The notes under the pieces: model-generated
What the model saw: only the letters and a program-made list of their open reading frames with translations
Database searches by the model: none
What the model was told of the DNA's origin: nothing
Made by a program: the position numbers and the translations under genes
NCBI GenBank assembly: GCA_019414325.1
Contig: DXMG01000003.1
Span: 28,271 to 92,270, forward strand
Length of the DNA: 64,000 nucleotides
Direction of reading: 5' to 3'
Origin: Collinsella sp.
Lineage (GTDB): Bacteria > Actinomycetota > Coriobacteriia > Coriobacteriales > Coriobacteriaceae
Part shown: one piece after another, positions 1 through 64,000 of the stretch
How the letters are laid out: the number at the start of each line of letters is the position of its first letter
How positions within the stretch are numbered: the first letter of the stretch is position 1

Positions 1-59
1 CACAGCAGGGTCGGACATCCTCTCCTCAGCAGCCGCGCGCGCCGCGTCCCGTAACGCCG

Positions 60-929
60 ATGTCCCATCATCGCCAGGATACGCCAGCTGCATATCGCCC
101 TTCGTCGTATGATACGGCCAAGAAAGAATCGCGTTCTACGAAACAGTCGGGCGCTGCTCCGTCGAGCTATACCGAGCCGCCGCGCAAAAAGCGCCGCTCC
201 GTTATTCCCATCTTGCTCATCATTATTGGTATCGGCCTAATCGTTGCCGCTGCAGCCATCTTTATCAACGCCCAGATTGGCTACAAGCAGGCGAGCGAGT
301 CGTATCAGAAAATCGAGAAGCAATATGTAAGCGATAAGGACGCCAGCGGCGTGCCGACTATCGACTTCGATGCGCTTGCTCAGACAAACCCCGAGATTGT
401 GGGCTGGATTTATGTGCCGGGAACCAACATCAACTATCCCGTGGTGCAGACCAACAACAACTCCAAATACCTCAACACGCTGTTCGACGGTACGGCCAAT
501 GCATCTGGGGCCATTTTCCTGGATAGCGATGACACCGCGCCGGGAATGATTGACCAGCAGACCACGATCTACGGCCACCATATGAACGATGGGTCGATGT
601 TCAACGTGATTTCGGACACCACCGACCAAGCGACGTTCGATAGCATCGAGTACGTGTATTACATCACGCGCGATGCAACGTATAAGCTGCGACCGCTGGC
701 GACCAAGGTGGTCGAGGACACGTATGCCAAGGCGCGCACGACCAATTTTGAGGGCGACGACGGGCTCAAGAACTACCTGTCCGAGATGCTCGACGGTGCC
801 TCTGCCGTGGCGAGCGATGCCACCGATCGTGCCGCTTCGGCAACCAAGATTGTAACGCTTGTGACCTGTCGTTCGTTATCGCTGAGCAACACGCGTGCCG
901 TCATGGTGCTCACGCCCGTTGATGAATAA
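60..929 (+). CDS. class B-type sortase, membrane anchored
   Basis: 289-aa ORF with an N-terminal TM helix (VIPILLIIIGIGLIVAAAAIF). Sortase-B-like blocks NPEIVGWIYVPGTNINYPVVQ, GAIFLD and TIYGHHMNDGSMF, plus the catalytic TLVTC motif. Confidence 0.8.
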   Translation: MSHHRQDTPAAYRPSSYDTAKKESRSTKQSGAAPSSYTEPPRKKRRSVIPILLIIIGIGLIVAAAAIFINAQIGYKQASESYQKIEKQYVSDKDASGVPTIDFDALAQTNPEIVGWIYVPGTNINYPVVQTNNNSKYLNTLFDGTANASGAIFLDSDDTAPGMIDQQTTIYGHHMNDGSMFNVISDTTDQATFDSIEYVYYITRDATYKLRPLATKVVEDTYAKARTTNFEGDDGLKNYLSEMLDGASAVASDATDRAASATKIVTLVTCRSLSLSNTRAVMVLTPVDE

Positions 930-968
930 ATTGTCCGAGAGTAGCTAATTTGGGACGGTAAGGGAGAA

Positions 969-1388
969 ATGATGCTCGAGAATGGCAAAACGATGCCTTC
1001 GGTTGATGCTTGGCTGCGCGAGGCCAAGGCCGATTCGTCGGCACCTGCGTGCGGTATGTATCTGACACATAACGGTGTGGTGCGCGCGACGCCCAAGGCC
1101 GAGGCGCGCGGTGTCGAGACCGATGGCGTGGCGCCGGGCCACAAGGTGGGCGGCATGGTGTTCGGCTTCGATGCTCAGAAGGTGCAGGCTGCTATCGAGG
1201 CCACGCGCGCGATGCCGGGTATCGGCTATGTGCGCGTGTGGCTGGCAAGCGGCGAGCTTGCCGTAGGTGACGACATCATGCTCGTGCTCATTGGCGGGGA
1301 CATTCGCCCGCACGTGGTCGATGCGCTGCAGGCGCTCGTTGGCACCATCAAAAATGAGTGTGTGAGTGAGGTCGAGCGCGAGGCGTAG
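969..1388 (+). CDS. small MoaE-fold-like protein (function uncertain)
   Basis: 139-aa ORF with a pattern reminiscent of MoaE (GMYLTHNGVVRA ... GELAVGDDIMLVLIGGDIRPH ... ALVGTIKNE). No other moa genes are nearby. Confidence 0.4.
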   Translation: MMLENGKTMPSVDAWLREAKADSSAPACGMYLTHNGVVRATPKAEARGVETDGVAPGHKVGGMVFGFDAQKVQAAIEATRAMPGIGYVRVWLASGELAVGDDIMLVLIGGDIRPHVVDALQALVGTIKNECVSEVEREA

Positions 1389-1417
1389 AGGTTTGCGTCG
1401 ATAGAAGGCTCGTTTAT

Positions 1418-1457
1418 AAAAATGCCCGCCGGTACGTGTGATACCGGCGGGCATTTT
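1418..1457. terminator. bidirectional intrinsic terminator between convergent genes
   Basis: AAAAATGCCCGCCGGTA ... TACCGGCGGGCATTTT. GC-rich 13-bp stem flanked by an A-run and a T-run. Confidence 0.8.
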
Positions 1458-1478
1458 GCGTTTTGGGCGCGGTGAGCG

Positions 1479-2708
1479 CTACACGCGCGTTGCATCCTTG
1501 GGGCTCATGGTCATGCTCTGGAAGCGATTCTCCATAAAGTCATTATCGAAATACTTGCCGTAGAACTGCGCAACGGGAATATCCGGTTCCGTGCCGTTGA
1601 CGCGCTGATACCAATAATCGAGCGACTGCAGCGTCATAACGCCATCGACCAGCATAATGATGGTGAAGATGACGGTAGCCGAGTAGCGGCTCTTCCACGG
1701 AATCATGTTGATGAGCTTGAGCAGCCTCGGCAGCAGCAGCTTGATCCAGATGAGGCCGCCCAGGCCCCACAGACAGGCGAAGCCCGTGCAGGTGCGTCCG
1801 CCCGTGAGGACCACGAGCGGGTCGGGCATACCGAACAGCGTTATGTGCGAGTAGCTCCACGAGACCACGCCAAACGCGGTCTGCATAAACCAGCCCACGA
1901 ACACCTCAAAGCTGGCGCCGAGCAGGGCGCTCACCAGGAAAATGATGATGGGGTTCTTTTTATAGAAGCGGTTGAGCACCATGGTCATGAGTACGGCACC
2001 AAAGCCGTAGATGGGGCTGAAGGGGCCAAACAGCATACCGGCGCGGTCCTGGTAGACACCCGGATCGTTGACGGTCATATGCCAGATATCCTCCAGGACC
2101 AGGCCGAGTATGCAGCAGACAAAGAATACCCAGAACAGGTTGAAGTAGTTGAGCTTGATGTAGCCTTCGCCGGTTTCATCGCGCCCGAGCATGCCCTCGG
2201 CGGCGGCGTCGCGGTCGAGCATCTCCTGCAGGCGGCGCTGCAGCTCGCGCTCCTGGCGCAGCGTGGGGTCGACGGTGGCCGAAAGTGCGACGAGGATGCC
2301 GAGCTGGATGGCAGGGCGCAGCAAGAAGGGCCCGATGCCCTGGAGCATCACGTCAACCAAAAGCTCGACGACGGTAAACGCGATAAGGATATAGGACAGA
2401 CGGGCGGCATTGCGACGCTGGTTCTTGATGAGGTCTAGGCCAAAGATGATCAAGATGACAGCACTGGCAGCCGAGAGCATGATGCCGGCGACGATAAGGC
2501 CGACCGCGACGAGCGTGTTGTCGCCGAGCTTGGCGGCGGCGTTGCCGTTGATGAGCGCGGTGATGACCTGCCACATAAAGGCGCCGACCGAAGGGAGCGT
2601 GCCCACGCCGGACAGGATGCACAGGACGGCGTACACCTTAATGATGAGGGGGATCTTCTTGACCTCCGTGGCGCTGGGGACGCTGGGGTCGAGTTCGTTT
2701 CGATCCAT
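1479..2708 (-). CDS. multi-pass membrane protein, C-terminal half resembles the 'putative ABC-transporter type IV' (DUF1113) family
   Basis: The ORF track gives 1479..2885. I trimmed the start to the ATG at 2708 (MDRNELDPS...). Many hydrophobic helices and a coiled RQERELQRRLQEMLDRD linker. The family assignment is weak. Confidence 0.5.
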   Translation of the reverse strand: MDRNELDPSVPSATEVKKIPLIIKVYAVLCILSGVGTLPSVGAFMWQVITALINGNAAAKLGDNTLVAVGLIVAGIMLSAASAVILIIFGLDLIKNQRRNAARLSYILIAFTVVELLVDVMLQGIGPFLLRPAIQLGILVALSATVDPTLRQERELQRRLQEMLDRDAAAEGMLGRDETGEGYIKLNYFNLFWVFFVCCILGLVLEDIWHMTVNDPGVYQDRAGMLFGPFSPIYGFGAVLMTMVLNRFYKKNPIIIFLVSALLGASFEVFVGWFMQTAFGVVSWSYSHITLFGMPDPLVVLTGGRTCTGFACLWGLGGLIWIKLLLPRLLKLINMIPWKSRYSATVIFTIIMLVDGVMTLQSLDYWYQRVNGTEPDIPVAQFYGKYFDNDFMENRFQSMTMSPKDATRV

Positions 2709-3002
2709 ACATAACCTTTCTCGTTTTGCTGTAGGTACAAGGATACGCCGCCGACCTGCCAAAAGACAGGACGAACGTCCCAATTGCAACAATGCAAGCC
2801 CCAACGGCGGGCGAGACACGTCGCAACGGAAGTATGCGGGATCGTCGGCCCCGAGGCGGTTGCCCAATAAAATGTTTGGCTGCAAAACGGATTATAAACT
2901 CGGTGGGCTTTTAAAAAGCGCTGTTCATGCGCGGGAGTGCTTGTCTTGCCGTGCGTATAATAGGGCAGGTAACGCCAAATAACGAGGCTCTGAGGGGATG
3001 CC

Positions 3003-4673
3003 ATGTCTCAAGAAACCATCCGCGCGGCCGAGCGTGCCGCGGGACAGGTGAAGACCATGTCGACGTATGATCCGGACTCCGACCAGCTGCATGAGGAATG
3101 CGGCATTTTTGGTGTGTGGGCACCCGATCGCGATGTGGCTCGACTGACGTACTTTGGTCTGCGCGCGCTGCAGCATCGCGGCCAGGAATCGGCGGGAATC
3201 GCCGTGGGTGATGGCGGCACGGTTATGGTTCGCAAAGACCTGGGACTGCTCGATCGCGTGTTCTCCAACGCCGACCTGTCGACGCTCTCCGGCCAGCTGG
3301 CCGTGGGCCACGTGCGCTATGGCACCGCCGGTGCCAAGAGCTGGGAAGCCTCGCAGCCGCATCTTTCTACCATCAACAGCGTCATTATCGCGCTTGCTCA
3401 CAACGGCACTCTGGTCAACACCGACGAGCTGCGCCGCCAGCTGATCGAGCTGGGCGTGCCGTTCCTCTCCAATTCGGATTCCGAGGTCGCGACCAAGCTT
3501 ATCGGCTACTTTACCCAGCGTACAGGCCATCTGCGCGAGGGCATTCGCAAGACCATGGAGCTCGTGCGCGGCGGCTACGCCATGACGCTCATTAACGAGC
3601 AGGCGCTCTACGCATTCCGCGATCCGCACGGCATTCGCCCGCTCGTGCTGGGCAAGCTGGTGGACGAGGGTCTGGACCAGGCCGATGCCGCATCCGTTTC
3701 GCAGCTGCCGTCGCAGGACGGCGCCGCGACGGTCGACGCCACCACCCATGTCACCCGCGCCGGCGGCTGGGTCGTTGCTTCCGAGACCTGCGCACTCGAC
3801 ATCGTGGGCGCCGAGTACGTCCGTGACGTCCGTCCCGGCGAGATCTTGCGCATCAGCGCCGAGGGTCTGGTATCCGAGCAGGGCGTGCCTGCCGCCGAAG
3901 AGCCCGCAAACTGCATCTTTGAGCAGGTCTACTTTGCCCGCCCCGACTCCATTATGAACGGCAAGAGCGTCTATGCCTGCCGTTACGACATGGGCCGTCA
4001 GCTGGCACATGAGGAGCCCGTTGAGGCCGACCTGGTCATCGGCGTGCCCGATTCCGGCCTGCCGCCCGCGGAGGGGTATTCGCACGAGAGCGGTATTCCC
4101 TTTGGCGAGGGCCTCATCAAGAACCGTTACGTGGGCCGTACGTTTATCGAGCCTACGCAGGAGTTGCGCGCCATGGGCGTGCGCATGAAGCTTAACCCGC
4201 TGCGCGACAACATCGAGGGCAAGCGCCTGGTCGTCATCGACGACTCCATCGTGCGCGGCACCACCATGGTGCAGCTCGTCAAGATGCTGCGCAACGCTGG
4301 CGCCAAGGAGATTCATATCCGCATCAACTCGCCCGAGGTCATCTGGCCATGCTTCTACGGTATCGATACCGACGTGCAGTCGCAGCTTATCAGCGCCAAC
4401 AAGACGGTCGACGAGATTTGCGAGTATATCGGCGCCGATTCGCTGGCCTTCCTTTCGGTCGAGGGCCTGCTCAAAGTCATGCCCAAAGGCGGTTACTGCG
4501 ATGCGTGCTTTACCGGCCGCTACCCCGTGGCGATTCCCGAGAGCTTTGGCCGCGACAAGTTCATGGAGGGCTTTAAGCCCCGCAACCTGGACAAGCCGCT
4601 GCATGTTGATGACGACGCCGTGGTCGAGAAATACGACGACCGCAGTTGGGAAGAGGAGCACGGCGAGGCCTAA
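3003..4673 (+). CDS. purF: amidophosphoribosyltransferase
   Basis: Propeptide followed by the CGIFGV nucleophile. GRESAGIA-type block (HRGQESAGIAV), PRTase motif VVIDDSIVRGTT and C-terminal Cys ligands (CFYGIDT ... CDACFTGRYP). The start could also be the ATG at 3057. Confidence 0.95.
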   Translation: MSQETIRAAERAAGQVKTMSTYDPDSDQLHEECGIFGVWAPDRDVARLTYFGLRALQHRGQESAGIAVGDGGTVMVRKDLGLLDRVFSNADLSTLSGQLAVGHVRYGTAGAKSWEASQPHLSTINSVIIALAHNGTLVNTDELRRQLIELGVPFLSNSDSEVATKLIGYFTQRTGHLREGIRKTMELVRGGYAMTLINEQALYAFRDPHGIRPLVLGKLVDEGLDQADAASVSQLPSQDGAATVDATTHVTRAGGWVVASETCALDIVGAEYVRDVRPGEILRISAEGLVSEQGVPAAEEPANCIFEQVYFARPDSIMNGKSVYACRYDMGRQLAHEEPVEADLVIGVPDSGLPPAEGYSHESGIPFGEGLIKNRYVGRTFIEPTQELRAMGVRMKLNPLRDNIEGKRLVVIDDSIVRGTTMVQLVKMLRNAGAKEIHIRINSPEVIWPCFYGIDTDVQSQLISANKTVDEICEYIGADSLAFLSVEGLLKVMPKGGYCDACFTGRYPVAIPESFGRDKFMEGFKPRNLDKPLHVDDDAVVEKYDDRSWEEEHGEA

Positions 4674-4718
4674 AACCTGCCATGTAGGGACAGGTTTATT
4701 TTGGTAGGTTTTACCTGC
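4674..4718 (+). repeat. GGGACAGGTTTATTTTGG-family element, copy 1
   Basis: AACCTGCCATGTAGGGACAGGTTTATTTTGGTAGGTTTTACCTGC directly after the purF stop. The 18-mer is identical in all three copies. Confidence 0.8.
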
Positions 4719-4830
4719 TGTTTTGTTGATATGGCGGCGCGTGCTGTTATGGCACGCGCCGAAATGAACGCAACTATGAGCACCGTTTGGCGCCCGCGCG
4801 GCGCCACGGTAGTGGGAGAGGAAGGCTCAG

Positions 4831-5934
4831 ATGAGCGACAGCAAGCATGTGACATATGAGGATGCCGGCGTCGATACCGCCGAGGGCGGCCGCGCCGTTG
4901 ACGCTATTAAGCAGATGGTTAAGGACACCAACCGTCCCGAGGTCATCGGCGGTATCGGTGGCTTTGGTGGCCTGTTCTCGGCCGCCGCGCTTAAGGATAT
5001 GGAAGACCCGATTCTGATTAGCGGTACCGACGGCGTGGGCACCAAGCTCGTGCTCGCCCAGATTATGGACCGTCACGAGACGGTGGGCCAGGACCTGGTT
5101 GCTATGTGCGTCAACGACATTTTGGCTTCGGGCGCCGAGCCGCTGTTCTTCCTGGACTACGTTGCCATCGGTCACATCGAGGCCGAGCACATGGCAAAGA
5201 TCATCAAGGGTGTGGCCGACGGCTGCAAGCTCGCGGGCTGCGCGCTCGTGGGCGGCGAGATGGCCGAGCACCCGGGCGTTATGGCTCCTGCCGACTACGA
5301 CCTTGCCGGATTTACCGTGGGCGTCGTCGACCGTCCCAAGATGCTCGACCCCGCAAACGTCCGCCCCGGCGACGTTATCCTGGGCCTGCCTTCCACTGGC
5401 GTGCACTCCAACGGCTACTCGCTCGTGCGCAAGGTCATCGGCGTCGACGGCATTAAGCCGGGCACGCCCGAGGCCGCCGCTAAGGCCGAGGAGCTGAGCC
5501 GCCCGCTCGAGGAGCTCGGCGGCGCATCGCTGGCAGACGCCCTGCTGGCTCCCACGCGCATCTACGTCAAGCCGATTCTGGAGCTGCTGCGCGGCGGCGC
5601 CAACGTGCACGCCATCGCCCACATCACCGGTGGCGGCATCACCGAGAACCTCAACCGCGCGCTTGCCGACGACGTTGACGCCGTGGTTACCCGTAACGGT
5701 GCCGAGATGGGCTGGGATGTTCCGCCCGTCATCACCTACGTGTCGCGCCAGGCCGAGCTCGCGCCCAACGAGGCATGCAAGACCTTCAACATGGGCGTCG
5801 GCCTGTGCCTGATCGTCGCTCCCGAGGACGAGGCCGCGGTGACCGAGGCCCTGGTCGCGCTGGGCGAGAAGCCGTTCCGCGTGGGCGAGTGCGTCGAGGG
5901 TTCCGGTAAGGTCGTGTACTCCGATGAGCGCTAA
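4831..5934 (+). CDS. purM: phosphoribosylformylglycinamidine cyclo-ligase (AIR synthetase)
   Basis: YEDAGVDTAEG N-terminus, GGIGGFGGLF, ISGTDGVGTK, DYVAIG and VHSNGYSLVRK blocks typical of PurM. Confidence 0.95.
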   Translation: MSDSKHVTYEDAGVDTAEGGRAVDAIKQMVKDTNRPEVIGGIGGFGGLFSAAALKDMEDPILISGTDGVGTKLVLAQIMDRHETVGQDLVAMCVNDILASGAEPLFFLDYVAIGHIEAEHMAKIIKGVADGCKLAGCALVGGEMAEHPGVMAPADYDLAGFTVGVVDRPKMLDPANVRPGDVILGLPSTGVHSNGYSLVRKVIGVDGIKPGTPEAAAKAEELSRPLEELGGASLADALLAPTRIYVKPILELLRGGANVHAIAHITGGGITENLNRALADDVDAVVTRNGAEMGWDVPPVITYVSRQAELAPNEACKTFNMGVGLCLIVAPEDEAAVTEALVALGEKPFRVGECVEGSGKVVYSDER

Positions 5935-6625
5935 CGAGCAGATGGCTGCCGCCAAGGGCCTGGACTTTGTGTCCTATACCCGTCCGACCGGCACCGATAC
6001 GGCCGAGCCGCTCAAAATCGGCGTGCTCATCAGCGGTTCGGGTACCAACCTGCAGGCGTTGATCGACCTGATCGCCGCCGGCAAGCTCAACGCTTCGATT
6101 GAGCTTGTGGTGTCGAGCCGTCCTTCGGCTAAGGGTTTGCAGCGCGCTGAGCGCGCGGGCATCCAGACGCTCACGCTGTCCAAGGATGTCTACGCCGACC
6201 CTATTGCCGCCGACGAGATCATCGCGCACGAGCTGCTCGAACGCGGCTGCGAGTATGTGGTCATGGCTGGCTACATGCGCATGGTGCACACGCCGCTGCT
6301 GGCGGCGTTTCCCAACCGCGTGGTCAACTTGCATCCGGCACTGCTGCCGAGCTTTACCGGCGCGCATGCGATCGACGATGCCTTTGCGCGCGGCGTCAAG
6401 GTAACCGGTGTGACCGTGCACTTTGCCAACGAGATCTACGACAACGGCCCCATCATCGCCCAGCGCGCGCTGGCTGTCGAGGAAGGTTGGGATGTCGACA
6501 CGCTCGAGGAGCACATCCACGCGATTGAGCACGTGCTGTATCCCGAGGTCGTGCAAATGCTCGCCGACGGCCGCGTCCACGTGCTGGAGAGCGGCAAGGT
6601 CGCAATTGACGCGCCTCGCGGCTAG
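5924..6625 (+). CDS. purN: phosphoribosylglycinamide formyltransferase
   Basis: KIGVLISGSGTNLQALID, VVMAGYMRMV, NLHPALLPSF and GVTVHF motifs. Overlaps the purM stop by 11 nt. Confidence 0.9.
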   Translation: MSANEQMAAAKGLDFVSYTRPTGTDTAEPLKIGVLISGSGTNLQALIDLIAAGKLNASIELVVSSRPSAKGLQRAERAGIQTLTLSKDVYADPIAADEIIAHELLERGCEYVVMAGYMRMVHTPLLAAFPNRVVNLHPALLPSFTGAHAIDDAFARGVKVTGVTVHFANEIYDNGPIIAQRALAVEEGWDVDTLEEHIHAIEHVLYPEVVQMLADGRVHVLESGKVAIDAPRG

Positions 6626-6729
6626 CGGCGCACAGTACAATTTAGCCGAGTAGTCAGGGTGGTCATTGGCGCCAAGGCGCGCGTGGCCACCTTTTGTTTT
6701 GGGTAGTCACCTGCGACGTTCTTTAACGA

Positions 6730-6760
6730 CTAGTCATTTAAGAACGTCCCCGATGGCTAG
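6730..6760 (+). repeat. GTCCCC-loop hairpin (stem CTAGTCAT/ATGGCTAG)
   Basis: CTAGTCAT-TTAAGAACGTCCCCG-ATGGCTAG, 18 nt upstream of the EIIA start codon. Confidence 0.7.
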
Positions 6761-6777
6761 GTGAGAGAGGTGAGCGC

Positions 6778-7242
6778 ATGGCGGATAACGAAGCGCTGTT
6801 TACGCCTGAGCTGGTGTTTTTTGATTGGGAGTATGCGACGCCGGATGAGGTGTTTGCGCGGCTCGAGGGCGAGCTTGCACCACGTGGCTACATTGCCGAC
6901 GGTTGGCTCGACGCCGTTCTCACGCGCGAGGATGCCTATCCCACGGGCCTTGCCATGCCGGCGGCAAACATTGCCATTCCGCATACCGATCCGGGGTTTG
7001 TGACCAAGCCCTATATCGCGGTGGTGAAGCCCACCGCGCCCGTGACATTTAACGCTATGGCTGGCATGGGCGCTCCGGTGCCGGCGCAGATCGTCATTAA
7101 TCTGGGCATCGCCGAGCCGGGCGGCCAGGTCGAGGCCCTGCAGGCGCTCATGAACATCTTTATGGACGCCGATGCCGCAGCCGACGTGCTCGGCCAGACC
7201 ACGTCCCAGGGCATGGTCGACGCCATCCGCCGTCATTTCTAA
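6778..7242 (+). CDS. PTS EIIA type-2 family protein (orphan)
   Basis: 154 aa with AIPHTDPGFV around the putative phospho-histidine. No EIIB/EIIC partner in the window. Confidence 0.65.
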   Translation: MADNEALFTPELVFFDWEYATPDEVFARLEGELAPRGYIADGWLDAVLTREDAYPTGLAMPAANIAIPHTDPGFVTKPYIAVVKPTAPVTFNAMAGMGAPVPAQIVINLGIAEPGGQVEALQALMNIFMDADAAADVLGQTTSQGMVDAIRRHF

Positions 7243-7315
7243 GGTGGGGCTGAGTCGGCACTTGGGGACTGTCCCTAACTGCCGGCTGCCAGAGCTGTCC
7301 CCTTTGCACCAAAAT

Positions 7316-7344
7316 GGTGCAGATTAATCTGTCCCCAATGCACC
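7316..7344 (+). repeat. GTCCCC-loop hairpin (stem GGTGCA/TGCACC)
   Basis: GGTGCAGATTAATCTGTCCCCAATGCACC. Neighbouring GGACTGTCCCTAACTGCCGG (7266-7285) is identical to 60238-60257. Confidence 0.6.
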
Positions 7345-7412
7345 AAGCGTGCCGCGGGGGCTGCGTTGTGACACAATGGCGTTTGTTCGATTCGTTATGC
7401 GAAAGGCCAACT

Positions 7413-8633
7413 ATGGCAAATAAGAAAAAGAACTCCGAGGCCGCGCCGACGCCCGAGCAGCAGGCCCGCGCTGCCTCCAGCTCTCGCAAGAAGCAGCGCA
7501 AGACGTACGTGTCTAAGACCGTCAAGATCGTCTTGGTGGTCATCGGCGTGCTGGCGATGCTGCTTTCCGTCTCGGCGATGGCGTGCTCCGGCCTTATGTC
7601 GCAGGCCGAGGACACCTCGGGCTACAAGCTGACCGGCGGTGTTGCTGCTACTATCAACGGCACCAACCTCACCGAGGACACCGTGACCAAGCAGATCATG
7701 AGCATGCGCACGTCCTACGGCTACGCCAAGGATGAGGATTGGGCGCAGTATCTGGTTGACAACGACCTCACGCCCAAGAAGTACCGCAAGCAACTCATCG
7801 ACTCCTACACGCAGCAGATTCTGCTTCAACAGGCACAGAAGGAGAACGGCGTGACGGTGTCGGACGAGGAGGTCGAGAAGGCTTGGAAGGACGCGTGCAA
7901 GAGCGCGGGCGGTGCCAAGGCCTTTAAGAAGACCCTCAAGACCTACGGCTATACCGAGGACACCTACAAGGACTCGCTCAAGGAGAGTCTGGCACAGCAA
8001 AAGCTCAAGGACGCCGTGGCGCCCACCAGCAAGCCCAAGGACAGCGAGATTGTCGATTACATCAACGAAAACCTGTCCAGCTACAACGACGCCCGCCGCT
8101 CGTCGAACATCCTGATCAAGGTTGATTCCGACGCTTCCGACGAGGACAAGGCTGCCGCCAAGGCCAAGGCGCAGGAGTGCCTGGACAAGATCAACTCCGG
8201 TGAGCTGAGCTTTGAGGATGCCGTTGAGCAGTACTCCGAGGACACCGGTTCCAAGGAGAAGAAGGGCGATGTGGGCTGGGATAAGCTCACCACTTTCGTC
8301 GACAGCTACCAGACGGCGCTCGAGGGACTCAACAAGGGCGACGTGAGCGAAGTCGTCGAGTCGACCTATGGCTACCACATCATCAAGTGCACCGACTACT
8401 TCCATGTCGATAATCAGGTTGATGACATCAACCAGGTGCCCAAGGCCATCAAGAAGTACGTCTCCAATGTGGTGAAGACGCAGGCGGCCAGTACTGCATA
8501 CAGCGAGTGGCTGGAGCAGTACAAGAAGGACGCCGACATTACCGTCAACCCCATGCCCAAGGACGTACCCTATAACGTGAGTCTGAAGGGTGTCACCAAG
8601 AGTTCGACCGACGATTCGTCGACGACTGAGTAA
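7413..8633 (+). CDS. PrsA/SurA-like peptidyl-prolyl isomerase (parvulin), membrane anchored
   Basis: Start trimmed from 7314 to the ATG at 7413 (MANKKKNSE). TM anchor VLVVIGVLAMLLSV and parvulin block SNILIKV ... GDVGW ... YGYHIIKC. Confidence 0.8.
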   Translation: MANKKKNSEAAPTPEQQARAASSSRKKQRKTYVSKTVKIVLVVIGVLAMLLSVSAMACSGLMSQAEDTSGYKLTGGVAATINGTNLTEDTVTKQIMSMRTSYGYAKDEDWAQYLVDNDLTPKKYRKQLIDSYTQQILLQQAQKENGVTVSDEEVEKAWKDACKSAGGAKAFKKTLKTYGYTEDTYKDSLKESLAQQKLKDAVAPTSKPKDSEIVDYINENLSSYNDARRSSNILIKVDSDASDEDKAAAKAKAQECLDKINSGELSFEDAVEQYSEDTGSKEKKGDVGWDKLTTFVDSYQTALEGLNKGDVSEVVESTYGYHIIKCTDYFHVDNQVDDINQVPKAIKKYVSNVVKTQAASTAYSEWLEQYKKDADITVNPMPKDVPYNVSLKGVTKSSTDDSSTTE

Positions 8634-8681
8634 TCATGGGGCGGTGCTCGCGCGAGTGCCGCCCACACTATTAGAGAGGAT

Positions 8682-9131
8682 TTGCAGATGACCAACGAAG
8701 AGCTGCAGAAGGAAATGATTGCGGCCATGAAGGCCAAGGACAAGGTTCGCCTGTCTATCATTCGCCAGGTTAAGGCCGAGGTGAAGAATATCGAGGTCAA
8801 TGAGCGCCGCGATGTGACCGAGGAAGACGTCAACAGCATGATCAAGCGTCTGATCAAGCAGACGAGCGAGACGCTGGAGATGTCCATCAAGGCCGGCACC
8901 GACCAGGAGCGTACCGACAACCTGACCGAGCAGGTCAAGATTCTGGAGAGCCTGCTGCCCGCGCAGGTTTCGGGCGAGGAGCTCGAGGCCCTGATCGAGC
9001 AGGTTATCGCCGAGCTGGGTGCCACGTCCAAGAAGCAGATGGGCCAGGTTATGGGCGCACTCGGCAAGGCCACCGGCGGCAACTTCGATAAGTCGGCCGC
9101 GGCAAAGATCGTCGGAGCCAAACTCGCGTAG
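8682..9131 (+). CDS. GatB/YqeY domain protein
   Basis: 149 aa. The pattern EELQKEMIAAMKAKDKVRLSIIRQVKAEVKN ... QMGQVMGALGKATGGNFD is typical of the YqeY family. Confidence 0.85.
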   Translation: MQMTNEELQKEMIAAMKAKDKVRLSIIRQVKAEVKNIEVNERRDVTEEDVNSMIKRLIKQTSETLEMSIKAGTDQERTDNLTEQVKILESLLPAQVSGEELEALIEQVIAELGATSKKQMGQVMGALGKATGGNFDKSAAAKIVGAKLA

Positions 9132-9203
9132 GGGCCGAGCGGTACATAGTTGATGTTTAGGGGGGGGCGTGGCCGTCATGGTCGCGCCCCTTTTTGCTGG
9201 GCT

Positions 9204-9238
9204 GGGCACTCATTGGGGACAGGCTTAAATGAGTGCCC
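9204..9238 (-). repeat. GTCCCC-loop hairpin (stem GGGCACTCATT/AATGAGTGCCC), inverted orientation
   Basis: Perfect 11-bp stem. The loop read on the minus strand is TAAGCCTGTCCCC. Confidence 0.75.
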
Positions 9239-9248
9239 AATGAGCAGG

Positions 9249-9277
9249 TACTCATTTAAGTCTGTCTCCAATGACTA
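9249..9277 (+). repeat. GTCCCC-loop-type hairpin (stem TACTCATT/AATGACTA, loop variant GTCTCC)
   Basis: TACTCATT-TAAGTCTGTCTCC-AATGACTA, followed by GGTG as in the other copies. Confidence 0.65.
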
Positions 9278-9381
9278 GGTGGAAGGTTGCGGGTTCTTTA
9301 CGGGGATGTAGTGTGGGCTGCGGAAACGCGGTTCTTTCCGTACAATAGTTCAACTCGTGTAAACGCAGGGAAGGGACATTC

Positions 9382-10113
9382 ATGGCAGACATGATCGAGA
9401 TCAAGCATCTCAACAAGTACTTTGGCGACCTGCATGTGCTCAAAGATATCAATCTCACCGTCAAGCGCGGCGAGAAGCTCGTAATGATCGGGCCTTCCGG
9501 TTCGGGTAAGTCGACGCTCATCCGTTGCGTCGATTATCTGGAGGAGCCCACTTCGGGCGAGGTCGTCATCGATGGTACGCCGCTCACAAAAAAGAATCAC
9601 CTGGAGATGGCTCGCAAGTATAGTTCCATGGTGTTTCAGCAGTTCAACCTGTATCCCAACATGACGGTGCTGGGCAACCTGACGCTCGCGCCCATCAAGC
9701 TGCAAAAGAAGAGCAAGGAGGAGGCGACCGAGATCGCCATTGCCGCGCTCAAGCGCGTCGGCATGGCGCATAAGGCCGGCGAGTATCCGCAGAATCTCTC
9801 GGGCGGTCAGCAGCAGCGCATCGCCATCGCCCGTGCCCTGTGCACCAAGCAGCCCATCATCCTGTTTGACGAGCCGACCTCGGCGCTCGACCCCGAGATG
9901 GTCCAGGAAGTCTTGGACGTTATGATTGAGCTTGCGCAGGAGGACATCACCATGATCTGCGTGACGCACGAGATGGGCTTTGCGCGCCAGGTGGCCGACC
10001 GCGTCATCTTTATGGAGGACGGCCGCATCCTGGAGGAGGGCACGCCCGAGCACTTCTTCGATAACCCCGAGAACCCGCGCTGCCGCGAGTTCCTGTCCAA
10101 GATTCTGCACTAG
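9382..10113 (+). CDS. polar amino-acid ABC transporter ATP-binding protein
   Basis: Walker [10 protein letters not shown], signature LSGGQQQR, Walker [12 protein letters not shown] and a GlnQ-like C-terminus [14 protein letters not shown]. Confidence 0.9.
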
Positions 10114-10118
10114 GCGCG

Positions 10119-10997
10119 GTGATGGACATGACGGATATGACGAGGGCGGCCGTGTCGCGCCGTCACTTTTTGCAGCTGGCGGGCGCCGGCATGCTCGCGC
10201 TGACGGGGACCGCGCTTACCGGTTGCGGCAACTCCACCAGCGGCGAGGGCTCCGACAAGGGGTCCAAGCTTGCGGCCATCAAGTCGCGTGGCCATCTGAA
10301 TGCCGGCGTTAAGAAGGACGTTCCCGGCTATGGCTATTACGACACCGCCAAGGGCCGCTTTGAGGGCATGGAAGTCGATTTGTGCTACCAGATCGCCGCT
10401 GCCGTCTTTGGCGTGAGCTACAAGGATGCCCGCGCCCAGGAGCTTGTCGAGTTTACCGACGTGACGCCCAAGACACGCGGCCCGCTGATCGATAACGGCC
10501 AACTCGACGTGGTCGCGGCGACCTACACCATCACCGACGAGCGCAAGAAGAGCTGGGATTTCTCGACGCCGTACCGCACCGACTACGTGGGACTCATGGT
10601 CAAGAAGCGTTCGGGCTTTACCTCGATTGAGGACCTGGACGGTAAGGTCATCGGCGTGAGCCAGGGTGCTACCACGCAGGGCCTGATCGAGCAGATGATC
10701 AAGGACAACGGCTTTAGCTGCAAGCCCGAGTTTAGGGCCTTTAGCGGCTACCCCATCATCAAGAGTTCGCTCGACGCCGGCAATATCGATGTCTTTGCCA
10801 TGGACCGCTCCACGCTGGCCGGTTACATGAACGAGACCGTTGAGCTGCTGCAGCCCGAGGTCAAGTTTGGTGAGCAGGGCTACGGCGTGGCGACCAAGAA
10901 GGGCTGCGACCTTTCGGCCGTGGTCGATCAGGTGGTTTGCGATCGCCTGGCCGACGGCTGGCTCGACCAAGAGGTCAAGACCTGGGGTCTTGTATAG
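10119..10997 (+). CDS. amino-acid ABC transporter substrate-binding lipoprotein
   Basis: Twin-arginine-like signal SRRHFLQLAG with lipobox LTGC. SBP family-3 blocks (KDVPGYGYYD, DVVAATYTITDERKK). Confidence 0.85.
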   Translation: MMDMTDMTRAAVSRRHFLQLAGAGMLALTGTALTGCGNSTSGEGSDKGSKLAAIKSRGHLNAGVKKDVPGYGYYDTAKGRFEGMEVDLCYQIAAAVFGVSYKDARAQELVEFTDVTPKTRGPLIDNGQLDVVAATYTITDERKKSWDFSTPYRTDYVGLMVKKRSGFTSIEDLDGKVIGVSQGATTQGLIEQMIKDNGFSCKPEFRAFSGYPIIKSSLDAGNIDVFAMDRSTLAGYMNETVELLQPEVKFGEQGYGVATKKGCDLSAVVDQVVCDRLADGWLDQEVKTWGLV

Positions 10998-11022
10998 GCG
11001 CATCGTCCAAGGAAGGAATCAA

Positions 11023-11769
11023 ATGCTCGAAGGATTATTTGACGCCGACCGTTGGTCGACGACATTTCAAAACATGGGGCCCTTCTGGGAGGGCTTTGGC
11101 GTGACGCTGCAGGTGGTCGTTGCCGGTCTGTTGCTGTCGCTGGTGCTGGGCACGCTGCTGGGCGTGTTCTCTACCACTCGCTCGCGCGTGCTGCGCGCCA
11201 CAAGCCGCGTGTACGTGGAGTTTTACCAGAACACCCCGTTGCCCGTACAGGTGCTCTTTATGTACATGGCCGGTCCGCAGTTTTTGCAGGCCATAACCGG
11301 TGCCGACCAGCCGGTGCGCATCGCACCGTTCGTGCTGGGCTTCTTGGGCGTGGGCCTGTATCACGCGGCCTACATCTCGGAGGTCATCCGCACCGGTATC
11401 GAGGCGGTTCCGCGCGGTCAGATGGAGGCGGCCCAGAGCCAGGGCTTCACCCGTGCGCAGGCGTACTGGTACATCGTGCTGCCCCAGACGTTCAAGATCA
11501 TTCTGCCGCCGCTGTGTAACCAGGCGCTCAACCTGGTCAAGAATACGTCGGTGCTGGCGCTTGTGGCCGGCGGCGACCTTATGTACCGTTCCGACAACTT
11601 TGTGAGTCTGTACGGTTACCTGCAGGGATACATCGTCTGCTGCCTTATGTACTTCATCATCTGCTTTCCGCTCGCCATGCTGGTGCAGTGGCTCGAGCGC
11701 CGCTCCAAGGAGCGTCCGCGCGGCGTGAGCCTGGCCGAGCTGGGGCTCGACAACGTAGAGGAGGCCTAG
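11023..11769 (+). CDS. amino-acid ABC transporter permease
   Basis: Start trimmed from 10840 to the ATG at 11023, after the SBP stop. EAA-type loop EAAQSQGFTRAQAYWYIVLPQ. Confidence 0.85.
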   Translation: MLEGLFDADRWSTTFQNMGPFWEGFGVTLQVVVAGLLLSLVLGTLLGVFSTTRSRVLRATSRVYVEFYQNTPLPVQVLFMYMAGPQFLQAITGADQPVRIAPFVLGFLGVGLYHAAYISEVIRTGIEAVPRGQMEAAQSQGFTRAQAYWYIVLPQTFKIILPPLCNQALNLVKNTSVLALVAGGDLMYRSDNFVSLYGYLQGYIVCCLMYFIICFPLAMLVQWLERRSKERPRGVSLAELGLDNVEEA

Positions 11770-11772
11770 CGC

Positions 11773-12411
11773 ATGGAAATCTTCAACGCGACCAACCTGC
11801 TCTACATCTGGGGCGGCTTTGTTAAGACCATCGAGATCTCGGCGCTGTCGATCTTTTTCTCGCTCATCTTTGGCACGGTGCTGGCGCTCGTTAAAAGCTA
11901 TGCGCCCCGCCCATTCCGTATTTTGGTGAGCGCCTATATCGAGCTGTTCCGTTGCACGCCGAACCTGCTGTGGATTCTGTTTATCTACTTTACGGTGCAG
12001 GGTTTGGACATTGTGATTTCGACCATCGCCTTTACGCTGTTTACCAGCGCTGTTATGGCCGAGATTGTGCGCGGCGGCCTCAACTCGATTCCGCGCGGCC
12101 AGTTTGAGGCAGCGCAGAGCCAGGGCTTCGGTTTCTTTGCCACCATGCGCTACATCATTCTGCCTCAGACGTTTAAGACGATCATTCCGGCGCTGTTTAG
12201 CCAGTGCACGACCGTCATTAAGGACAGCTCGTATCTTTCGGGCATTAACGTGGCCGAGCTCATGTACACGGCAAACGTGGTGATGGCCCACGCGATCGAC
12301 CTGTCGCAGGTGCTTATGCTCTACGGCCTGGTGTTTGCGATGTACTTTGTGCTCAACTTTGGTATCTCGCTGCTGGTGAGGGCGTATCAACGCCGCATCG
12401 TAGCCGCATAG
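11773..12411 (+). CDS. amino-acid ABC transporter permease
   Basis: Paralogue of the preceding gene, with FEAAQSQGFGFFATMRYIILPQ. Confidence 0.85.
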   Translation: MEIFNATNLLYIWGGFVKTIEISALSIFFSLIFGTVLALVKSYAPRPFRILVSAYIELFRCTPNLLWILFIYFTVQGLDIVISTIAFTLFTSAVMAEIVRGGLNSIPRGQFEAAQSQGFGFFATMRYIILPQTFKTIIPALFSQCTTVIKDSSYLSGINVAELMYTANVVMAHAIDLSQVLMLYGLVFAMYFVLNFGISLLVRAYQRRIVAA

Positions 12412-12518
12412 TCCTGCTTCCCCAAGCACGGCACCTTGCCCCTCAATCGTCGCTTGCGTACATTTAGTACGCGGCGCTCCTCTTTCGGGGCAATCTCCCG
12501 CACTTGGGAAACCAGGAC
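12411..12518. repeat. long imperfect hairpin (32-nt arms) after the ABC permease operon
   Basis: GTCCTGCTTCCCCAAGCACGGCACCTTGCCCC pairs with GGGGCAATCTCCCGCACTTGGGAAACCAGGAC. An inner palindrome GCGTAC...GTACGC sits at the apex. Confidence 0.6.
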
Positions 12519-12582
12519 GGTCGTAAGTGACAAAATGGGAATCAGGAATCGCCTATTTCTCATTTGTTAGAAAGGAATCGCG

Positions 12583-13206
12583 ATGAGCGATCTGGAGAAT
12601 AAGAAGAATCCTGTGGTCATTACCATCGCGCGCGACTTTGGCGCCGAGGGCCACGAGATTGGTCGCATGCTTGCCGACGAGTTGGGGATTCCACTGTACG
12701 ATAACGAGCTGCTGGTGCGTGCGTCGCTGCGCACGGGCGAGTCGCTCGACAAGATGGCCGCTTACGACGAGCGTCTGGCCGTGGAGAACATGGCGTTTCT
12801 GCCCGACCGCTACGATGCGCGTTCGTACTCGGATAAGTTGTTCCAAAAGATGAGCCAGGTGATTTTGGATTTGGGCGAGACCGAGAGCTGCATTATCGAA
12901 GGCCGCCTGTCCGATTATCTGCTGCGCAACAACCACAACCACATTGCCGTGCTGGTGACCGCACCCTTTGAGGACCGCGTCGAGATTGTCCGCAAGAAGC
13001 GTGGTCTCAACAAAAAGAAGGGCGCCAAGCTGGTTAAACAGCAGCAGAAGGCGCGCGAGGCGTTCTATAAGCGCTACAGTGCCGGCAAGTGGAAGATGAC
13101 GAGCGGTAAGGATATCGTAGTCAACCGCGCCAAGCTGGGCCGCGAAGGCTGCAAGGACGTCATCGCCGCGGCCTACCGCTACAAGGTGGCCCAACTCGAA
13201 GGCTAA
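12583..13206 (+). CDS. cytidylate-kinase-like family protein
   Basis: VITIARDFGAEGHEIGRMLADELGIPLYDNELL is typical of the Cytidylate_kin2-like family. Confidence 0.7.
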   Translation: MSDLENKKNPVVITIARDFGAEGHEIGRMLADELGIPLYDNELLVRASLRTGESLDKMAAYDERLAVENMAFLPDRYDARSYSDKLFQKMSQVILDLGETESCIIEGRLSDYLLRNNHNHIAVLVTAPFEDRVEIVRKKRGLNKKKGAKLVKQQQKAREAFYKRYSAGKWKMTSGKDIVVNRAKLGREGCKDVIAAAYRYKVAQLEG

Positions 13207-13214
13207 CCGACCAA

Positions 13215-13251
13215 AACCACCACAAAGGGGACAGGTGCCTTTGTGGTGGTT
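13215..13251. terminator. hairpin between convergent genes (loop contains GGGGACAGG)
   Basis: 14-bp stem AACCACCACAAAGG/CCTTTGTGGTGGTT. A second hairpin AAAGTCCCCG ... CGGGGACTTT follows at about 13270-13306. Confidence 0.6.
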
Positions 13252-13333
13252 GGGGCGGCCGGTATAGAAAAAGTCCCCGCCGGGCGCGTGCTCGACGGGG
13301 ACTTTGCCGTTTGGTGGCTAGCGCTGAGGGTGA

Positions 13334-14743
13334 TTACTCGCCCAGCAGGCTCTTGGTGATGGAAGCGGCGGCCTTCTTGCCGGCGCCCATCGCCAGAATG
13401 ACCGTAGCGGCACCGGTGACGATGTCGCCGCCGGCCCAGATGCGGGGATCGGTGGTCTGGCCGGTCTCCTCGTCGGCAACGATGTAGCCCCACTTGTTGA
13501 GCTCCATCTTGCCGCCGATCTTCTTTGCGAAGGGGTTGGCGTTGGTGCCGATAGCCGAGATCGCGACGTCGCAGGGGATCTCCTCGATGGCGCCCTCGAT
13601 GGGCACCGGACGACGGCGGCCGGACTCGTCGGGCTCGCCGAGCTCCATCTTCTGGACCTTGACGGCGCACACGGAGCCGTCCTCGCCAGCGACAAACTCG
13701 AGCGGGGAGACGAGCGGCAGAACCTCGACGCCCTCGGCCTTGGCATGGTGCAGCTCGGCGCGACGGCAGGGCATCTCGTCCTCGGTACGACGGTAGGCGA
13801 TGATGGCGTGCTCGGCGCCCAGGCGCTTGGCGGTACGGACGGCGTCCATAGCCACGTTGCCGCCACCAAAGACGACGACGTTCTTGCCATGCTTGGTGGG
13901 GGTGTCGTACTCGGGGAACTTGTTGGCCTTCATCAGGTTCACGCGGGTGAGGTACTCGTTAGCGAAGAAGACGTTGGGCAGGTTCTCGCCGGGGACGTTG
14001 AGGAACTTGGGCAGGCCAGCGCCGGTCGCCACGTAGATGGCGTCGAAGCCCTGCTCGAACAGCTCCTCGGCCGTGGCCATGTTGCCCACGACGGAGTTGT
14101 ACTCAAACTTGACGCCCATGTCCTCCAGGCCGTCGATCTCGCGCTTGACGACTGCCTTGGGCAGACGGAACTCGGGGATGCCGTAGACCAGCACGCCGCC
14201 GCCGGTGAAGAATGCCTCAAAGACGGTGACGTCAAAACCGTTACGGGCGAGCTCGCCGGCGCAGGTGATGCCGGACGGGCCGGAGCCGACGACGGCAACC
14301 TTCTTGCCGTTCTTGGGGGCCATCTTGGGCGTGGAGGCGAGCTCGGGGCGGTCACCCAGGAAGCGCTCGAGCTGGCCGATGGCCACGGGCTCGGACTTCT
14401 TGCCACGGATGCACTTGCCCTCGCACTGGTTCTCCTGCGGGCAGACGCGGCCGCAGATGGCGGGAAGCATGGAGTCCTCGCGGATGGTATCGAGAGCGCC
14501 GCCGAAGTCCTTCTCGCGGATCTGCTCGATAAAGCGGGGGATGTTGATGTTGACGGGGCAGCCCTCAACACAGAACGGCTTCTTGCAGTTGAGGCAGCGC
14601 TCGGCCTCGGCCAGCGCCATCTCCTCGGTGAAGCCCTTGTCGACGGGGCGGAAGTCGCAGGCGCGCTCGGCAGCCGGCTCCTCGTTATCGGGGGTGCGGG
14701 GCGACTTCATATCGGCAACGAAACGACCGTTAACTAGTGGCAT
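13334..14743 (-). CDS. nfnB: NfnB / homotetrameric-type glutamate synthase small-subunit-like FAD, NADPH, 2x[4Fe-4S] oxidoreductase
   Basis: Cys clusters CLNCKKPFCVEGCP and CGRVCP. Dinucleotide folds VAVVGSGPSGITCAGEL and VVVFGGGNVAMD. Translationally overlaps the upstream NfnA-like gene. Confidence 0.75.
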   Translation of the reverse strand: MPLVNGRFVADMKSPRTPDNEEPAAERACDFRPVDKGFTEEMALAEAERCLNCKKPFCVEGCPVNINIPRFIEQIREKDFGGALDTIREDSMLPAICGRVCPQENQCEGKCIRGKKSEPVAIGQLERFLGDRPELASTPKMAPKNGKKVAVVGSGPSGITCAGELARNGFDVTVFEAFFTGGGVLVYGIPEFRLPKAVVKREIDGLEDMGVKFEYNSVVGNMATAEELFEQGFDAIYVATGAGLPKFLNVPGENLPNVFFANEYLTRVNLMKANKFPEYDTPTKHGKNVVVFGGGNVAMDAVRTAKRLGAEHAIIAYRRTEDEMPCRRAELHHAKAEGVEVLPLVSPLEFVAGEDGSVCAVKVQKMELGEPDESGRRRPVPIEGAIEEIPCDVAISAIGTNANPFAKKIGGKMELNKWGYIVADEETGQTTDPRIWAGGDIVTGAATVILAMGAGKKAAASITKSLLGE

Positions 14744-15573
14744 GCGCAGCTCTTTTCCTCATAGGCCTTGAGGGACTCGCCCTCTTCGGAACGGTAAGCG
14801 GCCTGGCGGGCACGAAGGTCATCCCAGTCGACCAGGGTGGCATCGAAGTCGGGGCCGTCGACGCAAGCGAACTTGGTCACGCCGCCCACCTCGACGCGGC
14901 AGCAGCCGCACATACCGGTGCCGTCAACCATGATGGGGTTGAGCGACGCGGTGATGGGGGTGTCGTATTTCTGGGCGGTGAGGGTCGAGAACTTCATCAT
15001 CGGAACGGGGCCGACGCAGAAGACCTGGCTCACGGCCTTGTCCTGCAGCAGGCGCTCCAGCGGAGCGGTGACAACGCCCTGCTCGCCGTAGGAGCCGTCG
15101 TCAGTGGTGATGTGGATGTGGTCCTCGTCGAGGAGCTCGCGGAACTGGTCCTCCATAAGCAGGAGGTCCTTGGTGCGGGCGCCCATGATGGCGTGAACCT
15201 CGTGACCGGTCTCGACCAGGTGCTTGGCGACCGGGAAGGCAATTGCCAGACCGACGCCGCCGCCAATGACGGCGCAGGGGCCCTCGGCCATCTCGGTGGG
15301 AACGCCCAGCGGGCCCACGACGTCGCGCAGCGACTCGCCGGCCTCGTAGGTGGAAAGCATCTCGGTGGTCTTGCCGATCACCATGAAGATGAACTCGACC
15401 CAGCCCTCGTCACCGTTCCAGCCGGCCAGGGTAAACGGGACACGCTCGCCCGTCTCGTTGGCGCGAACCATGAGGAACTGTCCAGCGTGCGCATGCTTGG
15501 CGATTGCAGGCGCCTCGATGCGGAACTTGAACACCTTCTCCGAGAACTGCGTCTTCTCCAGGATCTTATACAT
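14734..15573 (-). CDS. nfnA: NfnA / sulfide-dihydroorotate dehydrogenase-like FAD/NAD-binding [2Fe-2S] subunit
   Basis: 279 aa with FKFRIEAPAIAKHAHAGQFLMV, RVPFTLAG, IGGGVGLA and C-terminal CGCCRV ... FACVDGP. Confidence 0.75.
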   Translation of the reverse strand: MYKILEKTQFSEKVFKFRIEAPAIAKHAHAGQFLMVRANETGERVPFTLAGWNGDEGWVEFIFMVIGKTTEMLSTYEAGESLRDVVGPLGVPTEMAEGPCAVIGGGVGLAIAFPVAKHLVETGHEVHAIMGARTKDLLLMEDQFRELLDEDHIHITTDDGSYGEQGVVTAPLERLLQDKAVSQVFCVGPVPMMKFSTLTAQKYDTPITASLNPIMVDGTGMCGCCRVEVGGVTKFACVDGPDFDATLVDWDDLRARQAAYRSEEGESLKAYEEKSCACH

Positions 15574-15732
15574 AGAACCCCTCTCTTGTTAGGGCCGCCG
15601 AACCGTGCCTCCACGGAAATGGACGGTAGCCCGAATAAAACCGTACGCGCACAGGCGTTGTGCAGACATACGGTGCAAATTATACCCTCATGGCAATGTC
15701 GCTTACGTGTATCTTTGGCAGGCGGGAAAAGT

Positions 15733-15777
15733 GACCTGCCAAAAAGGGACAGGTTTATTTTGGTCGGTTTTATCAGG
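15733..15777 (+). repeat. GGGACAGGTTTATTTTGG-family element, copy 2
   Basis: GACCTGCCAAAAAGGGACAGGTTTATTTTGGTCGGTTTTATCAGGC. Forms an inverted pair with copy 3 about 130 bp away. Confidence 0.8.
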
Positions 15778-15786
15778 CAAAACGGC

Positions 15787-15828
15787 AAAGGGGGCCGGCC
15801 TCGCGCTTCGTTGAGGCCGGCCCCCTTT
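15787..15828 (-). terminator. strong hairpin downstream of pth
   Basis: 16-bp stem AAAGGGGGCCGGCCTC/GAGGCCGGCCCCCTTT. On the minus strand it is followed by GCCGTTTTGCC. Confidence 0.65.
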
Positions 15829-15888
15829 GGGGCGTTATGCATGTATGGTGGCAGCATGTTTATTGCGATGTATCGACTGCGGCGTTTC

Positions 15889-15936
15889 CGCAGATAAAAG
15901 CTGCCAAAATAAACCTGTCCCTAAATGGTAGGTTTT
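15889..15936 (-). repeat. GGGACAGGTTTATTTTGG-family element, copy 3 (inverted)
   Basis: The reverse complement reads AACCTACCATTTAGGGACAGGTTTATTTTGGCAGCTTTTATCTGC. Abuts the pth stop codon. Confidence 0.8.
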
Positions 15937-16570
15937 AGTGCTTCCCGTTGGCGGAAGCGGCGCCGTTTACGTGATCGCGGGCGTAGATTACGCCGTGGAC
16001 GATGGCCAGACCGGCGGCATCTGCGGCGCGGGCGCAGGTGTCCTGGAAGTCCTCGGCCTCGCGGGCGCGCAGCTGCTTGAGCACGTAGTCTGCCACGGCC
16101 ATCTTGCCGGGAGGGTTGCCGATACCGGTGCGGATGCGGCTGAAGTCGCGGCTGCCCATCTTGTCGATGATGGAGCGCAGGCCGTTGTGGCCGGCGTGGC
16201 CGCCGCCCACCTTAACACGTACGTCGCCGGCGGGAATGTCGAGCTCGTCGTGAATCACGAGTAGCTCCTCGGCCTTGATCTTGTACTCGCGGCAGAGTTT
16301 GGAGATGGGCCCGCCCGAGGTGTTCATGTACGACTGCGGCTTGACCAGTACAATCTGGCGCTTGCCGCCCTCTTCCTCGGGATCGTTGATGTTGATGAGC
16401 GCGACCTCGGCGCCTGCTTGGTTTTTCCAGTACGTGACGCCGGCCTGACGGGCCAGCTCGTCGATTGCTTTGAAACCAGCGTTGTGACGGGTCTCGGCAT
16501 ACTCCTCGCCAGGGTTGCCAAGTCCGGCAACCATGCGAATCTTAAGCGGCTGTGCAGCTGCCATGTTCAT
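15935..16570 (-). CDS. pth: peptidyl-tRNA hydrolase
   Basis: VAGLGNPGEEYAETRHNAGF and GGHAGHNGLRSI motifs. The exact start is uncertain (16570, 16564 or 16534). Confidence 0.9.
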   Translation of the reverse strand: MNMAAAQPLKIRMVAGLGNPGEEYAETRHNAGFKAIDELARQAGVTYWKNQAGAEVALININDPEEEGGKRQIVLVKPQSYMNTSGGPISKLCREYKIKAEELLVIHDELDIPAGDVRVKVGGGHAGHNGLRSIIDKMGSRDFSRIRTGIGNPPGKMAVADYVLKQLRAREAEDFQDTCARAADAAGLAIVHGVIYARDHVNGAASANGKH

Positions 16571-16677
16571 CCTTTCGTTGATTTGTCGCCTGCTATGGTG
16601 AGCGACCCTGTTGCTGCTGTCAAATGGAGGGCAATTGAGGTTATTTGAGGGCGTTTGGACGGCCGTCGAAATCGAGG

Positions 16678-16882
16678 TGGACAGTTAGTTCGGATACGTA
16701 TAAGTTCTGAGAACTCGAATTGCTCGATTCAATGCCGATACGTTGTTTTGGAGCTTTAGTTAGTCCATATGACGCTGTTTTGAAGTCTACCCTGCCTTCA
16801 AATCGGGCGAATGGTATAGAGATAACTGCAAAACAGCCTAATTCAATGTGTCCATTTATACGTATTTGAACTAACTGTCCAG
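16678..16882. mobile_element. MITE-like element A (~205 bp) with ~25-nt terminal inverted repeats
   Basis: TGGACAGTTAGTTCGGATACGTATA at 16678-16702 and TATACGTATTTGAACTAACTGTCCAG at 16857-16882. No coding capacity. Confidence 0.7.
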
Positions 16883-16914
16883 CCCTGCTCGACGGTGCAC
16901 GGGTGATTCGCCGT

Positions 16915-18042
16915 TTAGACCGGCGCAAGGCCGATTCCGGCCCGCAGGGCGTTGAGCCAAGCGGTCTGACGCTTGCGATAGCCCTTGATACGGTATCGGA
17001 ATCGGACTCCCGCGAGTCGATGCATCGTTTGGGCGAAGGCTTCGAGTGCAACAAGGTCTTTCATTTGGTCGCGATTGATAACCAGGACGTGGATGCCCAT
17101 TGCCTTGAGGCCATTATTTCGATTGCCATCGTGGATGCGAGCGTTTTGAAGCTCATGCCCAATTCCGTTGTATTCGTTGTCGACTCCGGCGGCCGGGCAA
17201 TATAGGTCGCAGATGGCGTAAGGGATGCCGGAGGACATGTTGACCGCAAGAGTGTCGAAGTCGATTCGATAGTTGAGTAGCAGGCCTCCCATGGGCAGGC
17301 TGCAACATCCGAATCCGCCAAAGCGCATGGGCGCTCCGAGAACGGCAAACATTAGGGATTCGGCTGGGGATGCAGATCCGGGTCGGGCGAGATTGACTGC
17401 CGTGCGAAACGAGGTATATGAGCTACTTTTGGCGAAGCGTGCGATCGCCTCGAGCTCTTCGATAGTTGTGGCGGGCTCGCATTTGTAGTGTGCCTGTTCG
17501 TAGCGGGTCTCGTTCTGTTGTTCGGTCGCCGACTGGTCGCCCAGGCAATCAAGATCGCTCGTCGCTGCGCAGTCATCGCCCTTGGGCCAGATGGCGTCAT
17601 AGGCAATGGGGTATGTTGCCCCGGGGGGAAGGGAGTAGGTTCCGAGCAGTTCCATGAGTAGCATCAAGGTTTTGGCGACTGATTCATTCTTGGAACAAAG
17701 CATGGCTGTCATGGCAGGAGACGTAGCGTAGATGTCGGCCTCGACGTGCATAATTGCACCTTCAGGAAGCGGAGCGGAGAGAATATGCTGAAGAAGTCGC
17801 TTGTCGGGGCGCCTGTTGTCTTCGTTTGAAACGAGAAGATCGAGCAGTTCGGAATCATCTTCATTCCAGGCGTCGAGTATCGAAAGTGCGCCAAAGTCTA
17901 TCGCGTCATTGTTGGGAATGCAGCCAGCCAAGGCCTGTGCTTGCTGTTCGCTATCAACGGAGTCCCAGGGTAGGGCAGAGTACGCCCGTCGTGCGCGACG
18001 AATTGCGCGGAGGGCGGAGAAATGTGAAATCACGGTCATCAT
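16915..18042 (-). CDS. hypothetical protein with C-terminal DUF559/Vsr-like PD-(D/E)xK endonuclease-type domain
   Basis: 375 aa. The C-terminal pattern CDLYCPAAGVDNEYNGIGHE ... HDGNRNNGLKAMGIHVLVI fits D..(E)xDGxxH ... DxxRxxxLxxxGxxVxR of DUF559. Composition looks lower in G+C than the neighbours. Inserted between prs and pth. Confidence 0.45.
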   Translation of the reverse strand: MMTVISHFSALRAIRRARRAYSALPWDSVDSEQQAQALAGCIPNNDAIDFGALSILDAWNEDDSELLDLLVSNEDNRRPDKRLLQHILSAPLPEGAIMHVEADIYATSPAMTAMLCSKNESVAKTLMLLMELLGTYSLPPGATYPIAYDAIWPKGDDCAATSDLDCLGDQSATEQQNETRYEQAHYKCEPATTIEELEAIARFAKSSSYTSFRTAVNLARPGSASPAESLMFAVLGAPMRFGGFGCCSLPMGGLLLNYRIDFDTLAVNMSSGIPYAICDLYCPAAGVDNEYNGIGHELQNARIHDGNRNNGLKAMGIHVLVINRDQMKDLVALEAFAQTMHRLAGVRFRYRIKGYRKRQTAWLNALRAGIGLAPV

Positions 18043-18204
18043 AGCTATAACGTACTAAGCTGGCGGCAGAATGCGACCGCCATACCGTTCTTTTCGCTCA
18101 GCGGGGCGCTGCGCGCCATGAACGGCTGGGTGTTATGAAATCGGTGGAATCGGTTGAGGGGATTGCAGGAAATTGAGCTCTGCCGCGAAGGTTGACGATA
18201 GCTA

Positions 18205-18408
18205 CTGGACAGTTAGTTCAGATACGTATAAGACGGCGGGCGTTCGAGGCGTTTCTAAGGGCTTTCGAGGGCGATTTGAGGGTAAATATGCGGCGGTCGT
18301 ACTCGAAAGCGATGAGCTTTGGGCAGTATGGCGTTCGCCGGGGAGCTCAGAAGGCTCAGAACGGCCTTTGGAGCTTTAAAAAAATACGTATCTGAACTAA
18401 TTGTCCAG
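18205..18408. mobile_element. MITE-like element B (~204 bp), same TIR family as element A
   Basis: CTGGACAGTTAGTTCAGATACGTATA at 18205-18230 and ATACGTATCTGAACTAATTGTCCAG at 18384-18408. The interior shares TTTGGAGCTTTA with element A. Confidence 0.7.
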
Positions 18409-18493
18409 GGAAGGTTGTCGAGGGGTAGAAAAAGGGTCGGAAGCGAGCTTCCGACCCTTTAAAAACACCAAAGATGATGAGATGCACGCTGGA

Positions 18494-19480
18494 TTACAGC
18501 GCGAAGTCGCCGCCGACGAGCGTGGAGACGGGCTCCTCGTGGTAAACGGCGGAGATGGCCTGAGCGAACTCCTCGGCGACCGAGATGGTCTTGATCTTGC
18601 CGCCGACCTCGACGGGAATGGCGTCGGTGACGAGGCACTCGACGATCGGGGCGTCGTTCAGACGCTCGATGGCCGGACCGGAGAAGATGCCGTGGGTGGC
18701 GCATACGTAGATGTCGCCGGCGCCCATAGCCTTGAGCTCCTTAACGTTGGCGCACAGGGTGCCTGCGGTGTCGATCATGTCGTCGTTGATGATGCAGGTC
18801 TTGCCCTTGATGTCACCGATGATGCCCATGACCTCGGCGGCGTTGTGGCGCGGACGGCCCTTGTGGGCGATGGCCAGGTCGCAGCCGAGCATGTCGGACA
18901 GCTTCTTGGCGGCCTTGGCGCGGCCCACATCGGGGGAGACGACAACCAGGTTGTCGGTGTCGAAGTGCATGTCGTTGTAGTACTGGCCAAACAGCGGCAG
19001 CGCGGACAGGTGGTTAACCGGGATATCGAAGAAGCCCTGAATCTGGCCCTGGTGCAGGTCGAGGGTGATGATGCGGTTGACGCCGGCGCGCTCGAGCAGG
19101 TTGGCGACGAGGCGGGCGGTGATGGGCTCGCGCGGGCCGGCCTTGCGGTCCTGGCGGGCATAGCCGTAGTGGGTGATAACGGCGGTGATGGAGCGGGCGG
19201 ATGCGCGCTTGGCAGCGTCGGTGGCGATGAGCAGCTCCATGAGCATGTCGTTGACGTTGCCGCCGGCCACGGACTGAATCAGGAAGACGTCGGCGCCGCG
19301 GACGGTCTCGTCGTAGCGGGCGTAAATCTCACCGTTGGCGAACTGCTTTAGCGTAAGGCCCGAAAGCTCGACCCCAAGGTACTCAGCGATCTTCTGAGCG
19401 AGGGGACGGTTGGAGGAACCGGAATACACGCGGATGGACTTGCGCATATTCTCCGACTTCTCGGGATCATTAATCGGCAT
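18494..19480 (-). CDS. prs: ribose-phosphate pyrophosphokinase
   Basis: VYSGSSNRPLAQKIAEYLG, YARQDRK and the PRPP-binding loop CIINDDMIDTAGT. Confidence 0.95.
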   Translation of the reverse strand: MPINDPEKSENMRKSIRVYSGSSNRPLAQKIAEYLGVELSGLTLKQFANGEIYARYDETVRGADVFLIQSVAGGNVNDMLMELLIATDAAKRASARSITAVITHYGYARQDRKAGPREPITARLVANLLERAGVNRIITLDLHQGQIQGFFDIPVNHLSALPLFGQYYNDMHFDTDNLVVVSPDVGRAKAAKKLSDMLGCDLAIAHKGRPRHNAAEVMGIIGDIKGKTCIINDDMIDTAGTLCANVKELKAMGAGDIYVCATHGIFSGPAIERLNDAPIVECLVTDAIPVEVGGKIKTISVAEEFAQAISAVYHEEPVSTLVGGDFAL

Positions 19481-19671
19481 TACCCTTCTCCTTTATATCG
19501 AATGCCATATAGATGCCTTGTTGCATTGTAACCGCGCGACGGGGTTAATCGGGTCTTGATAACGTCTTTACCGTCAACGGACACGAACCGACCACTCATC
19601 CTGTCGCGCAGGTCACGATAGAAAAAAGAGCCGCCCCCATGGGAACAGCTCCTTAGATGCTTGGTAAAACG

Positions 19672-21084
19672 TTATACCTCGTCGTCCTCGTGCAGACGGC
19701 GGCGATAATCGGCGGCCCAGCCCTCAATATTTACCTGACGGGCACGACCCAGGCCAAGTGCGTCGGCCGGGACCGGCTCAGTGATGACGGAGCCGGCGGC
19801 CACGAGCGCGCCGTCGCCGATCTGGGCGGGCGCGACCATCATGGTGTCGGAACCGATGAAGGCGTCCTTGCCGATGACGGTCTTGTGCTTGTGCACGCCG
19901 TCGTAGTTGCAGGTGATGGAGCCCGCGCCCACGTTGACGCCGGAGCCCATGGTGGTGTCGCCGATGTAGGACAGGTGCGGCACCTTGGAGCCCTCACCGA
20001 TCGTGGACTTCTTGATCTCCACGTGCGTGCCGGCCTTGGAGCCGTCGAGCATGTGGGTGCCCGGGCGCAGGTAGGCGCGCGGGCCGCAGTCGACGCCGTT
20101 CTCGATGACGGCCTCGATGGCGATGGTCTCATCGATGATGCAGCCGCTGCCGACGGTGGTGTCGGTGAGGCGACTGTTGGGGCCGAGCTGGCACTCTTCG
20201 CCCACGGTGACGTGACCGATCAGATGCGTCTGCGGCCACACGACGGTGTCGCGGCCGATAACGGCATCGGGGCCGATCCAGGCCTGCGTGGGGTCGATGA
20301 AGGTAACGCCCTCGGCCATCCAGTGCTCGTTGATGCGGTCGCGCGCGATAGCGGTGAGCTGCGCGAGCTGGATACGGCTGTTGACGCCCAGGCCATCGCG
20401 GTAGTCATCGCAGTGGAAGATGGAGACAGCCTGGTCGTGGCTTTTGAGAATCTCGAGCATGTCGGGCAGGTAGTACTCGGATTGCGCGTTGTCGTTGCCG
20501 ATCTCGTCAATGTGCGCGGCGAGCTGCGCGCCGTCGAAGGCGTAGCAGCCGGCGTTGCACTCGAGTAGCGTGGCGGCCTGCTCGGGCGTGCAGTCCTTCT
20601 GCTCGATGATGCGCTCGATCTGGCCGTCGGCGCCCAGTTTGATGCGGCCGTAGCCGAAGGGGTCGGGCGGGGTCATGGTCATGACGGTGCAGGCGAGCTC
20701 GCCGGTAGCGACGGTCTGCGCGAACTTGGCGACGGTGTCGGCGGTGATGAGCGGCAGGTCGCCGTTGAGCACGACGACGGGGCCTTGCGTGATGCCGCAG
20801 GCCTCGAGCGCGACCTTCACGGCGTGACCGGTGCCCAGGCGCTCGGTCTGCTCGACGCACTCGACCTTGGTGGCGCTGTTGGCGTAGGCGCCGTCGATCA
20901 GGGCGCGCATCTCGTCGGCGTGGCTGCCGATGACGACCACGACGCGGCTGCAGCCGGCCTTGATGGTAGCGTCGACGATCCACTGGACCATGGGCTTGCC
21001 CAGGATCTTGTGCGAAACCTTGCAGTGGTTCGACTTCATGCGGGTGCCCTCGCCGGCAGCGAGGATAATTGCGGTTGCGTCCAT
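19672..21084 (-). CDS. glmU: bifunctional UDP-N-acetylglucosamine pyrophosphorylase / GlcN-1-P acetyltransferase
   Basis: Start trimmed from 21294 to the ATG at 21084 (MDATAIILAAGEGTRMKS). C-terminal left-handed beta-helix hexapeptide repeats. Confidence 0.9.
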   Translation of the reverse strand: MDATAIILAAGEGTRMKSNHCKVSHKILGKPMVQWIVDATIKAGCSRVVVVIGSHADEMRALIDGAYANSATKVECVEQTERLGTGHAVKVALEACGITQGPVVVLNGDLPLITADTVAKFAQTVATGELACTVMTMTPPDPFGYGRIKLGADGQIERIIEQKDCTPEQAATLLECNAGCYAFDGAQLAAHIDEIGNDNAQSEYYLPDMLEILKSHDQAVSIFHCDDYRDGLGVNSRIQLAQLTAIARDRINEHWMAEGVTFIDPTQAWIGPDAVIGRDTVVWPQTHLIGHVTVGEECQLGPNSRLTDTTVGSGCIIDETIAIEAVIENGVDCGPRAYLRPGTHMLDGSKAGTHVEIKKSTIGEGSKVPHLSYIGDTTMGSGVNVGAGSITCNYDGVHKHKTVIGKDAFIGSDTMMVAPAQIGDGALVAAGSVITEPVPADALGLGRARQVNIEGWAADYRRRLHEDDEV

Positions 21085-21277
21085 GTGATCTCCTGTTACG
21101 TTATAGAGACGTGTGTTTGGAAACGATACACGGCGCAATATGATACCGCAGGCATATGATGAGCGCGTAACGATTGGATTGCGGCGGTTGAGACTTGCGC
21201 CGCCGGCGTGGCGTTTGCACTGCTTGCGTGCGGCGTTGGCGGTGCTGCGGAGCTGTCGTTTGAGCGAGGAGACGGGG

Positions 21278-22171
21278 GTGCCCGTGGACAACATACGAGA
21301 GGAGTTTGGCGGCGAGCCCGTCGCGGCGTTCTCGATTTCGCATCCGGCGGTGCCGGCACTCTATATAGTGCTGACGCTGGGGCTCACCATGTTCTCGATG
21401 CAGCCGGTGCTGATTGCGCTGTCACTTGTGGGCGGGCTGGCGTATGGATTTGCGACGCGTGGGGCTGCCCGCACGCTGGGCGCACTCCGCTGGCTGCTGC
21501 CGGTGATTTTGATTATCGCGCTGGTCAATCCGCTGTTTAGCGCCTCGGGCTCGACGGAGCTGTTCCGTATTGGCATGCGCGCGGTGTATCTGGAGAGCAT
21601 GGTATACGGCCTGTGCATGGGCGGGCTGTTTGTGGCGAGCGTGCTGTGGTTTGAGGCTGCGGCGTCGATGCTCGAATACGACAAGGTACTCGCGCTGCTG
21701 GGCAATGCCGCACCGGTGATTGCGCTTATGATCTCGATGTGCATGCGGCTTATCCCGCAGTTTTTGCGCCGCGGCCGCACGGTGCTGGCGGTGCAAGATG
21801 CGATTGACGTGCCGGGGCGCGCGCCGGCCGACCCCGTGCGCTCGCGCCTGCGGGCATCGAGCGTGTTGATGGGCTGGGGCATGGAAGATTCGCTGGAGCG
21901 CGCGGACGCGATGCGCTCGCGCGGGTGGGGTGCCGCGACACGTCGTACGACGTATGCGCGGTATCGACTGGGGCGCAGCGACGTTGCCGCGCTGGTCGGG
22001 CTCGCGCTGTTTGGTGCCGCCGCGGTGGCCGTGGCGGCGACCGCGACGACGCAGTATTCGTTTTATCCGCAGCTCTCGGTGCCGGCGCCGTGGCTGGGCT
22101 ATGTCGTGTACGCTGCCTGGATGATGCTGCCTTGCGCATTGCACGCGATTGATGAGAGGAGGTTTGGCTGA
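21278..22171 (+). CDS. ecfT: ECF transporter transmembrane (T) component, CbiQ family
   Basis: Multi-TM protein directly upstream of, and overlapping (TGATG), the duplicated ECF ATPase. The GTG start at 21278 behind AGGAG is my proposal and is uncertain. Confidence 0.65.
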   Translation: MPVDNIREEFGGEPVAAFSISHPAVPALYIVLTLGLTMFSMQPVLIALSLVGGLAYGFATRGAARTLGALRWLLPVILIIALVNPLFSASGSTELFRIGMRAVYLESMVYGLCMGGLFVASVLWFEAAASMLEYDKVLALLGNAAPVIALMISMCMRLIPQFLRRGRTVLAVQDAIDVPGRAPADPVRSRLRASSVLMGWGMEDSLERADAMRSRGWGAATRRTTYARYRLGRSDVAALVGLALFGAAAVAVAATATTQYSFYPQLSVPAPWLGYVVYAAWMMLPCALHAIDERRFG

Positions 22172-23814
22172 TGGCTCGGTTGGATAGGGGCCCGGTGTCG
22201 GGCGCGGCGTGCGGCCCGGATATGCCGGCGATTGAGGTGCGGAGCCTGAGCTTTGCCTACCCCGATGCTGATGCTGCGGTGCTCGAGGGGCTCGACTGGT
22301 CTGTTCCCCAAGGTGCGTTTGCGCTGCTTGTTGGCGGTACCGGATCGGGTAAGTCGACGCTGCTGTCGCTGCTCAAACCCGAGATCGCTCCGGCGGGCGA
22401 GCGCACTGGCGATGCGCGCGTGCTGGGCGAGAACGTCGCCGACATGGATGTGCGGGCATCGGCGGAGCGCGTGGGCTATGTGTTCCAGGATCCCGAGAAC
22501 CAGATCGTGTGCGAAACCGTGTGGCACGAGATGGCGTTTGGCCTGGAAAACTTGGGGCTAGCGCGTGATGAGATGCGTCGTCGCGTAGCTGAGACCAGCT
22601 ATTTCTTTGGGCTGGAAGATTGGCTCCACCGCGACACCGATACGCTTTCGGGCGGACGCAAACAGCTGCTGTCGCTGGCGGCTGTGCTGGCATTGCGCCC
22701 GCGCGTGCTGCTGCTCGACGAGCCCACGTCTCAGCTTGATCCGGTTGCGGAGAAGAATTTCCTGCACGCGCTGTTTCGTGTGAATCGCGAGCTGGGCTGC
22801 ACGGTTGTTGTGGCGACGCATCAGCCGCGCCCAATGCTCGAATACGTGACGTGTGCGTACCGGATTGAGGACGGTCGCGTGCGCGAGGTGACGGATATGG
22901 CTTCTTTGGGACGCCGAGAATCGCTGTTTTCCGATGACATGTTGGGGTGGGGTGCCATCCGATGTGCAAATAAAGGAGTATTCAGCAGACGTGAGGACAA
23001 TTTGGGCTCTCTGGAGCCGCCCGGGGACGTATCGAGCGCGAAAAAAAGTTCGGAATTGGACAAATCGTCCGAATTTGTGGCGCAAACGTCGCTCGAGAAC
23101 GGCTCGGAAGCCTTCTCGCGCACGGATGGAAGCAGAATACTCCAAAAAATGCACGGCGGGTCGGCTACCACCCTGTCGGAAGGCTGGTTTCGCTACGATC
23201 GAGCGTCCGGCTGGGTGCTGCGCGGGCTCGATGCTTCGTTTTCGGCTGGCGCGGTGCATGCAATCGTGGGCGGCAACGGATGCGGTAAGTCGACGATGCT
23301 CTCGGTGCTGGCGAAGACCGCCAAGCTGCAGCGCGGCCGCATGGTGCGCGAAGCGGCCTCGGCGGCGCTGTTGCCACAGAACCCCAAGGCATTGCTGGTC
23401 GCCGAAACGGTGCGCGACGAGCTGATGGAATGGGCATCGACCTGCGGATATGACGAGAACTTGGCGCGGGAGCGTGCAGCGCAACTGGGACTGGACGGCT
23501 TGGAGGCGCGTCACCCGTACGATCTTTCGGGCGGTCAGCGCCAGCTGCTTGCGTTGGCAAAGCTGCTGCTGATTGGTCCGGAGCTGCTGTTGCTTGACGA
23601 GCCCACGAAGGGCTTGGACCTGGAGAGCCGCCGCATCATCGCCTGCGCTTTGCGCAAGCACGCGCAGGCAGGCGGCACCGTCATCATGGCTACGCACGAT
23701 TTGGACTTTGCCGAGCAGGTAGCCGACGACGTCGCCATGATGCTTGACGGCGAGATTGCCTGCGTGGAGCCCCCGGCCGACTTCTTTGCCGACAACGTGT
23801 TCTATAGGGCGTGA
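22171..23814 (+). CDS. ecfA: fused ECF/ABC ATPase with two nucleotide-binding domains (EcfA1-EcfA2)
   Basis: Two Walker A sites (GGTGSGKST, GGNGCGKST), two signatures (LSGGRKQ, LSGGQRQ) and two Walker B sites (LLLDEPT twice). The domains are joined by a low-complexity linker. Confidence 0.85.
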   Translation: MARLDRGPVSGAACGPDMPAIEVRSLSFAYPDADAAVLEGLDWSVPQGAFALLVGGTGSGKSTLLSLLKPEIAPAGERTGDARVLGENVADMDVRASAERVGYVFQDPENQIVCETVWHEMAFGLENLGLARDEMRRRVAETSYFFGLEDWLHRDTDTLSGGRKQLLSLAAVLALRPRVLLLDEPTSQLDPVAEKNFLHALFRVNRELGCTVVVATHQPRPMLEYVTCAYRIEDGRVREVTDMASLGRRESLFSDDMLGWGAIRCANKGVFSRREDNLGSLEPPGDVSSAKKSSELDKSSEFVAQTSLENGSEAFSRTDGSRILQKMHGGSATTLSEGWFRYDRASGWVLRGLDASFSAGAVHAIVGGNGCGKSTMLSVLAKTAKLQRGRMVREAASAALLPQNPKALLVAETVRDELMEWASTCGYDENLARERAAQLGLDGLEARHPYDLSGGQRQLLALAKLLLIGPELLLLDEPTKGLDLESRRIIACALRKHAQAGGTVIMATHDLDFAEQVADDVAMMLDGEIACVEPPADFFADNVFYRA

Positions 23815-23818
23815 TGGG

Positions 23819-24532
23819 ATGACGGACTGTCGTTTCTCGCGCTTGCTTGCAAAACTGGAGATCCCGCTGCTGCTGGCGGTGCCAGCTGTGATGGCTGCGG
23901 CGTTGCTGGCGGGCGTTGAGCAGGCGGCGTTGGCCATGCTGATTGTGGTGGCGCTGGTGCTCGCGCTGTTCTTTGCGGGTTACGAGGCATCTCGTCCGGG
24001 TTTGCGCCAGATTATGCCCACACTGGTGCTGGCGGCGCTGGCCGCGGCGGGGCGCATCCTGTTCGGACCCATTCCCGATTTTAAGCCGGTGAGCGCCATC
24101 GCCATTATCGCGGGGGCGACGCTTGGTCGCCGCAATGGTTTTATGGTTGGCGCGCTGGCGGCGTTGACCAGCAATTTCTTTTTTGGACAGGGCATGTGGA
24201 CGCCATGGCAGATGTATGCTTGGGGGCTCGTGGGATACGTTGGCGGTGCGCTGACGTATGCGGGTGCGTTCGACCGCGCCGACGGCACCGTGCGCATGCC
24301 AGCACTGCTGGCGTACGGCTTTGCGTCGGGCCTGCTCTATGGCGTCGTGATCAACGCGTATGACATCATTGGTTTTGTACAGCCGCTTACCTGGGCGGGT
24401 GCCGTGGCGCGTCTTGCCACGGCAGTGCCGTTCGATATCACACATGGCCTCGCGACCTGCGTGTTCTTGGTCGCCCTGTACAAGCCCTGGTGTCGCCGCA
24501 TTAACCGTGTCGTCGTGAAATACGGGCTGTAA
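23819..24532 (+). CDS. putative ECF transporter substrate-capture (S) component
   Basis: Start trimmed to the ATG at 23819. About 6 TM helices with FFFGQGMWTPWQMYAWGL. Assigned from its position after ecfT-ecfA. Substrate unknown. Confidence 0.55.
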   Translation: MTDCRFSRLLAKLEIPLLLAVPAVMAAALLAGVEQAALAMLIVVALVLALFFAGYEASRPGLRQIMPTLVLAALAAAGRILFGPIPDFKPVSAIAIIAGATLGRRNGFMVGALAALTSNFFFGQGMWTPWQMYAWGLVGYVGGALTYAGAFDRADGTVRMPALLAYGFASGLLYGVVINAYDIIGFVQPLTWAGAVARLATAVPFDITHGLATCVFLVALYKPWCRRINRVVVKYGL

Positions 24533-24558
24533 GGCATTTCGCGTTTCCTCACGAACTT

Positions 24559-24617
24559 GCGGTGGAATAGTTCTCGTTTTTGGCTATTTGCTGCCCAAAC
24601 AGGAACTATTCCACCGC
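24559..24617. repeat. 15-bp inverted repeat between convergent S-component gene and xth
   Basis: GCGGTGGAATAGTTC ... GAACTATTCCACCGC with a ~29-nt loop. Confidence 0.6.
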
Positions 24618-24681
24618 ACCTTATAGGGGGAGAGGGGTCACATGATCTGTTTTCCTCTGTCCCCCCAGGAATTACTTGGGG

Positions 24682-25500
24682 CTAGAGCTCTAGCGTGAGG
24701 GTGACGGGGCAGTGGTCGCTGCCAAAGATGTCGCCGCGGATGCCGGTGTCGCGTACGTTGTCGGCGATTGCGTCGCTCACCAGGAAATAATCGATGCGCC
24801 AGCCGGCGTTGTTCTTGCGAGCATTAAAGCGGTAGCTCCACCAGCTGTAGACGCCCTCGACGTCGGGGTTTGCCGCGCGCCAGGTATCGGTGAAGCCGGC
24901 GTTGAGCAGCTCGGTAAACTTGCCGCGTTCTTCGTCCGAAAAGCCCGCGTTGCCGCGGTTGGACTTGGGGTTCTTAAGGTCGATCTCCTCGTGCGCCACG
25001 TTAAAGTCGCCGCAAGTTACGACGGGCTTGCCGCTCTCGCGCTCAAGCGCGCTCAAAAAGCCGCGATAGGCATCGTCCCAGGCCATGCGCACATCGATGC
25101 GCGCGAGTTCGTTTTGCGCGTTGGGCGTGTAGACATCCACAAACCAAAACTTGTCGAACTCGAGCGCACAGACGCGGCCCTCGGTTGCGGCTTGGGCAAC
25201 GAGCTCGGCGGCCTCGCCCTCGCCGGCGTAGGGTAACAGCGCGTCGGCGTGCAGCACGCGCAGCGGTTCCTGGCGGCTAAAGACCGCGGTGCCCGAATAG
25301 CCTTTGCGCTCGGCGTAGCTCCAGGTTTGGTGATAGCCGGGCAGGTCGATATCGACCTGGCCCTCCTGCAGCTTGGTCTCCTGCAGCGCCAGGATATTGA
25401 CGTCGAGTTCTTGCGCAATCTGGATAAAGCTCGGGTCCTTTTTGAGCACGGCGCGCAGGCCGTTGACGTTCCACGAGGCGAAAGTGTAAGTCTGAGGCAT
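24682..25500 (-). CDS. xth: exodeoxyribonuclease III
   Basis: FASWNVNGLRA, ILALQETK, GDFNVAHEEIDL and SDHCPV motifs of the ExoIII/APE1 family. Confidence 0.9.
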   Translation of the reverse strand: MPQTYTFASWNVNGLRAVLKKDPSFIQIAQELDVNILALQETKLQEGQVDIDLPGYHQTWSYAERKGYSGTAVFSRQEPLRVLHADALLPYAGEGEAAELVAQAATEGRVCALEFDKFWFVDVYTPNAQNELARIDVRMAWDDAYRGFLSALERESGKPVVTCGDFNVAHEEIDLKNPKSNRGNAGFSDEERGKFTELLNAGFTDTWRAANPDVEGVYSWWSYRFNARKNNAGWRIDYFLVSDAIADNVRDTGIRGDIFGSDHCPVTLTLEL

Positions 25501-25635
25501 GGTGTCCTTTCGACGGGGTTGGCAGGCTTAAGATTAGCGCAACAGGGGCGGGGTGGGCTCCGTGCATGCTGACTTAAAGGCCGCATGCTGGAACGTCGCT
25601 CAACGCTGCCCGACTAACAAGGACGGAGGACTCAT

Positions 25636-26388
25636 ATGACTCAGGCAATATCGGACCCCAGGCAGGCCTCCGCCGCGCTGGCGGATCTGTTTGACACCCA
25701 CAAGCGCGTGGTCTTCTTTGGCGGCGCTGGTGTTTCCACGGCAAGTGGCATCCCCGATTTCCGTAGCGTGGACGGCCTGTATCACCAGCAGTTTGCCTAT
25801 CCGCCCGAGACCATGCTGTCGCATAGCTTTTACGAGGCGCATCCTGCCGAGTTCTTCGACTTTTACCGCACCAAGATGATCGCGCTTGGCGCCAAGCCCA
25901 ACCGCTGCCACACCAAGCTGGCCGAGCTGGAGCGCGCCGGCAAGCTAAATGCCGTGGTGACACAAAATATCGACGGCCTGCATCAGATGGCCGGCTCACA
26001 GCGAGTGTTTGAGTTGCACGGATCGGTCCATCGCAACATTTGCCAGTCGTGCGGCGCGGTCTATAGCGCCGAGTGGATTTGCGCGCGCGAGCACGAGGAT
26101 GCCGCGGGCGTGCCCGTGTGCCCTGCGTGCGGCGGTCGCATCAAGCCCGATGTGGTCCTCTACGAAGAGCCGCTTGATGAGCGTGTGCTTACCGGCGCCG
26201 TTACTGCCATCGCCGCAGCCGACGCCCTCGTCGTGGGCGGAACCTCGCTCGTGGTGTATCCGGCGGCGGGCCTCACGCGTTGCTTTACTGGCGATACGCT
26301 GGCCATTTGCAATTTGGCGCCTACCGATCAGGATGCAAATGCCGACCTGCTGATTTCTTGCGACATCGCGGCCGCGTTTGCGTTCTAG
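25636..26388 (+). CDS. cobB: NAD-dependent protein deacylase (Sir2 family)
   Basis: GAGVSTASGIPDFRS, TQNIDGLH, HGS and the zinc ribbon CQSCG ... CPACGG. Confidence 0.9.
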   Translation: MTQAISDPRQASAALADLFDTHKRVVFFGGAGVSTASGIPDFRSVDGLYHQQFAYPPETMLSHSFYEAHPAEFFDFYRTKMIALGAKPNRCHTKLAELERAGKLNAVVTQNIDGLHQMAGSQRVFELHGSVHRNICQSCGAVYSAEWICAREHEDAAGVPVCPACGGRIKPDVVLYEEPLDERVLTGAVTAIAAADALVVGGTSLVVYPAAGLTRCFTGDTLAICNLAPTDQDANADLLISCDIAAAFAF

Positions 26389-26482
26389 CCCGCGCGCGCG
26401 GATACAATAGAAAGACTGATTGCAAAGCGACCCCGCCGCCAGCGCCCGAGCGCGGCGGCGCGGGCATTTTAGGAGGATGTTC

Positions 26483-28216
26483 ATGGCGAACGACAGCAAG
26501 ACATGGCGGTGCGGAAAGTACGAGCTCAGCTTTGACCGTCCGCGCATCATGGGCGTCCTCAACGTGACGCCCGATTCGTTTAGCGACGGCGGTGAGCACT
26601 TTGACCAGGATGCCGCTATCGAGTACGGCCTGGCGATGCTTGATGCTGGCGCCGACATCATCGACGTGGGCGGCGAGTCCACGCGCCCCGGCTTTACCCC
26701 GGTCAACCCCGACGAGGAGGCGCGTCGCGTGCTGCCCGTCGTGCGCGCGCTCGCCAAAGAGGGTGCCATTGTCTCGATCGACACGCGTCATGTGGCGGTT
26801 GCCAAGGCGGCTGTGCGCTGCGGCGCTTCGATTGTCAACGACGTGACGGGCTTCACCGATCCCAAGATGGTTGAGTTCGTTAAGACGAGCACCTGCGGCG
26901 TCATCGTGATGCACGCCGGCGAGGTCGCTGCGCCCGCACGCACGCACGCGACGGTGCAGCTCGATACCTCGGCTGCGGCGTTTGTTGCTGAGAAGGCACG
27001 CGAAGCGGCTGCCGAGGCCGCGCGCGAGGCCGAGAAGCCGGCCCGTCGCCGTCGCGGCAAGTTGCTGGGCGAGCCCAAGGTTGAGGCCAAACTTCCGGGC
27101 GGCGTGGTGCAGCCCTCGCTGCCGTTTGGCGAACCGGAGCCCGCGCCCGAGTCTGTTGACGAGCCGGAGACGCCGGCTGCCGAGCAGGCTGCCCCTGCCG
27201 CCGCTGCACCCGAGGCCGTGCCCGCGGCCACCGAAGCCGCACCAGAGCCCAGCGACCACCTGGCCGCCATGATGCGCCGCAGCGCCCGCCGTGAGGAAGC
27301 CTATGTGCCCACCTCGCAGCTCCGCCGCTTTACCCTGCCCGATTCTGCGCCCATCATGCGCCGCGTCATGGGCTTTCTGTCCGACCAGGCCCGCACGCTC
27401 ATCCATGCCGGCGTGTCGCGCGACCGTATCTGCATCGATCCCGGACCGGGCTTTGGCAAGACGGCCAACGAAGACATCGTCATCCAGCGCGAGACCGCCA
27501 AGATGGCGTCGCTGGGCTATCCGCTCATGTGCGCCGTGTCGCGCAAGCGCTTTGTGGGCGCCGTCTCGGGCGTGACCGAGGCCGCCGCGCGCGATGCCGC
27601 CACGTTTGGTGTGTGCCTGGGCGCCATCCAGGCCGGCGCCAACATCGTGCGCGTGCATGACGTTGCGGGCTTTGCGCAGTTCCTGAACGGTTACTGGGCC
27701 GTTGCCAAGCCGCAGCCGCGTCGCGCGTTTGTGGCCGTGGGTTCCAACCTGGGGCATCGCTGCGACAACATCCGCGCTGCGCGCGACATGATTGCCGAGA
27801 TCCCGCTCACCTGCGTGTCCAACTGCTCGCGCATCTACGAGAGCGAGCCGGCCTACGAGACGCGCCAGGACGCGTTTGCCAACGCCGTCATCGAGATCAA
27901 GACCGAGCTGGCGCCGCTGGTGCTGCTTGACGAGCTTATGAAGATTGAGGCCGAGCTGGGCCGAGACCGCTCCAAAAAGGCCAAGGTAAACGGCCCGCGC
28001 ACCATCGACTTGGACCTGCTGTGGATGGATGGCGAGACCCACGGCGGCGAGAAGCTGCGTCTGCCGCATCCGCTGATCGGCGAGCGCGACTTTGTGCTGG
28101 TGCCGCTCGAGGACCTGATGCACGACCCGGCGCGGTTCTTCCGCTACAACGGCGTCGAGGTCAAGGAGCCCGAGGATCGCGTAGGCCATATCGTGGGCGA
28201 ATTGGGGCGTATGTAG
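26483..28216 (+). CDS. folP: fused dihydropteroate synthase / HPPK (FolP-FolK) with a long low-complexity insertion in the DHPS domain
   Basis: Start at the ATG at 26483 behind AGGAGG. DHPS blocks IMGVLNVTPDSFSDGG, DIIDVGGESTRPG and ICIDPGPGFGKT. HPPK blocks AFVAVGSNLG and GPRTIDLDLL. Confidence 0.85.
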   Translation: MANDSKTWRCGKYELSFDRPRIMGVLNVTPDSFSDGGEHFDQDAAIEYGLAMLDAGADIIDVGGESTRPGFTPVNPDEEARRVLPVVRALAKEGAIVSIDTRHVAVAKAAVRCGASIVNDVTGFTDPKMVEFVKTSTCGVIVMHAGEVAAPARTHATVQLDTSAAAFVAEKAREAAAEAAREAEKPARRRRGKLLGEPKVEAKLPGGVVQPSLPFGEPEPAPESVDEPETPAAEQAAPAAAAPEAVPAATEAAPEPSDHLAAMMRRSARREEAYVPTSQLRRFTLPDSAPIMRRVMGFLSDQARTLIHAGVSRDRICIDPGPGFGKTANEDIVIQRETAKMASLGYPLMCAVSRKRFVGAVSGVTEAAARDAATFGVCLGAIQAGANIVRVHDVAGFAQFLNGYWAVAKPQPRRAFVAVGSNLGHRCDNIRAARDMIAEIPLTCVSNCSRIYESEPAYETRQDAFANAVIEIKTELAPLVLLDELMKIEAELGRDRSKKAKVNGPRTIDLDLLWMDGETHGGEKLRLPHPLIGERDFVLVPLEDLMHDPARFFRYNGVEVKEPEDRVGHIVGELGRM

Positions 28217-28918
28217 ATGATCGACATGAATGCTGTTACCGCCGGTACCGAGCTCGACGCGGCGCGTGACGCGGGCCGCGAGGGCATGTCTGCGGGTTGG
28301 TGCGCCTGGAGTGCCGGCGACACATCGTTGGCATTTTCGCTGGTCGTTCGCCCCGACGTGAACATGCACGCCTTCCACGGCCTGCCGTTTGTGGCGGCGA
28401 TGGGCATGATGGACGCGCTTGTGGGCACGACGTCGACGCCGGGCCTGGGCCTTGCCGGCAAGGTTGGTATTCAGTGGCCGAGCGATATTGTGTGCGGCGC
28501 GCCCGCGTTTGAGACGTCGTTTGCACGCGTCGCCAGCAACGGTGGCGCCGGTGCCGCGGGCATGTTCGGTGCCGTGACGGTGGATATTGAGCGCGCGGCG
28601 CTGGGCGAGCTTGGCGTGGATGTGGCTGACGAAGCGCTGGTCGAGGCATTGGCCACCGCCGTGTTGACCCGCGTGGACGCCTGGGCGGTTGTCGCCAACA
28701 CGCCACAGGGTGCTGCCGGTCCGCTGGCTCCCGTGCTGGGCGAGTACTTCGACATGGTGCCGCTGCTCGGCCGCCAAGTTGCGGCGGTGTCGCCCAATGG
28801 CTTGCCGCTTGCGGTCGGCGTGTTTGCGGGCCTGGACATCTGGGGCCGCGCGACCATTAAGACCGACGCCGGCGAGCAGGAGTTTCCGCCCGAGGCCGTG
28901 CGCATTCGCGGGCTGTAA
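28217..28918 (+). CDS. biotin-protein-ligase (BPL/LplA) family-like protein with degenerate active-site loop
   Basis: 233 aa, start abutting the folP-folK stop (TAGATG). The GIQWPSDIV block resembles KWPNDI. REGMSAGW sits where GRGRxGRxW is expected. Confidence 0.4.
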   Translation: MIDMNAVTAGTELDAARDAGREGMSAGWCAWSAGDTSLAFSLVVRPDVNMHAFHGLPFVAAMGMMDALVGTTSTPGLGLAGKVGIQWPSDIVCGAPAFETSFARVASNGGAGAAGMFGAVTVDIERAALGELGVDVADEALVEALATAVLTRVDAWAVVANTPQGAAGPLAPVLGEYFDMVPLLGRQVAAVSPNGLPLAVGVFAGLDIWGRATIKTDAGEQEFPPEAVRIRGL

Positions 28919-29018
28919 CGCGAGGCGCCCGCGCTCAAAGATAACGATGACAACGAAGCCCTCTTCGGCCTGTGCCGGGGAGGGTCTCGCCTATCTGGGG
29001 AATGGGGTTGCCAGCGCT

Positions 29019-29059
29019 CTATTCCTCAAAACTGAAAAATTTTCGTTTTTGAGGAATAG
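29019..29059 (+). repeat. 41-nt AT-rich palindromic hairpin, copy 1
   Basis: CTATTCCTCAAAACTGAAAAATTTTCGTTTTTGAGGAATAG. Confidence 0.9.
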
Positions 29060-29104
29060 AATTAAGCCAGCTCGGCCTTTTGCGAGGTATATTCGTTGCA
29101 GAGC

Positions 29105-29145
29105 CTATTCCTCAAAACTGAAAAATTTTCGTTTTTGAGGAATAG
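29105..29145 (+). repeat. 41-nt AT-rich palindromic hairpin, copy 2
   Basis: Identical to copy 1. Ends 27 nt upstream of the ATPase start. Confidence 0.9.
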
Positions 29146-29171
29146 CGATAAAAGACCGCAGGGAGGCGCCA

Positions 29172-30368
29172 ATGAAACTCATCAATAGAACGTCATACAT
29201 GGACATGTTGACGAGCCTTATTGGCGTGCCGGACATCAAGGTCATAACGGGCATTCGCCGTAGCGGTAAGTCAAAATTGCTCGAGGCCCTCCGCGATTAC
29301 GTGGAGGCAAATCTGTCCAATTCGAATGTCATCCATATCAATTACAACCTCGACGAGTTCGAGGGCCTGCTCGAATATCATGCCCTGCTCGCCTATGTGA
29401 AAGAGCATCGAGTGTCCGACAAGCAAAACTTCCTGCTTATCGACGAGGTTCAGATGTGCGACGGCTTTGAACGCGCGATCAACAGCCTCCATGCATCCGA
29501 GCAGTACGACATCTTCATCACCGGATCGAACGCCTTTTTGCTGTCGAGCGATCTGTCGACGCTCTTTACGGGGCGCACGTTCGAGATCGAGGTTTTCCCA
29601 TTCTCGTTTGAGGAGTATCGCCTCTATAGTGACGAGGGCGAGGTCGATCGCGACTTCGATGAGTACGCGAGAACCGGCGGTATGTCCGGTTCTTACCCTT
29701 ATCCACTGCAGGAGCAGCGCTACCAATATCTCTCCAATGTCTTCAAAACGCTCATCGTGAGGGATATCGTGCAGCGGCATAACGTGAGAAACGAATCGGC
29801 ACTGCTGCGCATTGCCGTTTACATGATGGACAACGTCTCCAACATAACGTCGGCACGCACCATTACAGATGTTTTGAATGCGGATGGGCTAAAGATTACG
29901 AACAAGACGGTCGGCACGTACATGGGGTACCTGTGCGATGCGTTTGCCTTCTATAAAGTTCGTCGGTACGACATTCGCGGCAATAAATACCTTAAGAGCG
30001 GCGAGAAGTATTACCTGGCAGACCACGCGTTCAAATACGCACTGCTTGGTACACGTGATATGGATTGGGGACGCGTATACGAGAACATGGTGGCCATCGA
30101 GCTGCTGCGCCGCGGATACGAGGTATACGTCGGTGTGCTCTATAAAAAGGTAATAGACTTTGTAGCAATCAAGCGAAGCGAGAAGCTCTACATTCAGGTG
30201 AGCGACGACATCAACTCGGATAAGACGTTTGAACGCGAGATTTCGCCACTGCTGAGCATTGGCGATGCGTATCCCAAGATGATTCTTGCCCGCACGCATC
30301 ACGAGGCCACGGATCGCGATGGGGTGCAGATCGTGGACCTGGCGAGGTGGTTGTGCGGCGAGGCTTAG
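29172..30368 (+). CDS. AAA-type ATPase (AAA_14 + DUF4143-like architecture)
   Basis: Walker A GIRRSGKSKL and Walker B FLLIDEVQ. C-terminal block YYLADHAFKYALLG ... ENMVAIELLRRGYEVYVG is typical of this family. Composition looks lower in G+C. Confidence 0.7.
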   Translation: MKLINRTSYMDMLTSLIGVPDIKVITGIRRSGKSKLLEALRDYVEANLSNSNVIHINYNLDEFEGLLEYHALLAYVKEHRVSDKQNFLLIDEVQMCDGFERAINSLHASEQYDIFITGSNAFLLSSDLSTLFTGRTFEIEVFPFSFEEYRLYSDEGEVDRDFDEYARTGGMSGSYPYPLQEQRYQYLSNVFKTLIVRDIVQRHNVRNESALLRIAVYMMDNVSNITSARTITDVLNADGLKITNKTVGTYMGYLCDAFAFYKVRRYDIRGNKYLKSGEKYYLADHAFKYALLGTRDMDWGRVYENMVAIELLRRGYEVYVGVLYKKVIDFVAIKRSEKLYIQVSDDINSDKTFEREISPLLSIGDAYPKMILARTHHEATDRDGVQIVDLARWLCGEA

Positions 30369-30377
30369 CAAAAAAAT

Positions 30378-30420
30378 CCTATTCCTCAAAACTGAAAAAT
30401 TTTCGATTTTGAGGAATAGG
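30378..30420 (+). repeat. 41-nt AT-rich palindromic hairpin, copy 3
   Basis: CCTATTCCTCAAAACTGAAAAATTTTCGATTTTGAGGAATAGG. Starts 10 nt after the ATPase stop. The asymmetric loop has the same orientation as copies 1 and 2. Confidence 0.9.
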
Positions 30421-30454
30421 ATTGGCGGCTGGTTGCTGCGACCTGGCGTTTACT

Positions 30455-31228
30455 CTATCCCAGCTTCTGCATGCGGCGGTAGATTTCGCAGATGCCCTTG
30501 ATGGTGAGTTGCCCGTCGACCACGTCGAAGGCATCGGTCGAATCGGCGACAATGCCGGCGAGACCGCCCGTGGCGATAACGGTGGCGTCCTCGCGGCCCA
30601 GCTCGCGCTTCATGCGCGTGACCAGGCCCTCGGCCATGGCGGCGGCGCCCATCACGGCGCCGACCTTGATGCACTCTTCGGTGTCGCGACCGATGGCGTG
30701 CTCGGGCGCCTCGAGCGGCACGCTGGCGAGCTTGGCGGCTCGGGCGGCAAGCGCGTCCATGGAGATGCGGATGCCCGGCGCGATCGCCCCACCAATGTAA
30801 TAACCGTCCTCATCGATGACGTCGATATTGGTCGCGGTGCCAAAGTCCACCACGATTGCCGGCGCGCCGTAGAAAGTCTCAGCTGCGACGGCGTTGGCGA
30901 CGCGGTCGGCACCTACGGCCTGGGGGCGCGCCGCGCGCAGCTTGGTCACGGCGGCCGTCTGCGGCCCGATGACGATGGCGTCCGCCGCGATGCGGTCGGC
31001 CACGGCGTGCCACTCGCGCGAGAGCTGCGGCACCACGCCCGCAAAGGCGATCGCGTCAACCGCATCGAGCGAGAGGCCGTACATCTTAAAGAAACCCATC
31101 AGGCGCACGTGGATCTCGTCGGCGGTATAGGAGCGGTCGGTGGGCATGCGCCACGACTGCACCAGCTCGTCTCCGTCAAACAGGCCCATGGCCGTCTGCG
31201 TGTTTCCCATATCGATAGCGAGCAGCAT
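30455..31228 (-). CDS. coaX: type III pantothenate kinase
   Basis: Start trimmed from 31483 (that extension would overlap the tRNA) to the ATG at 31228. MLLAIDMGNTQT, VVDFGTATNIDV and IATGGLA motifs. Confidence 0.85.
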   Translation of the reverse strand: MLLAIDMGNTQTAMGLFDGDELVQSWRMPTDRSYTADEIHVRLMGFFKMYGLSLDAVDAIAFAGVVPQLSREWHAVADRIAADAIVIGPQTAAVTKLRAARPQAVGADRVANAVAAETFYGAPAIVVDFGTATNIDVIDEDGYYIGGAIAPGIRISMDALAARAAKLASVPLEAPEHAIGRDTEECIKVGAVMGAAAMAEGLVTRMKRELGREDATVIATGGLAGIVADSTDAFDVVDGQLTIKGICEIYRRMQKLG

Positions 31229-31424
31229 GTCTACTCCCGGTGTCGGCATAAAAGGACGCGCACCATTGTATACGTGCCATCGACGGCGCTCGGCTGTGAT
31301 TCGTTTACGGTGATAAGGGCTGAGAGGTTTAAATATGAAGGAATTATGCTCTACGAGATTTTCCTTGCCGTTTACCGAACTCCCACGTAATATTCTTTCT
31401 TGCGCACATGAGGCGCCCAGACAT

Positions 31425-31501
31425 TGCGGGGTGGAGCAGTCTGGTAGCTCGCCGGGCTCATAACCCGGAGGTCGTAGGTTCAAATCCTGCCCCCGCGACC
31501 A
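31425..31501 (+). tRNA. initiator tRNA-Met (anticodon CAT)
   Basis: 77-nt cloverleaf built by hand: 7-bp acceptor, D arm GAGC/GCTC, anticodon arm CCGGG-CTCATAA-CCCGG with three consecutive G:C pairs, T arm GTAGG-TTCAAAT-CCTGC, encoded CCA. The 1:72 pair is a weak U.G. Long identity with the E. coli tRNA-fMet core. Confidence 0.9.
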
Positions 31502-31510
31502 AGAACTTGC

Positions 31511-31540
31511 AGCTCGTCGGCCTAGCCGGCGAGCTTTTTG
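31511..31540 (+). terminator. intrinsic terminator after tRNA-fMet
   Basis: 10-bp stem AGCTCGTCGG/CCGGCGAGCT, 5-nt loop, then TTTTT. Confidence 0.75.
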
Positions 31541-31581
31541 TTATTCCGGGACCGTGTTTTTCGGTCCAATTCTCAGCCTCT

Positions 31582-31735
31582 CAAACAAAATCTCGATCTG
31601 TAACATCTAGACCCGATTTGGGCGGCTAGGTGTTACAGATTGAGATGTTGAGTTCCCGCCTGGACGGTTTGTCTAAATCTGTAACACGAGGGATGGATTT
31701 TGCCGAGTTGTTGTTACAGATTGAGATTTTGTTGT
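31582..31735 (+). mobile_element. ~155-bp double-hairpin element, unit 1 (CTGTAACA family)
   Basis: Two hairpins (31590-31646 and 31670-31727) with arms ATCTCGATCTGTAACA/TGTTACAGATTGAGAT. Outer TIR CAAACAAAATCTCGATCTGTAACA / TGTTACAGATTGAGATTTTGTTG. Confidence 0.75.
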
Positions 31736-31983
31736 TGCTCTCCTTTATGAGTGAATCTCGACTCTTTTTATTATGTGAGGCGGACGGGCTATCGATAATC
31801 ACGGGCCGGATGGATTGACTTGTCGATTGATAGACTCCAATTGGAAGGAGCTGCGACGACCCTTAACGATCCTTAACTAGAAACAGTGACGTCTTAAAAA
31901 CAATAAAGGGGCCGCTATGTAGGGGCCGTCTATACGATGCCTTTGACTTACACTTCTTTATGGAGCCATGTAAGGAGGCGGCA

Positions 31984-33426
31984 ATGCAGCAACCCATCGC
32001 GACAAACGATGTGATTCTATTTTCCACTCTCAGGGAGAATCAGTACTTCGATCGAAAGAGCGCCCGCAAGGATGACAAGGAGATTGCGAAGCATATTAGT
32101 GCATTCGCCAACTCGGCGGGAGGCAAGCTCGTTATCGGTATCGAGGATAATGGTGAGGTAACGGGCTTCAAGCGTAACGGCGCGCGCGACATTGAGAAAT
32201 TCGAGCGCGCTGCGCTCACGACTTGCACGCCAACCCCTATTGTCCGCAAAGACCGAATCCCCGTGGTCAATTCTTCGGGCGAGGAGGACTTCGTTCTCGT
32301 TTTGGACATCGATGCCTCGACCAACCACTCTGTTGCTCGCGTGAGCGACGGCGAGGTTTTCTTGCGGCAGGACGACAAGAGCGTGAGGCTCAGCCGCGAA
32401 CAGGTATTTGCCCTCGAGTACGATAAGGGGCAGAGAATCTTCGAGGACGAGCTTGTTGAGGATTCCTCCCTAGATGACGTGGACCATGAAGTGCTTGATC
32501 GCTACAAAGGGATTCTTGGAACCGAAGTTTCCGACGAGCAGGTCCTTAGAAGTCGTCGTTTTATGCGTGACGGAAAGCTGACCGTTGCTGGAGCCCTGCT
32601 ATTCGCGCTGGATCCGTCCGCGATGATGCCACAGGCGCGAGTCCGTGTCCTGCGCTACGACGGCGTCAAAATGGAGACGGGCGAGCGTCTCAACATCACG
32701 AAAGAACGAAGCTTCTGTGGGCCGCTGCCTAAGGTGATCCAAGACGCCTACGAACTCATCTCGAGCATGCTCCGCGAATTTCAGTTCCTGGGGCCCGACG
32801 GGAAATTCCAGACCGTGCCTGAGTATCCTGAGTTCGCCTGGTTCGAGGGCTTGGTCAACGCGGTGACACATCGCGACTACTCGTTCCGCGGCGACTACAT
32901 CCGGGTCTCGATGTTCGACGACCGTTTGGAAATCATCAGTCCAGGCGCGCTTCCCAATATCGTGACGCTCGACAACATGAGGACCACTCGTTACTCGCGC
33001 AACCCACGCATCGCGCGCACGCTGGTTGAATTCGGTTGGGTTCGGGAGCTAAACGAGGGCGTCAAGCGCATTTATACCGAGATGCAAAACTCTCTGCTCA
33101 ATGATCCGGTCTACACGGAACCTGATGGGGCAAGGGTTCAGCTAACGCTTGAGAACAATATCGTTGCCAGAACCGTAAGGAGAAGCGAGGCTCTCGAGGA
33201 CAAGGTATCACCGGAGGTGATCGCCTCATTGGGGGAGTATGAGCTCGCCGCCGTCAGGTTGGCCTTTGCGAACGGAAGGGTGACAGCAAGGGAGCTTGCA
33301 GCACACATCGGGAGAAATCGCCGCACAGCAAGCCGGGTGCTTGGTAAGTTAATTGAGGAAGACGGTCTGCTCGAATGGCACGGCTCATCCCATAACGACC
33401 CAAAACAGTTCTACACGATAAGGTAG
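31984..33426 (+). CDS. AlbA_2 (Schlafen-like) domain protein with HATPase_c_4-like domain and C-terminal wHTH
   Basis: ATG at 31984 follows AAGGAGG (the ORF track starts at 31960). ENQYFDRKSARKD ... ISAFANSAGGKLVIGIEDNGEVTGF matches the AlbA_2 pattern. NAVTHRDYSFRGDYIRVSMFDDRLEIISPG matches the HATPase_c_4 pattern. Confidence 0.65.
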   Translation: MQQPIATNDVILFSTLRENQYFDRKSARKDDKEIAKHISAFANSAGGKLVIGIEDNGEVTGFKRNGARDIEKFERAALTTCTPTPIVRKDRIPVVNSSGEEDFVLVLDIDASTNHSVARVSDGEVFLRQDDKSVRLSREQVFALEYDKGQRIFEDELVEDSSLDDVDHEVLDRYKGILGTEVSDEQVLRSRRFMRDGKLTVAGALLFALDPSAMMPQARVRVLRYDGVKMETGERLNITKERSFCGPLPKVIQDAYELISSMLREFQFLGPDGKFQTVPEYPEFAWFEGLVNAVTHRDYSFRGDYIRVSMFDDRLEIISPGALPNIVTLDNMRTTRYSRNPRIARTLVEFGWVRELNEGVKRIYTEMQNSLLNDPVYTEPDGARVQLTLENNIVARTVRRSEALEDKVSPEVIASLGEYELAAVRLAFANGRVTARELAAHIGRNRRTASRVLGKLIEEDGLLEWHGSSHNDPKQFYTIR

Positions 33427-33441
33427 GGTGGTCGATCTATT

Positions 33442-33525
33442 TCGCACCTCTGTCGCAGTAATGTCGCACCTCTGTCGCAGTAATGTCGCACCTCTGTCGC
33501 AGTAATGTCGCACCTCTGTCGCAGT
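33442..33525 (+). repeat. perfect 22-bp tandem repeat, ~3.8 copies
   Basis: Unit TCGCACCTCTGTCGCAGTAATG at 33442, 33464 and 33486, with a partial unit at 33508. Begins 16 nt after the AlbA_2 gene stop. Confidence 0.9.
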
Positions 33526-33562
33526 GGCTTCGATGACGCGTGGATATAGTCCCTCGGCAAAT

Positions 33563-33714
33563 CTCAAACAAAATCTCAATCTGTAACGGGTAGGGGTCAA
33601 AAGCGGGCCTAGATGTTACGGATTGAGATTGTTGAGGATGGGCCGAGGGGAATGTCTTGATCTGTAACACGAGGGACGGATTTTGCCGAGTAGCTGTTAC
33701 AGATTGAGATTTTC
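33563..33714 (+). mobile_element. ~155-bp double-hairpin element, unit 2
   Basis: Hairpins 33572-33630 and 33654-33710. The left end TCTCAAACAAAATCTCAATCTGTAAC nearly matches unit 1. Confidence 0.75.
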
Positions 33715-33720
33715 TGGCAG

Positions 33721-33880
33721 GCGGGTTTGGTTTGTCTCAATCTGTAACAGGTAGGGGTCAAAAGTGGGCCTAGCTGTTACAGATCTAGATTGTTGAGGAT
33801 GGGTTGAGAGGAATGTCTCGATCTGTAACAGGTAGACCCCGGTTTTGCTGAGTAACTGTTACAGATCGAGACAAACCCGC
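33721..33880 (+). mobile_element. ~160-bp double-hairpin element, unit 3
   Basis: Hairpins 33734-33790 and 33815-33872 (the latter a perfect 16-bp stem). Outer TIR GCGGGTTTGGTTTGTCTC ... GAGACAAACCCGC. Confidence 0.75.
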
Positions 33881-34007
33881 TTTTGGGCTCACCCCATCCA
33901 CCCGCCGCCACCTGATATTCGCCGATTTCCGTTGCGCCACTGCGCTCCCATGCCATATCCTCTAGACAACTACGCGGCAACATCGCCGCCGCGCCTATAA
34001 GAGAGGA

Positions 34008-36044
34008 ATGTCCATGACCGCACCTGCATCCAAGCTGCTCCAGCCCATTACGGTTGGCCCCCTTGAGCTCAAGAACCGCATTATGTTCCCGCCGCTGACC
34101 ACCGGCTACGAGGAGCGCGACGGTTCCATCGGCGAGCGTAGCCTGGCCTTTTACGAGCGCCTGGCCCGTGGCGGCGTGAGCTACATCGTTATTGGCGACG
34201 TTGCTCCCGTTATGACCGCAAGCCCCACGCCCAAGTTGGCGACCGACGCCCAGATCCCCACGTTTAAGGCGCTGGCCGACGCCGTTCACAAGCACGGCGC
34301 CAAGGTCGCGCTGCAGCTGTTCCACCCCGAGTACGACGTGCCCGGTGTCGGCCGCATGGTCATGGGTTCCATGGCCGCCGCCAAGGCAGCGCAGGAGGCC
34401 AAGGCCGCCGGCGACGAGGAGACCTTCGCCGCCAAGATGGCCGAGTCCAACGAGATCCGCAAGCAGGCATATGCCAAGCTGCACCACGACATGCAGCACT
34501 TTGTGAACGAGGCGAGCGTAGAGCAGCTCACCCAGATCAAGGAGGCCATCGCTGCCTCGGCCGCCCGCGCGCAGCAGGCCGGCATCGACGCCATCGAGGT
34601 CCACGGCGACCGTCTGGTGGGTTCGCTGTGCTCGGCCATCCTCAACCAGCGCACCGACGAGTACGGTGGCTCGTTCGAGAACCGCGTTCGCTATGCGCTC
34701 GAGGTTGTCGCCGCCATTAAGGAAGCCGCGCCGCAGCTGATGGTGGAGTACAAGCTCCCCGTGATCATGGAGAACCCCGACGGCACGCCGCGCGGCAAGG
34801 GTGGCCTGCAGCCCGACGAGGCCTGCGAGTTCGCCAAGCTGCTCGAGGGCGCGGGCATCGACATGATCCAGGTCGCGCAGGCCAACCACACCGGCAACAT
34901 GGGCGACACCATTCCGCCCATGGGTGCCATGCCCTACAACTGGACGCTGCCGGTGGCCGAGCGCGTCAAGGCCCTGGTCTCCGTGCCGGTGGCCACCGTC
35001 GGCCGTGTTGTTTCGGTCGAGGCCGGCGAGAAGATTCTTGAGGACGGCGCGGCCGACATTATCGCCTATGGCCGCTCGCTCATGTGCGACCCCGACATTG
35101 CGCTGAAGGCCGCCACGGGCGAGCCCATCCGCGAGTGCCTCAACTGCAACAAGGGCTGCGTCGACGCGATTCAAAACCGCAAGTACATCTCGTGCGTGCT
35201 CAATGCCGAGAACGGCGACGAGGCGACCATCGCCATTAAACCGGGTGAGGGCGACAAGAAGATCGCCGTGGTGGGCGGCGGCATCGCCGGCCTGGAGGCC
35301 GCGCGCGTGGCGGCCAAACGCGGCTACGACGTGACCGTCTATGAGGCGAGCGATCACTTGGGCGGCCAGATTGTGCTGGCGGCCGCGCCTCCGCGCAAGG
35401 ATGAGATTATGCGCTCGGTCGAGTATTACGAGAAGATTCTGCCCGGCCTGGGCGTGAAGGTCGAGCTCAACCACACCGCTAGCCCCGCGGACCTCAACGC
35501 CGCCGACGCCGCGATTGTGGCCGTGGGCGCGCACGACGTGGTCATCCCCGTTCCGGGCGCCGACTCGGAGAAGGTCGTCTCGAGCTGGGACGTGCTGGCC
35601 GGCAAGGTGGAGCTTACGGGCCGCGTCGCCGTCATCGGCGGCGGCCTGGTGGGCACCGAGACTGCCGAGTACCTGCTGCAGCACGGCTGCGAGGTGGCGA
35701 TTGTCGAGATGCTCGACAAGATTGCCGCGGGCGAGTCCGAGACCATTCTGCCGCTGATCATGAGCGACTTTGCCGAGCACAACGTGGAGCAGCACGTGAA
35801 GACCCGCCTGACCGCCATTACCGACGAGGGCGTTGAGGCCATTTGCACCACCGAGGACGGCGCCGAGGAGCCGGTGAAGATCGCCTGCGATTACGTGGTG
35901 ATGGCCGTGGGCTCCAAGGCCAACGCGTTTGACCTGGACGGCGTAACGGTGCCCGTGACCTGCGTGGGCGACTGCTCGGGCGAGCGCACCGCCGATATTG
36001 CGAGCGCCATCCGCACGGCGTATCACGCGGCCAACGAGCTGTAG
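34008..36044 (+). CDS. OYE-like FMN / FAD-NAD(P) two-domain oxidoreductase (2-enoate / 2,4-dienoyl-CoA reductase family)
   Basis: N-terminal Oxidored_FMN pattern (LKNRIMFPPLTTGY ... GVSYIVIGDV), Cys cluster CLNCNKGC and C-terminal Rossmann folds IAVVGGGIAGLEAA and VAVIGGGLVGTE. Confidence 0.8.
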   Translation: MSMTAPASKLLQPITVGPLELKNRIMFPPLTTGYEERDGSIGERSLAFYERLARGGVSYIVIGDVAPVMTASPTPKLATDAQIPTFKALADAVHKHGAKVALQLFHPEYDVPGVGRMVMGSMAAAKAAQEAKAAGDEETFAAKMAESNEIRKQAYAKLHHDMQHFVNEASVEQLTQIKEAIAASAARAQQAGIDAIEVHGDRLVGSLCSAILNQRTDEYGGSFENRVRYALEVVAAIKEAAPQLMVEYKLPVIMENPDGTPRGKGGLQPDEACEFAKLLEGAGIDMIQVAQANHTGNMGDTIPPMGAMPYNWTLPVAERVKALVSVPVATVGRVVSVEAGEKILEDGAADIIAYGRSLMCDPDIALKAATGEPIRECLNCNKGCVDAIQNRKYISCVLNAENGDEATIAIKPGEGDKKIAVVGGGIAGLEAARVAAKRGYDVTVYEASDHLGGQIVLAAAPPRKDEIMRSVEYYEKILPGLGVKVELNHTASPADLNAADAAIVAVGAHDVVIPVPGADSEKVVSSWDVLAGKVELTGRVAVIGGGLVGTETAEYLLQHGCEVAIVEMLDKIAAGESETILPLIMSDFAEHNVEQHVKTRLTAITDEGVEAICTTEDGAEEPVKIACDYVVMAVGSKANAFDLDGVTVPVTCVGDCSGERTADIASAIRTAYHAANEL

Positions 36045-36118
36045 CTAACATCGCGGCGGGGCGGGGCGGTAGCACGGATCCGCCGCGCCCGGCTGCGTCC
36101 CGTCGGGTGTCAACCGGT

Positions 36119-36159
36119 GCGGGGCCTGCAAGCGCAGCAGGCCCCGCCCTTTTTGTTTT
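36119..36159 (+). terminator. intrinsic terminator after the oxidoreductase gene
   Basis: 11-bp stem GCGGGGCCTGC/GCAGGCCCCGC, 7-nt loop, then a CCTTTTTGTTTT tail. Confidence 0.8.
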
Positions 36160-36492
36160 GCTCCGGTGGATGGCAATGCGCGGTAATCATGAGGAGTAAG
36201 GACGTCTACTGCCTTGCCGATTGCTCAAAATTATTGGGGGAGGGGTTAATAACTATATCCTCTATGCCAAAGGACATAAAGAGATGTCAATTTTGTTGAC
36301 AAGCGAATGACGATTAGCTGCGAGCCAGCTACCAGCGTAAATAATCGATAAAGAAATGTCGTAAATTGGTGCCAAATGCCCAGATGCCGCCGTGCGATTT
36401 TCAATTAACTGTTACGCGCAAACAGCAAAATGCTACTATCTAACATGCACGTAAGAAAGCAGATTAACGGTTAAGGCTAAGAAGTGGCAGGT

Positions 36493-36888
36493 ATGTCGGA
36501 AGCAACAAGGACTCGCACGCATGCGCCCGAGGTTAGGCAGCGCGCCGTCGAGGTCCTCCAAGAGGGGGTCGGTCATCGCGCCCTCGCCGCGGAGCTCTGC
36601 ATTCCCCAGGCCACGGCTCGTCAGTGGGCCCGCGCATATGCCGTGGGCGGTGCCGACGCCGTTCTCAACGCCGGTTCGCATCATCACACCTATTCGTACG
36701 AAGTTAAGCTCGCCGTGGTCAAGGACCGCTTGGAAAACGGCTTAACGGTTCGCGAGGCCATGATCAAGCACAAGATTCCTAGCGAGTCTTCGGTCAAGGC
36801 TTGGTGCCGTCAGTACCGCGAGAGCGGTGAGTCCGCACTGGTCGATAAGCCGCGCGGTCGCAAGCCGCGCGTTAAAAAGGCGGAATAG
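36493..36888 (+). CDS. orphan helix-turn-helix protein resembling an IS3-family OrfA
   Basis: About 131 aa with two HTH-like segments (GHRALAAELCIPQATARQWARAY; TVREAMIKHKIPSESSVKAWCRQY). No DDE OrfB follows and I saw no terminal inverted repeats. Confidence 0.5.
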   Translation: MSEATRTRTHAPEVRQRAVEVLQEGVGHRALAAELCIPQATARQWARAYAVGGADAVLNAGSHHHTYSYEVKLAVVKDRLENGLTVREAMIKHKIPSESSVKAWCRQYRESGESALVDKPRGRKPRVKKAE

Positions 36889-37068
36889 CAAACGGGATGG
36901 TGCACCCACAGGGGCGCATTTTTCTTGCCGCCCCTCTGCTCCAATGCGGGCGTGCCCTTACCCCGTACGCCTAAAACTCCCCAGTTGACCGAAAACCCGC
37001 CGCCGCTACTCCTCAATTGAGCTATAACGTTAAACAATTGCAGCGTTTTAGCATGGGGGAGTGATGGT

Positions 37069-39951
37069 ATGACGCTACTGTATTTCCTTACCCTGTTTCC
37101 GCTGGTACCGGCGCTGGGCATGCTGCTCGCGCGCGGTGACCGCGCCCGCGATGCGGCGGGGCTCATAGGCTCCGGCATTATTATGGCGGTGACAGTTGTA
37201 GTCGCCGTCATGTTTTTTGGCACGGGTCCGCAGAGCTTTGAGGTTGCCCCCGGCACCTCGCATGTGCTCTCGATCATCAGTTCCGTTATCGACGTCATCC
37301 TGTGCGCTGTCATCCTGTACAACGCGTACAAATATAGGAACGCGCTCACCACGGTGCTCGGCATAGTCCAGCTGGTGGGCTCGCTCGCCTTTGCAGCCAT
37401 GACGCTGCCCGCGGCCGAAGCCGTCACGGCAACGCCACTCTACCTGGACTACATGAGCGTGATCATGGTCCTCGCCGTCGGCATCGTTGGCAGTCTAATC
37501 TGCTTGTATGCCCTGGGCTACATGAAGGACTTCCAGGCCCATGACGAGCACGAGGCCGCGCTGCGCGGGCAGACCGCGCCCGACCGTCGCCCGCAGTTCC
37601 TGGCGCTCATGTTCCTGTTCCTCTCGGCCATGTTCGTCATCGTGACGAGCGACAACCTTGAGTGGCTGTTCTGCGGCTGGGAAATCACCACCGTGTGTTC
37701 GTTCCTTATGATTGGCTACACGCGTACGCCCGAGGCCATCAAGAACGCCTTTACCCAAATCATCCTCAACATGCTGGGCGGCATCGCGTTTTTGGCCGGA
37801 CTTATGTATCTGCACGTTAACGGCATGCCGCTGACCATCTCGGGCATGATCGAGCTTTCCGGCACCGGAACCGCGCAGTCCGCGCTGCTGGTGATGCCGG
37901 TCATCCTGTTGTCGCTCGCCGCGCTCACCAAGGCCGCACAGATGCCGTTCCACACTTGGCTGTTGGGTGCCATGGTTGCACCCACTCCCACGAGCGCCCT
38001 GCTGCACTCGTCAACCATGGTCAAAGCCGGCGTGTTCCTGATGGTCAAGCTGAGCCCACTCTATGCCATCTACCCCGTGACCGGCTTTATGGTCACGAGT
38101 GTGGGTGCCATCACGTTTTTGCTCGCTGCACTCATGGCCATCTCGCAGAGCAACGCCAAACGCGTGCTCGCGTACTCCACCATTTCCAACTTGGGCCTCA
38201 TCAGTGCCTGCTTGGGTGTCGGCGCGCCCGAGGCCGTATGGGCGGCCATCTTCCTGATCTTGTTCCACACGGTGGCCAAGTCGCTGCTGTTCCTGTGCGT
38301 GGGCACGGCCGAGCATCATATCGGCAGCCGCAATATCGAGGACATGGACGGCATGTTCAGCCGCATGCCGCACCTGACGCGTCTGATGATGCTGGGCATT
38401 ATGGGCATGTTTGTGGCGCCGTTTGGCATGCTCGTGTCCAAGTGGGGCGCCCTGGTGGCGTTTGCGCAGACCGGCAACGTGCTCATGATCATGGTGCTTG
38501 CCTTTGGCTCGGCCGCGACGTTTTACTTCTGGGGCAAGTGGCTTGCCAAGCTTTCGGGCGTCGACCCCACGGCTCAAAACGTTGAGGTCAATGTCCATAA
38601 GACCGAATGGATGGCCCTCAACACCATCGCCGCGCTGCTGATTCTGTGCTGCGTGGCGTTTCCGGTTATCTCGAGCGGTCTGGTGTCGCCTTACTTGGCC
38701 ATGGTGTTTGGCCGCGTGCCGTACGTTATTGGCAAGGACGCCATGTATCTGATGGTGGTTATCGTGGCTTTTATCGCCGTGGTGCTGCTGACGTCATTCC
38801 GCGTGAGCAACAAACCGCACGTAAACGTATATCTTTCGGGCGTGGGAACCGACAAATATCGCCATTTCCGCGGCTCGATGGGACACGAGGTGAAGGCCGA
38901 AAAGCGCAATTGGTACTCGGAGGACGCCCTTGGCGAGAAGCGTATTGGCCCCGCGGGTAGCGTCGTATGCTGCAGCATTATCTTGTTTGCGCTGCTGTGC
39001 TGCGCGTGGATTGGGCCCGAGAGACTCGCCATGAGCGCGCCCTCGGTGCTGCGCGGTAAGTATTTCGAAGGCTCGGGCGTCGTGGGCATCTTTATAGGCA
39101 CCGTGGCGTTTGCCTTGCTGGCGCCTTTGGTTGGTGGCCTGATTGACGGCATCGACCGCAAGCTGTCCGCCCGCATGCAGGGCCGCGTGGGCCCGCGCCT
39201 GCTGCAGCCCTTCTACGACGTTGCCAAGCTGCTGCGCAAGGCCCCCGCCAGCGTAAACACCATGGACGATACCTACATGGCGTGTGCGCTCATCTTTACC
39301 GTGGTGGGCGGCGGCATCTTTGTGTCGGGTTCCAACACGCTGTTGTGCGCTTTTATGGTGACGCTCGCCGCGATCTTTGTGGTGCTGGCGTCCGCCTCGA
39401 CGCAAAGCCCGTTTGCCCAGGTTGGCGCCGACCGCGAGCTGCTGCAGGTCATGAGTTACGAGCCCGCCGTTCTGCTGATGAGTGTGGGCCTGTACCTTGC
39501 CACCGACAGCTTCGACTCCATCGCCGTGACGGGGCAGTCGGCCCCCATCATCGTGTACAGCGCGCCCATTTTCCTCGCGCTGCTCGCGGTGCTTACCATC
39601 AAGCTGCGCAAGTCGCCGTTTGACCTTTCGTACTCGCATCACGCGCATCAGGAGATCGTCCAGGGCGTCGCCACCGAGATGAGCGGCGGCACGCTGGCCA
39701 AGATGACCCTTATGCACTGGTGCGAGACCGTGCTGTTTTTGATGTGGGTGGGCATGTTCTTTGTTTGGGACAACCCCGTGAGCTGGGTCGTAGCCCTGGT
39801 CGTGATGGTCGCGACGTACTTTGTCGAGGTGCTGATCGACAACACCTTCGCGCGCAGCACCTGGCGCAGCTGCTTTAAGCTCGGATGGGGCGTGGCGCTG
39901 GTGTTTGGCCTGCTCAACCTTATGCCCATCCTCGTCGACGTGTTTATTTAG
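37069..39951 (+). CDS. echAB: fused Ech hydrogenase membrane subunits EchA (NuoL/HyfB-like antiporter module) and EchB (NuoH/HycD-like)
   Basis: 960 aa. The N-terminal ~640 aa carry a Proton_antipo_M signature (WLLGAMVAPTPTSALLHSSTMVKAGVFLMVKL). The C-terminal ~300 aa carry the NuoH/HycD signature (DRKLSARMQGRVGPRLLQPFYDVAKLLRK). Confidence 0.8.
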   Translation: MTLLYFLTLFPLVPALGMLLARGDRARDAAGLIGSGIIMAVTVVVAVMFFGTGPQSFEVAPGTSHVLSIISSVIDVILCAVILYNAYKYRNALTTVLGIVQLVGSLAFAAMTLPAAEAVTATPLYLDYMSVIMVLAVGIVGSLICLYALGYMKDFQAHDEHEAALRGQTAPDRRPQFLALMFLFLSAMFVIVTSDNLEWLFCGWEITTVCSFLMIGYTRTPEAIKNAFTQIILNMLGGIAFLAGLMYLHVNGMPLTISGMIELSGTGTAQSALLVMPVILLSLAALTKAAQMPFHTWLLGAMVAPTPTSALLHSSTMVKAGVFLMVKLSPLYAIYPVTGFMVTSVGAITFLLAALMAISQSNAKRVLAYSTISNLGLISACLGVGAPEAVWAAIFLILFHTVAKSLLFLCVGTAEHHIGSRNIEDMDGMFSRMPHLTRLMMLGIMGMFVAPFGMLVSKWGALVAFAQTGNVLMIMVLAFGSAATFYFWGKWLAKLSGVDPTAQNVEVNVHKTEWMALNTIAALLILCCVAFPVISSGLVSPYLAMVFGRVPYVIGKDAMYLMVVIVAFIAVVLLTSFRVSNKPHVNVYLSGVGTDKYRHFRGSMGHEVKAEKRNWYSEDALGEKRIGPAGSVVCCSIILFALLCCAWIGPERLAMSAPSVLRGKYFEGSGVVGIFIGTVAFALLAPLVGGLIDGIDRKLSARMQGRVGPRLLQPFYDVAKLLRKAPASVNTMDDTYMACALIFTVVGGGIFVSGSNTLLCAFMVTLAAIFVVLASASTQSPFAQVGADRELLQVMSYEPAVLLMSVGLYLATDSFDSIAVTGQSAPIIVYSAPIFLALLAVLTIKLRKSPFDLSYSHHAHQEIVQGVATEMSGGTLAKMTLMHWCETVLFLMWVGMFFVWDNPVSWVVALVVMVATYFVEVLIDNTFARSTWRSCFKLGWGVALVFGLLNLMPILVDVFI

Positions 39952-39963
39952 GAGGCGGCATCC

Positions 39964-40557
39964 ATGGATCATAAAATGTCGCGCTCGCCGTGGGTTATTC
40001 ATTACGACGGTTCGAGCTGCAACGGATGCGATATCGAGGTGCTGGCCTCGCTCACGCCGCTGTTCGATGCGGAGCGCTTTGGCGTGGTCAACACCGGCAA
40101 CCCCAAGCATGCGGACATCTTTTTGGTGACGGGCTCGGTCAACGCTCAGAACTTGCCTGTCGTGCGCCAGATTTACAACCAGATGCTCGAGCCCAAGTGC
40201 GTGGTGGCCTGCGGCATCTGCGCGTGCTCGGGCGGCGTGTTCCGCGATGCCTACAACGTGATCGGCGGCGTGGACCGCGCGATTCCCGTGGACGTGTACG
40301 CGCCCGGATGCGCCATTCGCCCCGAGACCGTGATCGATGCCATCGTGGAGGCGTGCGGCATCCTGGACCAGAAGGAGGCCGTGATGCGCGCCGGCGGCGA
40401 TCCGCTCACCGTGGGCGGTGCCGCCACCTGGGACGGTGGCGTCGAGCTGGGTGAGGACGGGTTTGTGGCTGCGGCTGAGGCCGGCGACGCGTCCGTTGCT
40501 GGCGACGCACCTGCTGGGAAGCCCGCCGCGCCCGCTGCTGCAAAGGAGGCCGAGTAA
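39964..40557 (+). CDS. echC: Ech hydrogenase small subunit (NuoB/HycG-like) with Ala/Asp-rich C-terminal tail
   Basis: GSSCNGCDIE, ADIFLVTGSV, ACGICACSGGVF and IPVDVYAPGCAIRPE [4Fe-4S] ligand pattern. Confidence 0.85.
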   Translation: MDHKMSRSPWVIHYDGSSCNGCDIEVLASLTPLFDAERFGVVNTGNPKHADIFLVTGSVNAQNLPVVRQIYNQMLEPKCVVACGICACSGGVFRDAYNVIGGVDRAIPVDVYAPGCAIRPETVIDAIVEACGILDQKEAVMRAGGDPLTVGGAATWDGGVELGEDGFVAAAEAGDASVAGDAPAGKPAAPAAAKEAE

Positions 40558-41273
40558 TGCAAAAGGCAATCTATACCACCGTCGGGATCGATGGGCTGTT
40601 GCCGCACGTACAGGCGCTCAAGGGTGCCGGCGCGCGCTTTGTGCAGATGCATGCCGAGCGCTGTGTGGACGACGGATCGTATCGCCTGGTCTATACGTTC
40701 ATCAACGTTTGTGCTGCCCAGGAGCATATTGCGCAGGACGGCAGCTATGCGATTGAGAACCTGGTGGTTGAGGGAATTGATCAGTATCAGGAGATTCCGT
40801 CCATCAGCTCGTATTACCCCGCGGTGTTCCCGTTTGAAAATGAGGCCCACGACCTGTTTGGCCTTGCCATCACCGACATGCAGATCGACTTTAAGGGCTT
40901 TTTCTACCAGGTTTCGACTGCCGAGCCCATGAGCGTTATCACGCCCGAGGTGAAGGCCGCGCGCGAGAAGGCCATGAAGGTCCGTGCCGCCGCCGAAGCC
41001 AAGGCGCGCAAGGCCGCTGCCGAAAAGGCCGCAGCGGCTGCGGCTGCTGCAGGGGAGGGCGCTGCGAGCGCCGGCGATGCCGCGGGCGCCGCTGCTCAGC
41101 CCGTTGCGGCTGCCGGCTCCGATGCTCAGCACGATGAGGCTGCTGCGAAGGCCGCGCTCAAGGCTGCCGAGATGGAGGCAAAGCTCGCTGCCATGGATCC
41201 CGAGAAAGCAGCCAAGGTCCGCGCGGCGCTTGCCGCCAAGGCCGCCCGCGACAAGCAGAAAAAGGAGGCGTAA
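40557..41273 (+). CDS. echD: Ech hydrogenase NuoC/HycE-N-like subunit with a ~95-aa Ala/Lys/Glu-rich tail
   Basis: Complex1_30kDa-like block SISSYYPAVFPFENEAHDLFGL. The C-terminus is low complexity (AAAEAKARKAAAEKAAAAAAAAGEG...). Confidence 0.7.
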   Translation: MQKAIYTTVGIDGLLPHVQALKGAGARFVQMHAERCVDDGSYRLVYTFINVCAAQEHIAQDGSYAIENLVVEGIDQYQEIPSISSYYPAVFPFENEAHDLFGLAITDMQIDFKGFFYQVSTAEPMSVITPEVKAAREKAMKVRAAAEAKARKAAAEKAAAAAAAAGEGAASAGDAAGAAAQPVAAAGSDAQHDEAAAKAALKAAEMEAKLAAMDPEKAAKVRAALAAKAARDKQKKEA

Positions 41274-41278
41274 GGCCC

Positions 41279-42367
41279 ATGGCACATCGCTCCGTCATTC
41301 CGTTTGGCCCGCAGCACCCGGTGCTGCCCGAGCCGCTTCATCTAGACCTGGTAATCGAGGACGACCGCGTCATCGAGGCAATTCCGCAGATCGGTTTTGT
41401 GCACCGCGGGCTCGAGAAGCTCACCGAAAAGCGTGACATGCATCAGTTTGGCTACATCGCCGAGCGCATCTGTGGCATCTGCGCCGTGGGCCACAGCTGC
41501 GGCTATGCCAGCGCCTGCGAGCGCATGCTCGGCATCGAGGTGCCTGGTCGCGTGCAGTATATCCGCACCATTCTGCACGAGCTTTCGCGCATTCACTCGC
41601 ATCTGCTGTGGCTGGGTCTGCTCGCCGACGCCTTTGGCTTCGAGGCGCTGTTCTATCGGTCATGGACCCTGCGCGAGCAGATACTCAAGATTTTTGAGAG
41701 CACTTGCGGCGGGCGCGTGATTCTGTCGATTAACGAGATCGGCGGCCTTAAGCACGATATCGAGGACTCCGAGCTGGCGGGCATTGTCCAGACGCTCGAT
41801 GCCATGCGTCCTGACTACGAGGCCCTGGTGCATACGTTTTTGGACGACAACAGCTGCGGCGAGCGCCTGCATGGCGTGGGCGTGATTAGCAAGAAAGACG
41901 CGCTGGAGCTTTCGATGGTCGGTCCGTTTGGGCGCGCATCGGGCGTGGATTATGACGTGCGCATGTTTGACGACGGTGCCTATGCGGATCTGGCTGCGTT
42001 TGAGCCCATCGTTGCTACCGATGGCGATTGCTATGCCCGCTGCCAGGTGCGTTGTGCCGAGGTCACGCAGGCCATGGACATCATTAAGGAGCTTGTCGGC
42101 AAGATTCCGCACGACGGAATCGGCGGGCGCACCAAGCTCACGCCGGCCGACGGTGCGCGCGGCGAGGTTGTGATTGAGCAGCCGCGCGGCGAGGCGTATT
42201 ACTATGTGCGCGGTAACGGCACCAAGAACCTGGACCGTTTTCGCGTGCGCACGCCGACGTCGCAAAACCTGGCGGGTCTGACACATGCGCTGCAGGGCGT
42301 GCTCCTTGCCAACGTGCCCATGATTATCCTGACCATCGACCCCTGCATTAGCTGCACGGAAAGGTAG
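41279..42367 (+). CDS. echE: group 4 [NiFe]-hydrogenase large subunit (NuoD-like)
   Basis: N-terminal Ni-Fe ligand motif RICGICAVGH and C-terminal DPCISCTER ending the protein, with no cleavable extension. FGPQHPVLPEPL start. Confidence 0.9.
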   Translation: MAHRSVIPFGPQHPVLPEPLHLDLVIEDDRVIEAIPQIGFVHRGLEKLTEKRDMHQFGYIAERICGICAVGHSCGYASACERMLGIEVPGRVQYIRTILHELSRIHSHLLWLGLLADAFGFEALFYRSWTLREQILKIFESTCGGRVILSINEIGGLKHDIEDSELAGIVQTLDAMRPDYEALVHTFLDDNSCGERLHGVGVISKKDALELSMVGPFGRASGVDYDVRMFDDGAYADLAAFEPIVATDGDCYARCQVRCAEVTQAMDIIKELVGKIPHDGIGGRTKLTPADGARGEVVIEQPRGEAYYYVRGNGTKNLDRFRVRTPTSQNLAGLTHALQGVLLANVPMIILTIDPCISCTER

Positions 42368-42374
42368 ACACGGC

Positions 42375-42716
42375 ATGAGTTTGCTGACATTTGCCAAGAC
42401 GGCCTTGGGCTCTATGGTCAAGCAGCCGGTCACGGTGTGCTATCCGCAGGAGGAACTCGCGGCACCCGAGCGCCTGCGCGGGCACATCGTCAACGACATG
42501 GACGTGTGCATTTGCTGCGGCATGTGCGCGCGTCGCTGCCCGGCGGGCGCGCTCGCGGTCGATCGCAAGGGTGGAACGTGGTCGATTGATCCGTATTCTT
42601 GTGTGGTGTGCGGCGAGTGCGTCGAGAGCTGCCCCAAGCACTGCCTGACTATGGACGCCGCCCGCACTCCAGTTGCGGCGGATAAGACTCCCACGGTAGA
42701 AACCAAGCCGGAGTAA
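42375..42716 (+). CDS. echF: 2x[4Fe-4S] ferredoxin-like subunit (NuoI/HycF-like)
   Basis: Two CxxCxxCxxxCP motifs: CICCGMCARRCP and CVVCGECVESCP. Confidence 0.85.
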   Translation: MSLLTFAKTALGSMVKQPVTVCYPQEELAAPERLRGHIVNDMDVCICCGMCARRCPAGALAVDRKGGTWSIDPYSCVVCGECVESCPKHCLTMDAARTPVAADKTPTVETKPE

Positions 42717-42737
42717 CGCTGGAATAGAGCTGGAATA

Positions 42738-42771
42738 GGGGCCGGTGGGGCAAAAATGCCCCACCGGCCCC
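42738..42771 (+). terminator. strong hairpin after echF (no clear T tract)
   Basis: Perfect 13-bp stem GGGGCCGGTGGGG/CCCCACCGGCCCC with an 8-nt loop. Confidence 0.5.
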
Positions 42772-42802
42772 GCGCGTGAACGCGCGGTTGGGCTGCCGCG
42801 AA

Positions 42803-42956
42803 CAAAACTATGCCGGATTACTACGATAAATCGCCTACCCTCAACCACACCGCGTTTGGCAAAACAAAAACCGCAGGTAGACGGCTCGCAGTTTTGCGAA
42901 AAAGTCGCGCGTGATCGGCGACCTCGTTTTTATCGTAGTAATCCGGCATAGTTTTG
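42803..42956 (+). mobile_element. TIR element M1 (154 bp)
   Basis: Perfect 28-nt TIR CAAAACTATGCCGGATTACTACGATAAA / TTTATCGTAGTAATCCGGCATAGTTTTG. The core holds the hairpin AAAACCGCAGGTAGACGGCTCGCAGTTTT. Confidence 0.8.
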
Positions 42957-42983
42957 AAATGGCACCATATCCGTAACAGCCTT

Positions 42984-43015
42984 TGATCCCCTCGGGGACG
43001 GAGGAAAACGGATCA
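42984..43015 (+). repeat. conserved short hairpin H1 (TGATCCCCTCGGGGACGGAGGAAAACGGATCA)
   Basis: Recurs at 43224-43254 and 51105-51135, each time ~25 nt downstream of a TIR element. Contains GGGGAC. Confidence 0.75.
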
Positions 43016-43062
43016 TTTTGGCCTTGCGAGGGCTGCCACGTGGCCCGTCTGCCACGAAATGC

Positions 43063-43198
43063 GCCCATCTACTACGTTTAGGCTGCCACCCTCAACCATG
43101 GCGAACGACGCAAAAACAAAACCGCAGGTAGAACGCCTGCAGTTTTTCATTAAACGCGGTTATGGTCAGGGGTATCGGGTCAAACGTAGTAGATGGGC
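43063..43198 (+). mobile_element. TIR element M2 (136 bp)
   Basis: 17-nt TIR GCCCATCTACTACGTTT / AAACGTAGTAGATGGGC. The core is homologous to M1 (ACCCTCAACCA ... AAAACAAAACCGCAGGTAGAACGCCTGCAGTTTTT). Confidence 0.8.
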
Positions 43199-43223
43199 CA
43201 GTTTTGAGGCGAGCACCACCAAT

Positions 43224-43254
43224 TGATCCCCCGGGGACGGAAGAAAGCGGATCA
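43224..43254 (+). repeat. conserved short hairpin H2
   Basis: TGATCCCCCGGGGACGGAAGAAAGCGGATCA. Confidence 0.7.
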
Positions 43255-43302
43255 TTTTTGCCTGATGGCTCCGAGTCGCACCCGTTTTCCTGCGAAAATG
43301 CC

Positions 43303-43418
43303 GTGTCTCAACTTTGGTGAGACATTTGTCTCACGCCCAAAACGGAATCTGGAACATGTGTCACCTGCCCAAATTGTGTCTCATTTCGTAACTTTAGGCT
43401 GATGCAAGGTCTGAGACC
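43303..43418. promoter_or_regulatory. cluster of TGTCTCA/TGAGACA half-sites upstream of the adhesin gene
   Basis: GTGTCTCA at 43303-43310, TGAGACA at 43317-43323, TGTCTCA at 43327-43333, TGTGTCA at 43357-43363, TGTGTCTCA at 43375-43383 and the palindrome GGTCTGAGACC at 43408-43418. Confidence 0.35.
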
Positions 43419-43435
43419 GCGAGAAGGGAGACGCG

Positions 43436-46400
43436 ATGAGTAAGTACACGAGGGGTCTCTTGGCGGTGATACTTGCCGTAGTGCTTGTGTTGCCGGCTGC
43501 AGCATTTGCCATGCTGCCCGAGGCCAACGCCAGGTCCAGCACCGGAATGGACGGACCGACAATGAGCGGAAAGGTCGTCGTCGATCCCGACACCAGCGGA
43601 CGCTGGGAAATCTGGGCGGCCGGTCACAACGGTAATAAAGTAACGACTCAAAACGTCGGCCGAATCTGGACCGACAAGACGGTCAAGAAAGCCGGAGAAA
43701 ACGAAGCGTCAGATTTTGTGACTACGCTTTCGGCCATGTCCTCGACGTCTAATTCAACCGTGACGGTTACCACACCGCTTGACATCGTGATGGTGCTGGA
43801 TGCCTCTGGCTCGATGGATGATGAGATGGGCAGTGGAGATCGCACCAAGCGTATCGATGCGCTCAAGAGCGCTGCCAACAGCTTTATCGATACCATCGCC
43901 AAGCAAAACGAGGGTATCGAGGGCGTGGATAGGCAGCATAAGGTTGCTATCGTTAAGTTTGCGGGCAAGAAGTCCAGCAAGATCGGCAACGATACGTATC
44001 GTGACGGAGGATACACCTACAATTACACACAGGTTATGAAAGACTTGACCGATTGCTCCGGCGGCAACGTGAAAGCTCTTAAGGATAGGATTGCCAAGAT
44101 TACACCCGCTGGTGCCACGCGTGCCGACAATGGCCTGCAACTGGCAGAGGGTATCGCTTCTGGTCGCGCGGACGCCAAGAAGATTGTTGTGTTCTTTACC
44201 GACGGCACGCCAACGAAAGTTGACGAGTTTGATCCTACGGTTGCTGACGCTGCTGTGACGGCTGCCAAGAACATGAAGGACAGCAAGGCCACCGTTTATA
44301 CTATCGGCATCTTTGATGGCGCGAACCCCAGTGCTGGTATCCAGGATTCGGGAAAAAGACAAAAAGAGAACAAGTTCATGCAGGCCGTTTCGAGCAACTA
44401 CCCCAATGCCACGGCATGGGATGCCCATGGTGCACGCGCGGAAAACTCCGACTACTACAAGTCGGCGACCAATGCCGAAGAGCTCAAGAAGGTCTTTGAC
44501 GACATCTCACAGGCCATCACATCGGAGGCGCCTTATCCGACCGAAATCCATAAGGGCTACGACGAGACCAAGTCCGGCTACATCACGTTTACCGACGAGC
44601 TGGGCGACTTTATGCAGGTCGACAGCTTCACCGAGGTCGTCATCAACGGCACGCCGTTTACCAAGACGGACAAAACGGTCAACAAAGAGACCAATACCGA
44701 CACCTACGAGTTCGCCGGCAAGGCAAAAGACCTGCTCATTACCGTGCAGCGTGCTGGTGATGACAATCCCCAGAAGGGCGATGTCGTAACGGTCAGCATT
44801 CCTGCGTCGTTGATTCCGCTGAGCCACTTTAAGACCGTAGACGGCAAACTTTCGGTCGACAACGTTAAGCCCATTCAGGTGAAGTATGCCTCGAGCGTGA
44901 AGAAGGGCGCACTCGAAAACCTGTTTACGCCCGAGAAAGTCACGGGACTCAAGAACTACATCGAGAACAATACGACTGTCGTTGACGGCACCAAAACCGT
45001 TAACTTCTACGCTAACAAGTGGGAGACCGGCGCGTTGGGTAATACGGTCGCGACCTTTGAGCCGGCCGACACCAACCGCTACTACTACTTCCAGAAGCAG
45101 ACTCCCATTTACGCGGACAAGGACTGCACACAACCCGCAAAGAATTCACTGGCAGAGAAAGGCACCTATTACTACAAGGATGAGTTTGAGGAGCAGGGCG
45201 AGAACGGCGAGGCCAAGCCCGCCACTGCCGTCATCGAGTTTGTCGGCGGCGACGCTGCGAAGTTTGACGGCGCTCTTGTTGCCGACGAGGACGACAACCT
45301 TTCGTTTAGCGTGGGAACCGCGCGTCTGGCCTTTATCGACGAGCTCCATACCACCAAGAAGAGCAACGACACTGGTACTGCGACTGACGTTCTCAACCCC
45401 AAGTGGAACAACGTGTCCGCCAAGGCGACCGCGACGCATGTCAATTCCTACCTGGGCAACAACGGCAAGATCAGCTTTAACGTGACGCCGGCAACGGTGG
45501 ATACCAAGACGAGCTTTGGCCTGACCAAGGTGCTCGAGGGTCGCGAGTGGACGGATGCGGACAAGTTTAAGTTTGAGCTCTCCGCGACGTCCGAGAATGA
45601 TGCCCCGATGCCCGCACCCGCGACCGCGACTGTGACCAAGGCGAACCTGGATGACAAGGGCAAGGCGGCCATTAACTTTGGCGAAATCACCTACAACAAG
45701 CCGGGCGAGTACACCTATGAGGTCCGCGAGGTCAAGGGCGACGCCGGTGGCATCACCTACAGCAAGAACGTTGCCACGTTCAAGGTGACCGTGGCGGTTA
45801 AGGTCACGGGTGGGCTTAAGGCTGACGTTGAAAAGATCTCGGGCGAGACCGAGTTCAAGAACACCTATAGCGCCAAGACGGAAACCTCGCTGACTCTTGA
45901 GGCAACCAAGAAGCTCACGGGGCGCCCGATGGCCGATGACGAATTTAAGTTTGCGCTGAGCTATGCGGAGCACGACGAGGTTCTGCTGGATGCAACCAAC
46001 AAGGGCGGCAAGGTTGAGTTCGGTCCGCTGACGTACACGACCAAGTCGCTCGCCAAGCTGGTCGAGGAAGACAAGGCATCGCTTGATGCTAGCTCAGGCA
46101 AACCGACGTGGACCATTCATTACATTGCTGCCGAGCAGACCGGCAAGCTGCCTGCGGGCGTGAGCGCCACAGTGTCGGCAATTGACGCGTATGTGACCGT
46201 TGTCGACAACGGCGATGGTACCCTGACGGCGACGGCTGTCTACGGCGATGCCGGCAACGAGTTCGTGAACACCTGCACTGCCGCGCCTGCCGAGGCATCG
46301 CTTGTGGGCAAGAAGAATCTGCAGGTTCCTAAGGGCCTGACCCCGGCTGACATTGCCGGCAAGTTCACCTTTACCGTGACCGGTGAAGAGGGCGCACCCA

Positions 46401-49400
46401 TGCCCGCGAACGCGAGCGTGACCAATGATGCCAAGGGCAAGGTCGACTTTGGCAAGATTACCTTTACGCTCGACGACCTTAACAAGGCTCTGGGTGAGAA
46501 GTCCGAGAAGCGCGAGCACACCTTTACCTACACCGTGACCGAGTCCGGCGAGGTCGCTGGCGTGACCAACGACGCTAAGCCGTCGCGCGAGGTTTCCTTC
46601 ACCGTGACCGATGACTGCAAGGGGAATCTGCGCGTATCCCGCAAGCCGGACGGTGATGCGGCCTTCACGTTCACCAATACCTATAACGTGACGCCTGTCG
46701 AGACGAGCGTCACCGAACAGATCACCGCGACCAAGGTCCTGACCGGCCACGATCTCAAGGATGGCGAGTTCTCCTTCGAGCTCGTCGAGGGCGACAAGGT
46801 CGTCGCTACCGGCACCAACGCCGCCGATGGCACAATCGTCATGGACAAAATCACTTACGATAAGCCCGGCACTCACACCTACAAGCTGCGCGAGAAGCTC
46901 CCCAACGAAGCGGGGCTGAGCAACGGGATTACGTACGATAAGACGAACTACACCATCAAGACGAGCGTCATCGACAACGGCGACGGCACGCTTAAGGTGA
47001 CCCATACGCCCGAGGGCACCAAGCCGGCGCGCTTTGAGAACAAGTACAACACTGCCCCGAACGAGTCCAGCGTTACCGACCAGATCACCGCGAAGAAGGT
47101 CCTGACCGGCCGCGACCTCAAGGCCGGAGAGTTCTCCTTTGAGCTCGTCGAGGGTAACGATGTCGTCGCCAAGGGCACCAATGCGGCCGACGGCAAGATC
47201 ACGATGGACAAGATCACCTACACCGAGGCCGGCGAGCACACCTACACGCTGCGCGAGGTCAAGGTCGACGCCGACAACGGTATCACCTACAGCACCGCGG
47301 CCTACACCATCGTGACCGCCGTCACCGATGATGGCAATGGCAAGCTCACGGTTAAGCATGAGCTGCAGGACGTCGAGAAGGCTGTCTTCGAGAATGCCTA
47401 CAGCGTTACTCCGAATAACTCCAGCGTCACCGACCAGATCACCGCGACCAAGGTTCTGGACGGACGCGACCTCAAGGCCGACGAGTTCTCCTTCGAGCTC
47501 GTCGAGGACGGCGAGGTCGTCGCCACCGGCGCTAACGACGCCGATGGCAAGATTACCTACACCGCCGCCGGCAAGCACACCTATATCCTGCGCGAAGCCA
47601 AGGGCGCCGAAGGCAACGGCATTACCTACGACAGCACGACCTACACCATCGTGACTACCGTTACTGATGACGGCAATGGTAAGCTCACGGTCAAGCACGA
47701 GCTGCAGGGCGCCAACGAGGCGAAGTTCAACAACAGCTACAAGCCGAATCCTAACGAGTTCAGCGTCACCGACGAGATCAAGGCGAACAAGGTCCTGACC
47801 GGCCGCGATCTCAAGGACGGCGAGTTCTCCTTCGAGCTCGTCGAGGGCGAGGGCGAGGATGCCAAGGTCGTCGCCACCGGCAAGAACGCCGCCGATGGCA
47901 AGATCACGATGAGCGCCGTGAAGTACGACAAGGCCGGAACGCACACCTACACGCTGCGCGAGGTCAAGGGCAACGCCGGCGGTATCACCTACAGCGATGC
48001 CAAGTTCACCATCGAGACCACCATCACGGACAACGGCGACGGTACCCTCAAGGCCGAGCATGTCCTGAAGGACGCCGAGGCTGCGACCTTCGAGAACACC
48101 TACAGCGTGACCCCGCTCGATGCAGAGCTCGACTTTGACCTGAACAAGGTCATCAGCGGCCGCGACTGGACGGATGGGGACGAGTTCAGCTTTACCATCA
48201 CCGCCCCCGAAGGCGCCCCGCTGCCCGATCCTGCAACCGTAACCGTGAGCAAGCACGATGCGAAGGATGGCATCGCTGCCGTCAAGTTCGGCAAGATCCG
48301 CTACACGGCTGCCGGAACCTACACGTACGAGATCCGCGAGAACGCGGGTAACGCGGCCGGCATGGCGTATGACGGGCATGTCGCGACCGCCGAAGTGACC
48401 GTGACTGAGGACGGCGAGGGCAAGCTGACCGCCAATGTCACCAAGAAGGAAAACGGACGCTTCACCAACACGTACCGCACTGAGCTTAACTACACCGCGG
48501 CCGGCGGCCTCAAGCTCAGCAAGAGCCTCTCCGGACGTCCTATGACCGAGGGTCAGTTCACGTTTACCGTGACGCCTGCCGACGAGGCCTCGGCCAACGC
48601 GCTTGGCCTGCTGCCCGGGGCCAACAGCTTCAAGTCCCCCGAAGCGGCAGAGGCAACGGTCGGACTGATCGACATTCTGGCTGGTCATGAGGTTAAATTT
48701 ACGCAGGCTGACGCCGGCAAGACCTTCAAGTACACCGTGGCCGAAAAGAACGACGGCCAGCCCGGTTACACCTACGATGACGCCGTACGCACGGTGACGA
48801 TCGCCATCGCCGACGACACCGCCGGTACGCTCTCTGCTACGACGACCGTTTCCGGTGGTCCCGAGGGTACGCATACGACGGTCCACAAGAGCGGTGAGAA
48901 CAAGGTCGAGAGTGCCCTGGTCCCGTTCCACAACAGTTACAGCGCTACGACCAATACGCCTGGTGGTACCGCTGCTCAGGTTGTCGCCACCAAGACCCTG
49001 ACCGGTCGCCCGATGGTCGACGGCGAGTTCTGGTTCGGCATCGCCTATCAGGGTGAGCTTGTGGCATACGAAAACCTCAAGCCCAATATCGGCGGGCACG
49101 TGAGCTTTGATACGCTGCACTACGACACTAAGATGCTTGCTAATCTTGAGGCTGCTGGGCTTGCTTATCGTACCGATAAGGACGGCAAGCTTGCCTGGAC
49201 CATTAACTACACGGCTTACGAAGATTTATTCGGGCTGCCGAATGGCGTTTCCGCTACAACGTGGAGCTTTGGCTTTAAGGTTATCGTCGTCGACAACGGT
49301 GACGGTACCCTGACGGCGACGGTCGACTACGGCGGCGTCGAGCCCTTGTTCGAGAACGTCTACGGCGCCGACGCCGTGGATGCCGCGCTCACCGGTACTA

Positions 49401-50800
49401 AGAAGCTCCAGGTTGCCGAGGGCCTGACCCCGGCCGACATCACGGGTAAGTTCACCTTTACCGTGACCGCCGACGAGGCAGGTGCCCCGATGCCCGAGCG
49501 CACGACCGTAACCAACGACGCAGCCGGTAACGTGGACTTTGGCAAGATCCACTTTACGCTCGAGGACCTCAACCGCGCTCTGGGCGTGACGGACGATGCG
49601 ACCGATAAGGCCGAGGCAGACGAAGCTGACGACGTCGACGCTGACGAGGCAGAGGCCGACGCCGACGCTGATGCCAACGTTGACGAGCCCGGCGACGAGT
49701 CCGAGCCCGCAGCCCCCACCGCCCCGCGCTCGCACACCTTTACCTACACGGTGACCGAGTCCGGCAGCGCCCCTGGCGTGACTAACGACACCAACGCCAC
49801 GCGCAAGGTTTCCTACACCGTGACTGACGACGGTGCGGGACATCTGATCGTCAAGCGCGACGGCGGCGACGGTGCGGCCTTTACGTTCACCAACACGTAC
49901 GGCGTGGCACCTACCGATTCTGTCGTGACCGATCAGGTCAAGACCGTCAAGCGTCTGACCGGACGCGACCTTGCGGCTGGCGAGTTCACGTTTGATCTGC
50001 TCGAGGACGGCGTGGTTGTCGCTAGCGGCACCAACGACGCCAACGGCACCGTTACGCTGAGCCCGATCCGCTACGAGGCACCCGGCACGCACACGTACAC
50101 GCTGCGCGAGGCTTGCCCCAACGCACTCGGCCTGTACAAGGGCGTCACCTATGACAGCGCGACCTACACCGTCGTGACCACCGTCTCCGACAATGGTGAC
50201 GGCACGCTGACCGCGACGCACAAGCTCGAGGGAACCACCGAGTCGGCTGGCTTTACCAACAAGTACCACGCCATGCCCACGCAGGTTTCCATCGGCGCCA
50301 TCAAGGTGCTCGAGGGACGCGAGCTCAAGAAGGACGAGTTTAGCTTTAAGCTCGTTGGCGAGGACATCGAGTCTACGGTTACCAACGATGCCGACGGCAA
50401 GATCAACTTCGACAAGTTCGAGTACGACGAGCCTGGTACGTACGTCTACACCATCAGCGAGGTCAAGGGCGACGAGGCCGGTATGACCTACGACAAGTCC
50501 GTCTTTACCGCGACCGTCAACGTGGTCGACGACGGCGAGGGCAACCTCAGGGCGAACATCGCCTTTACCAAGGGCGACAAGAGCGTCGAGGGTATCGTGT
50601 TCAACAACACGTACAAGAAGCCCGAGACGCCCGTGCCGACGCCCGATCCCGGCACGCCCAAGACCGTGACGAACATCGTCAAGACGGTCAAGGGTTTCCT
50701 GCCCACCACGGGTGACCAGCAGGCCGCCGCACTGCTCATGGCATTCGTCATCGCCATGGCCGGCGTCGGAGCCCTGGTTTGGGGTATCCGCAAGCGCTAG
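43436..50800 (+). CDS. giant LPxTG cell-wall-anchored adhesin: vWA domain plus many Spy0128/FctA-type isopeptide-linkage-like repeats
   Basis: Signal peptide (LLAVILAVVLVLPAAAFA). MIDAS DIVMVLDASGSMD and VVFFTDGTPT. Tandem ~115-aa repeats (SSVTDQITAxKVLTGRDLKxGEFSFELVE ... GxHTYTLREVKG ... GITY ... DNGDGTL). C-terminal LPTTGD, TM helix and RKR. Confidence 0.9.
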   Translation: MSKYTRGLLAVILAVVLVLPAAAFAMLPEANARSSTGMDGPTMSGKVVVDPDTSGRWEIWAAGHNGNKVTTQNVGRIWTDKTVKKAGENEASDFVTTLSAMSSTSNSTVTVTTPLDIVMVLDASGSMDDEMGSGDRTKRIDALKSAANSFIDTIAKQNEGIEGVDRQHKVAIVKFAGKKSSKIGNDTYRDGGYTYNYTQVMKDLTDCSGGNVKALKDRIAKITPAGATRADNGLQLAEGIASGRADAKKIVVFFTDGTPTKVDEFDPTVADAAVTAAKNMKDSKATVYTIGIFDGANPSAGIQDSGKRQKENKFMQAVSSNYPNATAWDAHGARAENSDYYKSATNAEELKKVFDDISQAITSEAPYPTEIHKGYDETKSGYITFTDELGDFMQVDSFTEVVINGTPFTKTDKTVNKETNTDTYEFAGKAKDLLITVQRAGDDNPQKGDVVTVSIPASLIPLSHFKTVDGKLSVDNVKPIQVKYASSVKKGALENLFTPEKVTGLKNYIENNTTVVDGTKTVNFYANKWETGALGNTVATFEPADTNRYYYFQKQTPIYADKDCTQPAKNSLAEKGTYYYKDEFEEQGENGEAKPATAVIEFVGGDAAKFDGALVADEDDNLSFSVGTARLAFIDELHTTKKSNDTGTATDVLNPKWNNVSAKATATHVNSYLGNNGKISFNVTPATVDTKTSFGLTKVLEGREWTDADKFKFELSATSENDAPMPAPATATVTKANLDDKGKAAINFGEITYNKPGEYTYEVREVKGDAGGITYSKNVATFKVTVAVKVTGGLKADVEKISGETEFKNTYSAKTETSLTLEATKKLTGRPMADDEFKFALSYAEHDEVLLDATNKGGKVEFGPLTYTTKSLAKLVEEDKASLDASSGKPTWTIHYIAAEQTGKLPAGVSATVSAIDAYVTVVDNGDGTLTATAVYGDAGNEFVNTCTAAPAEASLVGKKNLQVPKGLTPADIAGKFTFTVTGEEGAPMPANASVTNDAKGKVDFGKITFTLDDLNKALGEKSEKREHTFTYTVTESGEVAGVTNDAKPSREVSFTVTDDCKGNLRVSRKPDGDAAFTFTNTYNVTPVETSVTEQITATKVLTGHDLKDGEFSFELVEGDKVVATGTNAADGTIVMDKITYDKPGTHTYKLREKLPNEAGLSNGITYDKTNYTIKTSVIDNGDGTLKVTHTPEGTKPARFENKYNTAPNESSVTDQITAKKVLTGRDLKAGEFSFELVEGNDVVAKGTNAADGKITMDKITYTEAGEHTYTLREVKVDADNGITYSTAAYTIVTAVTDDGNGKLTVKHELQDVEKAVFENAYSVTPNNSSVTDQITATKVLDGRDLKADEFSFELVEDGEVVATGANDADGKITYTAAGKHTYILREAKGAEGNGITYDSTTYTIVTTVTDDGNGKLTVKHELQGANEAKFNNSYKPNPNEFSVTDEIKANKVLTGRDLKDGEFSFELVEGEGEDAKVVATGKNAADGKITMSAVKYDKAGTHTYTLREVKGNAGGITYSDAKFTIETTITDNGDGTLKAEHVLKDAEAATFENTYSVTPLDAELDFDLNKVISGRDWTDGDEFSFTITAPEGAPLPDPATVTVSKHDAKDGIAAVKFGKIRYTAAGTYTYEIRENAGNAAGMAYDGHVATAEVTVTEDGEGKLTANVTKKENGRFTNTYRTELNYTAAGGLKLSKSLSGRPMTEGQFTFTVTPADEASANALGLLPGANSFKSPEAAEATVGLIDILAGHEVKFTQADAGKTFKYTVAEKNDGQPGYTYDDAVRTVTIAIADDTAGTLSATTTVSGGPEGTHTTVHKSGENKVESALVPFHNSYSATTNTPGGTAAQVVATKTLTGRPMVDGEFWFGIAYQGELVAYENLKPNIGGHVSFDTLHYDTKMLANLEAAGLAYRTDKDGKLAWTINYTAYEDLFGLPNGVSATTWSFGFKVIVVDNGDGTLTATVDYGGVEPLFENVYGADAVDAALTGTKKLQVAEGLTPADITGKFTFTVTADEAGAPMPERTTVTNDAAGNVDFGKIHFTLEDLNRALGVTDDATDKAEADEADDVDADEAEADADADANVDEPGDESEPAAPTAPRSHTFTYTVTESGSAPGVTNDTNATRKVSYTVTDDGAGHLIVKRDGGDGAAFTFTNTYGVAPTDSVVTDQVKTVKRLTGRDLAAGEFTFDLLEDGVVVASGTNDANGTVTLSPIRYEAPGTHTYTLREACPNALGLYKGVTYDSATYTVVTTVSDNGDGTLTATHKLEGTTESAGFTNKYHAMPTQVSIGAIKVLEGRELKKDEFSFKLVGEDIESTVTNDADGKINFDKFEYDEPGTYVYTISEVKGDEAGMTYDKSVFTATVNVVDDGEGNLRANIAFTKGDKSVEGIVFNNTYKKPETPVPTPDPGTPKTVTNIVKTVKGFLPTTGDQQAAALLMAFVIAMAGVGALVWGIRKR

Positions 50801-50878
50801 GCACGCTGGCAGCGCCCGGGGCCAAAAGGCCCCGGGCGGCTAGCGGGGAGCCAAAACACAGCCCCCACCCCACCCCTG

Positions 50879-50919
50879 GCCGCCACGGAGGTATCTCCCT
50901 CCTCCGTGGCGGCACTTTT
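50879..50919 (+). terminator. intrinsic terminator after the adhesin gene
   Basis: 13-bp stem GCCGCCACGGAGG/CCTCCGTGGCGGC followed by ACTTTTG. Preceded by a second hairpin at 50813-50838. Confidence 0.75.
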
Positions 50920-50944
50920 GTGTGCCGGGGGCGCCACGAAACCG

Positions 50945-51079
50945 GCCCATCTACTACGTTTGGTCCCTTACCCCCAACCATGCCAAAAACGCGAAAACAA
51001 AACCGCAGGTAGAACGCCTGTGGTTTTCTGCAAAACCGGGGTATGGTCGGGGGTGTCGACTCAAACGTAGTAGATGGGC
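50945..51079 (+). mobile_element. TIR element M3 (135 bp), same family and orientation as M2
   Basis: Identical 17-nt TIRs. Flanks are also conserved (GCCACGAAA on the left, CAGTTT on the right). Confidence 0.8.
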
Positions 51080-51104
51080 CAGTTTCGTGGCGAGCGGTTC
51101 CGGC

Positions 51105-51135
51105 TGATCCCTTGGGGACGGAGGGAAACGGATCA
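51105..51135 (+). repeat. conserved short hairpin H3
   Basis: TGATCCCTTGGGGACGGAGGGAAACGGATCA. Confidence 0.7.
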
Positions 51136-51183
51136 TTTTGGTCCCGCTAGGCTGGCGGAGGCACTCGTGCAGGGCCGCCCGAA

Positions 51184-51337
51184 CAAAACTATGCCGGTTT
51201 ACTACGATGAATTCGACATTCCCGACCATGACTGCATTTTTCTAAATATTGCAAGCGTTCTACCTGCGCTTTTGCAAGCGCGCAATTTGCCGTGGTCGAA
51301 GGTGGACGATTCATCGTAGTAAACCGGCATAGTTTTG
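51184..51337 (-). mobile_element. TIR element M4 (154 bp), M1 family, core inverted relative to M1 although outer flanks are direct
   Basis: 29-nt TIR CAAAACTATGCCGGTTTACTACGATGAAT / ATTCATCGTAGTAAACCGGCATAGTTTTG. The reverse complement of the core aligns with the M1 core (CCACCTTCGACCAC ... GCGCAGGTAGAACGCTTGCA). Flanks GGGC(C/T)GCC(C/G)CGAA and AAATGGCA match M1 in direct orientation. Confidence 0.7.
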
Positions 51338-51397
51338 AAATGGCATTAAAGCGGTAGCAGCTATTTTGCTATGCCGGGGCGCTTGGCCTTTGGGCAA

Positions 51398-52027
51398 CTA
51401 CCCTCGCAGGTAGGCGATGGCGATCTGCGTGCGGTTGCGCAGGCCCATTTTGGCAAGGATCGAGCTGATGTGGTTGCGTACCGTGCCTTCGCCCATATAG
51501 GCGGTGGCAGCAATCTCCTTGTTGTCGAGGCCGCGGGCGATGAGCTCTGCGACTTCGAACTCGCGGTCGGTCAGGCTGGCAAAGGCGGCGGGCCGGCGAG
51601 GCGTGTCGGCCTCGGACCCCGCCCCATCAAAGTCGATATCCTCGATCGCCTTGCCCTCGAGCACGCGTTTACCGTCCATGACCTGCGCCAGTGCTGGCGG
51701 AATGGCGGCGACATCGGTCTTGATCAGGTAGCCGCGGGCGCCCAGCTTGAGCGCCGACACAATGTACTCGTCATCCGAGAATGTCGTCAGAAACACCACG
51801 CGTGCCGCAGGGTCGTGCTCAAGGATCTCGCGTGCCGCCGAAAGTCCGTCGCGCCCCGGCATCTGAATGTCGAGCAGCGCGATATCGGGCGCGTGCTCGC
51901 TGTAGAGCGCGACCGCCTCGTCGCCATTGGCGCCGGTACCCACCACTTCGATCTGCGGCTGGGCGCCCAGGATAATCTTGAGCGAATCGACCACCAAGCG
52001 GTCGTCGTCGACAACGATGAGCCTCAT
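51398..52027 (-). CDS. NarL/LuxR-family response regulator
   Basis: Receiver domain (MRLIVVDDD ... DIALLDIQMPGRDG) and LuxR HTH (LTDREFEVAELIARGLDNKEIA ... TVRNHISSILAKMG). Confidence 0.9.
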   Translation of the reverse strand: MRLIVVDDDRLVVDSLKIILGAQPQIEVVGTGANGDEAVALYSEHAPDIALLDIQMPGRDGLSAAREILEHDPAARVVFLTTFSDDEYIVSALKLGARGYLIKTDVAAIPPALAQVMDGKRVLEGKAIEDIDFDGAGSEADTPRRPAAFASLTDREFEVAELIARGLDNKEIAATAYMGEGTVRNHISSILAKMGLRNRTQIAIAYLRG

Positions 52028-53169
52028 CGGCCCTCATCTCCTTGCTGTTTGGGGACGGTGGCAAACACGCGCCAGCCGGGGGCGCCGGCGCGCAGGCCGG
52101 CGGTGAAGGTTCCGCCAAGCGCCTCGACGCGCTCGCGCATGGAGGCGAGCCCCATGCCTTCTACGACGTTGCTGCTGCTCGCCGGGGTCGCGTCCGCGCC
52201 ATCATCGGTAACGATGAGCTGGTAAAACGACGGATGCTCCATGCACCGCACGGTAATGGTTTTGGCATGGGCGTGGCGCATGGCGTTGGAAAGCGCCTCG
52301 CGCAGCACCGCCGCAAAGCAGTTGGCGACGTTGGCGGGCGCATGCTCGGCCAAAACCTCAAGCTCAATCTGCGGACCGCTGTCCGAGCGTGCGCCTTCAA
52401 CGATGCGCTCGAGCTGCACGGAGAGGTCAGTCGCATTGTCGTTGAGCGCGTGGACGCTGGCGCGCACGAGCTGGAGCGCCTCGTCAACCGTGTGTTTGAC
52501 GTCGGCGAAATCGGCGGCGACGCCGGGCTCATCGGCATGGACCACGCGCAAGGCCTCGGCTTGAAGCGAAGCGCGCGTGAGCTGGTGGCCCACGTTATCG
52601 TGGATTTCGCGCGCGATGCGGGCGCGTTCGGCGAGCGTCGCGAGCTCGACTTCGTAGTCCTGGCGGTCGGCGAGGTCGCGGTTGCGTGCCTCGAGTGCCA
52701 GGGCGCGTTCTTGCAGCTTGTCGCGGGTGCGACGCATGCGTTCCTGTTCGCGCTCCAGCTGCGCGGTGCGCAGCGACAGCAACGTGGCGGCGACCGAAAG
52801 GATGGCGGTTAGCAGCAGCGTTCGGGTGGTGAGCGCGCCGCCGCGAAGGTCCGCGACAAGCGCACAGACAAACACGGCGCCAATCGCCAGCGCGGGCCAG
52901 ATGCGTTCACGGCGCACGCGTCGCGTGATGTCATAGAAGGCAAGGGGTGCGAACGGCATAAATGACGGCACGAAGACGGCCGCGATGATGTAAGCGTAAC
53001 TTGCGGTCTCGCTTGCGCGGCGCGTGCGTTCCCCCTGTGCGACCTCGGCCAGTGAGGTTGCAATAACGCCAAGGCAAAACGCCACAACCAGACGAGCGTC
53101 CACAGCAAGACCCGTGGCAGCCGCAATACAGCACGCCAGCACGATCGATTTGTCGAAAAGCCTGTTCAT
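52024..53169 (-). CDS. HisKA_3-type sensor histidine kinase, intramembrane-sensing architecture
   Basis: Start trimmed from 53343 to the ATG at 53169. About 5 TM helices with no large extracytoplasmic loop. H-box REIHDNVGHQL and ATPase blocks LREALSNAMRHA and GMGLASMRERVEALGG. Confidence 0.85.
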   Translation of the reverse strand: MNRLFDKSIVLACCIAAATGLAVDARLVVAFCLGVIATSLAEVAQGERTRRASETASYAYIIAAVFVPSFMPFAPLAFYDITRRVRRERIWPALAIGAVFVCALVADLRGGALTTRTLLLTAILSVAATLLSLRTAQLEREQERMRRTRDKLQERALALEARNRDLADRQDYEVELATLAERARIAREIHDNVGHQLTRASLQAEALRVVHADEPGVAADFADVKHTVDEALQLVRASVHALNDNATDLSVQLERIVEGARSDSGPQIELEVLAEHAPANVANCFAAVLREALSNAMRHAHAKTITVRCMEHPSFYQLIVTDDGADATPASSSNVVEGMGLASMRERVEALGGTFTAGLRAGAPGWRVFATVPKQQGDEGR

Positions 53170-53378
53170 ACGGGTATTGTACGCGAAGCTGCGCGTGGTG
53201 GAGGGGCCGCCTGCGCAACCGTGACATTCCTCCCGCGCGGCAAATCGGCGTCGATCGATCGCACGAGCGGGGGTTTCGCCTCCGCCCCCCGCACTCGTGA
53301 CAAAGCTCACTGGTACGCGCCGGCGGCTCCTGCGATGATGCAATCGTACCGGGCCGCAATCAACAGAAGGGCCGCCTC

Positions 53379-54317
53379 ATGACAGATATCGTCCGCGTCG
53401 AAAACCTCGTCAAGCGCTACGACGACCTTATCGCGCTCGACCACTTTAACCTCAGCATCGCCCCCGGCGAGATCTTTGGCCTGCTGGGCCCCAACGGCTC
53501 GGGCAAGACCACGTCCATCAACTGCATCCTGCAGCTGCTCGCCTACGACAAGGGCACCATCGAGCTGTTCGGCGAGCCCATGACGCCCGCTCGCTACGAC
53601 CTCAAGCGCCGCATCGGTGTGGTGCCGCAGCAGGTGGCGGTGTTCGACGAGCTCACCGTGCGCGAGAATATCGACTATTTCTGCAGCCTTTACGTTAGCG
53701 ACCGTAAGCGCCGCCGTGCGCTGGTGGACGAGGCGATCGACTTTGTCGGGCTGAGCGACTTTGCCAAGTTCCGCCCCGGCAAGCTCTCGGGCGGCCTGGC
53801 ACGTCGCCTCAACATTGCCTGCGGCATTGCGCACAAGCCCGAGCTCATCTTCTTTGACGAGCCCACGGTGGCAGTCGACCCGCAGAGTCGCAACGCCATC
53901 CTGGAGGGCATCTGCCGCTTGCGCGACGAGGGCGCCACGGTGGTGTATACCAGCCATTATATGGAGGAAGTCGAGCAGATCTGCAGCCGCATCATGATCA
54001 TGGACGGCGGGCGCGTGCTGGCGCAGGGCACCAACGGCGAACTCAAGCGCATGATTCAGATGGGCGAGAAGATCGTGATCGAGGTCGGCGAGGTGCCGAG
54101 CGCGGCGCTCGGTGCCGTCGCGAGCCTGCCGCATGTCCTGGACCTGTCGGCGACAGCGGGCCAGCTCACGTTTTCGTGCGAGGCGAGCCCGCATAACCTG
54201 ACGGACATTCTCGATGCGCTGCGCTCGCATGACGTGGCGCTTGGCCGCATTTATTCCGAGCCGCCGACCCTCAACGACGTGTTCCTCGAGATCACCGGCC
54301 GCGAGCTGCGCGACTAG
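53379..54317 (+). CDS. ABC-2-type exporter ATP-binding protein
   Basis: GLLGPNGSGKTT, LSGGLARRL and IFFDEPTVAVD. Confidence 0.9.
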   Translation: MTDIVRVENLVKRYDDLIALDHFNLSIAPGEIFGLLGPNGSGKTTSINCILQLLAYDKGTIELFGEPMTPARYDLKRRIGVVPQQVAVFDELTVRENIDYFCSLYVSDRKRRRALVDEAIDFVGLSDFAKFRPGKLSGGLARRLNIACGIAHKPELIFFDEPTVAVDPQSRNAILEGICRLRDEGATVVYTSHYMEEVEQICSRIMIMDGGRVLAQGTNGELKRMIQMGEKIVIEVGEVPSAALGAVASLPHVLDLSATAGQLTFSCEASPHNLTDILDALRSHDVALGRIYSEPPTLNDVFLEITGRELRD

Positions 54318-54326
54318 GGGGCAGCC

Positions 54327-55514
54327 ATGTTCAACACCATTATCATTACGGTCAAGACGCTGCTGCGCCGACCGAGTACGTGGGTCTGGGGCGCTCTCTT
54401 TCCCATCGCGCTTTCCACGATGTTCATGTTTATGTTTGCGAATCTGAGCTCCGACGGCACGGTCGACCCGGTGCCGGTTGCCGTCATAGCGGACGAGGCC
54501 TGGGACGCCTCGACCTTTAAGGACGTGGCGACGTCGCTTGCCAAGGAGAGCGACGATCAGCTGCTCGAGATCCACGAGTGCGACGACGCAGCCGATGCGA
54601 ACCGTGCGCTTAAGGCCGGCGAGGTCGCGGGCATCTATACGGTCGACGACGCGGGCGCACCCAAGCTCACGTTGCTGTCGAGCTACGACAGCTCGCGTGC
54701 GTCGTCGGTGCTCACCGACCGCAGCATTTTGGAGACGGTGGCAAGCTCGTATACACAAAATGCCGAGCTCATGTCCCAGATTGCCCAGGACAACCCGGCG
54801 GCGCTCGCCGACCCGGAGGCGGTTGCGCGCGCCCTGTCGCTCGAGGGCAGTACCCGCCGCGTAAGCCTGACACGCACCACACCCGATGGCACGGTCATCT
54901 ACTATTACGCGCTCTTTGGCCTGGTCGCGATGATGTCTGCCGAGTTTGCCGCCTTGAGCGTCGTCGATCTGCAGCCCAATCTGTCGGGCCTTGGCGCGCG
55001 TCGCTGCGTGGGCGGCCTTTCCAAGACGGCGTCGCTGGCCGGCATCTTTGTCGGCTCGTGGCTGGTTTCCTTCGCCTCGATGGCGATCGCAATCGGCTAC
55101 GTGTGCCTGGTCGTGGGCGTCGACTTTGGCGGGCGCGAGGGGCTGTGTCTGGTGGGCGGCGCCGCTTCCGCGCTTGCCGCCACGGGCCTGGGACTCTTTG
55201 TGGGCACACTTCCCGTTAAGGGCGGCAAGGCGTCCAAGTCCGGCATCCTCACGGGCTTTGCTACCACGTGCGCCCTGTTCGCCGGCCTCTACGGCGAGCC
55301 GGCGATGGCGCTTGCCGACGACGTCGCCCGCGCCTGCCCGGCCGAGTGCTGGTTCAACCCCGTCAAGCTCATCTGCGACATGTTCAATCGCCTGTATTTC
55401 TTTGAGGACCTGGGGCCCTTCGCTGTTCGCGCGGGCGCGCTCGTCCTGATGGCCCTGGTGTTTGTCGCCGCCGCTACGCTGATCTTTGGAAGGAGCCGCT
55501 ATGAGCACCTTTAA
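54327..55514 (+). CDS. ABC-2 family permease
   Basis: 395 aa: N-terminal TM, a large extracytoplasmic loop, then about 5 TM helices. Confidence 0.75.
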   Translation: MFNTIIITVKTLLRRPSTWVWGALFPIALSTMFMFMFANLSSDGTVDPVPVAVIADEAWDASTFKDVATSLAKESDDQLLEIHECDDAADANRALKAGEVAGIYTVDDAGAPKLTLLSSYDSSRASSVLTDRSILETVASSYTQNAELMSQIAQDNPAALADPEAVARALSLEGSTRRVSLTRTTPDGTVIYYYALFGLVAMMSAEFAALSVVDLQPNLSGLGARRCVGGLSKTASLAGIFVGSWLVSFASMAIAIGYVCLVVGVDFGGREGLCLVGGAASALAATGLGLFVGTLPVKGGKASKSGILTGFATTCALFAGLYGEPAMALADDVARACPAECWFNPVKLICDMFNRLYFFEDLGPFAVRAGALVLMALVFVAAATLIFGRSRYEHL

Positions 55515-56706
55515 GACCGCGCTTCGCATGGCGCTGGCGCACCCGTTCTACCTGCTCATCTATACGGTGTTCATCTCGCTCATGGGCGTATTCATCGCGG
55601 CATCGGTGAGCTGGGACTCGTCGCAGCTCACCGAGTACAAGCCCTACGATGCCAACGTGATCGTGGTCGACCGCGACGACAGCGACCTTTCGCGTGCGCT
55701 TACCAAGCATCTGGGTTCGCGTTTTGAGCTGGTCACGGGCATCGGCGACGATACGTACGACCTTGCGGACGCGCTCTCCAAGAGCAACAGCGCCAAGGGC
55801 AGCGCCGACTGCGGGTTCTTTATCCCGGAGGGGTTCGAGGACGACCTGGTCGCGGCTGCCCGCGCGGGGGAGTCCCTGCCCAAGCTCGATGTGACCTACG
55901 GCGCCGGCACCATGGCGGCGGCGCTTTCGTCTGCCGAAGCCTCGCGCTGGATCTCGCTCGCGGGCGCTGCGGCGGCGCTTGAGCCCGCCGCCTCTAACGG
56001 CAGCGTCGCCAAGGCCGCCGAGCATGCCGCTGCAAAGCGCGCGGAGGTCCAGATCGAGCAGGTCAAGGTCGACTCGACTGCTGCTGCCACGCTCGAGTAG
56101 TACTTCAACTTTGGCGCGTACGCGATTATCTCGTCGGTCATCGTGTCGGTGGGATTGGTGTTCTCGGGCATGAACGAGCCCGAGCGCGTGCGCCGCATGG
56201 AGGCCGGCCCGGTCTCCGAGTGCCAGCGTTCACTTGCCGTGTTCGCGGCTGCCGCGGTGCTCACCGTCTGCATCTGGCTCGTGTCGAGCATGATGGGCGT
56301 CGTGGGCTTTGCCAGCGCGGTTGCCGAGGTCGGCGTGGGCCGTGTGTGCCTGGCACTGGCGGCGACGTTTGCCCTGGCGTGCACGCCGCTGGCCGTTGGC
56401 TTTGCCCTTTCGAGCCTGGGTGCGCGCGAGGAGCTGCTCAATGGCGTGGGCAACTTACTCGGCATGCTCATGACGTTTTTGGGCGGCGCCTGGATGCCGC
56501 TGTCGCTCATGGGTCCGGCCGTGCAGACCGTGGCGCACTTTGTGCCGACATATTGGGTGAACGACGCGATCGGCAAGGCGCTCGCCGCGGACCTGACGCC
56601 CACCGTGCTGGGCGACATCGCCTGCGACCTGGGCGTCACCGTGCTCTTCGCCGCCGCCATTGCCGCCGTAGGCCTGGCCCTCTCACGCGCCAAATCCCGC
56701 GCCTAG
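55501..56706 (+). pseudogene. ABC-2 family permease paralogue interrupted by one in-frame TAG (56098-56100)
   Basis: ORFs 55486..56100 and 56143..56706 are in the same frame. Translating across the TAG continues directly into a TM helix (YFNFGAYAIISSVIVSVGLVF). Joined length is 401 aa, close to the 395-aa paralogue. Confidence 0.6.
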
Positions 56707-56787
56707 TCTGAAATAAATCCTAGGCCTCGCCCCAAAATAGTTCGCCAAGGTTTACTATTACGTTCATAAAGTAGTACGAGGCTAACA

Positions 56788-57513
<726 letters not shown>

Positions 57514-57521
57514 GCGGCGCC

Positions 57522-60188
57522 ATGACACCTCTCGCAAAACGTCTCCCGCGCGAGCTGCGCCGCAATATCGGCAAGTACCTGGGCATCTTTTTGCTTATGT
57601 GCGGAAGCATCGCCCTTACCTCGGGCTTTTTGCTCGCGGCGCATTCCATCGGTTGCCTTATCGACGACATGCGCGACGACTACACGATTGAGGACGGCCG
57701 CGTGACCACCTCCTTCGAGGCTACCGACGAGCAGCTCAAGGCCGCCGAGGACGCGGCCGACGACGTCGGCGGCGTCACGCTCTACAAGAATTTCTCCATC
57801 GACGCCATCATCAAAAAGGCGTTCGGCGACGACGGCACCAAGCGCACACTACGCACCTATGCGCACCGCACCAAGGTCGATATCGCGTCCTACTGTGAGG
57901 GCAAGGAACCCAAGGCGGATGACGAGGTGGCCATCGACCGTGTCTTTGCCACCAATAACAACCTGTCCGTGGGTGATAAAGTCGAGCTCGAGGGTCGCAC
58001 CTACACCATTTGCGGCATCATGACCCAGCCCGATAGTCAGGCGCTGTTCCTCAACAATTCGGACTTTACGGTGAACACCATCACGTACGGCGTGGCCGAG
58101 GTCACCGATGGCGGCTTTGCCGCGCTCGAAGATGCCGGCGGCGCACCCGCCTACACCTACTCCTTCACCTTTACCGATCGCGACCTCCCCACCGCGGACC
58201 GCATCGACGCCGAGCAAGATATGGTCGAGGCACTGACCGACGCCGATGCGCGCGTGGACGATCTGACCGACGCCGATTCCAACCAGGGCATTGGCTACGC
58301 GCGCGACGACGTAGACGGCGACTCCATGATGTGGATGACGCTGCTCGACATCATCATCGTGATCATGGCGTTCGTCTTTGTGGTCCTTACCGACGCCACC
58401 ATCGAGGAGGAGAGCGCCATCATCGGCACGCTGCTCGCCAGCGGCTATCGTCGACGCGAGATCGTGCTGCACTACCTTGCGCTTCCCGCCATCGTGGGCG
58501 TGGTCGCGGCGCTTTTGGGCACTGCGCTCGGCGTCGTGTTCTTTACCGAGCCCATGCGCAGCCTCTATTACGGCTCGTACAGCCTGCCGCCCTTCCAGGT
58601 GTACTGGAGCTGGGAGATCTTTGTGAAGTGCGCCGTGGTTCCCGCCGCCGCGCTCGTCCTCATCACGCTGGTGGGTCTGCTTCGCAAGATGGGCAAGACG
58701 CCGTTGCAGTTCCTTCGTCACGAGTCGAGCGGCAAATCGGGCACCAAGCGCGGCCTGCGGCTGCCGGAGCGCATGGGCTTTGTCTCGCGCTTCCGCTTGC
58801 GTATCTTCCTGCGCAATCTGGGCAACTTCGCCACACTCTTCGTGGGCATTGCATTTGCGTCGCTACTGCTGCTCTTTGGCCTGGCGATTCTGCCCACGAT
58901 GACGCACTATGCGGACAACCTCGAGACAAGCCTGGTCGCCGAGCACCAGTACACGCTCAAGGCGCCGTTGGAGCTCGAGGGCACTGCCGAGGAGCGCGAG
59001 CAGTGGTCGGCACTCGAGCGCTTGCAGTCGGTTGACGGCGCGCTGCTTTCCGCCACTCAGGATGCCGATGACGAGCTTGACGACGCGGCCGATGCGGCGC
59101 GGGCGGCAGCCGATGCCGCGACCGCATCTCCGTCTGCCGAGAGCCTGGCCGCGGCGCAGGACGCGCTCGCCAAGGTCCAGGACAAGAAGAATGCGCTCTA
59201 CGCGCGCCTTGACGATCTTGCCGATGCCCTCGGCTGCGATCGCGATGAGGCCATCGACCTGATCGATAAGGCCTCTAAGATTGACACCGACAACGACGAT
59301 ATCCACCCGGTCAATACGATCGACAATGGTGCAGGCGCAATTGCGCAAGCCGAGAAATACGCCGTCTACCAGCTGCAATACGACCGCGGCGATGGAAATG
59401 GCGAGGAGACGATTTCCGTCTACGGCATCTCGCCCGATTCGCGCTACTGGAAAGGGCTGGACGTCGGCAACGGACGCGTCGTCTTTGGCGGTGGCTTGCT
59501 CGACAAGTTTGGCTGGAGCGAGGGTCAGAAGGTTAAGCTTCGCGACAAGTACGAGGGCAAGAATTATTCCTTTGAGTACGTGGGCAAGGACTGTGCCTGG
59601 GGCTCCAAGTCGGACATGAATATCTATATGAGTATCGAAGACTTTAACGAGCTGTTCGACAACGACGCCGCCTACTTTAACGGCTATGTGAGCGACGAGA
59701 AGCTCGACCTCGACGCGCGCTACTTTGCCGGCGACACCACGCCCGACGACATGCGCGCCGTGGGCGACCAGTTCATCGGCATGATGAGCAAAATGATCGG
59801 CATGATGGTCGGGCTCGCGGTGTTTATCTTCCTGCTGTTTATGTACCTGCTGACCAAGGCTGTGATCGACCACAGCGCCCGTTCGATTAGCTACATGAAG
59901 GTCTTTGGCTATCGCGATGGCGAGATCTCGCATCTGTACATCCGCTCGATCACGCTGTGCGTGGTGGCGTCGCTCGTGCTGAGCCTGCCGGTCATTATTG
60001 GCTCGCTCACGGCCATCTTCCGCTCGATGTTGCTCGCCTACAACGGCAATATCGAGATCTACGTGCCCGCTTGGTCCATGGCGGCGTGCACAGGAATCGG
60101 CTTTGCGACCTACCTGGTCGTGGCACTGCTGCACACGCGCTCCATCAAGCGCGTCAGCTTGGCCGAAGCCCTCAAAGTGCAGGAGTAG
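57522..60188 (+). CDS. large FtsX-family ABC permease with two FtsX modules and big extracytoplasmic domains
   Basis: ATG at 57522, after the ATPase stop. N-terminal TM, a MacB-like periplasmic-type domain, TM bundles around residues 290-480 and 770-885, and an Asp/Ala-rich insert. Confidence 0.8.
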   Translation: MTPLAKRLPRELRRNIGKYLGIFLLMCGSIALTSGFLLAAHSIGCLIDDMRDDYTIEDGRVTTSFEATDEQLKAAEDAADDVGGVTLYKNFSIDAIIKKAFGDDGTKRTLRTYAHRTKVDIASYCEGKEPKADDEVAIDRVFATNNNLSVGDKVELEGRTYTICGIMTQPDSQALFLNNSDFTVNTITYGVAEVTDGGFAALEDAGGAPAYTYSFTFTDRDLPTADRIDAEQDMVEALTDADARVDDLTDADSNQGIGYARDDVDGDSMMWMTLLDIIIVIMAFVFVVLTDATIEEESAIIGTLLASGYRRREIVLHYLALPAIVGVVAALLGTALGVVFFTEPMRSLYYGSYSLPPFQVYWSWEIFVKCAVVPAAALVLITLVGLLRKMGKTPLQFLRHESSGKSGTKRGLRLPERMGFVSRFRLRIFLRNLGNFATLFVGIAFASLLLLFGLAILPTMTHYADNLETSLVAEHQYTLKAPLELEGTAEEREQWSALERLQSVDGALLSATQDADDELDDAADAARAAADAATASPSAESLAAAQDALAKVQDKKNALYARLDDLADALGCDRDEAIDLIDKASKIDTDNDDIHPVNTIDNGAGAIAQAEKYAVYQLQYDRGDGNGEETISVYGISPDSRYWKGLDVGNGRVVFGGGLLDKFGWSEGQKVKLRDKYEGKNYSFEYVGKDCAWGSKSDMNIYMSIEDFNELFDNDAAYFNGYVSDEKLDLDARYFAGDTTPDDMRAVGDQFIGMMSKMIGMMVGLAVFIFLLFMYLLTKAVIDHSARSISYMKVFGYRDGEISHLYIRSITLCVVASLVLSLPVIIGSLTAIFRSMLLAYNGNIEIYVPAWSMAACTGIGFATYLVVALLHTRSIKRVSLAEALKVQE

Positions 60189-60194
60189 CCATCG

Positions 60195-60247
60195 GGGACA
60201 GTCCTTGCCATTCGTCGGCTCGCCGGCCGGCTGGCAAGGACTGTCCC
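60195..60247. repeat. 16-bp perfect inverted repeat GGGACAGTCCTTGCCA / TGGCAAGGACTGTCCC
   Basis: Begins 7 nt after the FtsX permease stop, with a 21-nt GC-rich loop. Confidence 0.8.
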
Positions 60248-60282
60248 TAACTGCCGGGCGGCGAAAGAGTGTCCCTTGCGAC

Positions 60283-60311
60283 TACTCATTTAAGAACGTC
60301 CCCAATGACTA
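60283..60311 (+). repeat. GTCCCC-loop hairpin (stem TACTCATT/AATGACTA)
   Basis: TACTCATT-TAAGAACGTCCCC-AATGACTA followed by GGTG. Lies about 84 nt upstream of the DUF362 gene. Confidence 0.7.
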
Positions 60312-60394
60312 GGTGCCGTACTTGACTTTAACTCTGCTTTAACTGGTACCATCCTCTATGTCTGTAACGCCATATAGACCGAGGGGATAGATTT

Positions 60395-61600
60395 ATGACC
60401 GCAACTGCACCCGCAGCACCCGCCAAGGTGTACTTCACCAACCTGCGCACGCATGCTCGCGAGAGCCAGCTCGACAAGCTCAAGCGCCTCATCCGCCGCG
60501 CCGGAATTGAGCAGATCGACTTTGAGAACAAGTTCGTCGCCATCAAGATTCACTTTGGCGAGCTGGGCAACCTGAGCTTTTTGCGCCCCAACTACGCCCG
60601 CGCCGTCGCGGATGTCGTGAAGGAGCTGGGCGGCAAGCCCTTCCTCACCGACTGCAATACGCTCTATGTGGGTAGCCGCAAAAACGCGCTCGAGCACATC
60701 GACACCGCCTACCAGAACGGCTTTACCCCGTATGCCACGGGTTGCCAGATCATCATCGCCGACGGCCTCAAGGGCACCGACGAAGCGCTCGTCCCGGTCG
60801 AGGGCGGCGAGTACGTGCACGAGGCCAAGATCGGTCAGGCGCTCATGGATGCCGATATCGTGATTAGCCTCACCCACTTTAAGGGCCATGAGCAAGCCGG
60901 CTTTGGCGGCGCCATGAAGAACCTGGGTATGGGAGGCGGCAGCCGTGCCGGCAAGATGGAGCAGCATGCCGCCGGCAAGCCGAACGTCTCGACCGAGCAC
61001 TGCGTTGGCTGCCGTGCCTGCGAAAAGATCTGCGCGCACAACGCTGTCTCGTTCACCGACACCCGCGAGCGCGAGCTTGCCAACGGCGCTACTCGCACGG
61101 TGCACGTGGCTGCCATCGACCACGATCGCTGCGTGGGCTGCGGACGCTGCATTGCGGCATGCAACCAGGACTGCATCAAGCCCGGCTATGAGGCCGCGGC
61201 AGACGTGCTCAACTGCAAGATCGCCGAGTACACCAAGGCCGTCGTCGACGGCCGCCCGAGCTTCCACATCTCGCTCGCCATGGATATCAGCCCCAACTGC
61301 GATTGCCATCCCGAAAACGACACGCCTATCGTCAACGATATCGGCATGTTCGCGAGCTTCGACCCGGTCGCCATCGACCAGGCCTGCGCCGATGCCGTCA
61401 TGGCATCCGAGCCGCTGCCCAACACCGAGCTCACCGACAGCGCGGCCAAGATGGAGCACAATCACGAGCATCTGGAGGGCGAGCAGGCGCGTGATCCCTT
61501 CTGCATCACGCATCCCGACACCGACTGGCGCGCGTGCATCGCGCACGCCGAAAAGATCGGCCTGGGCACGAGCGAGTACGAGCTCATCGAGGTCAAGTAG
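60395..61600 (+). CDS. DUF362 domain protein with inserted 2x[4Fe-4S] ferredoxin module
   Basis: CVGCRACEKIC and CVGCGRCIAAC motifs inside a DUF362-like scaffold (KIHFGELGN, SLTHFKGHE). Confidence 0.75.
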   Translation: MTATAPAAPAKVYFTNLRTHARESQLDKLKRLIRRAGIEQIDFENKFVAIKIHFGELGNLSFLRPNYARAVADVVKELGGKPFLTDCNTLYVGSRKNALEHIDTAYQNGFTPYATGCQIIIADGLKGTDEALVPVEGGEYVHEAKIGQALMDADIVISLTHFKGHEQAGFGGAMKNLGMGGGSRAGKMEQHAAGKPNVSTEHCVGCRACEKICAHNAVSFTDTRERELANGATRTVHVAAIDHDRCVGCGRCIAACNQDCIKPGYEAAADVLNCKIAEYTKAVVDGRPSFHISLAMDISPNCDCHPENDTPIVNDIGMFASFDPVAIDQACADAVMASEPLPNTELTDSAAKMEHNHEHLEGEQARDPFCITHPDTDWRACIAHAEKIGLGTSEYELIEVK

Positions 61601-61764
61601 CGTCTAACTATTGGACAAAATAAGAGCCTTTGTAGCGTAAGTTGAGCAAAAGCCGCCCACGAGCACAACGCTCGCGGGCGGCTTTTCGGAAGTGCGGTGA
61701 AAAAACGAATACCGCCGACCGCAAACCGATTTTTGGCAACAAAACCCCAGACGTTGCTTTTTGC

Positions 61765-62730
61765 CTAAAAATTCTTGTCGAGGAAGTCATCGACCGTATT
61801 CCAGTAGAGCTCGGGGTCAACTTGCGCACTCTTGGCGTGGGTGGCGCCATGGATAGTGAGCTTTTGCTTGACCTTGCTGGCGCATGCGTCGTAGTTTTGG
61901 TCGAGCATGTCGTACGGCACAAAGGTGTCTTGGTCGCCGTGGATAAACAGCATGGGAACCGTCGCGTGTTTGAGTTGCTCCACACTGCTCGCCTTATGAA
62001 AGTCGTAGCCCGCGCGCACGTTGCACACCAAGTTTGCTACATCGAGCAAGGGAAAGCTGGGCAGGCCGAACACGTCCTTGAGCTGCAGAGAAAACTCGTC
62101 CCAAAGACTCGTATAACCGCAGTCCTCGATAATGCATTTCACGTTTGCGGGCAGAGACTCCCCCGCGACGTTCATGGCGGTTGCCGCACCCATCGACTCG
62201 CCAAAGACCAGGATGCGTGCCTCGGGGTCAGCCTGAACGATTCGCTCAATCCATGCGACGATGTCAAGGCGCTCGGGCCAGCCCATGCCGATATAGTCGC
62301 CGCCGGAGCGCTCGTGGGCGCGGGCGGCGGGTGCGAGTACGTTCATGCCGCGGTCGTGGAATCGCTTGACGTATCGGGCCATACCGATGGGCTCGTTGGT
62401 ATATCCATGCAGGCAGACGGCGTAGTCGTGCGTGCTCTCCGACGCAGCAAAATACCAGGCGGCAAGCTCGGTCCCGTCGTCCGCGGTGAGGCTGCTGCTC
62501 TCGCGGTTCTCTTTAAACCACGCCCGCGCCTCGGTTTCCTCGGCATCCATCTGCTCGCCCTTTTCGGCGTCCTTGCCGTCCTGCATCATCTTCATGGTGT
62601 ATGGCGCGCGGGGATTCAGCGCGAAGTCAAACAGAAAGTTGCCGGCAAATCCGAGCAGCGCAATGACAACCACCAGTGCAACGATGCCGGCTATCTTGAG
62701 CTTTCGATGGGAATGTGCGTTTTGAGCCAT
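61765..62730 (-). CDS. membrane-anchored alpha/beta hydrolase
   Basis: N-terminal TM helix (IAGIVALVVVIALLGF), nucleophile elbow GESMGA and C-terminal HG..D/H pattern (FIHGDQD, HGATH). Confidence 0.75.
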   Translation of the reverse strand: MAQNAHSHRKLKIAGIVALVVVIALLGFAGNFLFDFALNPRAPYTMKMMQDGKDAEKGEQMDAEETEARAWFKENRESSSLTADDGTELAAWYFAASESTHDYAVCLHGYTNEPIGMARYVKRFHDRGMNVLAPAARAHERSGGDYIGMGWPERLDIVAWIERIVQADPEARILVFGESMGAATAMNVAGESLPANVKCIIEDCGYTSLWDEFSLQLKDVFGLPSFPLLDVANLVCNVRAGYDFHKASSVEQLKHATVPMLFIHGDQDTFVPYDMLDQNYDACASKVKQKLTIHGATHAKSAQVDPELYWNTVDDFLDKNF

Positions 62731-62916
62731 GCGGTATTCTCCTATAAGATGTTAATGCATCAACATTTAATGCAAGCGCATTATGGACGTTCGCCGTTGA
62801 TGCGTCAACAGGCAAAGAATGGGTAAACAAAGGGTCACGTATGGTGCAAATTTCGCACGCACCCAGACGCTTTGATATAGTGTTGAGAACTCTTTACGTT
62901 GGAGGATGTAACCGGC

Positions 62917-63600
62917 ATGTCCGATTCGAGCGACAGTTCCAAGCCGCGACCCAAGGCCGCGGCCGTTCCGCACTACACGGTGGGCGAGGAGATCATGAAC
63001 TCCGTCACCCATGGTGTCGGCTGTCTGCTGGGTATCGCGGGCCTGGTGCTCCTGATCGTATTCGCTGCCCTGCGCGGCGGTGGCCCGGCCCACATGGCCG
63101 CGGCAATTGTCTATGGCGTCAGCATCATCCTCGAATACCTAGCCTCCACGCTCTACCATGCGATTCAACCCGCGCGCGCCAAGCGCGTGTTTCGCATCAT
63201 CGACCACAGCTGCATCTACCTGCTCATAGCCGGCAGCTATACGCCGTTTTGCCTCATCACGCTCGCAAACGACGGCGGCGCTGCGCTGTTCTTCGCCGTA
63301 TGGGCCATCGCCATTATCGGCATCGCCCTCGAGTGCTTTATGCGCGAGCGCCAGCCGCACTGGGTAAGCGGCCTGGTCTACCTGCTGATGGGCTGGCTCG
63401 TTGTCTTTAAGCTGCCCGAGCTCGTGTCGCTGCTCAACCCCGTGGCACTTGCCCTGCTCGCTGTCGGCGGCGTGTGCTATACCGTGGGCGTGCCGTTCTA
63501 CATCGCCAAAAACGTGCGCTATCTGCATAGTGTGTTTCACCTGTGGGTGCTCGCCGGCAGCATCTTCCAGTTCATGGCGGTGATTCTCTTCGTAATTTAG
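62917..63600 (+). CDS. hemolysin III / PAQR family membrane protein
   Basis: ATG at 62917 (the ORF track starts at an upstream TTG). EEIMNSVTHGVG, DHSCIYLLIAGSYTP and HLWVLAGS motifs, with 7 TM helices. Confidence 0.85.
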   Translation: MSDSSDSSKPRPKAAAVPHYTVGEEIMNSVTHGVGCLLGIAGLVLLIVFAALRGGGPAHMAAAIVYGVSIILEYLASTLYHAIQPARAKRVFRIIDHSCIYLLIAGSYTPFCLITLANDGGAALFFAVWAIAIIGIALECFMRERQPHWVSGLVYLLMGWLVVFKLPELVSLLNPVALALLAVGGVCYTVGVPFYIAKNVRYLHSVFHLWVLAGSIFQFMAVILFVI

Positions 63601-63710
63601 CGACCACGCCTGCGCGCCCGCGTCCTCGTTTGGGCGCCGGTGCAATTGCCGTATCCGTCATCAACGTTTTGACCTGACGTCCCGAATCTTGGAGGTTCGA
63701 GAAACTCCCG

Positions 63711-64000
63711 ATGGACATAACCATCTCCCTTATCACTACCCTCGTTTTGACCCTCATCAACGGCTACTTCTCTATGTCCGAGATGGCGCTCACCACGGCC
63801 AAGCGCGCCGTGCTGGAGCATGAGGCCGAGGAAGGCGACAAGCGCGCCGAGCGTGCCATTAAGCTGGCTGCCGACTCCGACCAGCTGCTCGCCACCATCC
63901 AGGTCGCCATCACGCTCGTGGGCTTCGCCTCGTCCGCCGTCGCCTCGACGAGCCTGTCCGACCCGCTCGCCACGTGGCTCATGAGCTTTGGCATCGCGCC
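63711..64000 (+). CDS. CNNM/DUF21-domain (TlyC/CorC-type) membrane protein, 5' part only (runs off the window)
   Basis: My own translation from the ATG at 63711: MDITISLITTLVLTLINGYFSMSEMALTTAKRAVLE ... LLATIQVAITLVGF, which is the typical DUF21 N-terminus. Not in the ORF track because no stop is reached. Confidence 0.7.
   Translation, partial: MDITISLITTLVLTLINGYFSMSEMALTTAKRAVLEHEAEEGDKRAERAIKLAADSDQLLATIQVAITLVGFASSAVASTSLSDPLATWLMSFGIA

Follow-up and report, generated by a model that had tools for sequence, protein, structure and literature searches.

A Schlafen-like gene with an adjoining candidate docking array, probably inserted within a resident hairpin array downstream of the initiator tRNA gene in Collinsella

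In a 64-kb stretch of the chromosome of a gut Collinsella (aerofaciens group), hereafter the window, the slot downstream of the initiator tRNA gene is variable, and two unrelated things are superimposed within it. We consider it reasonably likely that the locus as a whole represents a portable gene of defence type that travels with its cognate DNA docking array and lies within a resident array of hairpins. The new result is that homologues of the gene are accompanied by tandem arrays of their own, with a repeat sequence that changes together with a hypervariable helix in the wHTH of the encoded protein.

The landmark of this integration hot spot is an initiator-type tRNA-Met(CAT) gene at 31425-31501 on the plus strand (ARAGORN; 63 bits with the Rfam tRNA model), whose initiator character was read from the sequence as CGCGGGG at its start and GGG/CCC in its anticodon stem. 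The intrinsic terminator of the tRNA gene follows at 31511-31535 (plus strand), and an OYE-type reductase gene (34008/34014-36044) lies at the far end of the interval. Between them are six hairpins with a period of 80-81 nt, to which no strand is assigned, and a gene encoding a 480-aa protein (31984-33426, plus strand), the unit of which sits 230 bp past the tRNA gene within the hairpin array. Hairpins H1 (31589-31649) and H2 (31670-31730) precede the gene, and H3 (33572-33632), H4 (33653-33713), H5 (33733-33793) and H6 (33814-33873) follow it, with H5-H6 nearest to the reductase gene. An earlier note on this DNA had reported the initiator tRNA, strong hairpins, the 480-aa gene and a 22-bp array next to it, and all of these were confirmed in the sequence. 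As that note had also stated, the interval between the tRNA and reductase genes contains neither an integrase gene nor a second tRNA 3' end.

Comparison of this locus with its counterparts in relatives identified a segment at approximately 31731-33714 (plus strand), delimited by jumps in blastn alignments and by reading of the junctions, that is missing from seven related species. It opens with 253 nt that precede the gene, which is followed by the 22-bp array, 36 nt of linker and H3-H4. At the orthologous loci of the seven species (L026, L047, L063, L083, L095, L102 and L118; 89-95% identity), H2 is followed directly by H5/H6, and the alignments skip from 31730 to 33562 or 33655, such that window positions 31731-33561/33654 have no counterpart. 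These species keep the hairpin array and lack the gene, which indicates strain-variable cargo. H1 and H2 resemble the first two hairpins of the empty loci (0.90-0.94 identical to e1 and 0.82-0.96 identical to e2, respectively) and are resident REP/BIME-like units, as are H5 and H6, whose orthologues are the final hairpins of the empty loci. H3 and H4 form an extra pair that either came with the insertion or was made by it; the nearest relative of H3 is H5 (0.84) and that of H4 is H2 (0.87). Both arms of H4 depart from the chromosomal H2 type, which places the crossover in TGTTACAGATTGAGATTTT. Taken together, the hairpins on either side of the gene clearly form a single array that an insertion has split, and it is very likely that an accessory gene unit was inserted into a resident REP-like array, although a deletion between H2 and H4 in the relatives would give an identical picture. 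Other strains hold different cargo in the same slot, including an ICE/IME that encodes an integrase, a gene for PP2C or a restriction island of the MmeI type, which supports the earlier proposal of a genuine tRNA-fMet hot spot. In two loci (L121 and L127), only a 3' fragment of the tRNA is left, beside an integrase-bearing ICE/IME. Hairpin number also differs among genes for the identical or a near-identical protein, with one, two or four hairpins on the right and two, three or four on the left.

We also examined the hairpins themselves. Their core, ATCTGTAACA, occurs 14 times in the 64-kb window with at most one mismatch, and 12 of these occurrences are in this interval; the chance expectation is approximately 1.2, and 14 occurrences were reached in none of 100 shuffles. 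As single-stranded DNA, the hairpins are predicted to fold with -8.7 to -19.3 kcal/mol (z = -4 to -9.4). The three double-hairpin units that had been described are present, but unit 1 shares just 63% identity with unit 2, compared with 90% for units 3 and 2. The loops, likewise, do not fall simply into two alternating types: that of H1 is close to the H3/H5 type read in reverse complement, and that of H6 is unlike those of H2 and H4. Among the matches listed, the family comprises more than 120 loci, nearly all from Collinsella, and 350 unique hairpin copies, of which 92-100% show base pairing of the 10-nt arm core and 346 of 350 have a loop of 25 nt; 35-36 nt separate the hairpin cores. The 15-nt arms, TCTCRATCTGTAACA, alternate in orientation every ~40 bp, which results in the period of 80-81 bp. 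Arrays in the same set of matches contain one to eight units with both loop orientations (153 A-type versus 134 T-type) and are flanked by genes of 72 mainly housekeeping families, arranged in 47 convergent, 31 divergent and 36 tandem pairs.

This hairpin family behaves like REP/BIME sequences, in that it consists of many dispersed, intergenic, imperfect palindromes that are arrayed in both orientations, change rapidly in copy number and are prone to recombination. With the REP/BIME elements of Enterobacteria and Pseudomonas it shares short intergenic palindromes, often between convergent genes, and variable arrays that serve as landing or recombination sites. Unlike those elements, its unit is much longer and strictly periodic (15-nt arms, 25-nt loop, 80-81 bp), its sequence is unrelated, the DNA examined shows no RAYT/Y1 transposase linked to it, and it is almost confined to Collinsella among the matches listed. 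We rejected an assignment to integron attC sites, as the arm reads GTTACAG and not GTTRRRY, the interval contains no integrase, the units form tandem arrays and not one site per gene, and the gene unit moves without them.

The earlier note had viewed the gene as cargo that a non-autonomous hairpin element brought in or maintains. This explanation, in which the double-hairpin units would be a MITE- or REP-like mobile element, we consider improbable. In its favour, the gene lies exactly inside the array with a junction at the end of a hairpin arm, genes are present or absent inside arrays at two other loci (L035 and L043 versus the empty L048, L070 and L078; L065 versus L040 and L110), and unit 1 bears 22-nt terminal inverted repeats. 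However, such repeats are trivial because each unit is a palindrome. Moreover, the array already exists at the empty sites, the hairpins are scattered genus-wide near housekeeping genes, and the same gene unit occurs in at least three other contexts that have no hairpins, which together indicate that the hairpins are not the vehicle. In L043, a duplication of ~270 bp extends past the hairpins into the neighbouring gene, a pattern that suggests insertion with a long target duplication or Campbell-type recombination and not transposition of a hairpin element. The search for an adjoining transposase, which had been suggested as a check, revealed no recurrent one: the 25 commonest Pfam families among array neighbours include no transposase or integrase, no RAYT/Y1 transposase is among the neighbours in 120 loci, and the sole Y1 transposase seen (L123) belongs to a plain IS200-like copy without surrounding hairpins. 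No target-site duplication was recognized by eye at array borders, and no related IS was found for the units.

The portable gene unit spans 31755-33502 (plus strand) and includes 229 nt of upstream DNA, an RBS, the ORF and the repeat array; the upstream part contains a -10-like TTACACT ~33 nt 5' of the ATG. L157 and L158 match this unit at 90% identity, and in both it makes up the right-hand end of an RM island of the MmeI type; the copy there is also given as 96% identical. Relative to two other slots, the homology contracts to 31969/31972-33498/33504; one holds an 88%-identical copy between a BPL-like gene and coaX (L131-L136), and the other an 87%-identical copy after GmrSD_N, between two tRNA-Met 3' halves (L137-L141). 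Among other homologues with readable flanks (79-90% identical proteins), most lie just downstream of tRNA-fMet and are bracketed by copies of the tRNA 3' half. For example, six loci (L161, L163, L177, L180, L187 and L200) have a full tRNA upstream of the gene and at least 25 nt of its 3' end repeated downstream (to ~48 nt in several). In several of these loci the downstream copy is followed by the same terminator, as in L177, where an attR-like tRNA fragment precedes the same terminator as that at 31511-31535 of the window. The L202 island encodes a 514-aa Phage_integrase adjoining attR, and L216 retains an integrase remnant. The tRNA repeats and integrase thus occur in relatives and not in the window, which has one tRNA 3' end and no integrase, and this suggests a likely origin and not the present state.

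Integrase-less mini-islands at tRNA genes are known as CIME-like elements, such as those of Streptococcus ICESt1/3. The loci described here are similar in that most related contexts have a full tRNA-fMet and a 3'-half repeat around the gene and that related islands still have a tyrosine integrase, but the window, unlike CIME-like elements, lacks an attR copy. There is also a resemblance to RM insertion with long target duplication (PMC2853133), where, as here, direct copies flank a defence-type gene and are single at the empty site. Such copies are the ~270-bp duplication in L043, 41-nt palindromes around an AAA_14 islet, and the paralogous hairpin pairs in the window. In contrast to the published picture, the flanking copies in the window are old or heterologous (H1/H3 ~0.73, H2/H4 0.87).

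The gene itself lies in an ORF that spans 31960-33426 and likely starts at 31984, with AAGGAGG five nt upstream; an index of the public assembly collection lists exactly this 480-aa product in 3675 blocks. The G+C content of the gene is ~0.55 versus 0.65-0.70 in the flanks, consistent with the lower value noticed earlier. Pfam searches identified SLFN_AlbA_2 (PF04326) at residues 26-144 (4.8e-20, 72.7 bits versus a cut-off of 25.3) and the GHKL-like HATPase_c_4 (PF13749) at residues 311-396 (4e-20, 72.1 bits versus a cut-off of 26). The wHTH models HTH_Crp_2, HTH_IclR and HTH_24 matched weakly, all under cut-off, and an AF2 model (pLDDT 85.2, pTM 0.71) predicts a C-terminal MarR-type wHTH with helices H418-430, H435-442 and H446-458 and a beta wing. 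Using this model, Foldseek retrieved PDB 3lmm (9e-21), which was also matched by sequence (4.6e-11), the N-domains of SLFN13/11/14/5/12 (~1e-4) and MarR-type wHTH and histidine-kinase-type ATPases (~1e-2), the matches to histidine-kinase/PDK folds being weak (~0.02). The architecture that had been read by eye as AlbA_2, HATPase_c_4 and wHTH therefore agrees with Pfam, the fold model and Foldseek, and it has the domain order of COG2865-type proteins and a predicted fold that matches one of them (PDB 3lmm, DIP2311). Four residues (E18, K25, E54 and D55) do not vary in two homologue alignments (A1 and A3), and D23 hardly does. PADLOC-DB v2 yielded no system-level or full-length match, the best match covering the N-terminal positions 42-447 of a 1121-position pAgo model, which correspond to a fused Schlafen module, and NCBIfam has no model for the 480-aa protein.

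The neighbours of homologues include GmrSD_N, MmeI-type RM and, as read by eye, hsdM/hsdS-like ORFs, as well as AAA_13/FRG/DUF1016 genes or a prophage region adjoining an integrase. In the passages of PMC13462974 (2026) considered here, homologues that combine Schlafen, ATPase and DNA-binding parts are tied to BREX, RM and type I CRISPR loci, and clusters of ATPase-containing Schlafen proteins lie beside RM/defence genes, as in our loci. A defence role, which had been suggested for the gene, is plausible on the basis of its predicted fold, its RM, GmrSD-type and prophage neighbours, and these links. The same paper characterizes only Cash (Csx15-Schlafen) proteins. No protein with the architecture of the 480-aa product is known to have a described mechanism, and a cognate tandem array beside such genes goes unmentioned in the passages covered by a limited literature search.

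The tandem array of the window, at 33442-33525 (plus strand), consists of 3.8 perfect copies of a 22-bp repeat (TRF, 100% matches), starts 15 nt past the stop codon and has an 11-bp sub-period that divides it into two half-sites, TCGCACCTCTG and TCGCAGTAATG. No further copy is present in the 64-kb window. The array follows the stop codon in three of three contexts examined, and when tandem repeats were scored at 73 loci, the median was 28 downstream, whereas the upstream control had a median of 5 and never exceeded 10. Homologues down to ~40% identity are likewise accompanied by a tandem array of their own; they come from Coriobacteriia, Streptococcus, Fusobacterium, Negativicutes and Erysipelotrichia (three phyla). 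The periods are 10, 11, 21, 22 or 77 bp, all multiples of ~10.5 bp. Examples are the 10-bp arrays of Streptococcus (~24 and ~16 copies) and the 77-bp array of Sporomusa (6.2 copies); arrays were also found in Fusobacterium, Thomasclavelia and Phascolarctobacterium, and the Faecalicoccus array precedes its gene and overlies the promoter. No clear tandem array was detected beside homologues of at most 35% identity (phages Squirty and Nymphadora; Azospirillum, Rhodothermus and Rhizobium) or beside distant paralogues in the same genomes.

An array produced by neutral slippage (VNTR), with the hairpins as coincidental neighbouring repeats, would account for the 1.8, 2.8 or 3.8 copies seen among identical or near-identical genes, and hairpin arrays do also bracket housekeeping genes such as Nramp. 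The possibility that the array is length-variable noise, raised in the earlier note, thus held for its length but not for its neutrality. Nothing comparable is found in the upstream control regions, the hairpin clusters are one array split by insertion, and the conservation of lineage-specific arrays across three phyla, down to ~40% protein identity, makes this null model very unlikely, to the point that we give it almost no weight.

The array instead appears to be linked to the wHTH. The predicted recognition helix (codons 441-458, 33304-33357, plus strand; helix H446-458 in the model) and the preceding linker are the most variable part of the protein, with a mean column entropy of 1.54 bits for the helix versus 0.59-0.77 for the catalytic domains (21 non-redundant homologues). 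Helices reading RRTAS, QRTAT, QRSAT, VKVSR and PTLCA pair with repeats containing TCGCA, TCGTA, TCGGA, TCGAGTA and ACGGAGTA, respectively, a co-variation that is confounded by shared ancestry. That the array accompanies the gene wherever it is found, and that its sequence shifts along with the recognition helix, strengthens the earlier idea that it is bound by the wHTH; judged from these sequence patterns, it is probably the cognate DNA site of this domain.

We also considered whether the array acts as RNA, either as a 3' UTR that inhibits a Schlafen-type RNase, as in type III toxin-antitoxin systems, or as a determinant of mRNA stability. Schlafen domains are RNases, the orientation of the core motif relative to the gene is constant across clades, and where a terminator is visible (L133, L174, L214 and L236) the array lies between it and the stop codon, which indicates co-transcription with the gene. 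However, periods of 10, 11, 21, 22 and 77 bp fit the helical repeat of DNA, the part of the protein that co-varies with the repeat is the recognition helix and not the AlbA_2 domain, and the array is unstructured as a single strand (z = -0.95). In addition, the Faecalicoccus array covers the -35 region and is therefore probably not transcribed. For these reasons, we consider an RNA function unlikely. A ToxIN-like system in particular was rejected: in such systems, tandem repeats of 34-45 nt precede the gene for a ToxN/AbiQ-type RNase, with a terminator between them, and ToxI-type units are far longer than 10-11 nt; here, the array is downstream, the units are 10-22 nt and the protein belongs to another family.

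Alternatively, the array could belong to a mobile element, as arm-type integrase sites or as iterons with a Rep-like protein. Its size and phasing are iteron-like, the family rides integrase elements, and in L226 and L202 the array separates the gene from that of the integrase. Against this, downstream arrays start 0-35 nt past the stop codon at distances of ~100 nt to 2 kb from attR, and they persist without an att site or integrase (the window, L133, L158 and L227). The array sequence differs between clades and the att core is constant. No A+T-rich unwinding tract or DnaA box was seen at 33427-33570, and the protein has no Rep-family Pfam match. We therefore assign this explanation little probability, and the term iteron, applied to the array in the earlier note, is unsupported in its replication sense.

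In the explanation that we favour, a portable gene with a cognate docking array, the family would be carried by tRNA-fMet-specific tyrosine-integrase elements and prophages, which would decay to integrase-less mini-islands of ~1.8-2.8 kb. In the lineage of the window, recombination would have put the unit inside the hairpin array, with the paralogous pair H3-H4 on its far side; this route is a reconstruction, and no tRNA repeats bracket the unit in the window. The unit comprises its own weak promoter, an RBS, the 480-aa protein and the array directly past the stop codon. The C-terminal wHTH may bind the phased repeats on one face of the DNA helix, with several protomers docked beside the gene, and this cognate site could regulate the protein or keep a Schlafen-type nuclease/ATPase latent. 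Like the rest of the prokaryotic Schlafen proteins, this one would most likely act as an effector of abortive infection or back-up defence. In replicating elements, the array might additionally mark the element as self, in the way that aba works for BstA, but a specific role in silencing or self-immunity is a tentative suggestion and, in our view, rather doubtful. BstA is a prophage abortive-infection protein, and aba, the cognate element that confers self-immunity, acts as DNA and requires its terminal direct repeats (PMC8585504). Compared by layout and sequence alone, BstA/aba (PMC8585504) and the loci described here appear similar in having a single defence-type gene, often prophage-borne, with a short DNA element in or near the locus that is specific to each protein variant. 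BstA is, however, a protein unrelated to ours, and aba is a single 63-bp element that overlaps the start codon, whereas the array described here is phased, tandem and located past the stop codon. Furthermore, the array persists, and is perfect, in chromosomal mini-islands that do not replicate, which pure aba-like self-immunity does not predict.

The interval between the initiator tRNA gene and the OYE-type reductase gene contains the features that an earlier note had listed, i.e., the tRNA, the hairpins, a gene of low G+C content, and a 22-bp array, all of which were found in the sequence. The tRNA-Met(CAT) gene (31425-31501) is of the initiator type, as read from its CGCGGGG start and the GGG/CCC anticodon stem, and is followed by its own terminator (31511-31535). 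Six hairpins, H1 through H6 (31589-31649, 31670-31730, 33572-33632, 33653-33713, 33733-33793, and 33814-33873), feature arms of 15-21 bp (TCTCRATCTGTAACA / TGTTACAGATYGAGA) with a period of 80-81 nt, and folding them as single-stranded DNA resulted in z-scores of -4 to -9.4. The 10-nt core of the hairpin is present 14 times in the 64-kb window (expected, 1.2), with 12 of the 14 located within the interval. The hairpins had been described as three like units with two alternating loop types. All three units are present, but unit 1 shares just 63% identity with unit 2, and the loops do not alternate cleanly, since the H1 loop looks like the H3/H5 type in reverse complement. The sole gene of the interval (31984-33426) encodes 480 aa and has a G+C content of ~0.55, compared with 0.65-0.70 in its flanks. 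Its proposed domain composition held in Pfam, where SLFN_AlbA_2 and HATPase_c_4 matched well over the cut-offs and wHTH models matched weakly. Downstream of the stop codon lies the 22-bp array (33442-33525), which TRF reported as 3.8 copies with 100% matches and which shows an 11-bp sub-period.

The 480-aa gene is missing from the orthologous coaX / tRNA-Met / OYE loci of seven other Collinsella species (89-95% identical), which supports the suggestion of strain-variable cargo at a tRNA hot spot. The alignment of these empty sites runs to 31730 and resumes at 33562 or 33655, with their hairpin array unbroken in the order H1-H2-(H5)-H6. Judged by similarity, the empty-site hairpins match H1, H2, H5, and H6; of the extra hairpins in the window, H3 is nearest to H5 (0.84) and H4 is nearest to H2 (0.87). 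The H2 of the window is of the chromosomal type throughout and H4 deviates on both arms, so that the crossover falls within the shared TGTTACAGATTGAGATTTT. The structure fits three routes alike: integration of a circle carrying a hairpin pair, an insertion that duplicated hairpin units, or a deletion between H2 and H4. The proposal that the hairpins serve as the delivery vehicle was not supported by this comparison, which instead presents them as resident REP-like repeats that form a landing or recombination site. In another hairpin array (L035/L043), a gene that encodes 368 aa, belongs to AAA_16/ATPase_2, and shows a weak BrxC/D-like match is flanked by a direct duplication of ~270 bp, which comprises a terminator, two hairpins, and ~65 nt of the neighboring gene; the corresponding empty loci (L048, L070, and L078) contain a single copy of that stretch. 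The same kind of gene-in-array polymorphism was observed for L065 relative to L040/L110. These insertions into hairpin arrays resemble the "insertion with long target duplication" that has been reported for restriction-modification units (PMC2853133).

The hairpins themselves were surveyed with a pattern scan that covered a single genome from each species, in which loci were taken as 8-kb excerpts. The scan returned at least 120 hairpin loci, with 1-8 units per array and with nearly all of the matches listed from Collinsella. The matches listed contain 350 unique copies, of which 92-100% show pairing of the 10-nt arm core and 346 have a 25-nt loop despite its varying sequence; the inter-core gap between hairpins is 35-36 nt, and loop orientations are mixed (153 vs 134). 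Both in these loci and in the window (33572-33873), the loop (25 nt) and the true inter-arm spacer (25-26 nt) are equal in length, which indicates that the hairpin array is a 15-nt motif alternating in orientation every ~40 bp; such an array could adopt two alternative folding registers. The arms are conserved as sequence, and two variable stem positions are frequently mismatched; therefore, covariation evidence for a selected RNA structure is absent, and no convincing compensatory base changes were found in the stems of the 350 copies among the matches listed. Searching Rfam (E up to 1, 31000-34500) returned the tRNA alone, plus chance matches of miRNA models on the hairpins, which places the hairpins outside the curated RNA families. 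Among the loci listed, the genes adjoining arrays belong to 72 mainly housekeeping families, including Nramp, oxidoreductases, EF-Tu-type GTPases, PTS, LacI, aconitase, and glutamate synthase, and the surrounding gene pairs are convergent (47), tandem (36), or divergent (31). No transposase or integrase was present in the 25 commonest Pfam families beside the arrays, and a recurrent mobility gene was absent from the 70 array-flanking families covered by a Pfam census, in both cases among the matches listed. The arrays are sparse: the 64-kb window contains no second one, and in ten gene-bearing metagenome contigs none lies within 10 kb of the gene on either side. Taken together, the hairpins behave like REP/BIME elements, although the Collinsella design differs in being strictly periodic. 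We did not find the hairpins described in a limited literature search, and they represent a Collinsella-specific REP-like family described in this work. No link to a RAYT/REP system was seen among the matches listed; the lone nearby Y1 transposase, which lies upstream of the locus in one strain (L123, 3234-3704), is an ordinary IS200-type copy flanked neither by hairpins nor by the 41-nt palindrome found across coaX. An integron/attC reading was likewise rejected, with IntI absent, the core site a misfit, and arrays in place of single sites. At another locus (L081, 2034-2219), H1 is broken at the contig end by unrelated DNA with GGACACACATT(C/T)TGTCC repeats, which may represent one end of a repeated mobile element that entered the hairpin.

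The exact 480-aa protein is encoded in 3675 blocks of the public assembly collection, with the OYE gene directly downstream in all ten of the places listed; these ten feature 1, 2, or 4 right-hand hairpins and either 2.8 or 3.8 copies of the 22-bp array. Relatives of the gene occupy other contexts. An 88%-identical copy is located between a BPL-like gene and coaX, 26 nt past the upstream stop codon (L131-L136), and an 87%-identical copy is located after a GmrSD_N gene between two direct copies of the tRNA-Met 3' half (L137-L141). Across the window and these two contexts, DNA homology is limited to the segment from the RBS to the repeat array (31969/31972-33498/33504). A 96%-identical copy (DNA shared over 31755-33502) makes up the right-hand end of an island on the left side of the hairpin array (L157 and L158), in which an MmeI-type RM enzyme and a DUF4268 protein are also encoded. 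In these two loci, the stretch separating the 22-bp array from the hairpin array contains three to four copies of ATGTCCGGAAA plus one in inverted orientation (motif clusters at 6640-6760 of L158 and at 6620-6720 and 7390-7480 of L157), and L157 also contains a truncated second copy of the gene 3' end that includes the array (7062-7236). We then scanned 80 metagenome loci for homologues, counting tRNA context where flanks were readable. Most of the 79-90%-identical homologues with readable flanks lie 100-600 nt downstream of a full tRNA-fMet and are followed by a copy of the tRNA 3' end, which begins at the anticodon loop, spans ~45-48 nt in most loci, and continues into the same terminator in several. 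A full tRNA upstream with a 3'-end copy downstream is the attL/attR signature. One island (L202) retains a 514-aa tyrosine integrase beside attR, another locus (L216) contains an integrase remnant, and in L121/L127 the same tRNA hosts an ICE/IME that encodes a 430-aa integrase. These att signatures and integrase islands in relatives indicate that the tRNA adjacency is meaningful. The window contains no attR copy, and the unit sits 230 bp past the tRNA, inside the hairpin array. From these sequence comparisons, the gene unit is predicted to come from tRNA-fMet integrative elements. Two tandem tRNA-fMet mini-islands were also observed (L161, 2679-6750), each with one AlbA_2/HATPase_c_4/HTH gene; the two genes are distant paralogues, and the first has no obvious repeat array and ends within a pseudo-tRNA (ARAGORN call tRNA-Met).

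In every context compared (the window, L131-L136, and L137-L141), the array follows the stop codon of the gene. To quantify this association, the best tandem-repeat score in the 150 nt past the stop was compared with a matched upstream control at 73 loci encoding proteins 61-100% identical. The downstream score had a median of 28, compared with an upstream median of 5 and maximum of 10, and low downstream scores came mainly from frameshifted genes. The motif of the 22-bp array has no further copies elsewhere in the 64-kb window. When clades were arranged by protein identity to the window, the repeat unit was TCGCACCTCTG / TCGCAGTAATG at 100%, TCGCACCTATT at 84-88%, GTCGTAGCTYT at 81-83%, CCTTGTCGTA at 79%, CTCTGTCGGAC at 68%, and GGTTCGAGTA, AACGGAGTAG, or GCATAGTAGG at 61-64%; arrays of clades other than that of the window include GTCGTAGCTTT as well as CCTTGTCGTA and GGTTCGAGTA. 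More distant clades often have repeats in two clusters 60-90 nt apart, and a scan of IMG/VR with the family profile returned 3 loci only, at ~60% identity, which also feature two-cluster arrays. The protein is highly conserved outside two stretches, namely the linker at residues 396-418 and, at 441-458, the predicted recognition helix, which have column entropies of 1.5-1.6 bits compared with 0.6-0.8 elsewhere. Helix and repeat pair as RRTAS/TCGCA, QRTAT/TCGTA, QRSAT/TCGGA, VKVSR/TCGAGTA, and PTLCA/ACGGAGTA, such that the repeat sequence tracks the predicted wHTH recognition helix across clades. Arm-type integrase sites or iterons could also form such an array, but this explanation loses ground because the location of the array is fixed with respect to the gene and not with respect to att.

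Arrays also accompany homologues beyond Coriobacteriia. In Streptococcus dysgalactiae (L225), (GGATACAGTA) is repeated ~24 times on a plasmid record between a psrA invertase and a DEAD-box helicase gene, and in S. respiraculi (L226), (TTTATTGTAG) is repeated ~16 times from the stop codon, with a LexA-like repressor on one side and an integrase on the other. Fusobacterium vincentii (L227) has CTAGTA-type repeats in two clusters between ORFs read by eye as hsdM-like and hsdS-like, Sporomusa (L233) has 6.2 copies of a 77-bp unit with an adjoining integrase, Thomasclavelia (L234) has two clusters of three TGCGAGGT among AAA_13, FRG, and DUF1016 genes, and Phascolarctobacterium (L236) has ~8-10 CTTGCAAC units spaced 10-11 bp apart, with a terminator after them. 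In Faecalicoccus, a 21-bp array of three copies lies 60-115 nt upstream of the start codon, across the promoter region. The periods of the arrays are all multiples of ~10.5 bp. The alternative that the array acts as RNA, as in a type III TA system, is weakened by this helical periodicity, by the variability of the wHTH helix, and by the upstream location of the Faecalicoccus array. The array-bearing subfamily is widespread, with members in Actinomycetota, Bacillota, and Fusobacteriota that are often carried by prophages and tRNA-fMet islands. Homologues of at most 35% identity, including gp38 of a Gordonia phage, which is encoded beside an integrase gene, and distant paralogues showed no clear tandem array, which indicates that the module is a property of a subfamily at ~40% identity and above rather than of all COG2865 proteins. 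A 35%-identical full-length homologue was also observed in the Mycobacterium phage Squirty (L231, 23611-29957), in which gp31, annotated as a RecG-like helicase, is encoded between the integrase genes gp34/35 and the RelA/SpoT-like gp29/gp30 with no tandem array after the gene.

An AF2 model of the 480-aa protein (pLDDT 85.2) matched the uncharacterized 3lmm protein over its full length, and parts of the model resemble Schlafen N-domains, GHKL-type ATPases, and MarR-type wHTH proteins. According to one report, prokaryotic Schlafen domains can be tRNA nucleases in defense, and homologues that combine Schlafen, ATPase, and DNA-binding domains are grouped in the genome with systems of the BREX, RM, and type I CRISPR kinds (PMC13462974). 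Consistent with the suggestion of a defense function in the earlier note, defense-type neighbors of the gene family include GmrSD_N, MmeI-type RM, hsdM/hsdS-like ORFs, and AAA_13/FRG/DUF1016 genes. In the literature searched, no mechanism is described for the Schlafen, ATPase, and DNA-binding architecture, and this limited search did not find arrays described beside Schlafen+ATPase+wHTH genes. We infer DNA binding, a defense role, and the direction of control for the 480-aa protein. The 22-bp array is plausibly the wHTH site, in which case the wHTH would bind the phased repeats as an oligomer, and the cognate array would regulate, tether, or silence a putative defense effector. A more specific and tentative possibility, which we consider rather doubtful as a whole, is a two-part system in which the Schlafen/AlbA_2-GHKL-wHTH protein is docked and silenced by a fast-evolving, variant-specific array that serves as a "DNA antitoxin" or self-marker. 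Under such a system, the effector would be released on foreign DNA that lacks the array or upon attack of the host chromosome, and each mobile element would be immune solely to its own copy. The nearest documented principle is BstA/aba, in which BstA, a prophage abortive-infection protein, is neutralized by a variant-specific DNA element of its own locus once that element replicates (PMC8585504). However, the array described here stays perfect in non-replicating chromosomal islets, which is a weakness of a pure aba-like model and argues for a constitutive role, e.g., autoregulation or tethering. As far as our limited literature search shows, the gene with its cognate array is an undescribed variant of defense genes with a cognate DNA element. 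This module is significant because bacterial defense islands commonly encode Schlafen-type proteins that combine an ATPase with a DNA-binding domain, and an array that co-varies with the recognition helix provides a predicted DNA ligand for each variant as a cheap experimental handle. The co-variation further suggests control by DNA-based self-recognition, which to date has been documented for BstA/aba. In addition, the coaX/tRNA-fMet region is a hot spot of strain-variable defense genes in a very common human gut bacterium.

A second single-gene islet (29019-30419) lies across coaX from the 480-aa gene. Its AAA_14+DUF4143 gene (29172-30368), with a G+C content of 0.51, matches the PADLOC candidate PDC-S01 (1e-143) and is bracketed by a 41-nt near-perfect palindrome, CTATTCCTCAAAACTGAAAAATTTTCGTTTTTGAGGAATAG, with copies at 29019 and 29105 on the left and at 30379 on the right, which is unlike the hairpin family. 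Relatives without the AAA_14 gene retain one or two copies of the palindrome, and other strains have the 88%-identical AlbA_2 unit in this slot instead. Downstream of the OYE gene, a 134-aa HTH ORF (36484-36888) shows weak similarity to the N-termini of IS3/IS630 transposases; it is conserved as a 131-aa gene in the same place in several relatives, which suggests that it is probably a resident regulator and not an IS fragment. A 339-bp tandem repeat of 1.9 copies with 78% matches (47202-47846) was observed within an apparent coding sequence.

Follow-up and report, generated by a model that had tools for sequence, protein, structure and literature searches.

A probable Collinsella-specific family of palindromic intergenic repeats around a surface adhesin gene that is present or absent between strains

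The four repeat units M1 to M4 that surround a large surface adhesin gene in the window (the whole 64 kb stretch of DNA that was analysed) probably belong to a Collinsella-specific family of palindromic, non-coding intergenic repeats of ~155-175 bp, and we give this reading, with the whole account below, a probability of about 0.72. Sequence comparisons suggest that the units are repeats of fixed orientation and not a flipping switch, and the inverton reading proposed in the initial annotation is not supported. A full-text literature search for Collinsella with inverted repeats or invertons returned nothing relevant; as far as this search shows, the family is undescribed, and its host is a very common human gut genus. 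Natural Collinsella populations are polymorphic for the large pilus-type adhesin, whose gene is bounded by repeats and is either present or absent; this is relevant to strain-level differences in host attachment and to breaks in metagenome assemblies. The locus is organized as follows:

42738-42771, + strand: terminator hairpin of the upstream ferredoxin/hydrogenase operon, with a 15-bp perfect stem, immediately left of M1 and kept at orthologous loci
42803-42956, + strand: M1, type B palindromic repeat, 28-nt perfect arms, core polarity +
42984-43021, + strand: H1, REP-like hairpin (TGATCC..GGGGACGG..GGATCA followed by TTTTGG)
43051-43210, + strand: M2, palindromic repeat of type A, left-hand copy in the direct repeat pair around the adhesin gene, core polarity +
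43224-43261, + strand: H2, REP-like hairpin
43262-43435, + strand: adhesin promoter/operator region with TGTCTCA repeats, within the segment absent from adhesin-less haplotypes
43436-50800, + strand: LPXTG surface adhesin of 2454 aa, with a VWA domain and 13 FctA (Spy0128-like isopeptide) repeats
50879-50913, + strand: adhesin terminator hairpin, 13-bp stem then a T run
50932-51092, + strand: M3, palindromic repeat of type A, right-hand copy in that pair, core polarity +
51105-51141, + strand: H3, REP-like hairpin
51184-51337, - strand: M4, type B palindromic repeat, 29-nt perfect arms, core polarity -
51398-52027, - strand: LuxR-type response regulator (Response_reg and GerE), convergent, the first gene right of the repeat array

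All four units and the hairpins H1 to H3 were recovered where the initial annotation had placed them, far above chance. The arms of M1 (28 nt) and M4 (29 nt) are 100% complementary and are separated by 96-98 bp, and the 17-nt terminal inverted repeats reported for M2 (43063-43198) and M3 (50945-51079) correspond to GCCCATCTACTACGTTT arms found in both. The palindrome of these two units is longer than the 17-nt arms, with imperfect arms of 49 nt in M2 (43051-43210) and of 53 nt, 83% complementary, in M3 (50932-51092). Each arm pattern is restricted to its own M sites within the 64 kb window, with 0.00 (M1/M4 arm) and 0.09 (M2/M3 arm) matches expected from shuffled sequences. A relaxed hairpin pattern matches three times in the window (42994-43019, 43233-43258 and 51114-51139; expected 0), and a stricter one once. 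M1-M3 carry the common core centre AAAA[C/G]CGCAGGTAGA on the + strand, M4 carries it on the - strand, and the outer flanks of M1 and M4 are conserved as first described (GGGCyGCC(s)CGAA on the left, AAATGGCA..GTArCAGC on the right). A terminator is predicted on both strands at the M2 centre, and the M1 centre is also terminator-like. One more match to the centre motif, at 4710-4724, belongs to a different REP-type hairpin and was not retained as an M copy.

M4 can be aligned to M1-M3 solely as the reverse complement (scores of 76-86 vs 18-25 in direct orientation), and the family profile reaches 131 bits on its - strand vs 56 bits on its + strand. The reversed polarity of the M4 core with respect to M1, previously noticed by manual alignment, is thus genuine, but the match between the two cores is only ~63% identity. 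Because of this low identity, M4 is a diverged paralogue in opposite polarity and not a flipped M1 segment. The cores of M2 and M3 are 84% identical.

A scan of representative genomes located the family at more than 119 loci, nearly all in Collinsella, and 159 elements fall into ~38 genomic site classes. Three subtypes are present (A, B and C), and B and C have a common outer arm of 19 nt. Each copy carries near-perfect terminal inverted repeats of ~30 bp and an inner length of 122 nt (118 of 129 copies), with an asymmetric and nearly invariant 15-nt centre, AAAACCGCAGGTAGA. Among 70 non-redundant copies with a pairwise identity of ~65%, the centre is conserved at 97% per column, which implies a putative sequence-specific reader. 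The arms covary between subtypes, with changes on both sides in 34 of 63 pairs, and Watson-Crick pairs occupy 71% of the cells in the subtype arm comparison vs 61% in shuffles. Palindrome mismatches of the G-T and A-C types are about equally frequent (106 vs 127), and the palindrome is probably kept at the DNA level. A structured RNA was rejected because the mismatch types are symmetric between strands; gathering and permissive Rfam searches also gave no meaningful match.

When genes were called with a codon log-odds model, most copies lay beside a gene 3' end: convergent gene pairs enclose 63 of them, tandem pairs 58 and divergent pairs 6. No clear rule links element orientation to gene direction, as 36 copies in tandem-gene contexts are co-oriented and 22 anti-oriented. 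The nearest relatives of each copy in the window are its orthologues, and the copies would be inherited vertically with fixed sites and polarity. A phage or plasmid origin was discarded: there was no phage match, and the sole match in the plasmid collection was a 0.9 Mb C. aerofaciens replicon. Among 34 IMG/VR pattern matches, four were true M copies.

Correia elements (NEMIS/CREE) of Neisseria and the ERIC/IRU elements of enterobacteria are non-coding, ~100-160 bp long, and bounded by terminal inverted repeats of ~26-30 bp. They comprise several subtypes set by arm variants, are dispersed intergenically near gene ends, are able to fold into long hairpins, and serve in termination, in processing and as recombination substrates. 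The M family resembles them in size, terminal inverted repeats, arm-variant subtypes and intergenic dispersal at gene ends, and probably also in hairpin formation, termination and use as a recombination substrate. However, no TA or other target duplication was seen, the copy number is apparently low (three places by BLAST in the 0.9 Mb C. aerofaciens record), the asymmetric centre of 15 nt hardly varies, and the copies share their arrays with another, REP-like family of hairpins and are nearly confined to Collinsella.

The REP-like H hairpins that adjoin M copies carry the motif GGGAC[AG]G, and a co-oriented copy of this motif lies at most 87 nt from 46% of the elements vs a background of 2%. 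M and H would together form mosaic arrays of the type REP-linker-M-linker-REP at gene 3' ends, where their everyday role may be that of a terminator or insulator and of a substrate for rearrangement. The arrays may originate from a REP/BIME- or MITE-like system, possibly linked to the single-copy RAYT-like Y1 transposase of the genus.

The survey of related genomes for the adhesin gene between the units identified adhesin-less strains in 10 independent assemblies, one MAG (L106) and nine metagenome contigs, with the layout fdx-M1-H-A-H-M4-luxR. The adhesin promoter region, which is 93-98% identical between species, has no BLAST match in these contigs. Their sole A unit is a hybrid that, from left to right, matches M2 at 11 diagnostic columns and M3 at the next three, and the switch region is common to all 10 hybrids. 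Such a single switch region is equally compatible with one ancient event and with a recombination hotspot. The presence of M2+H2 also varies between strains and species, and neighbour-joining trees of the flanking genes intermix the haplotypes with and without the adhesin gene. M2+H2 and M3+H3 form a diverged direct repeat around a 7.9 kb segment made of promoter and adhesin gene, which homologous recombination in the conserved right arms of M2 and M3 has probably excised or integrated at least once, so that natural strains without the adhesin gene retain a single hybrid unit. The polymorphism itself is directly visible in these assemblies, and the event behind it may have been a deletion or an insertion, once or repeatedly. 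The suggestion that recombination between the repeats could delete or amplify the gene as a route to antigen variation was borne out in one part: variation among natural strains supports repeat-mediated loss or gain of the adhesin gene, and nothing shows a frequent, programmed route. At the L128 locus, a gap of 1360 nt does not reflect extra units and corresponds to a gene-calling difference or a possible 5' frameshift.

REP, BIME and REPIN-RAYT systems of Gammaproteobacteria are extragenic palindromes that form mosaic clusters, joined by conserved linkers, at gene 3' ends and persist vertically over long times, with a single-copy Y1 HUH gene between inverted copies of its hairpin and a recurring GTAG (PMC3116915, PMC5581495). 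All these traits are mirrored in the Collinsella arrays. The RAYT-like gene is single-copy, encodes a Y1_Tnp protein (Pfam Y1_Tnp, 33 bits with a cut-off of 23; NCBIfam REP_Tyr_transpos, 69 bits, below the cut-off of 80) and is bracketed by inverted GGGACAG hairpins of the R2 type. Its neighbourhood, ArgS-CarD-...-Aldedh, is constant from 96% down to 42% protein identity, and the stems of its hairpins covary between lineages while GGGACAG is kept. An IS200 TnpA query had no match in the loci examined, and the sole match came from the RAYT-like query. This conserved gene with its co-evolving hairpins provides a Gram-positive setting for testing REP/REPIN ideas that have so far been drawn mostly from Gammaproteobacteria. 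The differences are that the host is a Gram-positive actinobacterium (Coriobacteriia), that short hairpins of the GGGAC[AG]G type (H/R2), in place of M, border the RAYT-like gene, that M is a single 170-bp palindrome and not two inverted REPs, and that the REP copies around M are in direct orientation and do not alternate.

It is conceivable, although unlikely, that the M elements are also substrates of this single-copy RAYT-like Y1 HUH transposase, which would read the GTAG-containing arms and the centre as a single-stranded hairpin and copy REP-linker-M units to new intergenic sites. The fixed locus of the gene and its co-evolving inverted GGGACAG hairpins agree with such a replicator, as do the more than 10-fold enrichment of M beside co-oriented hairpins of the GGGACAG type, the GTAG carried by each arm (CGTAGTAG) and by the invariant centre (GGTAGA), the palindrome maintained at the DNA level, and a long-lived vertical inheritance like that described for REPINs. 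However, REP hairpins only, and no M elements, flank the RAYT-like gene in the loci examined, and M copies occur in genomes with no RAYT match at the syntenic locus. The architecture of M as one long palindrome instead of two inverted REP hairpins and the NCBIfam score of 69 vs 80 bits also argue against it. A broader joint reading, which we regard as doubtful, is that Collinsella and its Coriobacteriaceae relatives possess a complete, vertically inherited and undescribed system of the REP-RAYT type, in which the 170-bp M palindromes would replicate jointly with the GGGAC[AG]G hairpins as modules, and the domesticated Y1 transposase would recognise or nick M at its invariant centre, AAAACCGCAGGTAGA. 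If this were true, REP-linker-M arrays would shape the architecture of gene ends and drive the presence or absence of a surface-adhesin cassette in a prevalent human gut commensal.

It is rather improbable that the M units are classical MITEs. They would then be deletion products of an insertion sequence with a DDE transposase and terminal inverted repeats of ~30 bp, moved by an enzyme supplied in trans and for the most part no longer active. They are indeed small and non-coding, each subtype has conserved ~30-bp inverted repeats at both ends, and multiple copies are dispersed over ~38 site classes across Collinsella, with several loci per genome and a location at gene ends, where insertions are tolerated. 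However, the arms show no target-site duplication in any of the site classes, all of which were checked for direct repeats at the arm ends, and no longer element with the same arms was seen in the ~1.2 Mb of Collinsella DNA that made up the loci examined. Moreover, the sequence outside the arms (linker and REP hairpin) belongs to the repeated unit, and the indels seen end at H repeats and not at M arms.

A dedicated cassette system, in which type A units would be att-like sites and a site-specific recombinase would move cassettes such as the adhesin gene in the manner of integron attC sites, is very unlikely. The M units resemble attC sites in being imperfect palindromes that are uniform in length and stay complementary as their sequence changes, and like them they bracket a gene that is present or absent. 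The adhesin gene lies between two direct A+H units, the adhesin-less haplotypes have a single hybrid unit with the same switch region in every case, and elsewhere a peptidase gene is likewise placed between two direct M copies. Unlike an integron, the M locus has no intI gene, attI site or GTTRRRY boxes; there is no integrase nearby, the arm ends are GCCACGAAA or CAAAACTATG with no RYYYAAC/GTTRRRY sites, and attC-type R'/R'' boxes are not visible on inspection of the locus. In addition, most M copies are solitary beside ordinary housekeeping genes, and the switch region is the longest stretch shared by M2 and M3, as homologous recombination predicts.

An active inverton, in which a recombinase would flip the segment between the perfect arms of M1 or M4 and switch a promoter or terminator controlling the adhesin gene or the neighbouring regulator, is extremely improbable. 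As in known invertons (fimS, hin, the Bacteroides capsule promoters, PhaseFinder-type loci), perfect inverted repeats of 28/29 nt, 96-98 nt apart, enclose a short asymmetric core near a surface-protein gene, M1 and M4 combine common outer flanks with opposite core polarity, and at several unrelated sites type B copies are found with either polarity towards the adjoining hairpins. The M units differ from invertons in that no internal promoter-like site, no nearby recombinase and, in the assemblies, no orientation polymorphism of the same segment was found. A simple consensus scan, which may miss actinobacterial promoters, gave no sigma-70-like or otherwise promoter-like site in M1 or M4, and the adhesin gene has a conserved promoter region of its own, downstream of M2/H2. 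The recommended search for a serine or tyrosine recombinase found none among the neighbouring genes or 20 further ORFs of the window. The arms leave a mere 96-98 bp between them, and M1 and M4 cores that are 63% identical are not one segment. Finally, no unit changes orientation in the assemblies, which reflect the majority orientation and may hide inversion at low frequency, among 15 conspecific metagenome contigs, many other species and the 10 adhesin-less contigs; across strains and species, the type B copy is always (-) at the M4 site (~29 contigs) and always (+) at the M1 site (~16 contigs). The opposite polarity of M4 is thus likely a stable property of that copy and not a switch state, and a false lead is removed, namely that the locus is a phase-variable switch.

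In the preferred reading of M1-M4 as fixed-orientation palindromic repeats, the allelic variation at both sites concerns subtypes. The M1 site of conspecific strains is occupied by either a type B or a type C(+) copy, and the M4 site has B(-) and C(+) alleles with identical flanks between species; an apparent flip at the latter was rejected, since it consists of a C(+) copy of a different subtype replacing B(-) and not of an inverted core. One point against strictly fixed polarity is that type B copies, unlike type A copies, which are always co-oriented with the adjoining REP hairpin, are found in both polarities; inversion or two-way insertion must have occurred in the past at least a few times. 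The combination of same flanks and opposite core is explained by the palindromic outer arms and the linkers that B and C units have in common. The L154 haplotype carries a B(-)-H-C(+) tandem at the M4 site, so that loss of either unit leaves identical flanks, and recombination between such neighbouring array units may have left either core between the same flanks.

The adhesin gene (43436 to 50800, + strand) lies between four palindromic units, M1 and M2 on its left and M3 and M4 on its right, which reading of both intergenic regions and a repeat finder confirmed as the initial annotation had described them:

42803-42956, M1, core +, perfect 28-nt arms
43051-43210, M2, core +, imperfect 49-nt arms enclosing perfect 17-nt arms at 43063-43198
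50932-51092, M3, core +, 53-nt arms with 83% complementarity, and the same perfect 17-nt arms as M2 at 50945-51079
51184-51337, M4, core -, perfect 29-nt arms

Neither the M1/M4 arm pattern (0.00 matches expected from shuffles) nor the M2/M3 pattern (0.09 expected) has any other site in the window. Hairpins that resemble each other, H1 to H3, come after M1, M2 and M3, respectively. The centre AAAA[C/G]CGCAGGTAGA is common to all four units; M1-M3 carry it on the + strand, M4 on the -, and the M4 core aligns to those of M1-M3 only as its reverse complement (pairwise scores of 76-86 versus 18-25 in direct orientation). With A, B and C denoting subtypes and the sign the polarity of the asymmetric core, the order is B(+) A(+) [adhesin] A(+) B(-). 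The M4 core had been regarded as the M1 core in reverse complement; this holds for the polarity but not for the segment itself, since M1 and M4 cores are only about 63% identical, versus 84% for M2 and M3 in direct orientation.

With the M elements, the known class of MITE-, REP- or BIME-like palindromic repeats in intergenic DNA gains a new, genus-restricted member. A search pattern made of the common arm core at constant spacing matched over 119 loci of the representative-genome collection. Almost all of them are in Collinsella, the exceptions being one chance match in Clostridium and two contigs in bins labelled Bacteroidales. Of 129 copies, 118 have an inner length of 122 nt. A profile built from the matched copies detected 159 elements at about 38 distinct genomic sites and gives clearly different scores to either polarity (for M1, for instance, 127 versus 53 bits). 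The arms of the subtypes are:

type A, GCCACGAAAnnGGCCYATCTACTACGTTT
type B, CAAAACTATGCCGGTTTACTACGATGAAT
type C, CAAAACTATGCCGGTTTACGGGGCTG

The outer 19 nt are common to types B and C. Between subtypes the arms covary and keep their complementarity, with both sides changed in 34 of 63 pairs and Watson-Crick pairs in 71% of cells, versus 61% in shuffles and 21-33% with the partner slid. Because G-T and A-C mismatches are nearly equal in number (106 versus 127) and an Rfam search returned no family matching the M repeats, it is as DNA that the palindrome is maintained, and not as a strand-specific RNA. Across 70 non-redundant copies, whose identity is otherwise about 65%, per-column conservation of the 15-nt centre is 97%, without conservation of its would-be stem partner; such an invariant centre points to some sequence-specific reader. 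The closest relatives of each window copy are its orthologues in other genomes, which shows vertical inheritance. Four true M elements were also identified on IMG/VR contigs classed as viral (L159, L163, L182 and L188); the other 30 viral-contig matches to the pattern are due to chance.

The opposite cores within fixed flanks had been interpreted as a possible inverton, an invertible DNA switch. This reading is not supported: in the assemblies compared, no change of polarity was found. Collinsella species conserve the order hydrogenase/ferredoxin operon, M1, [M2], adhesin, M3, M4, LuxR-type regulator and kinase, and every unit present in 15 conspecific metagenome contigs has the polarity seen in the window. 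Type B is (-) at the M4 site in the window, five other genomes and all adhesin-less contigs, and (+) in all cases at the M1 site. In some species, the M4 site holds a type C(+) within identical flanks and identical outer arms, which is another family member and not a flipped B core. Both occur in tandem, B(-)-H-C(+), at the M4 position of a metagenome haplotype:

L154 6980-7997, four-unit array M1(C+)-H-A(+)-H-B(-)-H-C(+), directly before the LuxR gene, adhesin-less haplotype

Recombination between the outer arms common to B and C would delete either unit and leave one or the other M4-site allele, so that such a tandem could produce fixed flanks with opposite cores without any invertase. No recombinase gene was found in the neighbourhood or among 20 further ORFs of the window.

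Loss or gain of the adhesin through the repeats, also proposed initially, finds support in natural variation, but no high-frequency mechanism was demonstrated. The MAG locus L106 reads ferredoxin-M1(C)-H-A-H-M4-LuxR, with the adhesin absent. A gapped pattern requiring a distance of about 250 nt between the M2 left linker and the M3 right linker yielded nine further contigs from the metagenome collection; all nine lack adhesin and adhesin-promoter sequence, and in those long enough the ferredoxin and LuxR genes directly flank a three- or four-unit array. The adhesin-less contigs differ by 8-13% from each other and therefore represent independent assemblies of diverged lineages, which rules out a single misassembly. 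The lone A unit of all ten adhesin-less loci has the M2 state at 11 diagnostic columns, followed by the M3 state at 3, the switch being slightly later in one contig. This hybrid block may be the product of recombination between M2 and M3 or, equally, the ancestral site before the adhesin integrated there by recombination. Haplotypes with and without the adhesin are interspersed in short, star-like neighbour-joining trees of both flanking genes, a pattern that fits one ancient event followed by recombination and recurrent losses or gains alike. In addition, M2 and H2 are missing in three other species and in 5 of the 15 conspecific contigs, where M1 is of type C; this insertion or deletion is bounded by H repeats, not by M arms.

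In comparisons with L010, L031, L046, L061 and L080, identity between species is only 71-87% over the initial 1.2 kb of the adhesin gene (window 43436-44600), against 92-98% for the promoter, the final 1.1 kb (window 49800-50930) and the genes on either side. The promoter region (43304-43383) harbors three direct copies of TGTCTCA and one inverted copy, including an inverted pair TGTCTCA-N7-TGAGACA at 43304-43324. Its 93-98% identity between species exceeds that of the 5' coding part, and the region therefore probably serves some regulator as an operator. Across the compared loci, the protein is between 2097 and 2459 aa long. In L128, gene calling gave an adhesin of 2166 aa that has FctA domains only and lacks the N-terminal VWA part, possibly because of a 5' frameshift. 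A sortase gene lies at window 60-929, about 42 kb upstream of this LPXTG adhesin.

According to a codon-model gene caller, 63 M elements lie in gaps between convergent genes and only 6 between divergent ones, while in tandem contexts 36 are co-oriented with the genes and 22 anti-oriented, which places the family at gene 3' ends. They adjoin ordinary genes, among them ValS, FolC, an M24 peptidase and ArgS. In both window repeat regions, a consensus scan gave no promoter-like site; the centre of M1 and, on both strands, that of M2 look like terminators. In L036, an ORF for an IS110-family-like transposase (138-833) has an M element about 1.7 kb away. Another inverted-repeat family, AAGTTGCGGTGGAATAGTTCC ... 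GGAACTATWTCACCGCAACTT, is present in Collinsella intergenic DNA (flanks of L071, L072, L007 and L025), often just 5' of a ribosome-binding site.

M elements have flanks that are repetitive too. Three hairpin families, H1, H2 and R2 (85, 34 and 28 copies, respectively, in 1.17 Mb of collected DNA), have in common the loop motif GGGAC[A/G]G, enclosed by A- and T-runs. Of the M elements, 46% have a co-oriented copy of this motif no more than 87 nt away, versus 2% of random intergenic windows, and the orientation of type A copies essentially always agrees with that of the motif. A tblastn query with a RAYT (REP-associated Y1 transposase type) matched one locus, whose ORF scores above the cut-off for Pfam Y1_Tnp and just below that for NCBIfam REP_Tyr_transpos:

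L077 3782-4540, single-copy RAYT-like Y1 transposase, inverted R2 hairpins on both sides

Homologues are plentiful (2701 members in one 90%-identity cluster), and the ArgS-CarD-...-aldehyde dehydrogenase neighbourhood is kept from 96% to 42% protein identity; several syntenic loci of Collinsella, L107 and L058 among them, gave no match. Inverted hairpins flank the gene in each lineage, with different stems and a constant GGGACAG (L077; L138-L145; L189-L194). This is the signature known from REP-RAYT systems (PMC3116915, PMC5581495). On this basis, the best reading of H1-H3 is that they are REP-type hairpins, and that of the M/H arrays a BIME-like mosaic structure; that the RAYT-like enzyme would also act on M is a lead only. 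An R2-type REP hairpin directly follows a gene stop at window 4676-4720 (CCTGCC..AGGGACAGG..GGTAGG, then a T run) and is of the type flanking the RAYT-like gene in L077 and L138. Finally, TTTCGGCAGGTAGCAGCTATAGT is conserved 5' of the RAYT-like start codon (L138 ~3940-3975; L189; L190) and includes GCAGGTAG, an 8-mer identical to one in the invariant M centre; the match could be due to chance, with about 36 occurrences expected in the data set.

Elsewhere in the window, the hydrogenase operon is immediately preceded by a 134-aa HTH_28/HTH_Tnp_1 ORF (36484-36888), which is similar to the N-terminal domain of a transposase. A patch of lower GC (0.50-0.56) at 29000-34000 contains an AAA_14/DUF4143 ATPase gene, a tRNA-Met (31425-31501) and a Schlafen AlbA_2/HATPase_c_4 gene, and may be a small island beside the tRNA.
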